From: a virus
Lineage: Duplodnaviria > Heunggongvirae > Uroviricota > Caudoviricetes
Virus record (IMG/VR): IMGVR_UViG_2698536369_000020
Reading direction: 5' to 3' (one strand)
Length of the DNA stretch: 17,285 nucleotides
In this document: piece by piece, positions 1-17,285 of the stretch
Layout of the letters: the number at the start of each line of letters is the position of its first letter
Numbering within the stretch: position 1 is the stretch's first letter
Program-made: the position numbers and the translations under genes
The notes under the pieces: generated by a model
What the model saw: only the letters and a program-made list of their open reading frames with translations
Databases searched by the model: none
Told to the model about the DNA's origin: nothing

Positions 1-981
1 ATGAACGCAATAATATCGCCCGATTATTACTATGTTCTTACCGTTGCTGGTCAGTCTAATGCCATGGCGTATGGCGAAGGACTGCCATTACCGGACAGGG
101 AAGATGCGCCTCATCCCAGAATTAAACAATTAGCGAGATTTGCGCATACGCATCCCGGAGGCCCGTCATGTCACTTTAACGACATTATTCCACTGACTCA
201 CTGCCCACACGATGTTCAGGATATGCAGGGTTATCACCATCCTCTGGCAACGAATCATCAAACACAGTACGGCACCGTTGGCCAGGCACTGCATATTGCA
301 CGGAAATTACTGCCCTTCATTCCTGATAATGCAGGGATTCTCATCGTTCCGTGTTGCCGTGGCGGATCGGCTTTTACCGCGGGTAGCGAAGGGACATATT
401 CAGAACGGCACGGAGCCAGCCATGATGCTTGTCGTTGGGGAACGGATACTCCGCTGTACCAGGATGTAGTCAGCAGAACGCGAGCCGCACTGGCAAAAAA
501 TCCGCAGAACAAATTCCTCGGCGTATGCTGGATGCAAGGCGAATTTGACTTAATGACCAGTGACTACGCGTCACACCCTCAACACTTTAATCATATGGTT
601 GAAGCCTTTCGTAGGGATCTAAAACAATACCATTCTCAGCTTAATAATATTACTGACGCGCCGTGGTTTTGCGGCGATACCACCTGGTACTGGAAAGAAA
701 ATTTCCCTCATGCGTATGAAGTTATTTATGGCAATTATCAAAATAATGTTTTAGCCAATATTATTTTCGTCGACTTCCAGCAACAAGGTGAAAGAGGACT
801 GACGAACGCGCCTGATGAAGACCCGGACGATTTAAGCACGGGATATTACGGTTCAGCGTACCGGTCACCGGAGAACTGGACGACGGCACTGCGAAGCAGT
901 CATTTCAGCTCAGCAGCCCGTCGGGGGATTATTTCTGACAAGTTTGTAGAAGCAATTTTGCAGTTTTGGCGCGAAAGGTGA
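1..981 (+). CDS. nanS: N-acetyl-9-O-acetylneuraminate esterase (SGNH-type sialate O-acetylesterase), 326 aa
   Basis: Full-length 326-aa ORF starting MNAIISPDYYYVLTVAGQSNAMAYGEG, with the GQSN esterase motif; I recognise it as E. coli YjhS/NanS, the last gene of the nanCMS operon, which lies on the far side of the leuX island in K-12. Identity is from memory, not alignment. Confidence 0.8.
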   Translation: MNAIISPDYYYVLTVAGQSNAMAYGEGLPLPDREDAPHPRIKQLARFAHTHPGGPSCHFNDIIPLTHCPHDVQDMQGYHHPLATNHQTQYGTVGQALHIARKLLPFIPDNAGILIVPCCRGGSAFTAGSEGTYSERHGASHDACRWGTDTPLYQDVVSRTRAALAKNPQNKFLGVCWMQGEFDLMTSDYASHPQHFNHMVEAFRRDLKQYHSQLNNITDAPWFCGDTTWYWKENFPHAYEVIYGNYQNNVLANIIFVDFQQQGERGLTNAPDEDPDDLSTGYYGSAYRSPENWTTALRSSHFSSAARRGIISDKFVEAILQFWRER

Positions 982-1192
982 GCGTTCATTAATTTGATTT
1001 ATTCGCATCCATCAGCGCTTTTAACTCCTCCGGCGTAAACGGTGGTTTGCGTCGGTACAACATCGCATGGCAATTAGGGCACACAGGCAGCAAAAAAACA
1101 AATGAGATCAAAGTAATATATCTTCACTTGCAGGCTTGAACAGCAGAAAATTTGCGAGCATGATCGCAATTATTTCACTGCCAGGGATATCA

Positions 1193-2065
1193 ATGGCTTC
1201 CAGTAAATCGCTACAGCAGGCAATTGCCAATATAAAAATCTGGCACAAGGGTGAACAGCGCGCGCCGCATAAGCCATTGTTATTGCTATACGTATTAGCG
1301 GGATACCTGCATGGACATCCGCGCCTTTTCGATTATGGCTCGGAAATCTACGAACCTCTGCACAGTTTACTGGAACGTTTTGGGCCACAGCGTTCACAGT
1401 ACCGACCTGATATGCCGTTCTGGCGATTACAAGGCGACGGATTCTGGCAATTACACAATGCCGAGCTTTGCTCAACAGCAGGGAGCAGCCGACAACCGCC
1501 AGTGAAGGAACTGAACGAATACCACGTTGCAGGCGGTTTCGATGAACAGCACTACGCCCTGGTAACCGGCAATAAAAAACTCATCAATACTCTGGCGCAA
1601 CAGATACTCGAAGCGCACTTCACCGAGAGTATTCAGGAAGAAATTGCTGACGAGCTGGGTTTTGATCTCCAGCAAATCCGTAAACAGCGCGACCCGTTAT
1701 TTCGCAAAAATGTATTACGTGCTTATAAATACCAGTGCGCGATATGTGGCTTTAATATGCGCCACGACGACACCACCGTCGCGCTGGAAGCGGCGCATAT
1801 AAAATGGAAACAGCACGGCGGTCCTTGTGAAATTCCTAATGGTCTGGCGCTTTGTGCAATACACCATAAAGCCTTTGATAAAGGATCGATTGGCCTGGAT
1901 GAAAATATGCGGGTACTGGTCTCGGATGCGGTAAACGGCGGAGGGATCGTTGAGAGATTATTCTGGGATTTTGACGGGAAAACTATTGCGTTGCCACAGG
2001 TGCGTAAAAATTACCCTTTTGAGGGGTTTGTGGAGTGGCATCGAAAAGAGGTTTTTAGGGGGTGA
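1193..2065 (+). CDS. HNH-family (HNH_2-like) endonuclease, possibly a modification-dependent restriction enzyme
   Basis: C-terminal motif block CAICGF...AAHIKW...NGLALCAIHHKAFDKG fits the HNH / HNH_2 nuclease signature (Cys pair, catalytic His, N..LC..HH..FD.G). N-terminal ~150 aa is a separate domain (HKPLLLLYVLAGY...). Start chosen at the ATG at 1193, which has an AGGGA Shine-Dalgarno ~6 nt upstream; the ORF track extends to a TTG at 1136. No adjacent methyltransferase. Confidence 0.6.
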   Translation: MASSKSLQQAIANIKIWHKGEQRAPHKPLLLLYVLAGYLHGHPRLFDYGSEIYEPLHSLLERFGPQRSQYRPDMPFWRLQGDGFWQLHNAELCSTAGSSRQPPVKELNEYHVAGGFDEQHYALVTGNKKLINTLAQQILEAHFTESIQEEIADELGFDLQQIRKQRDPLFRKNVLRAYKYQCAICGFNMRHDDTTVALEAAHIKWKQHGGPCEIPNGLALCAIHHKAFDKGSIGLDENMRVLVSDAVNGGGIVERLFWDFDGKTIALPQVRKNYPFEGFVEWHRKEVFRG

Positions 2066-2106
2066 GGTTGATAACTATCGCAGTATGTTCAATATTGCTG
2101 ACATAA

Positions 2107-2289
2107 TCAGTGCAGGATCTTGCCGCTAGTTTACAACTCGCCTTCGATAGCGGCGCAAAACGAGTTCTGTTGCCGATATCCTCGGCTATGGATATTCCAA
2201 CAGTTCCGGCAGAGTTGTTTACCAAGTTTCAGGTAAGTTTTTACTCAGAACCGGTTGATGCGGTTTATAAGGCGCTGGATGTGAATTAA
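2107..2289 (+). pseudogene. Start-less C-terminal remnant of a Lon-protease-like gene (BrxL-like?)
   Basis: Open frame without a start codon encodes ...LQLAFDSGAKRVLLPISSAMDIPTVPAELFTKFQVSFYSEPVDAVYKALDVN*, which matches the pattern of the extreme C-terminus of Lon-type protease domains (A..GiK.VLlP..n..dl..iP......l.v.fv..v.ea....AL). Too short for the ORF track; sits just downstream of the HNH gene. Confidence 0.35.
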
Positions 2290-2621
2290 CACATTCCTCA
2301 GCTTATTTACAAAAGGATTATTCCCATTTGATATAATATCAGTGCCAATTTACTTTTTTCAATGGAATATATCTCGGCTAAATAACAATAAAACTTATCG
2401 CTAATGGATTAAATAAACAATTTTCTAATTCATTTCACCACCTTTGATATAGAAATTGATGGTGTTGTCGCTGCCATTGCTTATGGTGATGATAAAATCC
2501 ACGTTTCTGGATCGTTGCGTAGAAAATCATCACTACCTTGATATTTTGATGCGATATGATCATACCGTTCCGTAGTACCAATTTCAATTTCAGGCTAACC
2601 CCCAACATTAAAAAAATTAGA

Positions 2622-2665
2622 GTTATTCACTAATTATATTATCAATAATATAATCAGTGAATAAC
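2622..2665 (-). terminator. Long imperfect palindrome downstream of the two-gene operon, putative rho-independent terminator
   Basis: GTTATTCACT...(24-nt AT palindromic loop)...AGTGAATAAC gives 10-bp perfect arms, 23 nt past the stop of the 246-aa gene; on the minus strand it is followed within ~10 nt by a T7 run. Confidence 0.4.
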
Positions 2666-2687
2666 ATGGACTATATAATAAATTGCT

Positions 2688-3428
2688 CTAATCATTTCCC
2701 TTACGAATATATGGGCCAAAAGCCCAAGAATCATAATAAGGGTGATGGACTAGTTTTTCATTAAATCGAACACTATAAGTTAATTTTTTTATATTTTTAC
2801 GTACAGCATTAATACTGGGCAAAGAGGAAAGATAATCTATAAACTTATCGATAGTGATTTCCCCTTCGCAACACTCAAACCCATCAATGATATTTTTCGC
2901 CATTTTTCCATTTTCATTTTTTTGATATATCACTCCAGGTATTCGTTGAAAAAAACTAGATAATGCATATTTGTCCGCTACATATGTATCATCCACATGA
3001 TATTTCCCACCGAGCATAGTTGTAGTAACAATAAGCTTATACACACCTTTGGGTTGCCATGTTGATGGTAGTTCGAATTCTTTAATGATCACATCAAGAT
3101 GATTAAGATAATGTTCAGAAATTCGATTTATTTGTTGAAAATAAGAACGCATAAATTTATTATTATGATCATGTATTAATGAGCTATCTCCAACGATGTT
3201 ACACACTTGCTGATAGTACTTACCATAATATATTGGTTGACCATTTGATTTTAGTTCTGTAAAAATCAAACAATCATCCAGGAGAATCACGCAATCGCAC
3301 TGATAATTAGCATAAACATCAATTGGAGGAGCTTTAATCCCCGCATCACGAACTTGTTTTATAAATTGTTGCTCATGAAATCGCCCTTTACTTGCTTGAG
3401 AAATTTTTTTGGAACCAAATAATGACAT
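2688..3428 (-). CDS. Hypothetical protein with NERD / PD-(D/E)xK-like nuclease signature, 246 aa (distal gene of two-gene operon)
   Basis: N-terminal region GRFHEQQ...VYANYQCDCVILLDDCLIFTELKSNGQPIYYG fits the NERD-type layout (G..xE, then acidic residue, hydrophobic strand, E-x-K). Its ATG overlaps the stop of the upstream gene (TAATG at 3426-3430), indicating translational coupling. Strongly AT-rich. Confidence 0.55.
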   Translation of the reverse strand: MSLFGSKKISQASKGRFHEQQFIKQVRDAGIKAPPIDVYANYQCDCVILLDDCLIFTELKSNGQPIYYGKYYQQVCNIVGDSSLIHDHNNKFMRSYFQQINRISEHYLNHLDVIIKEFELPSTWQPKGVYKLIVTTTMLGGKYHVDDTYVADKYALSSFFQRIPGVIYQKNENGKMAKNIIDGFECCEGEITIDKFIDYLSSLPSINAVRKNIKKLTYSVRFNEKLVHHPYYDSWAFGPYIRKGND

Positions 3429-4726
3429 TAGACTGAGCTATTTGCTATTAATGCAGGCATTAAGCATAAACCGTCCATACAGGGAATAAATGGGCAATCA
3501 TTAAGATCATGTGATTTTGAATTGAAGGTAAAATAATCTATCAGTTTTTTTGCTGCATCTGCTGCAATCCCCTTACGTTGAAAGAATGATAACCAACTCT
3601 CACGGCTTTTTATGATCAGCCAGCGATCCAACTGTAGGGGTATAGGTTTTGTCGATGAAAATCTTTTGCTCATTTCTTCTTTAGATAACTCGACTAAACA
3701 TTGATAAGCGTGCACCCAATTAAATAATGATATATTCCCATATTCTTCATGAAGGTCATCAGGAGACATATTTTCCAACTCGCTTAGATGAAATGAGCTA
3801 AAAACGCCATCAGAATTTAAGTAAGATGGCATATGATCCTTTACCCAACTATTTAGATGAAAATGTTTGTTACTAAATTCATGAACTTCGCTATATAGAT
3901 GTGACGCTCTCATCATTAGTCTATTTCTTGCAATCTCATAATCTCGGTATAAACAAAAACTATCAACCTCAAGAGAGTAAATGTTATTATCCAATTTTGT
4001 AAATACTGCACTACTTAGTCTGAAAAAGTCTCTTACTCTGCTTAATGAGTCAAAAACATTCCACTCATTAAGGTACCCTCCCATTGAAAGCAAGGTTTGT
4101 TTATTCACACAAGAAGTTAGTTTCAATGGCCCATGAGTCCGTAAATAAGAAAATATTCTTCCGGTGTAATTGGCTACCTCATCAAATGCCCTATCGATAA
4201 CTCGAAAATATTCGATATCAGGTTCAGCATGAATATTAATATTTTCAGAAACGATAAATAATGGAAAAATCCTCTTCATTTTTTTAGGATCATTGACCAC
4301 AACCAAGGATGATAATGATGATAAAAACATCTCACAAAACATGATGAGATTAAGTATTAATGCATGTGATTTTTTTGTGTTTTTACGCCAAATACCAGCA
4401 CATTTTGTAGCCGCAAAAAAAGAATTATTGATATCATGCATAATTTTACATTGACTCTCGAACTCAGAGATTAGTTCAATGTTATCAGGAAATGAGTTTA
4501 CTAGCTCATTAATACATTTTTTGAATGTATTGTTATACTCAACTTCAGTCTGAACTGAAAATCTATTATAATAGATGGAAGATATTCTCAGCACATCCAA
4601 GGCGATATCTATACTAATATCATCTCTTTTTATGTACTCACAAAAAAAAGAACAAAACTGTTTCGGGTCGTTAGCAAGATTACTGATTCTAGTGGTATCA
4701 TAAACTTTTTCCATTTTTCCATACAT
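3428..4726 (-). CDS. Hypothetical protein, 432 aa, no recognisable family (proximal gene of two-gene operon)
   Basis: Long uninterrupted ORF in strongly AT-rich DNA; no Walker A, HNH, PD-(D/E)xK or other motif that I can recognise; one ~23-residue hydrophobic stretch (HALILNLIMFCEMFLSSLSSLVVV). A second in-frame ATG four codons downstream has the AGGA box at a more plausible spacing (~11 nt). Confidence 0.55.
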   Translation of the reverse strand: MYGKMEKVYDTTRISNLANDPKQFCSFFCEYIKRDDISIDIALDVLRISSIYYNRFSVQTEVEYNNTFKKCINELVNSFPDNIELISEFESQCKIMHDINNSFFAATKCAGIWRKNTKKSHALILNLIMFCEMFLSSLSSLVVVNDPKKMKRIFPLFIVSENINIHAEPDIEYFRVIDRAFDEVANYTGRIFSYLRTHGPLKLTSCVNKQTLLSMGGYLNEWNVFDSLSRVRDFFRLSSAVFTKLDNNIYSLEVDSFCLYRDYEIARNRLMMRASHLYSEVHEFSNKHFHLNSWVKDHMPSYLNSDGVFSSFHLSELENMSPDDLHEEYGNISLFNWVHAYQCLVELSKEEMSKRFSSTKPIPLQLDRWLIIKSRESWLSFFQRKGIAADAAKKLIDYFTFNSKSHDLNDCPFIPCMDGLCLMPALIANSSV

Positions 4727-5403
4727 CCTATTGTCTAAATTACTATAAAACTAGCCACTTAACTAATAATTATAAATTTCATCTTTTACACCTTGCATTT
4801 TTATAACCAATGAAATCTACAACAAGCAACTGATGGATAATACGATATTGGTCGCATTTAATGGCATGGTAGCAAAGTTTTCATCACATACCTCCTTTGC
4901 ACCAGAATAAACGCCAGAGACCTGAAATTGCGAGTACACTACAGAAATTGTACTGCCGGTCCCATCAGCATAAAACCATAGTTACACAGGTAATCATCAT
5001 TATTCGCCAAGATAATAAATATTATTCAGTAGAATAGCGTTCTCAGGTGGTCAGTAAAATTGTCTTCAACAAGATGTCTGCGCATCTCGTCTGCTAGCCC
5101 TACATAACTGCTCTCGACCGAAACTATTTATTGAATATTCACCAAGGTGGGCGTGGAGACAAAATGACGTCTTTTGATATTAGCTACCTGAGCCACATGG
5201 TCAAAACGTTCAAATAGCATAGCGAAACCACCCTGCCCACGTAATGTGGACGATGCAGCTTCCAGCCAGAGCAAACTTGGGACCATCGACTACAAAATGA
5301 AGAATACTGAACTGCTTTTCTGGCAGGCCTATATACTGCACGGATATGGGTGATTTCAGACACAAAAAAAGCCGCTCTTGAGCGACTCGATTTGCATACG
5401 GTG

Positions 5404-5422
5404 TGGTGCGAAGGCCGGACTC
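5404..5422. repeat. attR: 19-bp direct repeat of the leuX 3' end (P4-type att core)
   Basis: TGGTGCGAAGGCCGGACTC at 5404-5422 versus TGGTGCCGAAGGCCGGACTC at 17080-17099 inside the tRNA 3' end (one C missing). The two copies bracket the whole P4-like gene set. Confidence 0.7.
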
Positions 5423-5476
5423 AAATATCAAAATAAGTCAATGATAAAAAACAAATAATAAAAAACAAAAATGAAA

Positions 5477-5497
5477 TATGCCCCCTTTTGTGCCCCC
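5477..5497. repeat. Two TGCCCCC motifs near attR, candidate integrase arm-type binding sites
   Basis: ATATGCCCCC ttttg TGCCCCCA; the same heptamer recurs three times next to attL/int start (16918-16964). Confidence 0.3.
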
Positions 5498-5567
5498 ATT
5501 GTTTTTCTGACCAATCTATTTTCAACCCATCAACAAATCGGAAAGTTAACTAATTTTTAATCAGTGA

Positions 5568-5594
5568 GTTTGGATCCGTAGCTCGGATCCAAAC
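5568..5594. other. Perfect hairpin: 11-bp stem, 5-nt loop
   Basis: GTTTGGATCCG tagct CGGATCCAAAC; located between attR and the crr-like repeats; no adjacent U-run typical of an intrinsic terminator. Confidence 0.4.
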
Positions 5595-5620
5595 CAGTGC
5601 ATCTTTTACCCACATAAAAA

Positions 5621-5915
5621 ATTTTTTTTCGGAAGAACTGTTCACACTGTTCACCCTTTGATTTTCTCCTTTTATTTCAGAGTAATAGATGGTGAATAAT
5701 GGGTGAAGGGTGAACATTCGATTCTTCACCTCCGGCATTCTGCCGATGTGACTTGTGCAGGGGATTAATCCTCCGCACTGAAATCACACAGGGAGAAAAA
5801 AGTTTTTTTTGATTTGATTGTTCACACTGTTCACCTTTCGTTTTTCTCTTTTAATTTCAGTGTGATAACGGGTGAATATACGGTGAAGGGTGAACAGTGG
5901 ATTGTTCACCTGCGG
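5621..5915. repeat. crr-like region: two ~120-bp direct repeats, each carrying TGTTCACC-type iterons
   Basis: Unit 1 ~5621-5745 and unit 2 ~5797-5915 both read A6-T8, TGTTCACACTGTTCACC, ~50 nt, GGTGAAnnnnGGTGAAGGGTGAACA, TTCACC. Lies immediately downstream of the alpha gene. Matches my recollection that P4 crr is two 120-bp direct repeats with type-I iterons bound by alpha protein. Confidence 0.6.
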
Positions 5916-5969
5916 GGAATTCAGGGATAAAAAAAGACCGGCAGATGCCGGTCAGGTGGGTCATGAGGG

Positions 5970-8303
5970 TCAGGTTGTTGCAGGGTCGTCACATTTTGGC
6001 AGCCAGTCGCCGTAGCTTTCCTCTTTCAGCGTCAGGTTGGTCTGTATCCCCTGTTTGGTATGGCGCTTCTCGTAATTCAGTCCGTATTCCTTCAGCATCA
6101 CCGGCAGCCCCAGCCCGAACATTTTCAGACTGAGTACATTCCGGTAGCCGTTTGCCTCCATGTAGGCCAGATAGGCGTGATAGAGGTATTTACGGTAATT
6201 ACGCGGGATGATACTGGCGTTCCCCATATACATGCCGCTGGTCTGCGGCAGGGTTTCCAGATAGCCGATAAAATCAAACGTCGGGTCGGCATCCCGTTTG
6301 ATGTTCAGTGCCTCGTCTGAGTTCTGCTGGGACTGAAGCAGTGACCGGGCGAGCATCGGGTCGCTGAACTTCTGCATCAGGTGACGCACGATGACCGCCA
6401 GCTCGCGGGTGATTTTGTCCTTAAGCTGCGGGTCGCGCTCCTGCGGGGCTATCTGTTCCGGGAAGTGAATAATCACCCGCCGGCGTGACACGCCGCCGCT
6501 GCGGTCGGTGAAGCGCATCGGGTTATTGTTGACGGCCAGAATCACCGCCGGGATATGCGTGGAGTACGCATCCCGGTATTTCGGGTCAACGGACACCGCA
6601 TCGCCGCCGGTGATGGCCTTGAGTCCGGCTCCGTCGCCGCTCCATTTTTCCTGGTCCGGCAGGCGTATCAGTGAGAAGCCAGTTAACGCGGCACGTTCAC
6701 GCGGGGATTCCAGCGTCTCGATGGTGGCCGACGTGGCGTTATCCTCCCCGGCCAGCAGGGTGGCTATTTCGGCCATGATACTTTTGCCGCTGCCGCCGGG
6801 ACCGGTCACCTCCAGAAAGAGCTGCCAGTCGTAGCGGTTTGCCAGCACCATAAACAGTGCGGCCAGAATCACGTCGCGTTTTTCCGCACGACCACCGGCG
6901 GCACGGTCAAGCCAGCGCCAGAACGCGGGAGCGTGGGTTTCCAGCATTTCCCCTTCCACCGGCGGGGTGAAATCCACATCGCACAGGGTGCGCATCCAGT
7001 GTGACGGACTGTGCGGGTGGAACGAGCCGTTCTGCGTGTCGAGCACGCCGTTACGAAAGCCAATCAGGCGGCGGGAGGGGGCTTCCTGCTGCGGAATAAT
7101 CAGCTTCAGGGTGTCCACCACGGAGGCCACCTTCCCGGAGGAGAACGGCGCGCGCAGCCGCTGAAACAGCCCGGCCACATCCCGGGCAAAGTCCTGTGGT
7201 GGCAGCACCTTCCAGACACCATTTTCATAACGGGACAGAAGCTGGCCGTTGGCATCGACCGCGAGCGCCTCGCCGTAATGCTCATAGATACGCATGGCCT
7301 TTTCGCTGGTACTCATGGCGGAAAACTCCGCTTCACTCATGGTGTCGAACGGGCTTTCAGCCGGTGGCCGGATGGCATCGTAAATGGCCTTACGGGTGGC
7401 CTCCCCGCCGTACTGCGTGAAGGCATCATTCCAGTCACCGAAGACCGGTGGCAGGGCAACAACACCTTCACACGCATCTGCGGCTGCGGCGGCTTTTTTC
7501 TGGCCGTCACCGCTGAGGTCACGGTCAGCAGCAAGGACAATCTGACAGGCCGGATGCTTCTGCCGGGCAAGGCTGGCCAGAGAAAGGAGGTTCACGGAAG
7601 AAAGCGCCACCATCACCGTTTCACCGGTCAGGTGATGTACGGTAAGTGCGGTCGCGTATCCCTCCGCTATCCACAGACGTTTTCCGGCCTGATTCTGTCC
7701 TTCAAGGGTGTGACAGGTGCCCCTGACCTGTCCGCCTTTCAGGGTGCGCTTACGGCCGTCAGCACTGATTAACTGAAGGTTAACCAGTTCGCCGCTGTCG
7801 TCATACAGTGGCACCACAAGGTCACCGGCGCGCCAGCTCACGCCACCGGCTCTGTGTGTGCCGGTCAGCATCCGGCATTCCCGGCCGGGAAAGCCCTTGC
7901 GGGTCAGGTAGGCGTTACCGGTTCCGGGACGGGTTTTTGCCATCAGGGTTTGTGCCAGTGCGGCGGCGTTCTTCCGGGCGGCTTCTGTTTCAGCACCGGC
8001 GGCGGCCGTCACTGTCGGGTCAGCCGGGGGCAGGCTGCCGGTCACGGCAGCCACCTTTGCGGCCGCGTCGGACGGAGAGACACCAAACACCTTTTCAACC
8101 AGTTTCAGGCCGTCACCGGCACCACACTGATTGCAGTACCAGGTGCCGCGCCCCTCCCTGTCATCAAAACGGAAGCGGTCACTCCCGCCACAGACCGGAC
8201 AGGGCTGATGACGGTTTTTCAGCACCTGAATCCCCAGCGCCGGGAGAATACGCGGCCAGTGGCCGAGCGCATGGCTGACGGTGGCGGTTACGTTCATTTT
8301 CAT
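5970..8303 (-). CDS. P4 alpha-like primase-helicase, 777 aa
   Basis: N-terminal zinc-binding primase motif CPVCGGSDRFRFDD...GTWYCNQCGAGDG, central TOPRIM-like region, C-terminal Walker A GPGGSGKS; length equals that recalled for P4 alpha. Confidence 0.85.
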   Translation of the reverse strand: MKMNVTATVSHALGHWPRILPALGIQVLKNRHQPCPVCGGSDRFRFDDREGRGTWYCNQCGAGDGLKLVEKVFGVSPSDAAAKVAAVTGSLPPADPTVTAAAGAETEAARKNAAALAQTLMAKTRPGTGNAYLTRKGFPGRECRMLTGTHRAGGVSWRAGDLVVPLYDDSGELVNLQLISADGRKRTLKGGQVRGTCHTLEGQNQAGKRLWIAEGYATALTVHHLTGETVMVALSSVNLLSLASLARQKHPACQIVLAADRDLSGDGQKKAAAAADACEGVVALPPVFGDWNDAFTQYGGEATRKAIYDAIRPPAESPFDTMSEAEFSAMSTSEKAMRIYEHYGEALAVDANGQLLSRYENGVWKVLPPQDFARDVAGLFQRLRAPFSSGKVASVVDTLKLIIPQQEAPSRRLIGFRNGVLDTQNGSFHPHSPSHWMRTLCDVDFTPPVEGEMLETHAPAFWRWLDRAAGGRAEKRDVILAALFMVLANRYDWQLFLEVTGPGGSGKSIMAEIATLLAGEDNATSATIETLESPRERAALTGFSLIRLPDQEKWSGDGAGLKAITGGDAVSVDPKYRDAYSTHIPAVILAVNNNPMRFTDRSGGVSRRRVIIHFPEQIAPQERDPQLKDKITRELAVIVRHLMQKFSDPMLARSLLQSQQNSDEALNIKRDADPTFDFIGYLETLPQTSGMYMGNASIIPRNYRKYLYHAYLAYMEANGYRNVLSLKMFGLGLPVMLKEYGLNYEKRHTKQGIQTNLTLKEESYGDWLPKCDDPATT

Positions 8304-8317
8304 GGTGTTGTTCTCCT

Positions 8318-8638
8318 TCAGTGCAGTACCGGCGCTTTTATGTGACGGGCACAGAGTTCATCCATCACAACCAGCCCGAGAAAGGACAGCGACGGCGCGG
8401 CCTTCAGGGGGCCGGATTCCATTAAATCTTCCAGCAGGGCACAGGCTATCTGACGCCCTTTTTCCTCACCGTGCTGGCGCAGATAAAAGCCCTCCAGCTC
8501 AGCGGCGATGGCCGCCTCCAGTGATTCAAGGGTGAGATGCGGGTAGCGGTGCTGACGTTCGCACACGGTCAGCCAGGCACAGGCGACAGCGCGACGGTAA
8601 AGGGCAGCGCGTAAGACGGGCGGTAAGGGTGTTTTCAT
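8318..8638 (-). CDS. P4 orf106-like small protein, 106 aa
   Basis: ORF directly upstream of alpha in the same operon orientation; size and position match the small ORF between orf151 and alpha in P4-like elements. Function unknown. Confidence 0.45.
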
Positions 8639-8773
8639 TTGTTTTCCTCCCTGTGACAGATGACTGCATTCCGTGCCGGTTGTATTAACTGATAAGGCAT
8701 ATCTGCGTCTCCTGAAGACGTGCGTATCCCTGCGCGAATACGCACATTTAATTTTTCGGGTGTCGTTTTTTAA

Positions 8774-9229
8774 TTACAGATAATTGCGGTAACTGTTATC
8801 CGGGGTGATTTCCGGGTCAGGCTCCGTGCGGGGAATTTCCCGCCATTCCCGCGCCACCGGTGCCGCCCGGCTGGCCGGAACAGTGTCCTGCGGGTAAATA
8901 TCCAGATATTTCTCCCGCCATTTCTGTAATTCCGGGTCTCCGGCCATTTCTTTCAGTACCGCATGCCGGTTTACGGGGCTGCGTTTAAACAGGTCAGGAC
9001 GGTCACAGGTAAATTCCCGCAGAAAACGCCCCAGCGGGATGTCTGTGGTGCGCCCGTCTGCGAGGATACGCACAAGGATACTGAATTTACGGCGGTACGG
9101 GTTCCAGACAATGTCCGGGCAGCGGTACGGCATTTCCCACGGAATACCGTCTTCCAGAATGCCGACCACGGCCACATCGGGAAAACCGGCAGAACGGTAA
9201 ATCTCACCGGGCTGGGGAAAATCAAACAT
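8774..9229 (-). CDS. P4 orf151-like protein, 151 aa
   Basis: Size and position in the leftward operon match P4 orf151; start overlaps the upstream eps-like stop by a few nt. Confidence 0.45.
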   Translation of the reverse strand: MFDFPQPGEIYRSAGFPDVAVVGILEDGIPWEMPYRCPDIVWNPYRRKFSILVRILADGRTTDIPLGRFLREFTCDRPDLFKRSPVNRHAVLKEMAGDPELQKWREKYLDIYPQDTVPASRAAPVAREWREIPRTEPDPEITPDNSYRNYL

Positions 9230-9509
9230 GCGTCTTGTCTCCCCGGTCTTTCTGCTGGGCGAGAAAATCGCGGCACAGGCCTTTGGCTTTCAGCTCATTC
9301 AGCACAAAATCAATATCTTCATTCAGGTAGCTGAAAATATGCGGAATGTAGAGCTGATGCAGGCCGGAGAGTTCACGGTGAATCAAATCACCCCCAACAA
9401 ACTGGGATACGGCGCTGGCGCGGTTGAGCTTATGGTAAGCCTCAATGCTGAGGTGTTCACGGGCGTCATGACGCGCTGAGACGGTCTGAGGGGCTTTTTT
9501 ATTACGCAC
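9222..9509 (-). CDS. eps-like small protein (~95 aa from a GTG start)
   Basis: GTG at 9509-9507 preceded by GGAGG at ~6 nt; begins [20 protein letters not shown]...; the GTG overlaps the stop of the upstream kil-like ORF. The ORF track's 177-aa version runs through the upstream gene and has no ribosome-binding site. Confidence 0.4.
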
Positions 9510-9699
9510 GGGACACCTCCACCACCGGCAGACGGGCAGCAAGGGAGAGCACATAGTCACGGACAAGGGAACGGCGGGCGCTGCGTTCATCACCGGCGAC
9601 GGTGCGAAGCATGCAGATACGGGGATGACGGTCTGCGCGACGGACAGCCGCAAACACAAAGACAAATTCAGGGTGTGAGGGGGTAAGGGTTGTAGCCAT
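9502..9699 (-). CDS. kil-like small protein, 65 aa (first gene after the immunity region)
   Basis: ATG at 9699-9697 with AAGGAGG ~8 nt upstream; [16 protein letters not shown]...; position right after the CI/seq elements matches P4 kil. Assignment is by synteny only. Confidence 0.4.
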
Positions 9700-9710
9700 G
9701 ATGGCAGCCT

Positions 9711-9752
9711 CCTTGAAGTAACAGTTACAGCTACCACTGGAGTTCCTACGCT
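9711..9752 (-). promoter_or_regulatory. seqC-like target element of the P4-type RNA immunity system
   Basis: CCTTGAAGTAAC ... GTTCCTACGC; same two boxes recur at 9933-9958; the candidate CI region between them contains the complementary GTAGGAA; this copy abuts the kil ribosome-binding site. Confidence 0.4.
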
Positions 9753-9754
9753 CA

Positions 9755-9845
9755 TGGGTGGTAGCCCGGACGGGGGTAGGAATACCGGCCTTCAAGGAAA
9801 CCGGCCAGCCCGAAGGCTGCCCCGCCCGGACCACCATTATCTGAC
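9755..9845 (-). ncRNA. CI-RNA-like structured immunity RNA (boundaries approximate)
   Basis: GC-rich segment with terminal complementarity (GGTGGTAGCCCGG ... CCGGACCACC) and an internal GGTAGGAATACC box complementary to the flanking seq elements; lies between the two seq copies, as P4 cI lies between seqA and seqC. Confidence 0.35.
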
Positions 9846-9932
9846 AGAGGCTACGGTTTAAAAACCACAGCCAGAAAAACAGGTGTGCCGAAGCAACGAC
9901 GTAAAAAAAGACGCATGGCGCGTCATATGTCG

Positions 9933-9958
9933 CCTTGAAGTAACTCGGGTTCCTACGC
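9933..9958 (-). promoter_or_regulatory. seqA-like target element (upstream copy)
   Basis: CCTTGAAGTAAC tcgg GTTCCTACGC, direct repeat of the element at 9711-9752. Confidence 0.4.
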
Positions 9959-10052
9959 CCGGCTGCCGATTTTGCGGCAGCGGAAAAACTATATCCGCAA
10001 ATGCCGGAAAAAGGCAAGCCAGAAAAAGGGAGTTTTTGCAGAACAGGCATCA

Positions 10053-10319
10053 TCATGCGTCGTACCCCCGTTTGCGTCCGGCAATGCGTCCGGCCATCCA
10101 TGCGGTGACTTCAGAGTGCAGCCAGGCCACATTTTTACCGCCAAGACTCACCTGCGGCGGAAATTCCCCCTTACGGATGAGTTCATAGATGGTCGAGCGT
10201 GACAGGCCGCACAGGTGCATCACTTCCGGCAGACGTAAAAAACGCTCCTGCGTGATGTCCGGCAGCGGCATCAGTGGCGTAACAGGGGCGGGAGACGGGG
10301 AAGAAAAAACAGCTTGCAT
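10053..10319 (-). CDS. Vis / AlpA-family phage regulatory DNA-binding protein, 88 aa
   Basis: HTH region [51 protein letters not shown] is characteristic of AlpA/Vis; 88 aa, transcribed divergently from sid, as P4 vis (orf88) is. Confidence 0.7.
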
Positions 10320-10596
10320 CGGGCTACCTCGTTAATGTCCATACAGCACCGGATAAGTCCGTCCGGCTTCGGGTAGCGCTTTATTTTGTGAATATTTTCA
10401 GCAGACGCAACAGGGGGAATTTGTTCCGGCAACCTTACAATGGCTGTGTGTTTTTTATCCATCTGGACTGGAAGGGTCTCAAAGGGTTCTGAAGGAACTG
10501 TAATTTTTTATAGTGAAATGCAAATTGTTTTTCCTTATTTATTTCAGTGAATTAATAAAAATAAACAGTAATAAACAGCATAAAAAGCCCATCAAC

Positions 10597-10704
10597 GGGT
10601 GAACAGTGGTGAACAGACGGTGAACAGTCATTACTGCGATTGTTCACCCTTTAACTTACTGTATTACTTATCTTTTTTCTTATGGTGAACAGAGGTGAAC
10701 AGTA
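10597..10704. repeat. ori-like cluster of six TGTTCACC-type iterons
   Basis: GGTGAACAG t GGTGAACAG ac GGTGAACAG (three direct copies at ~11-bp spacing), one inverted copy (TGTTCACCC at ~10641), then GGTGAACAG a GGTGAACAG; between vis and sid. Confidence 0.6.
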
Positions 10705-10870
10705 AAATATAAAAAAACAAACAGTAAGCCGGTTTTTCCTGCGACCTTTTCCTGGCTTGCCGGTCTGAGGATGAGTCTCCTGTGTCAGGGCTGGCACATC
10801 TGCAATGCGTCGTGTTGTTGTCCGGTGTACGTCACAATTTTCTCAACCTGAAGTGACGAGGAGCCGGAAA

Positions 10871-11605
10871 ATGTCTGACAACACCATCCCTGAATATCTG
10901 CAACCCGCGCTGGCACAACTGGAAAAGGCCAGAGCCGCCCATCTTGAGAACGCCCGCCTGATGGATGAGACCGTCACGGCCATTGAACGGGCAGAGCAGG
11001 AAAAAAATGCGCTGACGCAGGCCGACGGAAACGATGCTGACGACTGGCGCACGGCCTTTCGTGCAGCCGGTGGTGTCCTGAGCGACGAGCTGAAACAGCG
11101 CCACATTGAGCGCGTGGCACGCCGGGAGCTGGTACAGGAATATGACAATCTGGCCGTGGTGCTGAATTTTGAACGCGAACGCCTGAAAGGGGCGTGTGAC
11201 AGCACGGCCACCGCCTACCGGAAGGCACATCATCACCTTCTGAGTCTGTATGCAGAGCATGAGCTGGAACACGCCCTGAATGAAACGTGTGAGGCGCTTG
11301 TCCGGGCAATGCATCTGAGCATTCTGGTACAGGAAAATCCGCTCGCCAACACCACCGGGCATCAGGGCTACGTCGCACCCGATAAAGCTGTCATGCAGCA
11401 GGTGAAATCATCGCTGGAACAGAAAATAAAACAGATGCAAATCAGCCTCACCGGCGAGCCGGTTCTCCGGCTGACCGGACTGTCAGCGGCAACACTCCCG
11501 CACATGGATTATGAGGTGGCAGGCACACCGGCACAGCGCAAGGTGTGGCAGGACAAAATAGACCAGCAGGGAGCAGTGCTTAAGGCCAGAGGACTGCTGT
11601 CATGA
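10871..11605 (+). CDS. sid: Sid-like external capsid-size scaffold protein, 244 aa
   Basis: ATG at 10871 preceded by GAGGAG; 244 aa from this start equals the recalled length of P4 Sid; first gene of a sid-delta-psu-sized triplet; coiled-coil-like composition. The ORF track's 266-aa version starts 22 codons upstream without a ribosome-binding site. Confidence 0.6.
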   Translation: MSDNTIPEYLQPALAQLEKARAAHLENARLMDETVTAIERAEQEKNALTQADGNDADDWRTAFRAAGGVLSDELKQRHIERVARRELVQEYDNLAVVLNFERERLKGACDSTATAYRKAHHHLLSLYAEHELEHALNETCEALVRAMHLSILVQENPLANTTGHQGYVAPDKAVMQQVKSSLEQKIKQMQISLTGEPVLRLTGLSAATLPHMDYEVAGTPAQRKVWQDKIDQQGAVLKARGLLS

Positions 11606-12102
11606 TTTACTGCCCGTCGTGTGGACATGTTGCTCACACCCGTCGCGCACATTTCATGGACGATGGCACCAAGATAATGATTGCACAGTGCCGGAATATT
11701 TATTGCTCTGCGACATTTGAAGCGAGTGAAAGCTTTTTCTCTGACTGTAAAGATTCAGGAATGGAATACATTTCAGGCAAACAGAGATACCGCGATTCAC
11801 TGACTTCTGCCTCCGGCAGTATGAAACGCCCGAAAAGAATGCTTGTTACCGGATATTGTTGTCGGAGATGTAAAGGCCTTGCACTGTCAAGAACATCGCG
11901 GCGTCTGTCTCAGGAAGTCACCGAGCGTTTTTATGTGTGCACGGATCCGGGCTGTGGTCTGGTGTTTAAAACGCTTCAGACCATCAACCGCTTCATTGTC
12001 CGCCCGGTCACGCCGGACGAACTGGCAGAAAGCCTGCATGAAAAACAGGAACTGCCGCCAGTACGGTTAAAAACACAATCATATTCGCTGCGTCTGGAAT
12101 GA
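11602..12102 (+). CDS. Delta-like late transcription activator (tandem Ogr-type zinc fingers), 166 aa
   Basis: N-terminal half CPSCGHVAHTRR...CRNIYCSATFEASES mirrors the P2 Ogr zinc-finger signature (CP.C.H.AH.R...C.N..CSATF) and a second, degenerate copy follows (C..C...RTSR...C....C..VF); start overlaps the sid stop (ATGA). Confidence 0.75.
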   Translation: MIYCPSCGHVAHTRRAHFMDDGTKIMIAQCRNIYCSATFEASESFFSDCKDSGMEYISGKQRYRDSLTSASGSMKRPKRMLVTGYCCRRCKGLALSRTSRRLSQEVTERFYVCTDPGCGLVFKTLQTINRFIVRPVTPDELAESLHEKQELPPVRLKTQSYSLRLE

Positions 12103-12175
12103 GGGCTGCCGGTTAACCCCGGCCGTCGCCGCACACCGTATTTTTATTCTTCAGCATGATGAGAAAGAGATAACG

Positions 12176-12748
12176 ATGGAAAGCACAGCCTTACAGCAGG
12201 CCTTTGACACCTGTCAGAATAACAAAGCAGCATGGCTGCAACGCAAAAATGAGCTGGCTGCGGCCGAACAGGAATATCTGCGGCTTCTGTCCGGGGAAGG
12301 CAGAAACGTCAGTCGCCTGGACGAATTACGCAATATTATCGAAGTCAGAAAATGGCAGGTGAATCAGGCCGCCGGTCGTTATATTCGTTCGCATGAAGCC
12401 GTTCAGCACATCAGCATCCGCGACCGGCTGAATGATTTTATGCAGCAGCACGGCACAGCACTGGCGGCGGCACTGGCACCGGAGCTGATGGGATACAGTG
12501 AGCTGACGGCCATTGCCCGAAACTGTGCCATACAGCGTGCCACAGATGCCCTGCGTGAAGCCCTTCTGTCCTGGCTTGCGAAGGGGGAAAAAATTAATTA
12601 TTCCGCACAGGATAGCGACATTTTAACGACCATCGGATTCAGGCCTGACGCGGCTTCGGTGGATGACAGCCGTGAAAAATTCACCCCTGCGCAGAACATG
12701 ATTTTTTCGCGTAAAAGTGCGCAACTGGCATCACATCAGTCTGTGTAA
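12176..12748 (+). CDS. psu: Psu-like polarity-suppression / capsid-decoration protein, 190 aa
   Basis: 190-aa ORF immediately after delta, followed by a terminator and cos site; size and position match P4 Psu. Confidence 0.6.
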   Translation: MESTALQQAFDTCQNNKAAWLQRKNELAAAEQEYLRLLSGEGRNVSRLDELRNIIEVRKWQVNQAAGRYIRSHEAVQHISIRDRLNDFMQQHGTALAAALAPELMGYSELTAIARNCAIQRATDALREALLSWLAKGEKINYSAQDSDILTTIGFRPDAASVDDSREKFTPAQNMIFSRKSAQLASHQSV

Positions 12749-12784
12749 AACTCCCCGAAAATCCGTCCGATTTTACTGAAAAAA

Positions 12785-12822
12785 GCCATGCATCGATAAG
12801 GTGCATGGCTTTGCATGCGTTT
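12785..12822 (+). terminator. Putative intrinsic terminator of the sid-delta-psu operon
   Basis: Hairpin GCCATGCA tcgataagg TGCATGGC followed by TTTGCATGCGTTTT, ~37 nt after the psu stop. Confidence 0.4.
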
Positions 12823-12912
12823 TCCTGCCTCATTTTCTGCAGACCGCGCCATTCCCGGCGCGGCCTGAGCGTGTCAGTGCAACTGCATTAAAACCGCCCT
12901 GCAAAGCGGGCG

Positions 12913-12931
12913 GGCGAGGCGGGGAAAGCAC
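12913..12931. other. cos site (P2/P4-type 19-nt cohesive end sequence)
   Basis: GGCGAGGCGGGGAAAGCAC matches the cohesive-end sequence I recall for P2/P4; located between psu and the hotspot, as in P4. Confidence 0.55.
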
Positions 12932-13010
12932 TGCGCGCCAGTATCTATTAATTTACATTCATAGAATCCTTGCAAAGCAGATTCTGCTAAGATCCCTGAA
13001 ACTTGAGTTG

Positions 13011-13028
13011 AGGATTAGTGTTAATCCT
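13011..13028. promoter_or_regulatory. Palindrome upstream of the methyltransferase gene, candidate operator
   Basis: AGGATTA gtgt TAATCCT (7-bp arms), ~35 bp upstream of the methyltransferase start; a weaker GCAGA t TCTGC palindrome lies at 12977-12987. Confidence 0.3.
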
Positions 13029-13064
13029 TTACAATATCCTAGTATTTGGCTGCTAAGTATGTAG

Positions 13065-14318
13065 GTGATTATTTTGTCTAGTAAAAAGTTTATTTCGCTA
13101 TTTAGTGGCGCAATGGGGTTAGACTTAGGTCTCGAAGAGGCTGGCTTTGAGCTCGTAGCTTGCGTTGAACAAGATAAGGCAGCTCTAAAAACAATTAAAA
13201 CTAATAAGCCAAATCTTGCTGTATTCGAAGGTAGTATTGTTGACTGCACTGGCTCTGAATTATTAGCACTAGCCGGAGTGAATGATAAAGAAGAAATAGA
13301 TTTAGTTGCTGGCGGTCCACCGTGCCAAGCATTTAGTGTTTTTGGAAATAGGTTAGGGCTAGAAGATGCCAGAGGGCAGCTTATTTTCGAATATGTTCGA
13401 ATGATTAAAGAATTAAACCCAAAAGTTTTCGTAATGGAAAACGTACGCGGTTTATTATCAATGTCTATAGTTCCAGCTTCTAAAAAGAAGGAGCTATCAG
13501 GCACAATCGCAGCATCTGCTTTCGAAAAAGGCTCTCTAATAAAAAGGGTAGCTAACGAATTCAATAAACTAGGTTATCATGTGGATTGCTTTGTAGTTAA
13601 TGCTGCCAACTATGGAGCCCCACAAATTAGGGAGCGTGTTATTTTAATTGGTAATCGCTTCGGAATGATAGCCAATTTCGCCTCCCCTTTATTCAGCAAT
13701 AGAGTAGAAGATAATCTTCCGCCATTCAAAACGCTGGGGGATGTAATTGGCCCAGAGAGCGGTTTTGTTGATAAATATCCAGAAGTCATGAATTTTTCGC
13801 CAAGAAAACTGAAATATCTTTCAATGGTTCCACCTGGCGGAAACTGGAGAAGCATGCCAGAAGAAATGCAAAAAGAATCTATGGGAAAAAGCTGGTATCT
13901 TAAAGGAGGAAGAAGTGCTTACTGGAGGAAACTATCTTTCCAGTTTCCTTCACCCACAGTAGTAACAATGCCAAATCATGCGGGAACAAGTATGTGCCAC
14001 CCAACTGAACTTAGAGCTATTTCTGTTGGTGAAGCTGCCGCGATACAAGAGTTTCCTGATTACTGGAAATTTGAAGGTACAACTACAGAAAAATTCAGAC
14101 AGATAGGTAACGCAGTTCCTGTCCGGTTAGGTAAAGTTGCAGGGGAAGCTGCTATGGAACTTCTTCATCGTATACAAGAAAATAAGGTTGCTGATTTAGT
14201 AACTCCAGATTATATAGAAACCCATATTAGACCGCATATTAGAACCAGATCTTTCTTTAAAAATGGTCAAGCATATAGTGGAGATGTTTCTTACTACGAC
14301 CTTGAAGAAGAAGTTTAG
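13065..14318 (+). CDS. DNA (cytosine-5)-methyltransferase, type II modification enzyme
   Basis: Canonical C5-MTase motifs in order: motif I LFSGAMGLDLG, motif IV GGPPCQAFS, motif VI ENVRGL, motif X QIGNAVPV, with a variable target-recognition region between. Low-GC. Exact start (GTG 13065 or a nearby codon) is uncertain. Confidence 0.85.
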   Translation: MIILSSKKFISLFSGAMGLDLGLEEAGFELVACVEQDKAALKTIKTNKPNLAVFEGSIVDCTGSELLALAGVNDKEEIDLVAGGPPCQAFSVFGNRLGLEDARGQLIFEYVRMIKELNPKVFVMENVRGLLSMSIVPASKKKELSGTIAASAFEKGSLIKRVANEFNKLGYHVDCFVVNAANYGAPQIRERVILIGNRFGMIANFASPLFSNRVEDNLPPFKTLGDVIGPESGFVDKYPEVMNFSPRKLKYLSMVPPGGNWRSMPEEMQKESMGKSWYLKGGRSAYWRKLSFQFPSPTVVTMPNHAGTSMCHPTELRAISVGEAAAIQEFPDYWKFEGTTTEKFRQIGNAVPVRLGKVAGEAAMELLHRIQENKVADLVTPDYIETHIRPHIRTRSFFKNGQAYSGDVSYYDLEEEV

Positions 14319-14328
14319 AATTAGTCAT

Positions 14329-14357
14329 AAAAAAAACTGGCCCTTAGGCCAGTTTTT
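14329..14357. terminator. Bidirectional intrinsic terminator between the convergent methyltransferase and endonuclease genes
   Basis: AAAAAAACTGGCC ctta GGCCAGTTTTTT: GC stem flanked by an A-run on one side and a T-run on the other, so it can terminate both converging transcripts. Confidence 0.6.
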
Positions 14358-15175
14358 TATTCATTAATCATTTCAAGTAATTTGTGCCATTGAGCTGTGC
14401 CATCAGCATTTAGAACTTGCTCATTGTACTTCTTTGCAACATGTTCTTTGAATTTTTCAATAAGATCTTTATTTTTTTCTTTTATATCTGCTTCTTTTAC
14501 AGCACGTTCTATACCTTCAAGTACCCAATGCTGGGTTTCAGCCTCACCATTGTTAAGCCATGACCAAAATTCTTTACCAGCATATACATGCACTTTGTCA
14601 CGAATATCAATCACATTGTGGTTTGCACCAGTATTGATACCTCGTAAGATTCTATACTTATCAGTTAATCCATGGCTATTTCCATAAAAAACCCCAACCA
14701 CTATATTGTCAGCCACTCCAGGATAATTATTTATGATTTCGTGAAATGCTTTATTTAGTTGGACAGCCATCGTCAATTGAATAGTCCATTTCCCTGCCTT
14801 AAGAGATAAAAGCTCAATTCTACCATCATCCCTTTGTATTACATGATCTATTTCATCAAAGCAAGGGTGTATAAAAGGCTCGTTGGCAGCTCTATAACTT
14901 TTATCTAATTTATATGCACCAAACACTCTAGGAAGTATTTTTTCATCAATCAATTTTCCAAAGCCAGTATCATGCCCAGTCATTAAATGCTTAGCAATTA
15001 TTGCTTCAACTAGTTCATCAAAATCATTAAGGGAATGATAATCAAAAATAAAAGGGGTCATAAACGGATTTATGGACATTGTTTCTGACATTAACTTTGT
15101 TAGTTTACTTTGTCTCTCCAAAATCCACCACGCAGCACACTCCTGCACTTTAAGTATAACTTCTTGCTTATTCAT
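14357..15175 (-). CDS. Putative type II restriction endonuclease, 272 aa
   Basis: Assigned by context: convergent with a C5-MTase, and its start overlaps the stop of an upstream controller-protein gene (classic C-R-M layout). I do not recognise the family from sequence alone. Confidence 0.6.
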   Translation of the reverse strand: MNKQEVILKVQECAAWWILERQSKLTKLMSETMSINPFMTPFIFDYHSLNDFDELVEAIIAKHLMTGHDTGFGKLIDEKILPRVFGAYKLDKSYRAANEPFIHPCFDEIDHVIQRDDGRIELLSLKAGKWTIQLTMAVQLNKAFHEIINNYPGVADNIVVGVFYGNSHGLTDKYRILRGINTGANHNVIDIRDKVHVYAGKEFWSWLNNGEAETQHWVLEGIERAVKEADIKEKNKDLIEKFKEHVAKKYNEQVLNADGTAQWHKLLEMINE

Positions 15176-15473
15176 GACTTATAAATCCATCTGATAAATT
15201 TTTTAATAAAATTAACCGCTGTTTTTTGTCTAGTTTATTAATCAACAAAATAATTTCTGCCAAGTCATCTTCGGGTGTGTAAAAATATGAGACAGGGACA
15301 TTTAATAAATCAGCGATTTTTTTAGTAAGTGAAAAATCGGGCATATGTTTACCTTTCTCATATTGATTCATGCGAGCACTGGCAGAGCATTCATCAATGC
15401 CAACAAGTATTCCCAACTGTTCTTGAGTTAACCCAGCATTCAATCGGGCTTTTTTTAACCTAATTGGAAGCAT
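15168..15473 (-). CDS. Controller (C) protein, XRE-family helix-turn-helix regulator, ~101 aa
   Basis: HTH motif LTQEQLGILVGIDECSASARMNQYEKGKHMPDFSLTKKIADLLNVPVSYFY; start placed at the internal ATG (15473-15471), which has an AGAGGA Shine-Dalgarno ~8 nt upstream; the ORF track's upstream start at 15551 would put the operator palindrome inside the coding region. Confidence 0.65.
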   Translation of the reverse strand: MLPIRLKKARLNAGLTQEQLGILVGIDECSASARMNQYEKGKHMPDFSLTKKIADLLNVPVSYFYTPEDDLAEIILLINKLDKKQRLILLKNLSDGFISHE

Positions 15474-15522
15474 CGAAAATCCTCTTTTTGGAGGTAGGTT
15501 TGCACTTTTTACACTCGAAATT

Positions 15523-15539
15523 ACTAAGGAATACTTAGT
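15523..15539. promoter_or_regulatory. Candidate C-box operator palindrome
   Basis: ACTAAG gaata CTTAGT, ~50 bp upstream of the preferred C-protein start. Confidence 0.35.
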
Positions 15540-15640
15540 TTTTAAAAGCAATGGAATAATTGCCTAAGAAGTTGTTAAGTGAAGGTTAAAAAGACACAAG
15601 CATTGCTGTTGATGAAGGCTAGTTCAAACTAAGCGGAGAC

Positions 15641-16927
15641 TTAATCAAGGCTATTTTTATTAAGTTTATTTGCAAATTCAAAAGCAGAGATATGCTTCTC
15701 TCTGTTGGAATAAAGATAATCTGCCCACCATTGGACCATTAGTCTGCGCTCATCTAAATGCTCAGACGTATGAATATACGCAGCTCGCACATTATTACGT
15801 TCCGAATGGCTCAATTGGCGTTCAATAGCATCATCACTCCATAATCCTGACTCTCCTAACGCACCACGTGCCATTGTCCTAAAACCATGTCCGCAAACTT
15901 CTGTTTTCGTATCATAGCCCATCGCACGCAATGCATTATTAACAGTGTTCTCACTCATAACCTTAGTTGCGTCATGATCCCCAGGGAAAAGCAGCGTCTT
16001 ATCACCACTAATCTGCTTTAACTGCTCCAACAACCCTATCGCTTGCCTACTAAGTGGAACGAGATGCTCTTCCTTCATCTTCATTCCTCTATATGAGTAA
16101 CGTACGCCTTTAATTTCCTCGCGTTTTGCAGGTATACGCCATAGAGATTTATCGAAGTCGAATTCATCCCAGCGAGCGAAACGTAGCTCACTGGAACGAA
16201 CAAATGTTAATAAAGAAAGTTCAACCGCAATTTTCGTCATCATACGACCACGATATGCAGCAAGACGTGCTAAGAACTCAGGAAAACGATGTGATGGTAG
16301 AGCTGGATAGTGCCGCGTTTTAGCTGTCGATAACGCACCAGCCATATCACTTGCAGGATTTGAATCTATATAATCGTTCTGTACGGCATAGCGCATAATA
16401 GCAGTAACACGTTGCTGAAGACGCTGCGCCACATCATGCTTACCACTGGCATCAACTTTTTTTATCGGTGCTAAAAGATGGCTAGTTTTAAGCTGTCGGA
16501 TATCAGACAAGCCAATATAAGGAAAGATATACAGCTCTAGATAGCGAAGAACACGCGCCCGATGATCCTCACTCCAACGTTTGTTGCTGGCGTGCCATTC
16601 ACGAGCAATAGTTTCAAAATTATAAGCACCAGCATTCTCTGCTTGAGCCTCTTTCTGTACTGCTTTTGGATCTATACCTTGCGCCAGCAACTTTTTCGCT
16701 TCATCCCTCCTCTTTCTAGCTTCAGCAAGCGTCACGGTCGGCCAAACACCAAAAGCGAGGCGATCCTCTTTTTTGTCAGAGGGGCGTCGGTATTTCATGC
16801 GCCAGTATTTAGACCCCTTGGCCGAAACCTCGAGATACAAACCGCCGCCATCGGCCATTTTGTAGCTTTTGTCTTTTGGCTTTGCTGTCTCGACTTGTCT
16901 AGCATTGAGCTTCATTTGGGGGCACAT
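15641..16927 (-). CDS. int: P4-type tyrosine integrase (site-specific recombinase)
   Basis: N-terminal KLNARQVETAKPKDKSYKMADGGGLYLEV, typical of P4-family integrases; C-terminal catalytic region with H..R (CGHGFRTMARGAL) and ...RAAYIHTSEH; lies next to the tRNA att site. Start ambiguous (ATG 16927 or ATG 16915, neither with a strong Shine-Dalgarno). Confidence 0.85.
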   Translation of the reverse strand: MCPQMKLNARQVETAKPKDKSYKMADGGGLYLEVSAKGSKYWRMKYRRPSDKKEDRLAFGVWPTVTLAEARKRRDEAKKLLAQGIDPKAVQKEAQAENAGAYNFETIAREWHASNKRWSEDHRARVLRYLELYIFPYIGLSDIRQLKTSHLLAPIKKVDASGKHDVAQRLQQRVTAIMRYAVQNDYIDSNPASDMAGALSTAKTRHYPALPSHRFPEFLARLAAYRGRMMTKIAVELSLLTFVRSSELRFARWDEFDFDKSLWRIPAKREEIKGVRYSYRGMKMKEEHLVPLSRQAIGLLEQLKQISGDKTLLFPGDHDATKVMSENTVNNALRAMGYDTKTEVCGHGFRTMARGALGESGLWSDDAIERQLSHSERNNVRAAYIHTSEHLDERRLMVQWWADYLYSNREKHISAFEFANKLNKNSLD

Positions 16928-16964
16928 TTCTAATCGAAGTTAAGATGCCCCCAATTATGCCCCC
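16918..16964. repeat. Three TGCCCCC heptamers (one inverted, two direct) between int start and attL, candidate Int arm-type sites
   Basis: GGGGGCA (16918-16924), ATGCCCCC (16945-16952), ATGCCCCC (16957-16964); same motif as near attR. Confidence 0.3.
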
Positions 16965-17079
16965 AATGACATCCGGATTTCAACGGACAACCTCGGACGA
17001 TCCAGGATCGTAGAAATCGCTGAAAGTATTGATTTTTAATGGATAATCGGACTTACTCGGATGGACTTGGAAGTAATAA

Positions 17080-17099
17080 TGGTGCCGAAGGCCGGACTC
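17080..17099. repeat. attL core within the 3' end of leuX
   Basis: TGGTGCCGAAGGCCGGACTC, directly repeated (19/20) at 5404-5422. Confidence 0.7.
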
Positions 17100-17164
17100 G
17101 AACCGGCACGTATTTCTACGGTTGATTTTGAATCAACTGCGTCTACCGATTTCGCCACTTCGGC
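17080..17164 (-). tRNA. leuX: tRNA-Leu (anticodon CAA)
   Basis: Reverse complement reads GCCGAAGTGGCGAAATCGGTAGACGCAGTTGATTCAAAATCAACCGTAGAAATACGTGCCGGTTCGAGTCCGGCCTTCGGCACCA: 85 nt, CAA anticodon in the loop TTCAAAA, long variable arm, CCA end encoded. Confidence 0.9.
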
Positions 17165-17285
17165 ACTGAAGAGGTATGCGGAAAACTTTGTGGATTATAC
17201 CTGTCGCACGCCACCATGCAAGCGCCAGCTTGCTCGCACCTCGCTAAGTGCTGAAATTTTCAGCATTGCATACAGCGATGTGTAA

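Follow-up and report, generated by a model that had tools for sequence, protein, structure and literature searches.

The window analysed here (the whole 17,285-nt stretch of DNA) contains a P4-like satellite, and the segment at 982–5403, lying between the core gene nanS and this satellite (Table 1), raises the question of whether it belongs to the satellite, to the core chromosome or to another acquisition. A previous sequence-only reading had taken it for an accessory islet, acquired as an older or independent block. In our view, this islet is very probably the chromosome-side, non-mobile part of defence hotspot #37 of E. coli at leuX, a mosaic that arose by successive gene replacement and deletion rather than by a single insertion.

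Table 1. Features of the islet and its surroundings (window coordinates)
Feature	Position	Strand	Basis
nanS (sialate O-acetylesterase), core gene, left anchor of the islet	1..981	+	326-aa ORF with Pfam SASA
3′ stump of the gene for a 216-aa HNH endonuclease (type IV-like)	989..1093	-	ETEC6335 comparison
Intact sulfur-binding-domain/HNH endonuclease (SBD-HNH), 290 aa, 33.2 kDa	1193..2065	+	NCBIfam, Pfam, structure match
brxL relic (BREX type 1 Lon-like gene), last 59 codons	2110..2289	+	profile matches
Spacer downstream of brxL, then, from ~2388, a PLD-like 'anti-phage END nuclease' gene of which ~62 5′ codons remain	2290..2572	+	collinearity
Palindrome, 20-bp stem, then T run	2622..2665	-	inverted repeat I3, 95% complementary; terminator-like site
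C-terminal fragment, 246 aa, complete PD-(D/E)xK nuclease domain	2688..3428	-	ETEC6335 alignment, AlphaFold2 model
N-terminal fragment, 432 aa (428 from the annotated start 4714)	3428..4726	-	ETEC6335 alignment, AlphaFold2 model
Non-coding DNA upstream of the nuclease gene	4727..5351	.	without detectable gene or RNA family
Ancestral leuX 3′ flank with intrinsic terminator (hairpin 5388-5369 and T run)	5352..5403	-	terminator scan, ETEC6335 contiguity
attR, limit of the P4-like satellite; displaced leuX 3′-end copy	5404..5425	.	repeat analysis
leuX, tRNA-Leu(CAA)	17080-17164	-	

The satellite carries a P4-type integrase, an alpha primase-helicase and Psu between the two copies of an imperfect direct repeat, TGGTG-CGAAGGCCGGACTCAAA at 5404–5425 and TGGTGCCGAAGGCCGGACTCGAA at 17080–17102, the chance expectation for the full pattern being 0. 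The attR copy differs from the leuX 3′ end by one missing base and one mismatch, and the same one-base deletion is seen in the att copies of MS1665 and TW10573. As had been proposed, the islet lies outside these repeats. In the satellite-free strain ETEC6335 it stands directly against an intact leuX in the gene order fim, nanCMS, islet, leuX, ahr, and because the alignment continues without a break from the islet into leuX the boundary between the islet and the satellite is exact (window 5403|5404 corresponds to 14015|14016 of the ETEC6335 locus L001). On the other side nanS is annotated beneath the matching stretch in RefSeq genomes.

Next to nanS, comparison with ETEC6335 maps a 583-bp deletion, overlooked in the sequence-only reading, that took away most of an HNH endonuclease gene. 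The intact version is present in ETEC6335 (L001 9008–9658); its product gives a weak Pfam HNH match just under the cutoff and weak PADLOC type IV matches, and N32, MS1665, 536 and 2024CK-00188 carry this stump too, annotated there as an 'incomplete' HNH endonuclease. The complete HNH gene recognised earlier is real. Its protein, SBD-HNH, scores 437 bits against NCBIfam NF045808 (cutoff 180) with the whole model covered, matches Pfam HNH_2 (E 5.7e-10, residues 201–255 of the 309-aa ORF read from 1136) and, at residues 5–142, the sulfur-binding domain of ScoMcrA (5ZMO, E 6e-8). It is 76% identical over 290 aa to a protein of E. coli W (291 aa, 33.41 kDa), the alignment having one gap of one residue and keeping the CxxC and HNH residues.

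The same architecture of an N-terminal sulfur-binding domain and a C-terminal HNH domain in about 290 aa is found in EcoWI, ScoMcrA and SprMcrA (PMC7461809, PMC6224610, PMC7470945), and EcoWI restricts phosphorothioate-modified (dnd+) plasmids (PMC7461809). The published EcoWI mass of 33.4 kDa matches that of the E. coli W protein, and this agreement together with the strain name, rather than a published accession, suggests that the E. coli W gene is EcoWI. By homology to EcoWI and ScoMcrA, SBD-HNH is therefore predicted to be an EcoWI-like type IV/IIM restriction enzyme that requires phosphorothioate modification and should cut incoming DNA that carries it. It is nevertheless a distinct allele and adjoins nanS, whereas the E. 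coli W gene adjoins the leuX integrase.

The Lon-like remnant noted earlier proved to be the end of BREX BrxL, as it matches positions 617–675 of the 675 in TIGR02653 (E 3.8e-24) and the PADLOC BrxL profile (E 1.7e-19), and at the DNA level it shares 85% identity with the 3′ end of brxL from MS1665 and O111 strains. The stretch that follows is collinear with positions 20200–20484 of locus L010 and changes reading frame three times, i.e., by three frameshifts; the PLD/END-nuclease gene is annotated in TW10573 and MS1665. The 463 bp at 2110–2572 are 85% identical to the brxL/PLD junction and collinear with the BREX type 1 arrays with adjacent PLD/END nuclease in MS1665 and the O111 strains, in the same chromosomal slot and orientation. 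In contrast to these arrays, only the 59 brxL codons and the ~62 frameshifted PLD codons are left. The full BREX type 1 set (brxA, brxB, brxC, pglX, pglZ, brxL), complete in MS1665, is not present in the islet, and BREX function from the relic is impossible. The clearly decayed stretch of the islet is 2290–2572.

What had been described as a two-gene operon is a single gene (678/682 codons) that the loss of 10 bp at 3431/3432 has cut in two. The deletion makes the stop that ends the N-terminal fragment, leaving a TAATG stop/start overlap. It occurs in none of the 340 complete genomes carrying the 678-aa gene, all of which have the extra 10 bp, and the exact 428-, 432- and 246-aa products are found in 21, 7 and 2 contigs of draft assemblies, respectively. 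The split falls exactly between a putative sensing or DNA-binding part and the nuclease, and the loss of 10 bp at this domain boundary most likely inactivates the gene in the strain studied. The palindrome at 2622–2665 is likely to be its terminator.

In the AlphaFold2 model of the 678-aa protein (pLDDT 91.4) the C-terminal domain has a restriction-endonuclease-like fold with a D...ExK triad, and all of 55 aligned sequences, at a mean column identity of 29%, keep D477, E490 and K492. The N-terminal fragment comprises an all-helical region and a further one with a probable winged-helix domain. The protein has no above-threshold match in Pfam, NCBIfam or PADLOC (PDC-M29B matches weakly, E 0.0012) and no significant whole-protein match in Foldseek; Pfam NERD (PF08378) does not reach its gathering score in the E. 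coli protein and is matched weakly in 5 of the 55 homologues (best E 2e-4). The family comprises 360 cluster representatives; the majority have ~650 aa, and the match spans most of their length. In five unrelated loci of other genera the homologues are solitary, in contexts that are not clearly defence islands.

The C-terminal fold with D...ExK is shared with Upx (PMC13099982), the Shedu nuclease SduA, NERD-domain proteins and the FokI/BspD6I cleavage domains, but at the sequence level none of them is significantly similar to the 678-aa protein, whose N-terminal helical region of ~350 residues is without a specific solved relative. Like the stand-alone PD-(D/E)xK defence nucleases, it unites a putative sensor or DNA-binding part with a nuclease in one gene sited in a defence hotspot, and we infer that it is a putative single-gene sensor–nuclease defence or restriction protein. 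We regard as doubtful the possibility that the family constitutes a hitherto undescribed single-gene system against phages or plasmids, with the split allele of the window still working as a two-subunit enzyme in the manner of R.BspD6I, which has a large and a small subunit. The 678-aa nuclease family is the sole real lead to come from the islet.

The DNA upstream of the nuclease gene (4727–5403) had been considered non-coding and decayed. The former holds, with no annotation in 333 genomes, no Pfam match for the ORFs and no Rfam match; the latter is not demonstrated. The stretch ends in the native leuX terminator (5369–5388). The GC content of 4727–5351 climbs from 0.35 to 0.44 towards leuX, and this part shows no similarity to the regions upstream of the homologues in other genera. 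The last 45–52 nt before attR match about 1,400 further genomes, 1,772 in all. This flank is contiguous with leuX in ETEC6335 and has been severed from the tRNA in the window by the satellite insertion.

Across 5,426 complete genomes the parts of the islet vary widely in how common they are. The SBD-HNH query is covered to at least 80% in 1,393 of these genomes, and at least a short match is present in 4,950 (91%), K-12 keeping a 248-nt SBD-HNH pseudogene at 90% identity; the GC content of the gene is 0.489. With its core-like GC (0.49) and near-species-wide matches, 982–2075 comes close to core, judged by the refuting condition of conservation in all E. coli that the sequence-only reading had set. 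The segment 2301–5403 has a GC content of 0.33–0.40 (0.33 in the AT-rich nuclease gene), and it and the nuclease gene occur in about 334 genomes (~6%), the DNA upstream of the gene being present in 333. The whole window including the satellite is covered to at least 80% in 25 genomes only. The islet and the P4-like element are distinct, the former having no att or integrase of its own and being older than or independent of the satellite, as had been suggested; it was not, however, acquired as a single block, being a mosaic whose parts have had four or more histories.

The same slot is filled differently in other strains. Window positions 1–2075 are collinear at 98% with N32 and MS1665, and SBD-HNH is followed in N32 by McrBC and a type I R-M system and in MS1665 by a membrane-protein gene and a full BREX-1, PLD and AbiE array. 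In 2024CK-00188 the membrane-protein gene stands alone between SBD-HNH and the leuX flank. In K-12 ~40 kb of KpLE2 lies between leuX and nanS, in agreement with the sequence-only reading.

Adjacency alone would suggest that the islet is part of the P4-like satellite and that the true end of the latter is a cryptic, degenerate att near nanS, an outcome that the sequence-only reading had named as one that would refute it. DNA of the satellite should, however, be absent from strains with an empty leuX site; the islet is present without the satellite in ETEC6335 and lies by a different element in UPEC 536, where it adjoins the distal end of PAI II, and P4-like satellites with other cargo adjoin different islets. 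A search of 1–5395 for degenerate att copies bore out the earlier statement that there is no second leuX-derived repeat: the best local score was 22, where shuffled sequence gave 21.4 on average and 30 at most, and the best leuX-like match, of 11 nt, is at chance level. The empty-site comparison with ETEC6335 refutes satellite membership, to which we assign practically no probability. It is also very improbable that the interval belongs in its entirety to the E. coli core, with K-12 as a deletion or replacement variant. The short SBD-HNH matches in most genomes and the K-12 pseudogene agree with such a view, and for 982–2075 it is still partly true; conservation throughout E. coli is approached by this part, but the AT-rich right part is confined to the ~334 genomes and has other cargo in its place elsewhere, so that the view is refuted for 2076–5351.

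A further alternative, which we consider rather unlikely, is that the islet is what erosion has left of at least one older integrative island; such islands would have accumulated in tandem near leuX and later decayed, losing their integrases and att sites. In MS1665 a truncated tyrosine integrase closes the BREX-PLD-AbiE block at a distance of 151 nt from the leuX flank and att copy, the 76%-identical SBD-HNH gene of E. coli W lies within a leuX island immediately beside its integrase, the Pectobacterium nuclease homologue adjoins an integrase, and many hotspot #37 occupants carry lone integrases (Hochhauser et al., PMC10121019). Nevertheless, integration at the 3′ end of the tRNA would place an element between the tRNA and its flank, whereas the islet is found on the far side of both the ancestral leuX flank and the terminator, and its SBD-HNH block is core-like in GC and nearly species-wide. 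An autonomous tRNA-integrated island would possess its own att repeat and an integrase or transposase, or a remnant of one, and the islet has neither. In accordance with the sequence-only reading, tblastn with five tyrosine integrases found no remnant in the islet at E<0.1, and the RefSeq annotation of the islet DNA in ETEC6335 and 536 is without an integrase or transposase pseudogene; 982–5395 thus holds neither an att copy nor an integrase trace.

The setting of the islet is already in the literature as hotspot #37, which occupies the same place, between leuX and the nan/fim genes (PMC10121019, PMC12707154), and is anchored by leuX (EcoSal Plus 2025 review, PMC12707154). This hotspot is occupied in 97.3% of genomes and houses 31 defence system types (Hochhauser et al. 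2023, PMC10121019); 68% of the occupied sites have no detectable mobile element, and BREX is restricted to hotspots #1 and #37 (PMC10121019). Its cargo of restriction and defence genes is, as here, highly variable, with type IV enzymes, BREX, AbiE, type I R-M and P4-like satellites, and most occupants lack a recognisable mobile element. The islet agrees in position, between nanS (1–981) and leuX (17080–17164), in carrying cargo that differs between strains within one slot (N32, MS1665, 2024CK-00188, K-12) and in holding recognised defence genes, namely the SBD-HNH type IV enzyme and the BrxL and PLD/END-nuclease relics. The hotspot #37 literature contains no description that we could find of the combination of SBD-HNH, the brxL/PLD scar and the 678-aa nuclease, and the hotspot papers treat as one interval what is here an att-bounded satellite and, past the ancestral leuX terminator, a non-mobile islet on the chromosome side. 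The islet is ordinary save for the uncharacterised nuclease gene, which is broken in the strain studied.

Under the mosaic reading that we prefer, one component of the islet is an old, near-species-wide type IV restriction module by nanS, in which one HNH gene is now a stump and SBD-HNH remains intact. Another is the 463-bp scar of a BREX type 1 and PLD/END-nuclease array that still fills the slot in other strains, and a third is a horizontally acquired AT-rich gene whose product has a helical N-terminus, a winged helix in all probability, and a PD-(D/E)xK nuclease at the C-terminus; a 10-bp deletion private to the strain studied has split this gene. The P4-like satellite probably integrated later into the leuX 3′ end, displacing the old tRNA end, the terminator and the islet to a distance of 11.7 kb from the tRNA. 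Turnover of the cargo may have proceeded via homologous recombination through the conserved flanks and via illegitimate deletions. In MS1665 the leuX flank has an integrase remnant on its nanS-facing side, and integrative elements may therefore have brought some of the cargo.

The leuX island of this strain consists of two parts that are independent of each other: the P4-like satellite, which is mobile, and an immobile islet (982–5403) on the chromosome side, between nanS and the satellite attR. When searched by megablast, the islet was covered over at least 80% of its length in 333 of the 5,426 complete E. coli genomes. In strain ETEC6335 the satellite is absent, the order being fim, nanC, nanM, nanS, islet, leuX and ahr, and the alignment runs unbroken from the islet into leuX (5403|5404 of the window corresponds to 14015|14016 of the ETEC6335 locus). 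In UPEC 536 the islet adjoins the distal, CP4-57-like end of PAI II, a large leuX island. The whole window was covered to at least 80% in only 25 genomes, and the cargo of their satellites differs.

Features of the nanS–leuX interval in the window
Feature	Position	Strand	Remarks
nanS	1–981	+	326 aa, Pfam SASA
3' stump of the 216-aa HNH endonuclease gene	989–1093	-	gene intact in ETEC6335
SBD-HNH gene	1193–2065	+	intact, 290 aa, 33.2 kDa; NF045808, 5ZMO, HNH_2
brxL relic	2110–2289	+	last 59 residues of BREX BrxL (TIGR02653 positions 617–675 of 675)
brxL-downstream spacer and ~62 codons of PLD-like 'anti-phage END nuclease'	2290–2572		three frameshifts
Palindrome	2622–2665		20-bp stem, then T run; probably terminator of the 678-aa gene
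678-aa gene	2688–4726	-	split in the window
Non-coding DNA	4727–5351		no gene or Rfam family
Ancestral leuX flank	5352–5403		intrinsic terminator hairpin 5388–5369
alpha-type primase-helicase	5970–8303
Psu	12176–12748
m5C methyltransferase	13065–14318	+	satellite type II R-M
EcoO109I-like endonuclease	14357–15175	-	satellite type II R-M
C control protein	15168–15551	-	satellite type II R-M
P4-type integrase	15641–16927		adjoins leuX
tRNA-Leu(CAA), leuX	17080–17164	-	sole tRNA of the window

The sequence-only reading of this region had held that the islet is separate and carries neither an att repeat nor a recombinase, and this central claim holds. A degenerate att copy was sought in 1–5395 by local alignment, and only a chance-level match to leuX was obtained (the best was 11 nt with a score of 22, the mean and maximum after shuffling being 21.4 and 30); no integrase remnant was found in the islet at E < 0.1 by tblastn with five tyrosine integrases. 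The limits assigned to the satellite were also correct, since the leuX 3' end, TGGTGCCGAAGGCCGGACTCGAA at 17080–17102, recurs as TGGTG-CGAAGGCCGGACTCAAA at 5404–5425, and no repeat of this quality is expected by chance. As a whole, the observation was largely correct, while its interpretation is supported in part only. One and the same C is missing from the displaced copy (TGGTG-CGAAGG) in the window and in strains MS1665 and TW10573, and the elements adjoining it differ among the three. This common deletion may go back either to one old integration event or to the attP of these elements.

The differing genome counts, the K-12 pseudogene and the GC content indicate that the left part of the islet is old and nearly species-wide and that the right part is of foreign origin and less common. 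The segment 982–2300 with the SBD-HNH gene is covered to at least 80% in 1,393 of the 5,426 genomes and is matched over at least a short length in 4,950, the corresponding 80% counts being 334 for 2301–4726 with the nuclease gene and 333 for the DNA upstream of it (4727–5403). K-12 carries a 248-nt SBD-HNH pseudogene of 90% identity between ythB and yjhR. The GC content of the SBD-HNH gene, 0.49, equals that of nanS, and that of the nuclease gene is 0.33.

Positions 1–2075 of the window are collinear (~98%) with strains that have quite different cargo further on, and position 2075 is thus a recurring breakpoint. MS1665 has, in this slot, nanS, the HNH stump, SBD-HNH, a membrane-protein gene, brxA, brxB, brxC, pglX, pglZ, brxL, the PLD gene and AbiE, and the 463 bp of brxL- and PLD-related sequence in the window are therefore the deletion scar of a BREX/PLD array. 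The MS1665 locus also contains a truncated tyrosine integrase (25160–25801 of that locus), which is separated by 151 nt from the leuX flank/att copy and situated on its nanS side, outside the place expected for an element integrated in the tRNA end.

We favour the view that the cargo would be turned over by replacement via the conserved flanks together with illegitimate deletions. The position of the islet, on the far side of the ancestral leuX flank, rules out its ordinary integration into the tRNA end, and this also weighs against the alternative that the islet represents eroded older integrative islands; we consider the latter improbable and retain it because a variant copy of the flank in MS1665 has the truncated integrase on its nanS side. 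With replacement through the flanks as the preferred reading, the islet records the turnover of a defence hotspot without a visible mobile element, in which the old restriction gene is intact, the BREX/PLD array is reduced to a scar and the newer nuclease gene is freshly broken.

The supposed two-gene operon to the right of the scar turned out to be this one broken gene, from which 10 bp (gagcgagtca) are missing at 3431/3432 relative to ETEC6335. In other genomes the ORF encodes 678 aa (682 if an upstream ATG is the start), and one protein cluster of it comprises 3,303 member sequences. The deletion yields products of 432 aa (ending in ANSSV and a stop) and 246 aa (beginning with MSLFGS), the stop of the first and the start of the second overlapping in TAATG. 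A probe of 120 nt over the deletion site matched 340 complete genomes, all with 130 nt, so the deletion is present in none of them. The exact 428-, 432- and 246-aa products were found in 21, 7 and 2 contigs of draft assemblies, respectively; the split allele is thus real but rare.

The 678-aa protein yielded nothing above threshold in Pfam or NCBIfam and only a marginal PDC-M29B match in PADLOC. When 1.84 billion cluster representatives were searched with a profile, 360 relatives were obtained at E ≤ 0.001, mostly of ~650 aa and matched over most of their length; a second homologue search, with a profile of 55 sequences, recovered the same 91 proteins and no others, and a search for related loci among genome contigs only the two already known. 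Invariant in the 55-sequence alignment are D477, E490 and K492, the triad of the C-terminal PD-(D/E)xK nuclease domain, as well as Q531 and D584, and weak matches to Pfam NERD were seen in five of the 55 homologues and matches to the Card1 endonuclease in two. The AlphaFold2 model built from these 55 diverse sequences reached a pLDDT of 91.4 and a pTM of 0.90 (an earlier one from 7 close homologues, with a pLDDT of 47, was discarded). Foldseek produced no significant whole-chain match in the PDB, and nothing was found by a profile search of PDB sequences. The model suggests a site for the deletion between the nuclease domain and a probable winged-helix region (strands 409–418). Homologues occur as a solitary gene in Izhakiella, Pectobacterium, Pantoea, Xenorhabdus and one further enterobacterial contig; in these five loci no conserved partner was found, the neighbourhood being different each time. 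We infer that the protein stands alone, combines a sensor with a nuclease and probably serves in restriction or defence; in this strain it is most likely inactivated. The uncharacterised family with its natural split allele is a modest lead, and, being intact in the well-studied strains UTI89 and 536, it is directly testable as a candidate defence gene.

Upstream of this gene, ~680 bp had been described as non-coding and decayed. No gene, pseudogene or annotation was indeed found in 4727–5403 by Pfam on all ORFs, distant blastn against E. coli genomes or tblastn with integrases, and no RNA family by Rfam at E ≤ 1. Not all of this DNA is junk, however, as the terminator end is conserved and the promoter of the nuclease gene must lie here. 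The last 45–52 nt with the terminator match ~1,400 further genomes, 1,772 in all; in one lineage the similarity extends back to 5265. The upstream regions of the homologues in five other genera have nothing in common with 4727–5403. A GNAT-like motif (RGQGGFAML) in one ORF was dropped as it had no Pfam support. The GC content rises towards leuX, from 0.35 at 4727–4999 to 0.44 at 5000–5351, and for this reason the leuX-proximal part may be old flank DNA, and the remainder may have arrived with the AT-rich gene. In MS1665 and TW10573 (25953–26026 and 17730–17835 of the respective loci) the adjacent terminator hairpin has a stem that differs entirely in sequence (GACCTCAGTTGAGGTC), between conserved flanks.

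At the left end of the islet, comparison with ETEC6335 maps a 583-bp deletion that took the remainder of the HNH gene; the same stump is annotated in N32, MS1665, 536 and 2024CK-00188. The intact ETEC6335 protein has weak matches to Pfam HNH, just under the cutoff, and to type IV systems of PADLOC. The SBD-HNH protein scores 437 bits (cutoff 180) against the NCBIfam family 'phosphorothioated DNA-binding restriction endonuclease', its N-terminus resembles the ScoMcrA sulfur-binding domain (E 6e-8), and its C-terminus carries the HNH match. It is 76% identical to an E. coli W protein (291 aa, 33.41 kDa). EcoWI, a 33.4 kDa enzyme, cleaves GpsAAC/GpsTTC DNA, and it acts as a restriction barrier to dnd+ plasmids (PMC7461809). 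The papers on EcoWI give no accession for it; judging by the strain name and the matching mass, EcoWI is probably encoded by this E. coli W gene. This gene (31158–32033 of the E. coli W locus) is located at the opposite hotspot end, beside the leuX integrase, so that related phosphorothioate-sensing enzymes occur at both hotspot edges.

This kind of phenomenon is already known, and the present result is mainly a clarification. Among the 41 E. coli defence hotspots defined by Hochhauser et al. (PMC10121019), hotspot #37, anchored by leuX (PMC12707154, a 2025 EcoSal Plus review), is occupied in 97.3% of genomes and contains 31 defence system types, and BREX occurs only there and at one other site; P4-like satellites are sometimes present, and in 68% of cases no mobile element is detectable (PMC10121019). 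The islet is a worked example of this situation, at base level, for the 68% of occupants without a detected means of mobilisation. In K-12, the leuX–nanS interval of ~40 kb (intB, fec, sgc, topAI-yjhQ, yjhR) is KpLE2, as the sequence-only reading stated.

nanS is intact in the window and annotated as a truncated pseudogene in ETEC6335 and N32, which are among the strains with the closest islet sequence, and in K-12 BW2952 (window 1–1094 was compared with 8242–8586 of the ETEC6335 locus). Its 3' end is overlapped on the opposite strand by a 32-codon ORF (910–1008, minus strand), whose position corresponds roughly to that of the small protein gene ythB in K-12 and of a 29-aa hypothetical protein in the RefSeq annotation of other strains; K-12 homology stops within this ORF, at 984.

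In the satellite, immediately inward of the attR end, there are two direct repeats of 120 nt (5616–5735 and 5796–5915), which are 180 nt apart and share 79% identity, each encoding a small paralogous minus-strand ORF (5550–5738 and 5784–5909). The variable cargo slot between psu and int (13065–15551) holds a complete type II restriction-modification system with a GC content of 0.33–0.40; in related satellites, TIR, Kiwa, retron or Hachiman-like genes are found in this slot.

Follow-up and report, generated by a model that had tools for sequence, protein, structure and literature searches.

A decayed 3' fragment of brxL beside an HNH gene between nanS and leuX, the probable scar of a lost type-1 BREX operon

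The stretch of DNA analysed here, referred to as the window, comprises 17,285 nucleotides of a tailed-phage record (IMG/VR IMGVR_UViG_2698536369_000020), with nanS (1-981, plus strand) at its left end and the tRNA-Leu(CAA) gene leuX (17080-17164, minus strand) at its right end. Of the defence hotspots of E. coli, the one anchored at leuX (#37) is the most occupied, and BREX is among its known residents (PMC10121019, PMC12707154); Hochhauser et al. (2023; PMC10121019) found BREX at no hotspot other than #1 and #37, and it makes up ~9% of hotspot-37 content according to an EcoSal Plus review (PMC12707154). An intact plus-strand gene at 1193-2065 (stop codon at 2063-2065) encodes a ScoMcrA-like HNH restriction endonuclease of 290 aa (Pfam HNH_2, E=5e-10; PADLOC HNH, E=1e-24). 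Its product in homologous loci is named ‘phosphorothioated DNA-binding restriction endonuclease’ by PGAP/RefSeq, and the HNH gene of identical length in two related loci, here called L012 and L013, carries DNA-SBD_ScoMcrA plus HNH_2. This gene is a conserved anchor, and variable cargo starts beside it. The interval between nanS and the HNH gene holds a deletion scar of its own (989-1094, minus strand), consisting of the last ~35 codons (ending …LLPVCPNCHAMLYRRKPPFTPEELKALMDANKSN and a stop codon) of a second ScoMcrA_N+HNH gene, divergently oriented, of which L013, L012 and E2348/69 have an intact copy (216 aa); the rest of that gene was removed by a 571-bp deletion between direct repeats ACAGGCAGCAAA.

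Directly 3' of the HNH gene, a frame that lies 10-45 bp past its stop codon is open over 2107-2289 and translates as SVQDLAASLQLAFDSGAKRVLLPISSAMDIPTVPAELFTKFQVSFYSEPVDAVYKALDVN followed by a stop codon. A preliminary description of this DNA, made from the letters alone, placed a C-terminal gene remnant at exactly this site and quoted two motifs from it, both of which occur in the translation. Comparison of 2107-2286 with protein families revealed a match to positions 617-675 of 675 in the NCBIfam model of BrxL (TIGR02653; E=1.2e-24, 86.7 bits) and to positions 622-680 of 680 in the PADLOC BrxL model (E=8e-20), while residues 621-678 of 679 in the solved Acinetobacter BrxL (PDB 8EMH/8EMC/8EIL) match the fragment with E about 1e-21 (1.4e-21 for 8EIL), and 56/59 residues (95%) of its tail are identical to E. 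coli BrxL. In contrast, the Pfam model of the Lon C-terminal domain (PF05362, Lon_C) did not match the fragment significantly (E=0.28, 11.1 bits against a cut-off of 21.1 bits), nor did the best-matching real Lon structure (E=0.52). The earlier reading of a Lon-type protease C-terminus is therefore narrowed rather than lost, since similarity to BrxL lies far above chance and similarity to generic Lon is only marginal. Judged by these alignments, the family of the fragment is BrxL specifically and not protease-type Lon, of which the Lon_C match including the catalytic Ser-Lys dyad region (S16, PF05362) is missing.

The same comparisons delimit what the fragment can be. Full-length BrxL is recognized by a curated TIGR02653 cut-off of 628 bits and by an N-terminal domain, an AAA+ ATPase and a Lon-like C-terminal domain, a set that the fragment lacks, and the DNA upstream in frame is the HNH gene, not brxL. 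The genes brxA, brxB, brxC, pglX and pglZ are absent from the window, as judged from its open reading frames and from the annotation of near-identical loci, so the five genes that accompany brxL in a type-1 BREX system are not found here. The preliminary description also held that the frame has no start codon, which is correct for ATG; an in-frame GTG exists at 2110, from which gene callers give a 59-aa open reading frame, and inspection of the sequence upstream of this GTG found no Shine-Dalgarno sequence. RefSeq/PGAP tags 2110-2289 as a pseudogene (‘hypothetical protein’ or ‘peptidase’, ‘incomplete; missing N-terminus’), some sources name the 59-aa frame ‘ATP-dependent Lon protease’, and gene callers list it on at least 1000 contigs (P0007). 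A word-indexed protein search with the 59-aa fragment returned only short fragments and no full-length BrxL, and made variant and truncated stubs visible.

Alignment with the intact brxL genes of two E. coli loci, L001 (strain W150) and L002 (O111:NM 08-4377), indicated that brxL-derived DNA runs from 2077 (start about 2076/2077) to 2289 and corresponds to BrxL codons 606-694, so that the span of 2107-2289 proposed earlier lies inside the relic and misses its beginning; the whole scar, counted with the relic of a downstream gene described below, occupies 2077-2575. The upstream part of the stub (2077-2117, plus strand; 6/42 bases mismatched) represents codons 606-618 and matches the intact BrxL segment ending …IALCSILLAKPVQ, in which the intact sequence LIALCSILLAKPVQ has become ITIAVCSILLT*SVQ. 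The interruption is a TAA codon at 2104-2106 where intact brxL has AAA, and because of it the frame had seemed open only from 2107. The same codon is still CAA in another carrier of the scar (P0001/L013), and the nonsense mutation therefore came later. Between 2117 and 2118, 57 bp (19 codons, E619-Q637) are absent; in intact brxL this stretch is flanked by two copies of the 8-bp GTGCAGGA, of which the window keeps one (2110-2117), and the loss would be explained by slippage or by a microhomology deletion.

The downstream part of the stub (2118-2289, plus strand), which gave the HMM and PDB matches, represents codons 638-694 and the stop codon, and is 94% identical in DNA to intact E. coli brxL; 9 of the 10 differing bases fall at third codon positions. 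Three amino acids are replaced relative to intact E. coli BrxL. The change of G to D affects a residue that is invariant across all intact BrxL compared, including alleles only 88% identical in DNA and those of other genera; the change of M to I also affects an invariant residue, but it is a third-position change that may be allelic; and D to E is a natural variant, as E is found in intact Klebsiella and Erwinia BrxL. With its TAA codon, its 57-bp deletion and neither an ATG nor a Shine-Dalgarno sequence, the stub has no uninterrupted frame with a start codon and translation signals.

The decay continues to the right of the stub. Positions 2290-2388 (plus strand) are a relic of the spacer between brxL and the next gene, aligned with L002 and a further locus, L006 (83 matches, 15 mismatches), and this spacer has a 19-bp deletion directly after the brxL stop codon. 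Positions 2389-2575 (plus strand) are the 5' 187 bp of a gene for a PLD-like (DrmC-like) nuclease (163 matches, 23 mismatches and 4 gaps), whose intact counterpart after brxL is of PLDc_2 / DrmC-like type; the start codon of the relic is ATA for ATG, and three-frame translation places what remains of the protein in all three frames. Homology ends at about 2575, which is the right breakpoint of the scar. A search of 2066-2600 found no Rfam family and no terminator-like site.

Other DNA fills the window from this breakpoint to leuX. A perfect AT-rich palindrome with a 20-bp stem (GTTATTCACTGATTATATTA…TAATATAATTAGTGAATAAC; 2622-2665), followed by a T-run on the minus strand, lies between the breakpoint and the stop codon of an AT-rich orphan gene, and may be the terminator of that gene or the end of an element; a MIR860 Rfam match on the palindrome (2623-2663, E=0.86) was dismissed as meaningless. 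The orphan gene (2688-4726, minus strand) has no Pfam domain and is a single 678-aa reading frame in 536, ESDR8 and L013; a 10-bp deletion at ~3431 breaks the copy in the window into frames of 432 and 246 aa, and this copy, which also has a 12-bp insertion at 4715-4726, is probably a fresh pseudogene. A P4-like satellite occupies 5409-17102 within leuX, with 17 bp of the tRNA 3' end repeated at its two borders (5409-5425 and 17086-17102), and the breakpoint at 2575 was rejected as its attR, as this repeat lies at 5409-5425 and 2576-5408 is separate DNA. The satellite encodes an integrase (15641-16927, minus strand) and a primase-helicase (5970-8303, minus strand) and also carries Icd-like, delta/ogr and psu genes. 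A DNA cytosine methyltransferase (13065-14318, plus strand) and a PDDEXK nuclease (14357-15175, minus strand) occupy its variable slot, where related strains have TIR-domain or other cargo. Just inside its attR end, upstream of the primase gene, are two 120-nt direct repeats (5616-5735 and 5796-5915) that are 79% identical and 180 bp apart, with shorter related 20-mers at 5489 and 10641, and these may be iterons or P4 ori/crr-like repeats.

The intact arrangement from which the stub derives is present at the same flanks in other strains, in line with the preliminary description, which took the fragment as the possible scar of a larger defence locus that had been deleted or overwritten. In O111:NM 08-4377 the nanS-HNH flank is followed, at the site of the stub, by a complete type-1 BREX operon, with the order nanM, nanS', HNH, PDC-S11, brxA, brxB, brxC, pglX, pglZ, brxL and PLD, and past PLD by IS3', AbiEi/AbiEii, further genes, int' and leuX. 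The gene right after the HNH gene encodes a PDC-S11 / NucS-like nuclease (332 aa, minus strand), brxA and brxB correspond to DUF1819 and DUF1788, and strain W150 likewise carries the BREX genes between the HNH gene and brxL. Blastn places window positions 1-2074 at L002 positions 1269-3342 (97.8% identity) and 2110-2572 at 18001-18484; since brxL codon I606 lies at L002 17911, what is missing from the window is L002 3343-17910, or 14.57 kb (±3 bp). Within this segment are the PDC-S11 gene, five BREX genes in full and 87% of brxL, so that the proposed deletion now has breakpoints mapped to about 3 bp and an intact counterpart elsewhere, while the brxL and PLD relics left in the window bear inactivating lesions.

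At the left junction (2066-2076), base-level alignment indicates that homology to the sequence downstream of HNH in BREX-bearing strains stops at 2074 (…GGTTGATAA), and the junction reads …GGTTGATAA|C|TATCGC…. No IS element or long repeat is present there, which suggests a simple illegitimate deletion; at most 1-2 bp of microhomology are shared, and the exact base is blurred by sequence divergence. The junction is identical in 536, ECamp52, ESDR8, UTI89, L012 and L013, and in these six loci the scar is collinear without indels, with different DNA to its right in L012. The first four and L013 differ from the window at 1-2/224 bases in 2066-2289 and at 10-23/873 in the HNH gene, and these few differences, together with the collinearity among carriers, point to one origin.

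The scar is common in E. coli. When window positions 2020-2160 were used as a query at 80% or more coverage, the junction of the HNH gene with truncated brxL, including the internal deletion, was found in 361/5426 complete E. coli genomes (6.7%), among them UTI89, 536, IHE3034, APEC strains and an O145 strain; 340 of these also share the right side up to 2700, and the other 21 are without it. Intact brxL of this type occurs in 345 of the same 5426 genomes, and the intact junction between the HNH and PDC-S11 genes in 431, which sets the number with BREX after the HNH gene at up to 431.

Other strains have lost the operon in other ways. One stub of 89 bp adjoins IS1 in a locus from which everything from fimI to brxL is deleted (L006), one of 1251 bp adjoins IS3 (L007), and one of 330 bp adjoins IS911 at a different locus (L005); as these IS1-, IS3- and IS911-bounded stubs are independent, BREX loss by 5' truncation recurs. 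In E2348/69, McrBC directly follows the HNH gene. The proposal of repeated gene turnover at this hotspot is thus borne out by McrBC in that strain, BREX in up to 431 genomes, the scar in 361 and the stubs that end at IS elements. A further observation concerns the other side of the HNH gene: in ECamp52 (L003, 1-14754) and ESDR8 (L008, 1-1506), which have the scar, the nanS/nanM side is itself replaced, and a type II Zorya system (zorA2, zorB2, zorE) and very large DEAD/DEAH helicase genes adjoin the nanM fragment before the HNH gene, so that the hotspot turns over on both HNH flanks.

It could be asked whether the frame from GTG 2110 has become a small gene, a 59-aa mini-protein of the BrxL C-terminus that might, for example, bind the ring-ring dimerization surface of an incoming or co-resident BrxL. 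Its 59 codons are open in every carrier aligned and called on all those contigs, the frequency of the scar could hint at retention, and the fragment holds FTKFQ, whose T658 and Q661 mediate ring dimerization in Acinetobacter BrxL (PMC10164562; by alignment). However, the BrxL C-terminal domain (residues 498-679, ~180 residues) folds as a unit and occupies the equator of a DNA-binding AAA+ chamber made of two rings (PMC10164562), and the stub retains about 70 residues of it (<40% for the 59-aa fragment); having neither the AAA+ nor the N-terminal domain, the stub cannot form a DNA-binding ring. The sequence variation of the frame also speaks against a product: G to D, and M to I if it is not allelic, affects a residue invariant in the intact BrxL compared, about 28 amino-acid versions of the stub exist in databases, some with radical changes (S25W, F12C, P22L, V42E) and some truncated (P0042, P0048), and changes within carriers number 2 nonsynonymous and 1 synonymous. 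Together with the lack of an ATG and a Shine-Dalgarno sequence, and with a neighbouring PLD relic that is plainly decaying, these features make an exapted small gene most improbable.

The sequence of the stub itself is not entirely that of a gene that was cut and then decayed. When the final 172 bp of the stub are compared with each intact E. coli allele in turn, 10-13 sites differ, 9-12 of them at third codon positions, and at least 9/10 differences at third positions would arise with a chance of about 4e-4 if they were spread evenly over the three positions (own calculation). This bias argues that the divergence arose while brxL was still a working gene, not by decay. The locus L012 (GCA_903932005.1) agrees exactly in its left junction and 57-bp deletion (at 6001-6228), has intact-like bases at all ten differing sites, and continues with unrelated DNA right behind the brxL stop codon, which calls for an unsampled parental allele or recombination within the stub instead of simple deletion followed by decay. 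The simplest reconciliation would be a crossover or gene conversion in the stub between a scar chromosome and an incoming BREX-PLD cassette with a divergent allele, a proposal drawn from this single comparison. No intact brxL with a 3' end of the window type was found in E. coli genomes, in plasmids (best 83.6%) or in one genome per species, where the best matches (92% in amino acids, about 80% in DNA) came from Franconibacter and Klebsiella; either the parental allele is therefore unsampled or the differences are a mixture of allelic ones and decay. L012 also has a nanM that is only 89.7% identical to E. coli nanM and no fim genes between uxuA and nanM, and its features as a whole suggest that the scar is old or has passed between lineages.

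This mosaic bears on another conceivable role, in which the stub would be kept as a non-coding element, either as the 3' UTR or terminator of the HNH gene or as a patch of homology that anchors exchange of the cargo downstream. The high conservation of the BrxL tail among alleles makes such a patch possible, and the combination of a junction and internal deletion in common with L012 and a divergent 3' half fits at least one crossover inside the stub, the 3' half of the window being an allele that diverged under coding constraint. The same left junction occurs in at least two right-hand contexts, the PLD relic of the window and the unrelated DNA of L012, and it lacks the right side of the window in 21/361 carriers; moreover, as the DNA from the HNH stop codon to 2600 has no terminator, transcription of the HNH gene probably extends into the stub. 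Yet there is no Rfam match or conserved hairpin in it, the 19-bp deletion after the stop codon took part of the native downstream sequence, the mosaic reading depends on L012 as its one informative comparison, and service as a recombination substrate would be a passive result of homology, not a selected function. Retention as a non-coding element is accordingly very unlikely. Even the broader proposition that the stub is not inert, whether by forming with the HNH gene a standing patch of homology for incoming BREX/PLD DNA beside which cargo to the right is swapped repeatedly, or by giving a 59-codon peptide that disturbs BrxL ring dimerization, is quite improbable.

The preferred reading, to which a probability of roughly 0.93 is assigned, is that a lost type-1 BREX operon has left a dead 3' fragment of its last gene, brxL, at 2077-2289, and that this fragment has no activity alone. 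In the history proposed for it, an ancestor would have carried PDC-S11, brxA, brxB, brxC, pglX, pglZ, brxL and PLD directly after the phosphorothioate-dependent HNH gene, and one illegitimate deletion of ~14.57 kb would have fused brxL from codon 606 onward to the DNA 9-10 bp beyond the HNH stop codon, taking the whole BREX machinery and 87% of brxL. Later damage to the stub would comprise the 57-bp slippage deletion between the GTGCAGGA repeats, the nonsense mutation, and at least one substitution (G to D) at an invariant residue. A second event would have cut the PLD gene after 187 bp and brought unrelated AT-rich DNA (2576-5408) alongside.

If this history is correct, ~7% of complete E. coli genomes, including those of the uropathogens UTI89 and 536, once had BREX beside the HNH gene on the nanS side and lost it in one shared deletion. 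The locus would thus provide a concrete and datable case of gain and loss in the leuX defence hotspot, with four separate relics within 4 kb, a kind of loss history that defence-system finders will miss. It is important to add that the stub is an ordinary scar in a known hotspot, already annotated automatically as a partial pseudogene, and represents no new system or mechanism; what RefSeq lists here as a ‘hypothetical protein, partial’ or ‘peptidase’ pseudogene should carry the label brxL remnant.

Compared with known systems, the stub shares with BrxL (TIGR02653; 8EMH/8EMC/8EIL) the sequence of the last 59 residues and the position that brxL has in intact BREX-1 loci beside the same HNH gene. 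Of the 694 codons it keeps only 606-618 and 638-694; it has lost the N-terminal domain and the AAA+ ATPase entirely and the C-terminal domain for the most part, and with its in-frame stop and 19-codon internal deletion it is a pseudogene fragment and not a functional member of the family. Its relation to the Lon S16 domain (PF05362) is a distant one at the level of fold, through the C-terminal domain of BrxL (PMC10164562); BrxL itself is without a Lon catalytic or protease motif (PMC10164562), and the GPS-type segment is located upstream of the part that the stub retains. The other brxL 3' stubs of E. coli, annotated as partial ‘peptidase’ or ‘S16 family serine protease’, are relics of the same type, in which 5' brxL and the rest of BREX were lost, often in the same leuX region and with a PLD gene downstream; theirs end at IS elements after 89, 330 or 1251 bp, whereas the stub in the window adjoins the HNH gene, has no IS element and carries an extra internal deletion. 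No paper on this particular stub was found in the literature, and the nearest mention is the engineered 'brxL remnant of Salmonella StySA (Zaworski et al., 2022; PMC9009780). That remnant is likewise the 3' portion of a brxL gene whose 5' portion was removed, but at 707-807 nt it spans the complete Lon_C-like domain, is expressed from a strong cat promoter and had cellular effects, whereas the stub described here is natural, 213 nt long, without a promoter of its own, and decayed.

Follow-up and report, generated by a model that had tools for sequence, protein, structure and literature searches.

The window, a stretch of 17,285 nucleotides, carries at positions 2688-4726 two minus-strand open reading frames (ORFs) joined by a TAATG stop/start overlap (Table 1). 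Both ORFs and the overlap, described in an initial annotation of this DNA, were confirmed. The segment is indeed AT-rich relative to the flanking nanS and P4 backbone, as had been judged: its G+C content is 0.328, compared with 0.485 in nanS, 0.484 in the HNH gene and 0.608 in the gene of the P4 primase. The long palindrome taken for a terminator was found as a hairpin 3′ of the gene with an RNA fold energy of -22.2 kcal/mol. The 432-aa proximal protein exists as an ORF, but translation probably begins with the ATG at position 4714 (MEKVYD..., 428 aa) and not at 4726, because RefSeq uses the former for the intact gene and it agrees with the N-termini of relatives from other genera. The location at leuX, with an HNH gene on one side and a P4-like satellite on the other, had been given correctly. 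The gene is not cargo of the P4 satellite hotspot (within the att repeats, between psu and int), since it ends at 4726, ~680 bp outside the repeat, and in satellite-free strains it is present adjoining leuX, ~690 bp from the tRNA-Leu.

Table 1. Features of the split gene and its surroundings in the window (residue numbers refer to the intact protein).
Feature	Position	Strand	Remarks
Terminator-like AT-rich hairpin	2622..2665	-	20-bp stem, 4-nt loop, then T-rich tail TCTAATTTTT
Downstream fragment of split gene	2688..3428	-	246-aa ORF; intact residues 433-678
Nuclease catalytic-core codons	3249..3374	-	E451 3374-3372, D477 3296-3294, E490 3257-3255, K492 3251-3249
TAATG junction and 10-bp deletion site	3426..3435	-	By comparison with intact alleles
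Upstream fragment of split gene	3428..4726	-	432-aa ORF as listed; intact residues 1-428
T8 homopolymer tract	4642..4649	-	Codons 20-23; T9 variant shifts frame
att-like repeat of leuX 3′ end	5409..5425	.	Partner 17086-17102; edge of P4-like satellite

Comparison with intact alleles indicates that 2688-4726 is one gene broken by a 10-bp deletion, and that the unbroken gene specifies a standalone protein of 678 aa, a candidate nuclease effector; we put the probability of this reading at about 80%. Intact alleles have ten further bases, GACTCGCTCT, at a point that falls between bases 3432 and 3431 of the window (±1 bp, T microhomology); their loss, at codons 428-431, costs T429-L432 and shifts the frame. 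The frameshift ends the first ORF, and the nuclease part forms an ORF of its own from the internal Met433. The TAATG overlap is an accidental by-product of the deletion, arisen in the lineage of this strain. A search of 5426 complete E. coli genomes with a 45-mer across the fused junction gave matches in 337 (~6%), whereas a query of equal length across the window junction found none among the 5426. For strains 100181 and DE17, RefSeq annotates a single 2037-bp CDS. Phase variation at the junction was ruled out, as the microhomology is of 1 bp only and a repeat tract is absent.

The relatives of the protein have the same architecture. An exhaustive HMMER search recovered 360 representatives (50% identity) from Proteobacteria, Bacillota and metagenomes; about two-thirds of the best 150 of these are single proteins of ~600-730 aa, and the others are shorter, mostly fragments. 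Among the close relatives, those from other Enterobacterales (Izhakiella, Xenorhabdus, Pectobacterium and Pantoea) and one further relative have single proteins of 669-684 aa, and the Salmonella copy, although partial (558 aa), extends across the junction. Close relatives are all unbroken through the conserved ...SSxTRSLMSLFGSK... stretch, and S431 and L432, both removed by the deletion, are invariant in all seven of them. Each relative examined in full was either fused into one protein or a copy of such a protein that had suffered a frameshift or truncation; the sole apparent natural two-gene form inspected (L020) proved to result from a -1 shift of the frame within a T5 tract. A word-indexed homologue search with a diverse profile returned the same E. 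coli set only, and the family protein was absent from 50,697 phage genomes.

The two ORFs had been annotated as a translationally coupled operon that pairs an effector nuclease with a separate orphan partner. The junction counts and the fused relatives contradict the operon, and the 'partner' is the N-terminal region of the same nuclease protein. We therefore regard as very improbable a genuine two-gene module in which the 432-aa partner regulates the 246-aa nuclease, as well as its weaker form, a split allele that works as a two-subunit enzyme. Such a module would account for both ORFs being open, with E451, D477, E490 and K492 all still present in the 246-aa ORF of the window; for the position of the break close to a domain boundary, just before the helix 428-438 that precedes the nuclease core in the AlphaFold2 model; and for the persistence of the split allele in at least three contigs from two to three samples. 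TAATG overlaps can permit translational re-initiation, so that, with the catalytic residues intact, the two products might yet come together as an active enzyme. However, no Shine-Dalgarno sequence is evident ahead of the second ATG, the residues lost include the invariant S431 and L432, fusion is seen in every close relative and in most of the distant representatives, and four unique non-synonymous changes have accumulated in the downstream part only. It is even harder to believe that the deletion is a sequencing or assembly artefact in a strain that really has the intact gene. Although the absence of the junction from all complete genomes checked would fit an artefact, the exact 428-aa product is found in 21 contigs, the 432-aa product in 7 and the 246-aa product in 2-3, and these records stem from separate runs, assembled in NCBI, ENA and Logan. 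Moreover, the deletion does not lie in a homopolymer and is accompanied by linked unique substitutions.

The broken gene appears to be degenerating. The window copy deviates from 52 intact alleles in four residues only (S466P, A470V, H471Y and T602K); none of these occurs in the 52 alleles, and all four lie downstream of the break. At the DNA level, the window-specific changes are four synonymous and no non-synonymous upstream of the break, against none and four downstream (Fisher p = 0.029; eight substitutions in all). This distribution of the amino-acid changes suggests that the window copy, which recurs as a split allele in a few assemblies (GCA_001284545.1, for instance), is probably a decaying pseudogene and unlikely to be active. 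Inactivation recurs in the family: besides the deletion in the window, the CFSAN061763 copy is inactivated by an internal stop, and a T9 allele (see below) is frameshifted near its N-terminus.

An AlphaFold2 model of the intact protein was obtained with a 98-sequence alignment (pLDDT 93.2, pTM 0.92; a 7-sequence alignment gave a pLDDT of only 55.9). In the model, the upstream fragment corresponds to an N-terminal, mainly helical region and a small α/β subdomain. Residues 1 to ~360 are helical and without detectable relatives; the subdomain (~362-424) bears an invariant D403-x-x-D406-x-P408. A membrane-spanning role for the hydrophobic segment 121-143 was ruled out, as it forms a confident helix with a near-invariant E128 mid-segment. 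The downstream fragment corresponds to a predicted C-terminal PD-(D/E)xK nuclease domain (residues ~445-670) with a β-rich C-terminal extension. A NERD or PD-(D/E)xK core had been read in the distal protein, with structure prediction proposed as a check, and this reading held: the GRFHE...CDCVILLDDCLIFTELK motif and the catalytic residues (codon coordinates derived from the ORF start) are found in the 246-aa ORF, and the model contains the α-β-β-β-α-β core of the PD-(D/E)xK superfamily fold. D477, E490 and K492 are the same in all 98 family members compared (15-56% identity), and E451 shows a conservation of at least 90%. Fold and catalytic pattern together, on sequence and model, make the C-terminal part a predicted PD-(D/E)xK nuclease.

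Profile searches gave the protein no name. Both ORFs and the fused protein gave nothing significant against Pfam, NCBIfam and PADLOC profiles, in line with the earlier statements that the proximal protein has no recognisable motif and that no named system fits. The sole PADLOC match of the E. coli protein was local, to PDC-M29B (residues 462-511, E 0.0012). Among 73 relatives, Pfam matches included NERD (9; E ≤ 0.01, best 1e-5), Card1_endonuc (4) and Mrr_cat (1), and PADLOC matches included CARF_PDDEXK (12) and PDC-M29B (8). A PDB sequence search with 7- and 98-sequence profiles found nothing, Foldseek gave no match in PDB or BFVD at E ≤ 0.001, and a DNA-binding domain was detected by none of the profiles searched.

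The surroundings of the gene were surveyed at 11 loci, each inspected individually. In E. coli, at leuX, its neighbours are an HNH enzyme that binds phosphorothioate DNA, Zorya II and Druantia III. Its relatives adjoin a type I restriction-modification system with a Cap4 nuclease and PemK in one case, Gabija inside a Tn7-like element in another, and an AbiJ domain protein or a HigBA-like pair in two more; one belongs to an integrase island that also contains KAP NTPase, Mrr and PIN genes, one follows hsdM-hsdS, and others are carried by IS5-flanked Bacillus and Priestia plasmids. Counting against a defence role, the Izhakiella copy stands alone between enterobactin and sugar-metabolism genes. 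Neither a conserved partner gene nor a methyltransferase as conserved neighbour was present across the loci inspected. The defence-rich, horizontally acquired setting proposed at the outset is thus supported by the neighbours at leuX and by those of the relatives. Since the relatives stand singly, with restriction-modification, Gabija, toxin-antitoxin, integrase and IS genes as their neighbours, a single-protein anti-phage nuclease is plausible.

A gene that is probably the same one has been put to a phage test. The accessible part of the DefensePredictor report (Science 2026, PMC13092281) describes 'HJRS' (WP_250112039.1; Table S6), an E. coli hypothetical protein of 2025 bp and 674 aa with a log-odds of 9.78 and a remote match to UpxA over ~40% of its length. 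According to this part of the report, it was predicted as a novel defence gene, yet gave no protection against the DefensePredictor phage panel. In T9 alleles of the gene described here, an ATG in the alternative frame leads to proteins called at 674 or 681 aa, whose N-terminus is non-native. As 2025 bp and 674 aa equal the RefSeq call for a T9 allele, and the working name echoes Hjc-type matches, 'HJRS' as described there probably is the gene that encodes the intact 678-aa protein. Neighbouring locus tags, the cluster representative and other WP accessions gave no further link in the accessible part of the supplementary tables. Should 'HJRS' be the T9 allele, ~20 residues at its start would be non-native, unlike those of the intact T8 protein (such as WP_097345962.1), and the reported null result possibly reflects an N-terminally frameshifted test allele.

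We infer that the intact protein acts as a single-polypeptide nuclease against phages or mobile elements. Its N-terminal region may sense a trigger, either a phage protein or unusual or modified DNA, and may control or target the C-terminal nuclease, perhaps through autoinhibition; the triggered nuclease would then cut nucleic acid as its presumed substrate. What stands of the undescribed anti-phage module first proposed is a family without a name in a defence context; its two-gene form does not. Tentatively, the intact protein could found an undescribed single-protein immune system, in which the helical region recognises the trigger and frees an Upx-like nuclease, and which the 'HJRS' test missed through the T9 allele or a panel lacking the right phage; we consider this possible, with the odds against it.

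We hold it less probable that the protein is a solitary Type IV or Type IIS-like restriction enzyme that binds DNA with its N-terminal region and cleaves in the manner of FokI or Mrr, needing no phage-protein trigger. Structure comparison did not link the helical region to any known recognition domain, the profile searches picked up no DNA-binding domain, and the probable DefensePredictor test, as far as the accessible report goes, showed no phage restriction. That same partly accessible result would suit a role of the gene in the service of mobile elements, as an addiction or competition nuclease or in recombination or repair, with the gene hitch-hiking in defence islands. Integrases, IS elements, Tn7 or plasmids feature in many of the contexts, and the repeated inactivation (the CFSAN061763 stop, T9 and the window deletion) points the same way. 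Against this stand the lack of a constant link to any one element class, the absence from phage genomes and the neighbours, which are mostly defence genes; recurrent loss, moreover, is also typical of costly defence genes. We consider such a role doubtful, more so than that of a restriction enzyme.

The case shows that, when genomes are scanned, a neat TAATG overlap within an AT-rich island may be what a frameshift has left behind and not operon design, and that comparison with sister genomes quickly separates the two. It also draws attention to an uncharacterised candidate family, a compact protein that combines a putative sensor with a nuclease and has a domain matching nothing known, in the well-studied leuX/O-island 172 defence region, by Zorya II and Druantia III. 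ARMADA II, Druantia III and Zorya II of O-island 172 were themselves ruled out as the identity of the gene, being other genes (z5894-z5902). Should the intact allele prove defensive, the repeated inactivation of the gene would be an example of how costly immune genes turn over.

Among known systems, full-length matches to a system protein of PADLOC-DB 2.0.0 were not found; relatives gave partial matches in the nuclease domain. DefensePredictor DS-26 'NERD' (532 aa) and DS-37 (463 aa), as given in the accessible part of that source, were ruled out as this gene on size. The E...D...ExK pattern and the core fold resemble those of NERD (PF08378) and Mrr/Hjc-type nucleases, and UniRef labels the Izhakiella homologue a NERD domain-containing protein. 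However, where relatives match NERD, only the nuclease core is covered and ~430 residues are unaccounted for, and NERD did not match the window ORF or the intact E. coli protein even at E ≤ 10. By sequence the family is related to NERD at clan level and is not a demonstrable PF08378 member. From the type III CRISPR CARF-nucleases Card1, Can2 and Cdn1 the protein differs in its helical N-terminal region; no CARF or SAVED Pfam model matched among the 73 relatives, in which only nuclease-domain models recur, and CRISPR or cyclase genes were linked to the gene in none of the neighbourhoods inspected. A further parallel is Upx (UpxA), a single-protein anti-phage system that senses the phage large terminase (cryo-EM structure 9wuf; PMC13601566, PMC13099982). 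The family profiles did not find the Upx chain among PDB sequences at E ≤ 10, and there was no Upx model among the PADLOC matches. Upx is a protein of ~1200 aa with a second, atypical nuclease, and its β-strand-bearing N-terminal sensor binds terminase by β-augmentation (PMC13099982, PMC13601566). Both proteins have a divergent C-terminal PD-(D/E)xK nuclease as effector, predicted in our case, whereas the protein described here has 678 aa and a helical N-terminal region in place of the β-strand-bearing sensor. If the intact allele defends, this region would represent a new type of sensor among single-protein nucleases such as Upx.

Two minus-strand ORFs, of 432 and 246 aa, occupy positions 2688-4726 and, as the initial annotation had stated, this stretch is much more AT-rich than its flanks (G+C is 0.328 here, against 0.485 in nanS, 0.484 in the HNH gene and 0.608 in the gene of the P4 primase). 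On the minus strand the junction reads ...AGCTCAGTCTAATGTCA..., in which stop codon TAA and start codon ATG share one base, and the palindromic terminator noted earlier corresponds to a hairpin (Table). The initial description thus holds, save for the start of the upstream ORF, which RefSeq and comparison with the N-termini of relatives place at the ATG of 4714 (MEKVYD...) instead of 4726.

The interpretation of these ORFs as a translationally coupled two-gene operon, however, does not hold. Megablast matched region 2300-5200 in 475 of the 5426 complete E. coli genomes, and in 332 of these the match covers most of the region. In the best match the locus carries one annotated CDS of 2037 bp, whose product is a hypothetical protein of 678 aa (WP_097345962.1). 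Alignment to it revealed few substitutions and one indel: GACTCGCTCT is missing from the window exactly at the junction, and restoring these 10 bases gives an uninterrupted frame, ...PALIANSSVTRSLMSLFGSKK.... A 45-mer across the window junction had no match in the 5426 genomes, whereas the fused junction, searched with a 45-mer in the same set, was present in 337, which provides a positive control. Single proteins of 669-684 aa are encoded in Izhakiella, Xenorhabdus, Pectobacterium, Pantoea and one further source, and a partial Salmonella copy (558 aa) also crosses the junction; the SSxTRSLMSLFGSK stretch is kept in all of them. Since these outgroup relatives are fused, the ancestral form is settled as one gene. 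The second window ORF begins at internal Met433 of the intact protein, and the upstream ORF, proposed to be a separate partner, belongs to the same polypeptide. Given the missing bases, the TAATG overlap is, judging from these alignments, an accident and not operon design.

When 1.84 billion representatives were searched exhaustively with HMMER, 360 family members emerged at E <= 0.001. Of the best 150 of these, about two-thirds are 600-730 aa long, the remainder being shorter, mostly fragments. We inspected two shorter representatives resembling natural half-genes. One, at the P0181 locus, lies 87 bp from a contig end, with the downstream region out of view; the other, in the metagenomic locus L020, is cut short by a -1 frameshift at a T5 run, beyond which its frame continues into the supposed second gene. 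This distant relative is broken (L020 1360-1430) almost where the window is, immediately ahead of the nuclease domain's FKG..E helix, which may be coincidence or a sequencing error.

The deletion is a real allele of a minor lineage, because its exact products recur in several assemblies from NCBI, ENA and Logan (428-aa from 21 contigs, 432-aa from 7 and 246-aa from 2-3; among them GCA_001284545.1 and run SRR10420695, both with the same P4 neighbour) and because the deletion site is not a homopolymer. Set against 52 different intact alleles from E. coli, the window departs from the majority only at S466P, A470V, H471Y and T602K, all downstream of the break and found in none of the 52. Window-specific changes comprise four synonymous and no non-synonymous upstream of the break, and none and four, respectively, downstream (Fisher p = 0.029, resting on the small number of eight changes). 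Such a pattern would be expected if the downstream part were untranslated or of no use and so under relaxed constraint; the window copy is probably a decaying pseudogene, which may retain some two-piece activity. S466P, A470V and H471Y arise from three substitutions within a stretch of 16 bp, in the interval 3249-3428, and may represent a single multi-nucleotide mutational event, not independent hits.

Other alleles are broken or altered too. CFSAN061763 carries an internal stop. A T9 in place of the T8 tract (codon 22), present in only 1 of 336 complete genomes, makes RefSeq call a 674-aa protein from an alternative-frame ATG; T9 together with ATGs of the second frame gives alleles of full length, annotated at 674 or 681 aa, in which ~20 N-terminal residues are replaced. 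Another of these genomes, SCU-115, has an extra base and no annotated CDS. The T9 variant may be meaningful switching, or simply another loss route. Hundreds of draft E. coli assemblies hold the gene as partial proteins of 456-533 aa (P0076-P0082); the contigs of P0076, P0077 and P0080 are only ~1.5 kb, suggesting that assemblies repeatedly break within or next to the gene, perhaps because of a repeat, an inserted IS element or poor coverage of AT-rich DNA.

Neither ORF nor the fused protein had a significant match in Pfam, NCBIfam or PADLOC, in line with the earlier remark that the proximal protein shows no recognised motif. In an alignment of 98 relatives (15-56% identity), P408, G447, D477, E490 and K492 are invariant, and conservation reaches at least 90% at E451, D403, D406, P420, Q531, D584 and G621; the E...D...ExK pattern is the PD-(D/E)xK signature. 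Among 73 relatives, matches were to Pfam NERD (9, best E 1e-5), Card1_endonuc (4, 0.00047) and Mrr_cat (1, 0.00081), and to PADLOC CARF_PDDEXK (12, 6.1e-7) and PDC-M29B (8, 2.5e-5). The AlphaFold2 model of the intact protein, built on the 98-sequence alignment (pLDDT 93.2, pTM 0.92), predicts helices and one short hairpin for residues 1 to ~355, a small alpha/beta unit at 362-424 and, from residue 445 onward, an alpha-beta-beta-beta-alpha-beta core that bears the catalytic residues and leads into a C-terminal extension rich in beta structure. Structural matches were Upx (9wuf, 10.7), FokI (10.5), AF1548 (10.5), NucS (9.7), Can2 (8.4), McrC (8.3), Hna (8.2), Shedu SduA (8.2) and Hjc (7.9). The comparison gives no aligned ranges; as every strong match is a PD-(D/E)xK nuclease, we take the alignments to involve the C-terminal domain, and none accounts for the helical N-terminal part. 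Foldseek gave no significant match for the model in PDB or among viral structures. The nuclease call is therefore upheld, with 'NERD' correct at clan level only.

Positions of features in the window
Feature	Position	Strand	Remark
Gene remnants	~989-1093, 2110-2289		pseudogenes per RefSeq in sister genomes
HNH endonuclease	1136-2065	+	intact
Hairpin	2665..2622	-	20-bp stem, then TCTAATTTTT; -22.2 kcal/mol
Downstream ORF	2688..3428	-	246 aa
Upstream ORF	3428..4726	-	432 aa
T8 tract	4642-4649	-	codons 20-23 of the gene
P4-like satellite	5409-17102		integrated at leuX
att-like repeats	5409-5425, 17086-17102		17 nt; second copy inside leuX
Direct repeats	5489-5915, 10641-10660
Primase	5970-8303	-
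delta/ogr-like gene	11602-12102
psu	12176-12748
C5 methyltransferase	13065-14318	+
EcoO109I-like endonuclease	14357-15175	-
C protein	15168-15551	-
Integrase	15641-16927	-

The gene ends at 4726 and the att-like repeat bounding the satellite begins at 5409, so the gene lies outside the satellite. In satellite-free strains it stands ~690 bp from tRNA-Leu, and after it come an HNH enzyme that binds phosphorothioate DNA, a remnant of nanM, Zorya II and a pair of genes resembling Druantia III; a study of z5894-z5902 (10.1101/2025.09.22.677730) does not include it. The HNH enzyme of the window, likewise of the phosphorothioate-DNA-binding kind, has ScoMcrA-like SBD and HNH_2 domains (PADLOC HNH and mREase_IV matches), and the remnants around it are a sign of repeated turnover at the site. 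Within the satellite, the psu-int hotspot holds a complete type II R-M system with control protein; in strain DE17 a TIR-domain protein fills this slot instead. The direct repeats comprise two 120-nt copies separated by 180 nt and a 20-nt TGTTCACC...-type unit that is present four times; they are, at a guess, P4 ori/crr-type iterons.

Relatives lie beside an integrase and Vsr (Pectobacterium); type I R-M, Cap4 nuclease and PemK (P0135); Gabija and a Schlafen-like gene within a Tn7-like element (P0136); an AbiJ-domain protein (P0145); a HigBA-like toxin-antitoxin pair (P0134); KAP NTPase, Mrr and PIN genes in an integrase island (P0137); or after hsdM-hsdS (P0181). Those of Bacillus mycoides and Priestia are on plasmids, IS5-flanked or mobilisable, the Izhakiella one stands alone between enterobactin and sugar-metabolism genes, and P0139 is on a short contig with no informative neighbours. 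No recurring partner gene was seen in the neighbourhoods examined, and no relative was found in phage genomes. On Priestia filamentosa plasmid pBEH5 (L027 7480-8010), a 176-aa hypothetical ORF precedes the homologue and overlaps its start by 13 bases; nothing like it was seen in the other neighbourhoods. The absence of a recurring partner and of phage-encoded relatives, together with these surroundings, supports a gene that acts on its own, moves horizontally and is found in the company of defence systems.

Of the initial interpretation, the nuclease and the defence-like context thus remain, without operon, coupling or partner. The window holds a frameshift-split, probably dead allele of an uncharacterised single-gene family. 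This family is a plausible, still unproven candidate for a novel variant of immunity by a single-protein nuclease. The best-supported reading of the intact protein is a single-polypeptide sensor-effector, in which the N-terminal region would recognise a cue and gate or target the C-terminal nuclease. A restriction enzyme working alone, of Type IV or Type IIS-like layout, is a serious rival, favoured by the FokI and BspD6I matches and by the lack of a neighbouring methyltransferase; a mobile-element function unrelated to immunity may also be considered.

The sensor-effector candidate has probably been met before. DefensePredictor (Science 2026, PMC13092281) tested a unit 'HJRS' (WP_250112039.1, a 674-aa E. 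coli hypothetical protein, 2025 bp; log-odds 9.78, 'Predicted novel defense gene') with a remote HHblits match to UpxA over 0.396 of its length, and scored it as not defensive. Its size equals the RefSeq call for the T9 allele, and its Upx match and Holliday-junction-resolvase nickname agree with our Upx and Hjc matches, so 'HJRS' is probably this E. coli gene. If so, the gene was already picked out by computation and failed in one assay, although the form tested, if a T9 allele, may have carried ~20 non-native N-terminal residues. We reject the intact protein as a Upx: it is half as large, a helical N-terminal region is predicted for it where Upx is described as having a sensor with beta-strands, and the two have no sequence-level match. 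Upx nevertheless offers the closest worked example of the proposed layout, with a C-terminal PD-(D/E)xK nuclease needed for defence and an N-terminal sensor that binds the phage large terminase (PMC13601566), and with dual nuclease activity and autoinhibition described in a second study (PMC13099982).

Follow-up and report, generated by a model that had tools for sequence, protein, structure and literature searches.

The window analysed here, a stretch of 17,285 nucleotides from an IMG/VR caudoviricete record (IMGVR_UViG_2698536369_000020), contains an integrase gene next to a tRNA gene and a second copy of the tRNA 3' end on the far side of a long gene array, which raises the question of whether the DNA between the two copies is a complete satellite prophage, what it carries and whether it can still move. 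The interval 5404-17099 (Table 1), with a unit length of 11,676 bp between the att cores, is inserted at the 3' end of leuX, the gene for tRNA-Leu (CAA). Both boundaries are fixed by the empty site in Escherichia coli O145 RM11626-C1, in which the left flank of the window abuts an intact leuX. The direct repeats ~11.7 kb apart and the integrase beside the tRNA gene, both noticed in the original prediction, are present at the stated positions.

A P4-family satellite at leuX

The P4-like family is defined by seven core components (Moura de Sousa and Rocha 2021, PMC8628076), and all seven (int, psu, delta, sid, alpA/vis, epsilon and alpha) are present in the interval, intact and in the P4 order. 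None of the P4 genes between int and psu is truncated, their protein identities to P4 range from 91% to 100%, and the domain matches agree with the gene assignments, including Arm-DNA-bind_3, Phage_int_M and Phage_integrase in the integrase and the complete set of Zn-ribbon, Toprim, D5_N and Pox_D5 in alpha. A blastn comparison with P4, the check that had been proposed for this locus, yields 97% identity over 5404-9838 and 9897-12912 (97.2% and 96.8%, 7.4 kb) and 83% over int. The ORF lengths that the original prediction had given for alpha, vis, sid, delta and psu match those of P4, with 97.6-98.9% protein identity and each gene in its anticipated place, and the frameshift in int or alpha that it had named as a potential objection is found in neither of the two genes. 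The predicted cis elements are recovered as well: the two iteron clusters, in crr and ori, consist of the octamer TGTTCACC, which occurs 12 times in the whole window compared with 0.5 copies expected; the CI-type immunity region matches an Rfam family; and cos is retained, its 19-nt cohesive end GGCGAGGCGGGGAAAGCAC at 12913-12931 being exactly the sequence with which the P4 record begins. Both late-promoter activator sites and five of the six Int arm repeats are also present, and no defect was found in the genes or in the cis sites that were checked. The interval is therefore very likely to be a P4-family satellite that has the complete core set of seven and was inserted at the 3' end of leuX by its own tyrosine integrase, and the claim of a complete, P4-sized satellite prophage is borne out. 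No helper prophage is present within the window.

Table 1. Features of the element and its integration site (positions in the window)
Feature	Position	Strand	Comment
int-distal att core, 19 nt (TGGTGC-GAAGGCCGGACTC)	5404..5422		one C of the tRNA 3' end missing
Two Int arm-type repeats (GGGGGCA), P' arm	5476..5499	-	23/24 bases identical to P4 4151-4174
crr, two 120-bp direct repeats (5616-5735, 5796-5915)	5616..5915	+	five TGTTCACC octamers (5648-5910)
alpha primase-helicase, 777 aa	5970..8303	-	98.7% identical to P4 alpha
orf106 (cnr; DUF5375)	8318..8638	-	100% identical to P4
orf151	8774..9229	-	98.7% identical to P4
epsilon (helper derepression protein), 95 aa	9222..9509	-	97.9% identical to P4; PF25738, E = 8e-51
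199-aa ORF (Ash/Icd-like; P4 kil/eta region), spans immunity region	9502..10101	-	PF10554
seqC-type CI RNA target	9711..9749	-	boxes CTTCAAGG and GTAGGAA
CI immunity RNA, Rfam C4 family	9754..9841	-	86 bits; loop boxes CCTTGAAG and TTCCTAC
PLE leader with seqA-type target	9904..9994	-	Rfam isrK and c4-a1b1 matches
vis (AlpA-type excisionase/regulator), 88 aa	10053..10319	-	98.9% identical to P4; PF05930
TGT-N12-ACA dyad, position of the P4 PLL activator site	10422..10439		
ori type-1 iterons	10598..10701		six TGTTCACC octamers
Psid region, two TGT-N12-ACA dyads	10781..10836	+	identical to P4
sid (capsid size determination), 244 aa	10871..11605	+	98.4% identical to P4 Sid, 244/244 aa aligned
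delta (Ogr/Delta zinc-finger late activator), 166 aa	11602..12102	+	97.6% identical to P4; Ogr_Delta domain
psu (polarity suppression/capsid decoration), 190 aa	12176..12748	+	98.9% identical to P4; PF07455, E = 1e-88
cos region, 73 bp	12866..12938	+	similar to P2-like phages
C5-cytosine DNA methyltransferase (M of the EcoO109I system)	13065..14318	+	PF00145, E = 7e-65; PADLOC MTase_II, E = 4e-105
R.EcoO109I restriction endonuclease, 272 aa	14357..15175	-	272/272 aa identical to PDB 1WTD/1WTE
C (controller) protein, 101 aa from ATG at 15473	15168..15473	-	8-nt overlap with R start; PADLOC Control_protein, E = 3e-69
Candidate C-box palindrome CTAAG-N5-CTTAG, upstream of C gene	15524..15538		0.01 expected
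P4-type tyrosine integrase, 428 aa	15641..16927	-	90.9% identical to P4 Int, 429 aligned positions
Three Int arm-type repeats, P arm	16916..16966		identical to P4
int-proximal att core, 20 nt (TGGTGCCGAAGGCCGGACTC)	17080..17099		identical to annotated P4 attP core; forms leuX 3' end
leuX, tRNA-Leu(CAA), integration target	17080..17164	-	

With P4 (NC_001609 / X51522) the element shares the integration site and the 20-nt core, the order int...psu-delta-sid, vis, epsilon, orf151, orf106/cnr, alpha, and the cos, crr, ori iterons and late-promoter dyads. This attachment site and gene order, combined with nucleotide matches of 95-97% across 75% of the length, could in themselves be taken to mean that the prophage is laboratory phage P4, lysogenised at its normal site, but that explanation is already refuted and its probability is negligible: P4 positions 1-2714 (gop, beta and cII) have no tblastn or blastn match in the window and a restriction-modification cassette lies there instead, int shares no more than 83% of its DNA sequence with P4, and there is divergence in the ori type-2 repeats as well as in the CI loop and its two targets. 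Further differences from P4 are an unrelated 3' end of int, a 58-nt stretch in place of a 104-nt leader segment and an int-distal core of 19 nt instead of 20. The original expectation of near gene-for-gene synteny thus holds for the int-to-psu order and fails for the gop/beta/cII segment. It is also very improbable, if slightly less so, that the locus is a generic tRNA-associated genomic island with some P4-derived genes rather than a helper-dependent satellite. Islands are common at leuX, and related genomes have other ones there, with integrases 48-59% identical; the seven core genes, cos, ori and crr in the P4 order within 11.7 kb speak against this origin, as does the fact that the domain and P4 protein matches leave no long ORF of the interval unassigned, with no conjugation or virion genes among them.

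The EcoO109I cassette and its spread

The slot between cos and int that is occupied by gop, beta and cII in P4 holds a 2.7-kb cassette that consists of the genes for a restriction endonuclease (R), an m5C methylase and a controller (C) protein, with a candidate C-box, and has a GC content of 36.9%, compared with 54.8% in the P4-homologous part. For annotation purposes, this low-GC cassette is cargo, not backbone. The cargo, left unnamed in the original prediction, is the EcoO109I restriction-modification system; the methylase gene is convergent with R, and its assignment as M is a family-level match. The palindrome upstream of the C gene is presumably the published C.EcoO109I site. A frameshift of R was considered for the 69 genomes that carry the same cassette, where the RefSeq R has 244 aa, and was rejected: the coding sequence is identical, and the sole indel, at 14329, alters the length of an A run (A8/A7) in the intergenic region between M and R.

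Kita et al. (1999) reportedly described an EcoO109I-bearing P4-like prophage at leuX of E. coli H709c. P4-like matches as such occur in 2,993 E. coli genomes. The same cargo is found in 69 complete E. coli genomes, 68 of which contain at least 80% of the element, and the best relative is 98.6% identical over 99% of the element; among the relatives, the cassette varies in the length of one A run and by no more than one or two substitutions. A P4-like prophage with EcoO109I at leuX is already known and constitutes no new biology, and the element is ordinary because the arrangement is published and present in dozens of sequenced E. coli genomes. It is, nevertheless, a clean and apparently complete case of a satellite with restriction-modification cargo in its cos-adjacent hotspot, and a P2-type helper of any kind could, in principle, carry the EcoO109I system from one E. 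coli strain to another. The region between psu and int, next to cos, is a known defence hotspot of P4, with EcoO109I among the systems listed for it (Rousset 2021).

The relatives differ in their surroundings, cargo and state of preservation. The E. coli O157:H7 FRIK944 (NZ_CP016625) and JNE23-001 (NZ_AP045064) copies share with the window the EcoO109I cassette between cos and int, the integrase and the 19-nt distal core, whereas their left neighbour is a truncated second integrase instead of the native flank that is seen in the window, and the immunity region of JNE23-001 is of another type. In the related ESDR8 copy, epsilon contains an IS21 element that is lacking in the window. E. coli DE17 has the P4-like backbone with the variable slot between psu/cos and int, as well as the immunity type and the left flank of the window, but its slot carries a TIR-domain protein and its integrase is frameshifted. 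Given these degraded copies in DE17 and ESDR8, long-term residence and decay do occur in the lineage; conversely, the cargo and immunity modules are shuffled among the relatives, which is indicative of ongoing exchange. In the hotspot literature, phiR73 appears as a P4-like satellite with the same type of backbone and variable slot but with a different hotspot cargo, a retron.

The recognition sequence RGGNCCY does not occur anywhere in the 17.3-kb window, compared with ~11.5 sites expected. Site avoidance driven by the EcoO109I cargo was considered and dismissed, because P4 also has 0 sites and 40 enterobacterial loci have only 0-6 each, so that the scarcity is general and not due to carrying the system.

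Immunity and the likely cycle

In the immunity region, the CI loop and the seqA and seqC targets have changed together relative to P4. The loop boxes are CCTTGAAG/TTCCTAC in the window versus CCTGTGAA/TTCTCAC in P4, and the window CI loop is perfectly complementary to its own seqA and seqC over 8-9 nt, compared with only 4-5 nt for those of P4. Pairing of CI with seqA and seqC causes premature transcription termination, as summarised in the P4 literature. The matched divergence of the loop and both targets from P4 leads to the prediction, based on these complementarities, that the element is heteroimmune to P4; it should not be annotated as homoimmune with it.

We infer from the biology of P4 that the element could be inducible. 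In the prophage state, CI RNA would silence the element through premature termination, by pairing with its PLE-leader targets seqA and seqC. With a P2-type helper in the cell, the late promoters PLL and Psid would be activated, Vis and Int would excise the element and alpha would replicate it from ori and crr. Epsilon is expected to derepress the helper and Delta to switch on the helper late genes, Sid would direct the assembly of small capsids that Psu would decorate, and the helper terminase would cut at cos and package the 11.7-kb genome. The EcoO109I system is expected to defend the lysogen against incoming DNA that is unmodified, with stabilisation of the element as a further probable effect.

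The one-base-short core and mobility

The only possibly new point is the att site: natural P4-family prophages at leuX almost always have an int-distal core that is one base short, compared with the perfect 20-bp attP of laboratory P4. The 20-nt int-proximal core has no match in any shuffled version of the window. Of the 35 related junctions examined, 34 have the short int-distal core, across 17 distinct left flanks and 17 distinct right arms, and the same 19-nt core also lies beside P4-like elements of several lineages whose alpha proteins share only 59-85% identity with that of the window. The one-base difference had originally been read as a sign of recent insertion; this part of the prediction does not hold, because a difference that recurs in nearly all of the junctions and across 17 left flanks is uninformative on insertion age, and it should not be taken as a signal of dating or decay either.

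The same base could be viewed as a lesion. A domesticated, immobile remnant, in which the short int-distal core or an unseen regulatory change blocks excision, with the host keeping a chromosomal restriction-modification/defence locus, would account for the mismatch between the int-distal core and the tRNA core, for the decay in relatives and for the presence of very similar elements at the same site in ~68 complete genomes, which is consistent with vertical inheritance. In the same vein, a free attP, with the core between the P and P' arms, was not found in IMG/VR, metagenome contigs or plasmids, and nine short contigs that encode an identical integrase all have the prophage form. Nevertheless, all genes and all checked cis sites are intact, the module shuffling among relatives points to ongoing exchange, and a mobility-blocking lesion is hard to reconcile with the occurrence of the 19-nt core across 17 left flanks and in several lineages. 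An immobile remnant hence appears unlikely, and an intact, potentially mobile satellite is the preferred reading.

As to the origin of the short core, the simplest reading, which is offered tentatively and may well prove incorrect, is that it is borne by the element, so that strand exchange would take place only within the final six bases of the tRNA gene (TGGTGC, + strand) and the remaining core would be an Int-binding site that does not restore the tRNA. Alternatively, the short core might be derived from the host, in which case excision would leave a broken leuX, a lock that would favour retention of the element. A scan for the short core joined to a tRNA body, a possible excision scar, produced five loci: four are displaced fragments with lengths of 30-66 nt, of which three lie next to other integrases, and the fifth is a nearly full-length tRNA-like copy in Pantoea.

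A P4-type satellite prophage at leuX

The predicted complete P4-type satellite prophage at leuX is borne out by its genes, cis-acting sites and empty-site boundaries: the observation is confirmed, and its interpretation as such a prophage is supported. All seven components by which P4-like satellites are defined, the set carried by "Type A" elements (PMC8628076), are found. In a megablast search against phage records, satellite phage P4 (NC_001609/X51522) is the sole long match, with 95% identity over 75% of the interval 5404-17099, and direct blastn gives three blocks at 83.3-97.2% identity (see the table). When every annotated P4 protein was compared with the window using tblastn, unbroken, full-length matches were obtained for Int (90.9% identical), alpha (777 aa, 98.7%), orf106/cnr (100%), orf151 (98.7%), epsilon (97.9%), Vis (98.9%), Sid (98.4%), Delta (97.6%) and Psu (98.9%), with no frameshift in int or alpha; the proposed synteny thus holds from Int to Psu but does not extend to P4 gop, beta and cII, which have no tblastn match in the window. 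Pfam assignments are consistent for Int, alpha, Vis, Delta, Psu, epsilon and an Ash/Icd-like ORF. The 9-nt insertion at the alpha stop codon (TCATGAGGGTCAGG compared with TCAGG in P4) leaves the protein length unchanged and alters the last residue.

The E. coli window has nanS on the left and, at its right end, leuX, the single tRNA found; ahr is the next gene past leuX in related genomes. The final 20 bases of the tRNA, TGGTGCCGAAGGCCGGACTC, are the same as the annotated P4 attP core, and the second, integrase-distal copy, TGGTGC-GAAGGCCGGACTC, has one C fewer. The two cores are 11,676 bp apart, in agreement with the direct repeats noted ~11.7 kb apart. In the E. coli O145 strain RM11626-C1, the left flank of the window is joined straight to an intact leuX, so that 5404 and 17099 are the exact ends of a discrete insertion.

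The anticipated cos and two iteron clusters are both in place, the former as the 19-nt cohesive-end sequence GGCGAGGCGGGGAAAGCAC, ~10 bases to the right of which the similarity to P4 ends, and the latter as five copies of TGTTCACC in crr and six in ori (12 in the whole window, 0.5 expected). Both 120-bp crr repeats are found, five of the six annotated P4 Int arm repeats are kept, the non-conserved one lying within the int coding region, and TGT-N12-ACA dyads are found at the PLL and Psid positions, the Psid region matching P4 exactly. The three 10-bp CACTTAAAG-like 'type 2' repeats of the P4 ori are replaced by another triplet of ~10-bp repeats, GACTGGAAGG, GTCTCAAAGG and GTTCTGAAGG, within sequence near-identical to P4.

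The element belongs to a very common family, some P4-like match being present in 2,993 of the 5,426 complete E. coli genomes; 68 genomes have 80% or more of the element itself (top match, 98.6% identity over 99% of the length). The one indication that it may be mobile is its intactness.

Between nanS and the satellite, two ORFs of 432 and 246 aa (33% GC) abut and represent a frameshifted copy of a hypothetical protein of 678 aa, which RM11626-C1 and strain DE17 have in intact form and which has no Pfam or PADLOC match; this gene is outside the satellite because it adjoins leuX also in the empty-site genome. The HNH-type nuclease gene between nanS and this low-GC gene has RefSeq relatives annotated as "phosphorothioated-DNA-binding restriction endonuclease" and flanked there by pseudogene fragments; this region resembles a small defence islet, separate from the satellite.

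Features of the window and of the prophage
Feature	Position	Strand	Remarks
HNH-type nuclease	1136-2065	+	
Frameshifted hypothetical gene	2688-4726	-	
Integrase-distal att core	5404-5422		
blastn block	5404-9838		P4 4078-8504, 97.2%
Insertion at alpha stop	5964-5972		
C4-family RNA (P4 CI RNA)	9754-9841	-	Rfam
blastn block	9897-12912		P4 8608-11624, 96.8%
isrK/c4-a1b1-type leader elements	9904-9994	-	Rfam
ori repeat triplet	10460-10500		
Match to P2-like phages	12866-12938		megablast
cos	12913-12931		
C5-cytosine methyltransferase (M)	13065-14318	+	
A8 run	14329		
Endonuclease (R), 272 aa	14357-15175	-	100% identical to crystallised R.EcoO109I (PDB 1WTD/1WTE)
Controller protein (C), 101 aa	15168-15473	-	stop overlaps R start by 8 nt
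CTAAG-N5-CTTAG palindrome	15524-15538		upstream of C gene; single copy in window, 0.01 expected
blastn block	15716-17103		P4 2715-4101, 83.3%
tRNA core	17080-17099		
tRNA-Leu(CAA), leuX	17080-17164	-	ARAGORN, Rfam

EcoO109I cargo and immunity type

The three-gene EcoO109I cassette (12932-15640) has a GC content of 36.9%, compared with 54.8% in the P4-homologous part. It occupies the psu/cos-int slot, a published defence hotspot of P4-like satellites with EcoO109I among the known occupants, reportedly described there by Kita et al. in 1999, and the combination of EcoO109I with leuX has already been published. The same cassette is found in 69 of the 5,426 complete genomes, many of them O157:H7; in the three aligned copies, the only departures from the window sequence are the length of one A-run and up to two substitutions. 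The A-run, within the 38 bp separating the convergent M and R genes, is A8 in the window and A7 in all three copies, the sole indel across 2.7 kb. There is no RGGNCCY, the recognition sequence of EcoO109I, anywhere in the window (1-17285; ~11.5 expected) or in P4 (~11 expected), and 40 enterobacterial loci have only 0-6 copies each; its scarcity is general and independent of carrying the EcoO109I system.

The CI-type immunity region was correctly recognized, with Rfam detecting the C4-family RNA. In P4, CI RNA pairs with seqA and seqC, leading to premature termination (PMC4825925). By alignment, the CI loop boxes of the window are CCTTGAAG and TTCCTAC and its seqA/seqC boxes CTTCAAGG and GTAGGAA, compared with CCTGTGAA and TTCTCAC, and TTCACAGG and GTGAGAA, in P4. 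Each CI is complementary to its own targets over 8-9 nt and crosswise over 4-5 nt, and between seqA and CI an unrelated 58 nt take the place of 104 nt of P4; on these grounds, the element is predicted to be heteroimmune to P4. Across 9480-10110, DE17 has the same immunity type as the window but a TIR-domain cargo, whereas JNE23-001 (NZ_AP045064) has the same EcoO109I cassette and a third CI/seqA/seqC type. This mixture indicates that modules are shuffled among relatives through recombination between satellites, the immunity type not travelling with the cargo.

The short integrase-distal core

The one-base att difference had been taken as a sign of recent insertion, but other elements share it. 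Four further E. coli loci, whose left flanks are of two kinds, have the 19-nt core, as do 29 of the 30 IMG/VR contigs matching the junction pattern, which gives 34 of 35 junctions altogether (17 distinct left and 17 distinct right 12-mers); in all five contigs with both ends, a short distal core is paired with a perfect tRNA core. The full 20 nt are found in the attP of laboratory P4 and in one contig (L009). The missing C is a family-wide feature, seen whatever the host flank or element arm. That the same mutation arose repeatedly at the distal core is implausible; a 19-nt attP borne by the element, strands being exchanged on the left side of the missing base, is favoured, although laboratory P4, the sole free form on record, has all 20 nt. 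No free attP that could decide between 19 and 20 nt was found in IMG/VR, metagenome contigs, plasmids or nine contigs encoding an identical integrase. The short distal core is evidence neither for nor against inducibility.

In other species, longer displaced fragments of the tRNA likewise have the short core at their head, in some cases next to unrelated integrases. In Salmonella arizonae, Pantoea eucrina, Enterobacter chuandaensis, Pseudenterobacter timonensis and Citrobacter sp. (L036-L040), it is fused to 30-66-nt pieces of the tRNA-Leu body; three of these loci directly adjoin integrases merely 48-59% identical to the Int of the window, and the Pantoea copy is near enough to full length for ARAGORN to report a tRNA there.

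Follow-up and report, generated by a model that had tools for sequence, protein, structure and literature searches.

Anatomy of a very probably intact P4-type small-RNA immunity switch, a further specificity allele, in an E. coli satellite prophage

The matching of an RNA to its targets is a known principle of immunity specificity in P1/P7, and also in P4 and phiR73. For P1 and P7, Citron and Schuster reportedly found in 1990 that the difference in specificity consists of matched changes in the RNA and its targets, and for P4 the terminators t1, t4 and timm as well as the eta escape are said to have been described by Briani et al. in 2000 and Forti et al. in 1999. The P4 CI RNA is processed from an untranslated transcript, terminates transcription by pairing with seqA and seqC (PMC4825925), and is a substrate of RNase P (PMC5499578). 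In addition, IsrK has been equated with seqA, and C4 with the CI RNA, by Barquist et al. 2013 (PMC3632133).

Here we present an analysis of positions 9700-9965 in a window of 17,285 nt, the window being the whole stretch of DNA that was analysed. It holds a P4-like satellite prophage of 11.7 kb (5404-17103), attached at tRNA-Leu (leuX) and adjoining ahr, and 9700-9965 is the left-operon leader of this satellite, with the operon on the minus strand. P4 aligns with the window in three blocks, 5404-9838 (97.2%), 9897-12912 (96.8%) and int at 15716-17103 (83.3%). All P4 core genes are present in the satellite at 96-97% identity (int at 83%), and the P4 gene set comprises vis, epsilon, orf151, cnr, alpha, sid, delta, psu and int. 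On the whole, the region is very probably an intact P4-type small-RNA immunity switch of an E. coli satellite prophage, encoded on the minus strand, whose RNA expression and function we infer. The mechanism is already known, and the module in the window is a further specificity allele of it. The first-pass annotation had proposed a P4-type RNA immunity region, and Rfam, P4 alignment, complementarity, covariation and satellite context all agree with that proposal. The genes and the promoter that frame the region are as follows.

10053..10319, minus strand: vis (orf88), AlpA-type regulator and excisionase, Pfam PF05930 Phage_AlpA (E = 7e-21), upstream of the PLE-like promoter
9988..10017, minus strand: PLE-like sigma-70 promoter, with -35 TTGCCT (10017-10012), 18-nt spacer and -10 TATAGT (9993-9988)
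9502..9699, minus strand: kil, 65-aa Icd-like cell-division inhibitor, NCBIfam NF033153 phage_ICD_like (76.1 bits vs 25)
9502..10101, minus strand: eta-like long ORF of 199 aa in the kil frame, which starts upstream of the PLE-like promoter, spans seqA, cI and seqC, and ends with kil

Alignment to P4, one of the checks suggested in the first-pass annotation, identifies the region as P4 PLE-seqA-cI-seqC-kil with flanks 98-99% identical. The vis product matches P4 ORF88, and identity to P4 is 98.2% from vis to the promoter and 99.0% over kil with its RBS. The PLE-like promoter is the sole promoter-like site in a scan of 9450-10450; its hexamers are the same as those of P4 in a nearly identical surrounding sequence, and the -10 hexamer is nearly invariant in 65 relatives. 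The first translated gene 3' of it is kil (ATG 9699-9697), whose product has no Pfam match at E <= 0.001, and by analogy with P4 this is the gene that would be under translational control of the RNA switch. As in P4 (PLE - seqA - cI - seqC - kil/eta), the module lies in the left operon, flanked by vis and kil, with the same promoter hexamers, leader hairpins, intrinsic terminator and CI fold, and with bipartite complementarity to an upstream and a downstream target, the downstream one over the kil Shine-Dalgarno; the eta frame across the whole region, the satellite gene set and the leuX attachment are also those of P4. The satellite differs from P4 in the a and b boxes, and in the spacer between terminator and cI. 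Between promoter and kil we identify the following leader and CI elements.

9904..9981, minus strand: leader RNA, IsrK-like, the P4 seqA region, Rfam RF01394 isrK (73.4 bits vs gathering 50, model positions 1-77 of 77)
9981-9962, minus strand: leader hairpin 1, 96.9% paired in relatives, double changes in 6/7 pairs
9961-9946, minus strand: leader hairpin 2 with the a1 box in its loop, 100% paired in relatives, double changes in 2/4 pairs
9994-9942, minus strand: c4-a1b1 match, Rfam RF03163 (49.6 bits vs gathering 46.7, a marginal pass)
9903..9924, minus strand: intrinsic terminator, GACGCGCCAUGCGUC then U7, between seqA and cI
9842..9902, minus strand: variable spacer from terminator to cI, 45 nt shorter than in P4 and 54% identical
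9754..9841, minus strand: CI RNA gene, C4 family, Rfam RF01695 (86.1 bits vs gathering 45, model positions 1-87 of 87, E = 3.9e-16)
9836-9820 with 9775-9759, minus strand: CI closing stem of 17 bp, 99.5% paired in 65 relatives

The Rfam search, likewise suggested beforehand, thus finds C4, isrK and c4-a1b1 all above their gathering scores. In P4, C4 and isrK matches lie at homologous positions, with 74.9 bits for its own CI against RF01695, and P4 itself falls below the c4-a1b1 threshold of RF03163. Within 9450-10450 the scan gives a single terminator-like site, the intrinsic terminator, which is 96.7% identical to P4; we take it to be the P4 terminator t1. Its stem is 89.9% paired in 65 relatives, with a first pair that alternates between GC and CG (30 vs 24 sequences), and its U-tract is nearly invariant. 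A further helix that encloses the leader terminator (GCGAC.../...GUCG) is 78.9% paired with modest covariation, and is a weak lead.

The leader is also that part of the region for which another role can be considered, namely that the IsrK-like RNA (9981-9904) acts in trans as an activator of the translation of the long read-through RNA, instead of or besides repression by CI. The model for it is IsrK (RF01394) of Salmonella Gifsy-1 with the downstream STnc1160, which our leader resembles in its full-length match to the isrK model, as well as in the layout, where a short leader RNA ends at a terminator and read-through yields a further small RNA by processing (PMC4825925). The long isrK-orf45-anrP transcript of Salmonella is translated upon activation by the short IsrK isoform (PMC4825925), and TraDIS screens of S. 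Typhi showed a requirement for the IsrK-like elements in P4-like prophages (PMC3632133); the conserved terminator in our leader would also suit such a role. However, the conserved covarying contacts of the leader are with CI (a1:a' and b1:b'), the gene downstream is the Icd-like kil and not orf45/anrP, the other downstream genes of Gifsy-1 also differing, and seqA is the CI target in the P4 literature (PMC4825925). The Hfq-binding, trans-activating role of isrK is described for Gifsy-1 only (PMC4825925). We hold a leader acting as translation activator to be unlikely, and read the leader as the upstream target of CI.

The first-pass annotation had seen complementary ends in a GC-rich segment flanked by repeated boxes, and these ends prove to be the 17-bp closing stem of CI. 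Folding, also among the suggested checks, gives -53.3 kcal/mol for the 88-nt CI segment (z = -5.0), and none of 200 shuffles is as stable. The layout consists of the closing stem, hairpin 1, hairpin 2 with b' in a 12-nt loop, and a single-stranded junction with a', and it is reproduced by both the minimum-free-energy and the centroid folds. In the ViennaRNA fold, hairpin 2 gains three pairs that reach into the b' loop, by which b' would be partly sequestered. Among the 65 relatives, both bases vary in four pairs of the closing stem, and just one base in 10; the two inner CI hairpins were set by the search pattern, and their pairing in relatives is uninformative.

The repeated boxes are confirmed as such in the window. 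CCTTGAAGTAAC has exactly two copies, at 9711-9722 and 9933-9944, with a chance expectation of ~0.01 matches and two or more copies in 0/200 shuffles; GTTCCTACGC also has exactly two copies (9742-9751 and 9949-9958), again against ~0.01 expected by chance. The GTAGGAA box within the GC-rich segment (plus strand, 9776-9782) is complementary to the flanking GTTCCTAC copies, as had been noticed (12 nt, 92%). The segment holds a second box, CTTCAAGG(A) at 9790-9798, whose complement is found in each of the CCTTGAAG copies (9 nt, 100%; 8 nt, 100%). On the minus-strand transcript, the upstream target seqA is 9958-9933 and the downstream target seqC is 9751-9710. The boxes, in the order of transcription, are given below.

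9950..9956, minus strand: a1 box GUAGGAA, upstream target, in seqA, complementary to a' over 7 nt
9933..9940, minus strand: b1 box CUUCAAGG, upstream target, in seqA, single-stranded, complementary to b' over 8 nt
9790..9798, minus strand: b' box (U)CCUUGAAG in the loop of CI hairpin 2, pairing with b1 (8 nt) and b2 (9 nt)
9776..9782, minus strand: a' box UUCCUAC in the single-stranded CI junction, pairing with a1 and a2 (7 nt each)
9730..9765, minus strand: alternative hairpin of the 3' strand of the CI closing stem, GCUACCAC (9765-9758), and GUGGUAGC (9737-9730), 8 nt, 100%
9743..9749, minus strand: a2 box GUAGGAA, downstream target, in seqC, complementary to a' over 7 nt
9718-9710, minus strand: b2 box CUUCAAGGA, overlapping the kil Shine-Dalgarno AAGGAGG (9714-9708)

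The overlap of b2 with the kil Shine-Dalgarno bears out the earlier remark that one copy adjoins the kil ribosome-binding site; that copy is the low-coordinate one (9711-9752), and it is downstream only in the sense of the transcript. In the anatomy drawn by the first-pass annotation the a box stands, while the minus strand, the b box, the terminator, the eta frame and the fact that the boxes are not those of P4 were left unmentioned. The duplex of the b' loop with seqC has a predicted energy of -14.8 kcal/mol.

Formal complementarity, the last of the checks suggested in advance, holds for both targets, and is kept by covariation in relatives. Over 65 distinct relatives, the a1:a' helix is 97.8% paired with double changes in 6/7 pairs, b1:b' is 96.1% paired (7/8 pairs), b':b2 is 89.0% paired (8/9 pairs), and a':a2 is 96.7% paired (6/7 pairs). 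The observed score or percentage paired is reached in none of 500 shuffles, and slid helices are only 32-46% paired. Among 107 distinct relatives, the cognate 7-nt pairing is found for a1 in all 107 and for a2 in 105, and the cognate medians are 8 nt for b1 and 9 nt for b2, against non-cognate medians of 4-5 nt. For the alternative hairpin, in whose loop a2 falls, pairing of the helix reaches 98.7% over the 65 relatives and 5/8 pairs show double changes; its P4 counterpart is compensated (GCUAUCGCC with GGCGAUAGC). This hairpin could be a structural switch coupling CI processing to termination.

These covarying pairs also bear on the reading of the region as purely protein-coding, in which it would be 'ash/cI' or the N-terminal part of an Icd-like eta protein, and the repeats would be coding features with no role as RNA. 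Indeed, old P4 records carry a 137-aa 'cI/ash' protein, and RefSeq has an 'ash family protein' pseudogene and 'Icd-like' CDSs of 182-196 aa with no ncRNA. Moreover, in 48 of 59 relatives the open kil frame extends 300 nt or more upstream; the median open length upstream of kil is 366 nt in this frame vs 93 and 27 nt in the other two. Nevertheless, selection on protein only is insufficient because base pairs covary with many double changes, in intramolecular as in intermolecular helices; three Rfam RNA families match above their gathering scores, and cI has been re-assigned to RNA in the P4 literature (PMC3632133, PMC4825925). Coding of eta and a role as RNA are compatible, and coding by itself leaves the data unexplained. 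As sole explanation the coding reading is thus ruled out by RNA covariation beside a real, conserved long ORF, and we consider it extremely improbable; an immunity RNA within a translatable eta frame is the reading that we keep.

In comparison with P4 (X51522), seqA is 72% identical, CI 77% and seqC 68%, against 98-99% for the flanks (promoter, vis and kil). The P4 boxes are GUGAGAA/UUCUCAC for a and UUCACAGG/CCUGUGAA for b, and those of the window are GUAGGAA/UUCCUAC for a and CUUCAAGG/CCUUGAAG for b. The boxes are changed at all three sites, each change in CI being mirrored in both targets. The predicted duplexes, loop-only and without an accessibility term, have -20.3 and -23.3 kcal/mol for the window CI with its own seqA and seqC, and, calculated in the same way, -6.9 and -12.3 kcal/mol with the P4 targets; P4 CI shows the reciprocal pattern of duplex energies. 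By neither box identity nor predicted cross-pairing with P4 does the satellite fall in the P4 specificity group. It is probably heteroimmune to P4 because the cross-duplexes are predicted to be weaker than the cognate ones, and probably has its own immunity specificity because its boxes depart from those of P4 in a matched way at all sites.

One may ask whether the module is an inert relic, that is, whether the island is domesticated or defective and the immunity RNA neither expressed nor needed. E. coli very commonly carries P4-like islands, with matches at ~2085 places in 1713 of 5426 complete genomes, and many of these islands are degraded, as in strain ESDR8, where epsilon is broken by an IS21 element. 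On the other hand, the promoter hexamers, both targets, the CI fold and the RBS, ATG and ORF of kil are all intact in our satellite, and the P4 core genes are all there. Besides, the exact allele occurs in 132 of the 5426 complete E. coli genomes (copies of at least 99% identity), at differing attachment sites, e.g. tRNA-Thr in strain 504237. The change against P4 is matched at three sites, and therefore the pairing has been under selection in the lineage. A relic is very unlikely in our judgement, and we continue with the module as an intact switch.

By analogy with P4, the switch would operate as follows. From the constitutive PLE-type promoter (10017-9988), transcription would start at ~9981, and the leader would bear seqA, with a1 in a hairpin loop and b1 single-stranded, next to the terminator (9924-9903). 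The read-through RNA would include CI (9841-9754), with a tRNA-like stem, b' exposed in a hairpin loop and a' in the junction, and CI would be cut out of the transcript, which in P4 takes RNase P and 3' trimming. Free CI would then bind, via a' and b', the a1/b1 and a2/b2 boxes of new transcripts. Pairing at a2/b2 would mask the kil Shine-Dalgarno, and the untranslated RNA would terminate early, by which epsilon, orf151, cnr and alpha would be off and the satellite would remain lysogenic. Pairing at a1/b1, beside the leader terminator, may give a feedback on CI synthesis. On transcripts from an upstream late promoter, the eta frame would be translated across the region, allowing escape from the block.

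Beyond P4, the c4 antisense RNA of phages P1 and P7 (icd-ant) is of the same type. It shares the RF01695 family and RF03163 (clan CL00128), its exposed a' and b' pair with upstream and downstream copies (a1/b1 and a2/b2), and the downstream copy lies over the RBS of an Icd-type gene. Unlike in our satellite, it is the icd-ant (antirepressor) operon that is controlled in P1, not replication genes, and the host element is a plasmid-prophage and no satellite. Outside the RNA the sequence identity is low; the P1-like phages D6 and JL22 have ~70% identity over 37% of the query. In N15/phiKO2 and lambdoid phages, a C4-like RNA before antirepressor (Rha/Ant) genes is distantly similar over seqA-CI, with 78% over 42% of the query for phiKO2 and ~70% over 36% for Stx and mEp460 phages; these differ from our element in the antirepressor context, in not being satellites and in not sharing the boxes. 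When a phage collection is searched with the region as query, at least 80% query coverage is reached by P4 records only.

Finally, we consider the variety of boxes over the family. In 125 loci of ~100 species, there are 10 variants of the a box and 32 of the b box in 58 combinations, each of which is matched at both target sites. The window allele has the a box of an O26-type allele, and its b box recurs in alleles with a different a box. One may tentatively picture the immunity RNA of the P4 family as carrying a combinatorial 'address code' of two boxes that reassort independently, a possibility rather than a likelihood. It looks as if the RNA module were swapped as a cassette into nearly identical P4 backbones, because the flanks are 98-99% identical to P4 vs 54-77% for the module. 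Identical immunity type is found in none of 25 co-resident pairs (same genome), a test without power as the background identity is just 2.3%. Partial cross-reaction between elements with one common box may occur, because some co-resident elements of other genomes have one of the two boxes in common. The scale of box diversity, together with the alternative hairpin, may be new to the literature.

Overall, our analysis brings no new mechanism; it finds a textbook RNA immunity switch that is intact by sequence in a satellite. It also points to an annotation gap, since the RefSeq copies examined show only an 'ash family protein' pseudogene or a long Icd-like CDS, and the RNA genes are missing. The box differences predict that the satellite and P4 would not repress each other, which bears on co-residence, on superinfection and on P4-derived vectors in carrier strains. 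The family survey, in turn, gives a set of matched RNA/target specificities, usable for the design of orthogonal antisense regulators.

On the whole, the locus belongs to the P4-type (C4-family) RNA immunity systems, as the first-pass annotation had proposed. Rfam places the C4 antisense RNA (RF01695) at 9841-9754 (-) with 86.1 bits against a gathering score of 45, isrK (RF01394) at 9981-9904 (-) with 73.4 bits (gathering score 50) and c4-a1b1 (RF03163) at 9994-9942 (-) with 49.6 bits (gathering score 46.7), and P4 itself has C4 and isrK matches at homologous places. What the P4 literature names seqA and CI RNA has its structural homologues in IsrK and C4 (Barquist et al. 2013, PMC3632133). 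In P4, the aligned stretch lies between vis (orf88) and kil; the module would work like P4 CI with seqA and seqC, and like P1/P7 c4 with a1b1 and a2b2. All testable defining features of the P4 type are present, except that the specificity is not identical with that of P4. Below, CI is the small immunity RNA with exposed segments a' and b' (seqB), seqA the upstream target with boxes a1 and b1, and seqC the downstream target with boxes a2 and b2.

Features of the immunity module in transcript sense
10101-9502 (-), 199-aa ORF in the kil frame, spanning promoter, seqA, terminator, CI and seqC
10017-10012 (-), promoter -35 TTGCCT (promoter scan)
9993-9988 (-), promoter -10 TATAGT (promoter scan)
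9981-9962 (-), leader hairpin 1
9961-9946 (-), leader hairpin 2, its loop holding a1 GUAGGAA (9956-9950)
9940-9933 (-), b1 CUUCAAGG, single-stranded
9924-9903 (-), intrinsic terminator with U7 (terminator scan)
9902-9842 (-), variable spacer (P4 alignment)
9841-9754 (-), CI RNA (Rfam match)
9797-9790 (-), b' CCUUGAAG, 12-nt loop of CI hairpin 2
9782-9776 (-), a' UUCCUAC, CI junction
9749-9743 (-), a2
9718-9710 (-), b2 CUUCAAGGA
9714-9708 (-), kil Shine-Dalgarno AAGGAGG
9699-9697 (-), kil ATG
9699-9502 (-), kil, 65 aa, Icd-like

The repeats reported at first pass recur exactly, CCTTGAAGTAAC at 9711-9722 and 9933-9944 and GTTCCTACGC at 9742-9751 and 9949-9958, both nowhere else in the window, with about 0.01 matches expected by chance for each and two copies of each in 0 of 200 shuffles. 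The GC-rich segment between them indeed contains the GTAGGAA box (9776-9782), complementary to the GTTCCTAC copies, and also a second box that had gone unmentioned, CTTCAAGG(A) at 9790-9798, which is complementary to each of the two CCTTGAAG copies. Its complementary ends form a 17-bp stem, and folding of the 88 nt gives -53.3 kcal/mol (z = -5.0).

Identity to P4 is a mosaic along the module and its flanks, with 98.2% from vis to the -10, 72% in seqA, 96.7% in the leader terminator, 54% in the spacer (9842-9902 (-), 45 nt shorter than that of P4), 77% in CI, 68% in seqC and 99.0% in the RBS plus kil. With a divergent spacer between flanks of 98-99% identity, the immunity module looks as though it had been exchanged in its entirety as a cassette. 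The alignment shows that box changes are matched between the CI RNA and both targets: the a box (target / CI) is GUGAGAA / UUCUCAC in P4 and GUAGGAA / UUCCUAC in the window, while the b box is UUCACAGG / CCUGUGAA in P4 and CUUCAAGG / CCUUGAAG in the window. In loop-only calculations, duplex energies of the window CI with seqA and seqC are -20.3 and -23.3 for its own targets, against -6.9 and -12.3 for those of P4; the P4 CI has -20.2 and -22.4 with its own targets, against -9.5 and -12.6 with those of the window. These energies predict heteroimmunity of the element to P4, and we rate the window module as a different specificity allele of P4-type immunity.

Of 5426 complete E. coli genomes, 132 carry the exact allele (311 nt at 99% identity or more); other E. 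coli alleles fall in classes at about 87%, about 78% and lower identity, and an identical copy of the module lies in a different satellite at tRNA-Thr. A scan for the conserved CI hairpin, with one genome per species, gives 120 loci, mostly in Enterobacterales and some in Aeromonas, Ralstonia, Cupriavidus and Aquitalea. P4-like immunity regions, some near-identical to P4, also occur in Vagococcus, Clostridiales and Bacillota-MAG assemblies (loci L043, L050, L069, L086, L087 and L126), where enterobacterial DNA has most likely been misbinned or entered as a contaminant. Across 125 loci, 10 a-variants and 32 b-variants are combined in 58 ways. Cognate pairing is essentially universal among the relatives: in 107 distinct regions parsed from the scan loci, the a box pairs over 7 nt with the upstream target in all 107 and with the downstream target in 105, and cognate b boxes have median pairings of 8 and 9 nt; for non-cognate pairings the medians are 4-5 nt. 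Covariation was measured in 65 distinct types picked for differing a' and b', which guarantees column variation there, not the matching target changes.

Covariation of the box helices in 65 types (cells paired; pairs with double changes)
a1:a', 97.8%; 6 of 7
b1:b', 96.1%; 7 of 8
b':b2, 89.0%; 8 of 9
a':a2, 96.7%; 6 of 7

Neither the covariation score nor the paired percentage of the real alignment is reached in any of 500 shuffles; slid controls are 32-46% paired. Satellite pairs in one genome sometimes share either b' or a' and have different versions of the other box (L031/L101 in Enterobacter chuandaensis, L046/L103 in Kosakonia arachidis, L079/L119 in Citrobacter amalonaticus). Because such co-resident satellites differ in one box only, their sequences suggest that a single-box difference may suffice for independent immunity.

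Besides these helices, 9737-9730 (-) offers a second complementary partner for the 3' strand of the CI stem (9765-9758), and the resulting hairpin, 9730-9765, displays a2 in its loop; across the 65 relatives it is 98.7% paired, and 5 of its 8 pairs carry double changes. As long as the transcript is unprocessed, this alternative hairpin may form at the expense of the CI fold, and it may be a folding or processing switch. A terminator-enclosing helix, 9897-9935 (-), can join a nearly invariant GGCGAC directly 3' of b1 and GUCG directly 3' of the U-tract, being 78.9% paired with modest covariation. In 48 of 59 relatives the kil frame stays open over 300 nt or more upstream, and the remaining two frames run for 93 and 27 nt before closing; we take the 199-aa ORF to be the counterpart of the P4 eta gene. 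Since this eta-like ORF overlaps them and its frame is kept open, coding also puts a constraint on the variable RNA boxes.

The best-supported reading of the window module is the published P4 model of CI processing, seqA/seqC pairing and premature termination (PMC4825925), CI being a substrate of RNase P (PMC5499578). Here CI would be processed out of the untranslated leader transcript and pair with seqA and seqC, and the pairing would cause premature termination and keep the replication genes silent. To this model the window anatomy adds that the kil ribosome-binding site, next to which the downstream repeat had been placed at first pass, is covered by b2. The leader terminator t1 of P4 reportedly requires CI and seqA and autoregulates CI, downstream termination is said to be permitted when kil is untranslated, and upstream PLL transcripts reportedly evade the block by translating eta. 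By analogy, t1 autoregulation of CI, termination without kil translation and PLL/eta escape would operate in the window element.

The entire 5404-17103 is a P4-like satellite, with 97.2% identity to P4 at 5404-9838, 96.8% at 9897-12912 and 83.3% in int (15716-17103), and with the 120-bp crr repeats of P4 at 5616-5735 and 5796-5915. It lies at tRNA-Leu (17164-17083, -), the classical P4 leuX site, and adjoins ahr in related genomes; its bounds, 5404-5423 and 17080-17103, repeat the 3' end of tRNA-Leu imperfectly (TGGTGC-GAAGGCCGGACTC vs TGGTGCCGAAGGCCGGACTC) and match the P4 attP core region. Between cos/psu and int, where P4 holds gop, beta and cII, 12912-15716 instead carries a type II restriction-modification pair (ORFs 13065-14318 (+) and 14357-15175 (-)), a C5 cytosine methylase (PF00145, E = 7e-65) and an EcoO109I-like endonuclease (PADLOC REase_II, 653.7 bits, full length). 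This cargo fits the known P4 defence hotspot, and related satellites have other cargo at the same site, e.g. a TIR-domain protein. Outside the satellite, in the flank 1-2065, one encoded product is like sialate O-acetylesterase (PF03629) and another is an HNH_2 protein, whose relative in strain ESDR8 (L129, 1574-2446) is named phosphorothioated-DNA-binding restriction endonuclease in RefSeq and adjoins Zorya zorE; the satellite therefore abuts a defence island. At 2688-4726 (-), two abutting ORFs of 246 and 432 aa, without Pfam, NCBIfam or PADLOC match, are one 678-aa hypothetical CDS in ESDR8; in the window, this gene may have been split or have a frameshift.

The CI and IsrK-like RNAs are absent from the annotation of the RefSeq copies examined (L003 7951-8499, L004-L007 and L129 12528-13118), in which PGAP gives no ncRNA over the immunity region; the sole entry there is a pseudogene ('ash family protein') or a long CDS ('Icd-like'). 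Among public E. coli genomes the exact sequence of the window allele is already a common one, and what might be new is only the family-wide combinatorial diversity of the boxes, together with the alternative hairpin.

Follow-up and report, generated by a model that had tools for sequence, protein, structure and literature searches.

EcoO109I and related restriction-modification systems

The EcoO109I restriction-modification (R-M) system of E. coli H709c was reportedly described by Kita et al. in 1999 (J Bacteriol 181:6822) and in 2002 (NAR 30:3558), and the 1999 study is said to have found the system inside a P4-like prophage. The structure of EcoO109I (PDB 1WTD/1WTE) reportedly comes from Hashimoto et al. 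in 2005. The endonuclease recognizes the site RG^GNCCY and reads its flanking R:Y pairs by means of a wedge, residue W130 (PMC7337904). AvaII, which recognizes G^GWCC, is a distant relative of EcoO109I. Both enzymes have an unusual 3-nt 5' stagger and both bind DNA in an A-like conformation, but AvaII has a 5-bp site with W at its centre and lacks the W130 wedge (PMC7337904).

According to the title of Kita 2002, as cited in later papers (PMC6765115, PMC4824078), the controller protein C.EcoO109I is needed for production of the endonuclease. C.EcoO109I and C.Csp231I belong to a class of ~11 kDa proteins with a C-terminal extension of two helices, as compared to 8-9 kDa for the usual C proteins (PMC3115060, PMC4824078), and the published operator consensus of both is CTAAG-N5-CTTAG (PMC6765115, PMC4824078). 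The spacer between the boxes is 18 nt in the Csp231I system, which is from Citrobacter sp. RFL231, and EcoO109I is described as having an "additional 7 bp" (PMC3115060). The two enzymes differ in specificity.

Among the systems that lie between psu and int in P4-like satellites, Rousset et al. 2022 (PMC9122126) mention EcoO109I as a type II R-M system, citing Kita et al. 1999, and their supplementary table includes WP_000936844 (C) and WP_001453880 (R). Judging from that part of Rousset et al. and from Kita et al. 1999 as cited there, the presence of EcoO109I in the P4 psu-int hotspot was known beforehand.

Here we analyzed a stretch of 17,285 nucleotides (the window). We are confident that it contains the EcoO109I type II R-M system as variable cargo in a complete P4-like satellite that is integrated at leuX of E. 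coli. The cassette is real, intact, and already known, and it is an ordinary finding. An earlier sequence-only reading of this DNA had proposed a C-R-M cassette in a low-GC block between cos/psu and int, and we found every element of it at, or very near, the place where that reading had put it.

A P4-like satellite integrated at leuX

We compared the window to the genome of P4 (NC_001609). Homology begins at 5404, opposite the attP core of P4 (4078), and ends at 12912, opposite the right end of P4 (11624). The two are 97% identical over 5404-9838 and 9897-12912, and the segment 9838-9897 does not align to the cI/immunity region of P4. The elements in common are alpha, orf106, orf151, epsilon, orf88, sid, delta, and psu (a core set at 97% identity), as well as cos and int. 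Pfam profiles also match the core genes, among which alpha encodes a primase-helicase. To the left of the hotspot is psu (12176-12748, plus strand; PF07455, 1.3e-88), in a region that is 97% identical to P4. To the right is int, a P4-type tyrosine integrase (15641-16927, minus strand) with the domains Arm-DNA-bind_3, Phage_int_M, and Phage_integrase; from 15716 onwards, it is 83% identical to the int of P4 at the nucleotide level. From 12913 to 15715, homology to P4 is absent.

The integration target is leuX: ARAGORN identified a tRNA-Leu(CAA) at 17080-17164 (minus strand), and in related genomes ahr adjoins this tRNA gene. The att sites are direct repeats of 17 nt that match at 16 of 17 positions. 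One copy (17086-17102) is inside the tRNA gene, and the distal copy (5409-5425, plus strand), 11,677 nt away, marks the other end of the satellite. The element is ~11.68 kb, as compared to 11.62 kb for P4. The satellite core, cos, the cargo slot, and att at a tRNA gene are all present in the window.

The left boundary of the cargo is the 19-mer GGCGAGGCGGGGAAAGCAC (12913-12931, plus strand), the established cohesive-end (cos) sequence of P2 and P4. A single exact match to it occurs in the window, and there was none in 200 shuffles; the annotation of P2 includes cos ends of 19 nt. The cassette (2.7 kb) starts right after cos and ends at the stop codon of int. Its GC content (0.369 for 12932-15640) is well below that of the P4 core (0.548 for 5404-12931). 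In P4, the slot between cos and int holds gop-beta-cII, while here it holds C-R-M. That the cassette occupies the place of gop-beta-cII had been proposed beforehand, and the alignment of the cos-to-int interval with P4 bears this out.

The endonuclease

The gene ecoO109IR (14357-15175, minus strand) encodes a type II endonuclease of the PD-(D/E)XK type with 272 amino acids (R). R is identical to PDB entry 1WTD_A ("EcoO109IR", 1WTD/1WTE) across its full length (272/272 residues, E = 1.9e-187), and an exact-sequence look-up leads to UniProt Q9RPJ3, which is also named "EcoO109IR". R matches the Pfam family RE_EcoO109I (PF14511), and it has a full-length match to the PADLOC model REase_II (5.5e-198). 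It also contains W130, in contrast to AvaII. Because R is 100% identical to the characterized enzyme, cleavage at RG^GNCCY is implied. Going by its sequence, R is the EcoO109I endonuclease, a homodimeric PD-(D/E)XK enzyme that would cut RG^GNCCY to leave 3-nt 5' overhangs. Together with the exact match for the controller (see below), this identity settles the earlier suspicion that the system is EcoO109I. The sequence-only reading had also said where it could fail; on both points, R is a restriction endonuclease and its gene is free of lesions.

In the RefSeq annotation of other genomes, R is only 244 amino acids long and is named "PDDEXK family nuclease". A truncated R could indicate that the cassette is a decayed remnant, with an orphan methyltransferase beside an inactive endonuclease or controller. 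However, the DNA of these genomes is identical to the window, and the 244-aa form reflects nothing but the choice of a start codon at Met29. R in the window is full length and identical to the active enzyme that was crystallized, the controller is identical to its reference and has a perfect operator box, and the motifs of the methyltransferase are intact. Decay of the cassette is highly improbable. The start of R should be placed at Met1 (272 aa) instead of at the start of RefSeq's 244-aa form.

The controller and its operator

The gene ecoO109IC (15168-15473, minus strand) encodes a controller with an XRE-type helix-turn-helix and 101 amino acids (C). An exact-sequence look-up leads to UniProt Q9RPJ4 ("Eco0109IREP"), which is the EcoO109I regulator. 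C also matches the PADLOC model Control_protein (101/101 positions, 1.4e-69) and the profiles HTH_19, HTH_3, and HTH_31. The mechanically called open reading frame is longer (15168-15551, 127 aa) and opens at TTG. The real gene begins at an ATG that is preceded by a GAGG ribosome-binding site, and this is also where RefSeq places the start in identical DNA. The match to HTH_19/HTH_3 covers residues 31-92 of the 127-aa frame, or residues 5-66 of the 101-aa protein, which is the N-terminal two thirds. With its helix-turn-helix and its C-terminal extension, C fits the C.EcoO109I/C.Csp231I class (Sorokin motif 8). In the first 80 residues, C.Csp231I and this protein are ~70% identical (PMC3115060).

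Compared with the system from H709c, R (272/272) and C (101/101) have no detectable difference, and both systems occupy the interval between psu/cos and int of a P4-like element. Also, the accessions WP_000936844 and WP_001453880 are annotated on DNA that is identical to the C and R genes of the window.

We searched the window for the operator motif that is shared by Csp231I and EcoO109I. A perfect CTAAG-N5-CTTAG palindrome, the proximal C-box (15524-15538, minus strand), lies 51 nt upstream of the ATG of C, and no other site in the window matches with one mismatch or less. A degenerate candidate for the distal box, TTAAC-N5-CTTAG (15564-15578, minus strand), has two mismatches and is not significant by itself. 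The spacer between the two boxes is 25 nt, which equals the 18 nt of Csp231I plus 7 bp, so the distal box is at the published spacing. The motif is the same as in H709c. A consensus scan of the region did not find a promoter for C-R.

The stop codon of C (TAA, 15170-15168) overlaps the start codon of R (ATG, 15175-15173) within ATGAATAA, where the overlap that had been noted from sequence can be read directly. R therefore appears to be translationally coupled to C. In contrast, the endonuclease gene of Csp231I has its own promoter and is independent of C (PMC4824078).

The methyltransferase, a candidate promoter, and the shared terminator

The gene ecoO109IM (13065-14318, plus strand) encodes a C5-cytosine DNA methyltransferase of 417 amino acids (M) and has a GTG start, as in RefSeq. 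M matches the C-5 cytosine methylase family (PF00145, 7e-65) and TIGR00675 (1e-58), and its best match in PADLOC is MTase_II (3.5e-105). The characteristic motifs are all present: I (FSGAMG), IV (GPPCQ, residues 84-88), VI (ENV, 125-127), VIII (QIRER, 187-191), and X (GNAVP, 348-352). Going by its sequence, M is an intact C5-cytosine methyltransferase. The open reading frames and the profile matches agree with the arrangement that had been described, with M on the plus strand, convergent with an operon for the XRE-type controller and the 272-aa endonuclease.

M also matches the PADLOC models for DruM (3e-80) and DrmMII (1e-77), which raises the question of whether M belongs to another defense system, of the Druantia or DISARM type, and is beside the endonuclease by chance. 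However, DruM and DrmMII are generic models for C5-methyltransferases, and MTase_II is a better match. At 2.7 kb, the slot from cos to int has no room for further Druantia or DISARM genes, and the neighbors of M are the exact R and C of EcoO109I. We consider a chance association to be extremely improbable. The exact sequence of M is widespread in the Enterobacteriaceae. M is convergent with R and just 38 nt from it, and as the genes next to it are the exact R and C, we infer that M is M.EcoO109I.

A candidate sigma-70 promoter for M (TTGAGG-16-TACAAT, 13008-13035, plus strand) matches the consensus at 9 of 12 positions and is ~30 nt upstream of the start of M. Since sigma-70-like matches in this region are no more common than in shuffled sequences, this is a weak candidate and its function is putative.

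Between M and R is an intrinsic terminator, A8-CTGGCC-CTTA-GGCCAG-T6 (14331-14358), which overlaps the stop codon of R. The expectation that this terminator would be bidirectional is supported by folding: the hairpin has an energy of -16.8 kcal/mol on the plus strand (z = -5.8) and -17.5 kcal/mol on the minus strand (z = -4.9), and none of 200 shuffled sequences folded as well. A simple consensus scan for terminators did not list this hairpin, so folding is the evidence for it.

Distribution of the cassette and of other cargo

Among 5,426 complete genomes of E. coli, 69 contain the cassette at 99% identity or above. In two comparator strains, the C-R-M DNA is identical to the window except for one SNP and one difference in the length of an A-run. 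The spacer between psu and cos differs by a few SNPs from those of the carriers O157:H7 and JNE23-001.

Other elements have the same backbone with different cargo. For instance, in strain DE17, which we inspected directly, the flanks and backbone are the same and the slot holds a TIR protein. Many genomes align to 84% of the window, and their cargo there consists of TIR, TPR, beta-family, or other genes. That P4-like satellites carry variable defense cargo had been part of the sequence-only reading, and the naming of EcoO109I among the psu-int systems (PMC9122126) agrees with it.

RGGNCCY sites

The window does not contain any RGGNCCY sites, as compared to 12.5 expected from base composition or 7.1 from an order-3 Markov model. 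To see this absence as a signature of the cassette would be a mistake. There are no sites in the 11.7 kb of this satellite, and there are none in the 11.6 kb of P4 (5.8 expected under the order-3 Markov model), which lacks the cassette. The helper P2 has one site in 33.6 kb (10.3 expected under the same model), lambda has 3 (15.8 expected), and a 50-kb sample of K-12 has 7 (11.9 expected). Conversely, a satellite from O157 that does carry the cassette has a site in alpha. In the comparator ETEC6335, every site is outside of the DNA that is shared with the window, so the window has not lost any of these sites. Because depletion of RGGNCCY is general, it is not a feature of this element.

It is still conceivable that EcoO109I on a satellite is a weapon that is compatible with its helper. 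As the satellite and P2 have nearly no sites, competitors would be restricted while both of them would be virtually spared, whether methylated or not. Long co-evolution with the cargo of the hotspot could then account for the depletion in the P2/P4 lineage. We view this as unlikely. Depletion in lambda and in the sample of the E. coli chromosome, and to an equal extent in P4, which lacks the cassette, speaks against such a weapon being specific.

Proposed function of the system

Published work on EcoO109I and its class suggests how the cassette might operate. M would be expressed from its own promoter and would methylate the RGGNCCY sites of the host and the satellite. C would bind the CTAAG-N5-CTTAG boxes in front of its own gene, the C-R operon would depend on C for its expression, and R would be translationally coupled to C via the overlap. 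If so, R would be made only after C accumulates, which would leave time for a newly entered genome to be protected by M. Both of the converging transcripts would end at the shared hairpin. Unmethylated phage or plasmid DNA that enters the cell with RGGNCCY sites would be cleaved. By analogy with other cargoes of the psu-int slot, the satellite may thereby shield its host and itself from competing phages.

Several type II R-M systems cause post-segregational killing, and C proteins act in establishment and exclusion. So, instead of serving primarily in phage defense, the cassette might mainly be a selfish addiction module: in a cell that has lost the satellite, M would become diluted sooner than R, the cell would die, and this killing would stabilize the P4-like element at leuX. 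Besides the established precedent, the cassette is on a mobile element that is able to excise, as it has att repeats and its int is intact, and the cassette's DNA is nearly identical across diverse strains, which is consistent with recent horizontal spread. However, all of this is compatible with defense as well, and sister elements hold many defense systems that are not addictive in the same slot. Also, the rarity of RGGNCCY in E. coli (as in the K-12 sample) would weaken self-killing, although it would still be possible. Addiction as the main role is possible but somewhat doubtful, and we favor defense.

Since EcoO109I is sold as a restriction endonuclease, its crystal structure has been solved, and its controller has already been studied, this cassette has little value as a discovery. 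Its value is for annotation, as names can be assigned to all three genes: ecoO109IC, ecoO109IR, and ecoO109IM. The host strain would be expected to have 5-methylcytosine in its RGGNCCY sites and to restrict DNA in which such sites are unmethylated. This expected phenotype of modification and restriction would be relevant to transformation of the host strain and to phage work with it.

The proteins of the cassette

The endonuclease suspected in the sequence-only reading is EcoO109I. The product of R is identical to the EcoO109IR chain of PDB entries 1WTD and 1WTE at 272 of 272 positions (E = 1.9e-187), and an exact-sequence look-up returned UniProt Q9RPJ3 ("EcoO109IR"). R also matches Pfam family RE_EcoO109I and, end to end, the 272-position PADLOC profile REase_II (5.5e-198). 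The window's R retains W130, a residue that, according to a structural paper (PMC7337904), acts as a wedge and reads the flanking R:Y pairs in RG^GNCCY. The controller C (101 amino acids) is an exact match to UniProt Q9RPJ4 ("Eco0109IREP"). It has an XRE-type helix-turn-helix and matches PADLOC's 101-position "Control_protein" profile (1.4e-69). Both the enzyme and the controller are thus identified by sequence identity.

The third protein, M, matches PF00145 (7e-65), TIGR00675 (1e-58), and PADLOC's MTase_II (3.5e-105), and it retains intact motifs I (FSGAMG), IV (GPPCQ), VI (ENV), VIII (QIRER), and X (GNAVP). These features identify M, at the sequence level, as a C5-cytosine methyltransferase. 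Because the adjacent R and C are exact copies, we infer that M is the published M.EcoO109I. We also considered whether M might be a Druantia or DISARM methylase, but the profile similarity is generic and the slot lacks the supporting genes.

In RefSeq (PGAP), R is annotated as a protein of just 244 amino acids that starts at Met29 (WP_001453880; named "PDDEXK family nuclease" in one genome). This annotation spans 15605-16339 and 15607-16341 in two comparator loci with cassette DNA (L001 and L004, respectively), which is equivalent to 14357-15091 of the window. The underlying DNA is identical to the window's, and the crystallised enzyme has 272 amino acids. So, R is not truncated, and the short form reflects only the choice of a downstream start. 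This is likely a systematic mis-annotation of the start site, which hides the overlap between C and R. Full-length identity of R and C, together with the intact motifs of M, rules out an orphan methylase beside a remnant.

Organization and regulation of the cassette

Everything that the sequence-only reading had described for the cassette (the open reading frames, the overlap of C and R, the hairpin, and the drop in GC content) was found where it had been placed. The three genes lie in a sharp GC trough at about 12930-15640, with a GC content of 0.369 versus 0.548 in the P4-like core to its left. M is on the plus strand (13065-14318; 417 amino acids) and converges with R on the minus strand (14357-15175). 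C lies upstream of R on the same strand; as called mechanically, its reading frame opens with a TTG (15551), and the 101-residue form begins at the ATG at 15473, which is preceded by a GAGG ribosome-binding site and is also RefSeq's start on identical DNA. The TAA stop of C (15170-15168) overlaps the ATG start of R (15175-15173) within ATGAATAA.

The 38 nt between M and R contain A8-CTGGCC-CTTA-GGCCAG-T6, a 12-bp hairpin that folds on both strands (-16.8 and -17.5 kcal/mol; z = -5.8 and -4.9); no equally good fold arose in 200 shuffled sequences. The hairpin was absent from the output of the consensus terminator scanner, so the folding serves as the evidence. On its M side, this bidirectional terminator has an A-run (14329-14336) that is A8 in the window versus A7 in two other carrier strains.

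C.Csp231I and its orthologue C.EcoO109I recognize the operator CTAAG-N5-CTTAG (PMC6765115, PMC4824078). A perfect copy (15524-15538) precedes the start of C by 51 nt and is the sole match in the window with at most one mismatch. A degenerate second box, with two mismatches and not significant on its own, lies at 15564-15578. The 25 nt between the boxes match the sum of the 18-nt Csp231I spacer and the "additional 7 bp" that EcoO109I is reported to have (PMC3115060, PMC4824078). Consensus scanning for sigma-70 promoters found a weak candidate for M (13008-13035) and did not locate the C-R promoter.

The cassette occupies the P4 psu-int hotspot

The window aligns with P4 (NC_001609) at 97% identity over 5404-9838 and 9897-12912 and at 83% identity over 15716-17103. 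These segments carry alpha, orf106, orf151, epsilon, the Ash/cI region, orf88, sid, delta, psu, and int. Homology ends at 12912, directly before an exact 19-nt cos (12913-12931), and restarts within the 3' end of int. Between cos and int, P4 has gop, beta, and cII, whereas this satellite has M, R, and C, which bears out the proposed placement in the psu-int hotspot. Separately, 9838-9897 does not align with P4 (P4 8504-8608, near the cI/immunity region), and the alignment to the satellite of JNE23-001 breaks there as well; P4-like elements may have a variable patch of the immunity type at this position.

The satellite is bounded by 17-nt direct repeats (5409-5425 and 17086-17102; 16/17 identical and 11,677 nt apart). 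The right-hand repeat is inside tRNA-Leu(CAA) (17080-17164), which adjoins ahr in related genomes. From the E. coli map, we take this to be the leuX locus.

Many complete E. coli genomes cover 84% of the window, and their cassette slot holds a TIR-domain, TPR, nucleotide-binding, or beta-family protein instead. For instance, strain DE17 shares the flanks and backbone, and its psu-int interval holds just one TIR gene of 2.5 kb (17,270 nt in total versus 17,285 nt). Such swapping of cargo on a constant backbone is how the P4 psu-int hotspot behaves. At 99% identity or above, the cassette is present in full in 69 of 5,426 complete genomes, many of them O157:H7. Relative to two carrier genomes, the C-R-M DNA differs by one SNP in M and one A in the terminator's A-run, which is the only indel within the cassette; the other differences fall in the psu-cos spacer.

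Rousset et al. (2022; PMC9122126) list "the type-II RM system EcoO109I (Kita et al., 1999)" among the known systems in the psu-int cargo of P4-like elements and note that this case had been reported before. Their supplementary table includes P4 loci with an HTH, RE_EcoO109I, and DNA_methylase architecture and gives the accessions WP_000936844 and WP_001453880. In RefSeq, these are the proteins of C and R, respectively, annotated on DNA that is identical to the window's. Therefore, the EcoO109I in the window is already known, both as a system and by location. The original observation is confirmed, its EcoO109I reading is supported, and the system is intact.

Neighbouring genes of the leuX island

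The window begins with nanS (1-981; sialate O-acetylesterase, PF03629). Just beyond the satellite is a second restriction function, a phosphorothioate-DNA-binding HNH endonuclease (1136-2065, plus strand; NCBIfam NF045808 at 2.2e-131 and Pfam HNH_2). A fragment spanning 2110-2572 has 85% identity to brxL/phospholipase-D junction DNA from the BREX island of JNE23-001, and the DE17 annotation calls it a peptidase remnant; defence islands have probably turned over in the past at this locus.

An uncharacterised gene of 678 amino acids (2688-4726, minus strand; GC about 0.30-0.34) is intact in strain ETEC6335 (L005 6271-8307) and in DE17 (L008 2688-4724). In the window, a 10-bp deletion near 3431 divides it into reading frames of 432 and 246 amino acids. 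It has no sequence match in Pfam, PADLOC, NCBIfam, or PDB; by eye, a PD-(D/E)XK-like string, DCVILLDDCLIFTELK, can be made out in its C-terminal part. Because it adjoins a type IV restriction enzyme in the leuX island, this gene may have a defence function not described before, lost in the window through inactivation.

Recognition sites and proposed mechanism

The window contains no RGGNCCY sites, versus an order-3 Markov expectation of 7.1. Observed and expected counts are 0 and 5.8 in P4, 1 and 10.3 in P2, 3 and 15.8 in lambda, and 7 and 11.9 in a 50-kb sample of K-12. Depletion affects E. coli DNA in general, most strongly that of temperate phages and satellites, and is not specific to carriers of the cassette. 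We consider improbable a reading based on this depletion, in which the system is compatible with the helper phage.

Beyond the protein identities, the steps of the mechanism are drawn from published work on EcoO109I and related systems. M would be made constitutively and would protect RGGNCCY sites, while C would activate the C-R operon via its boxes. R is probably coupled translationally to C, so its appearance in a newly entered cell would be late. The common hairpin would stop both the M and the C-R transcripts. A role as an addiction module is compatible with everything that we saw, and in silico it is inseparable from defence. In defence, the cassette would cut incoming unmethylated DNA that contains RGGNCCY.
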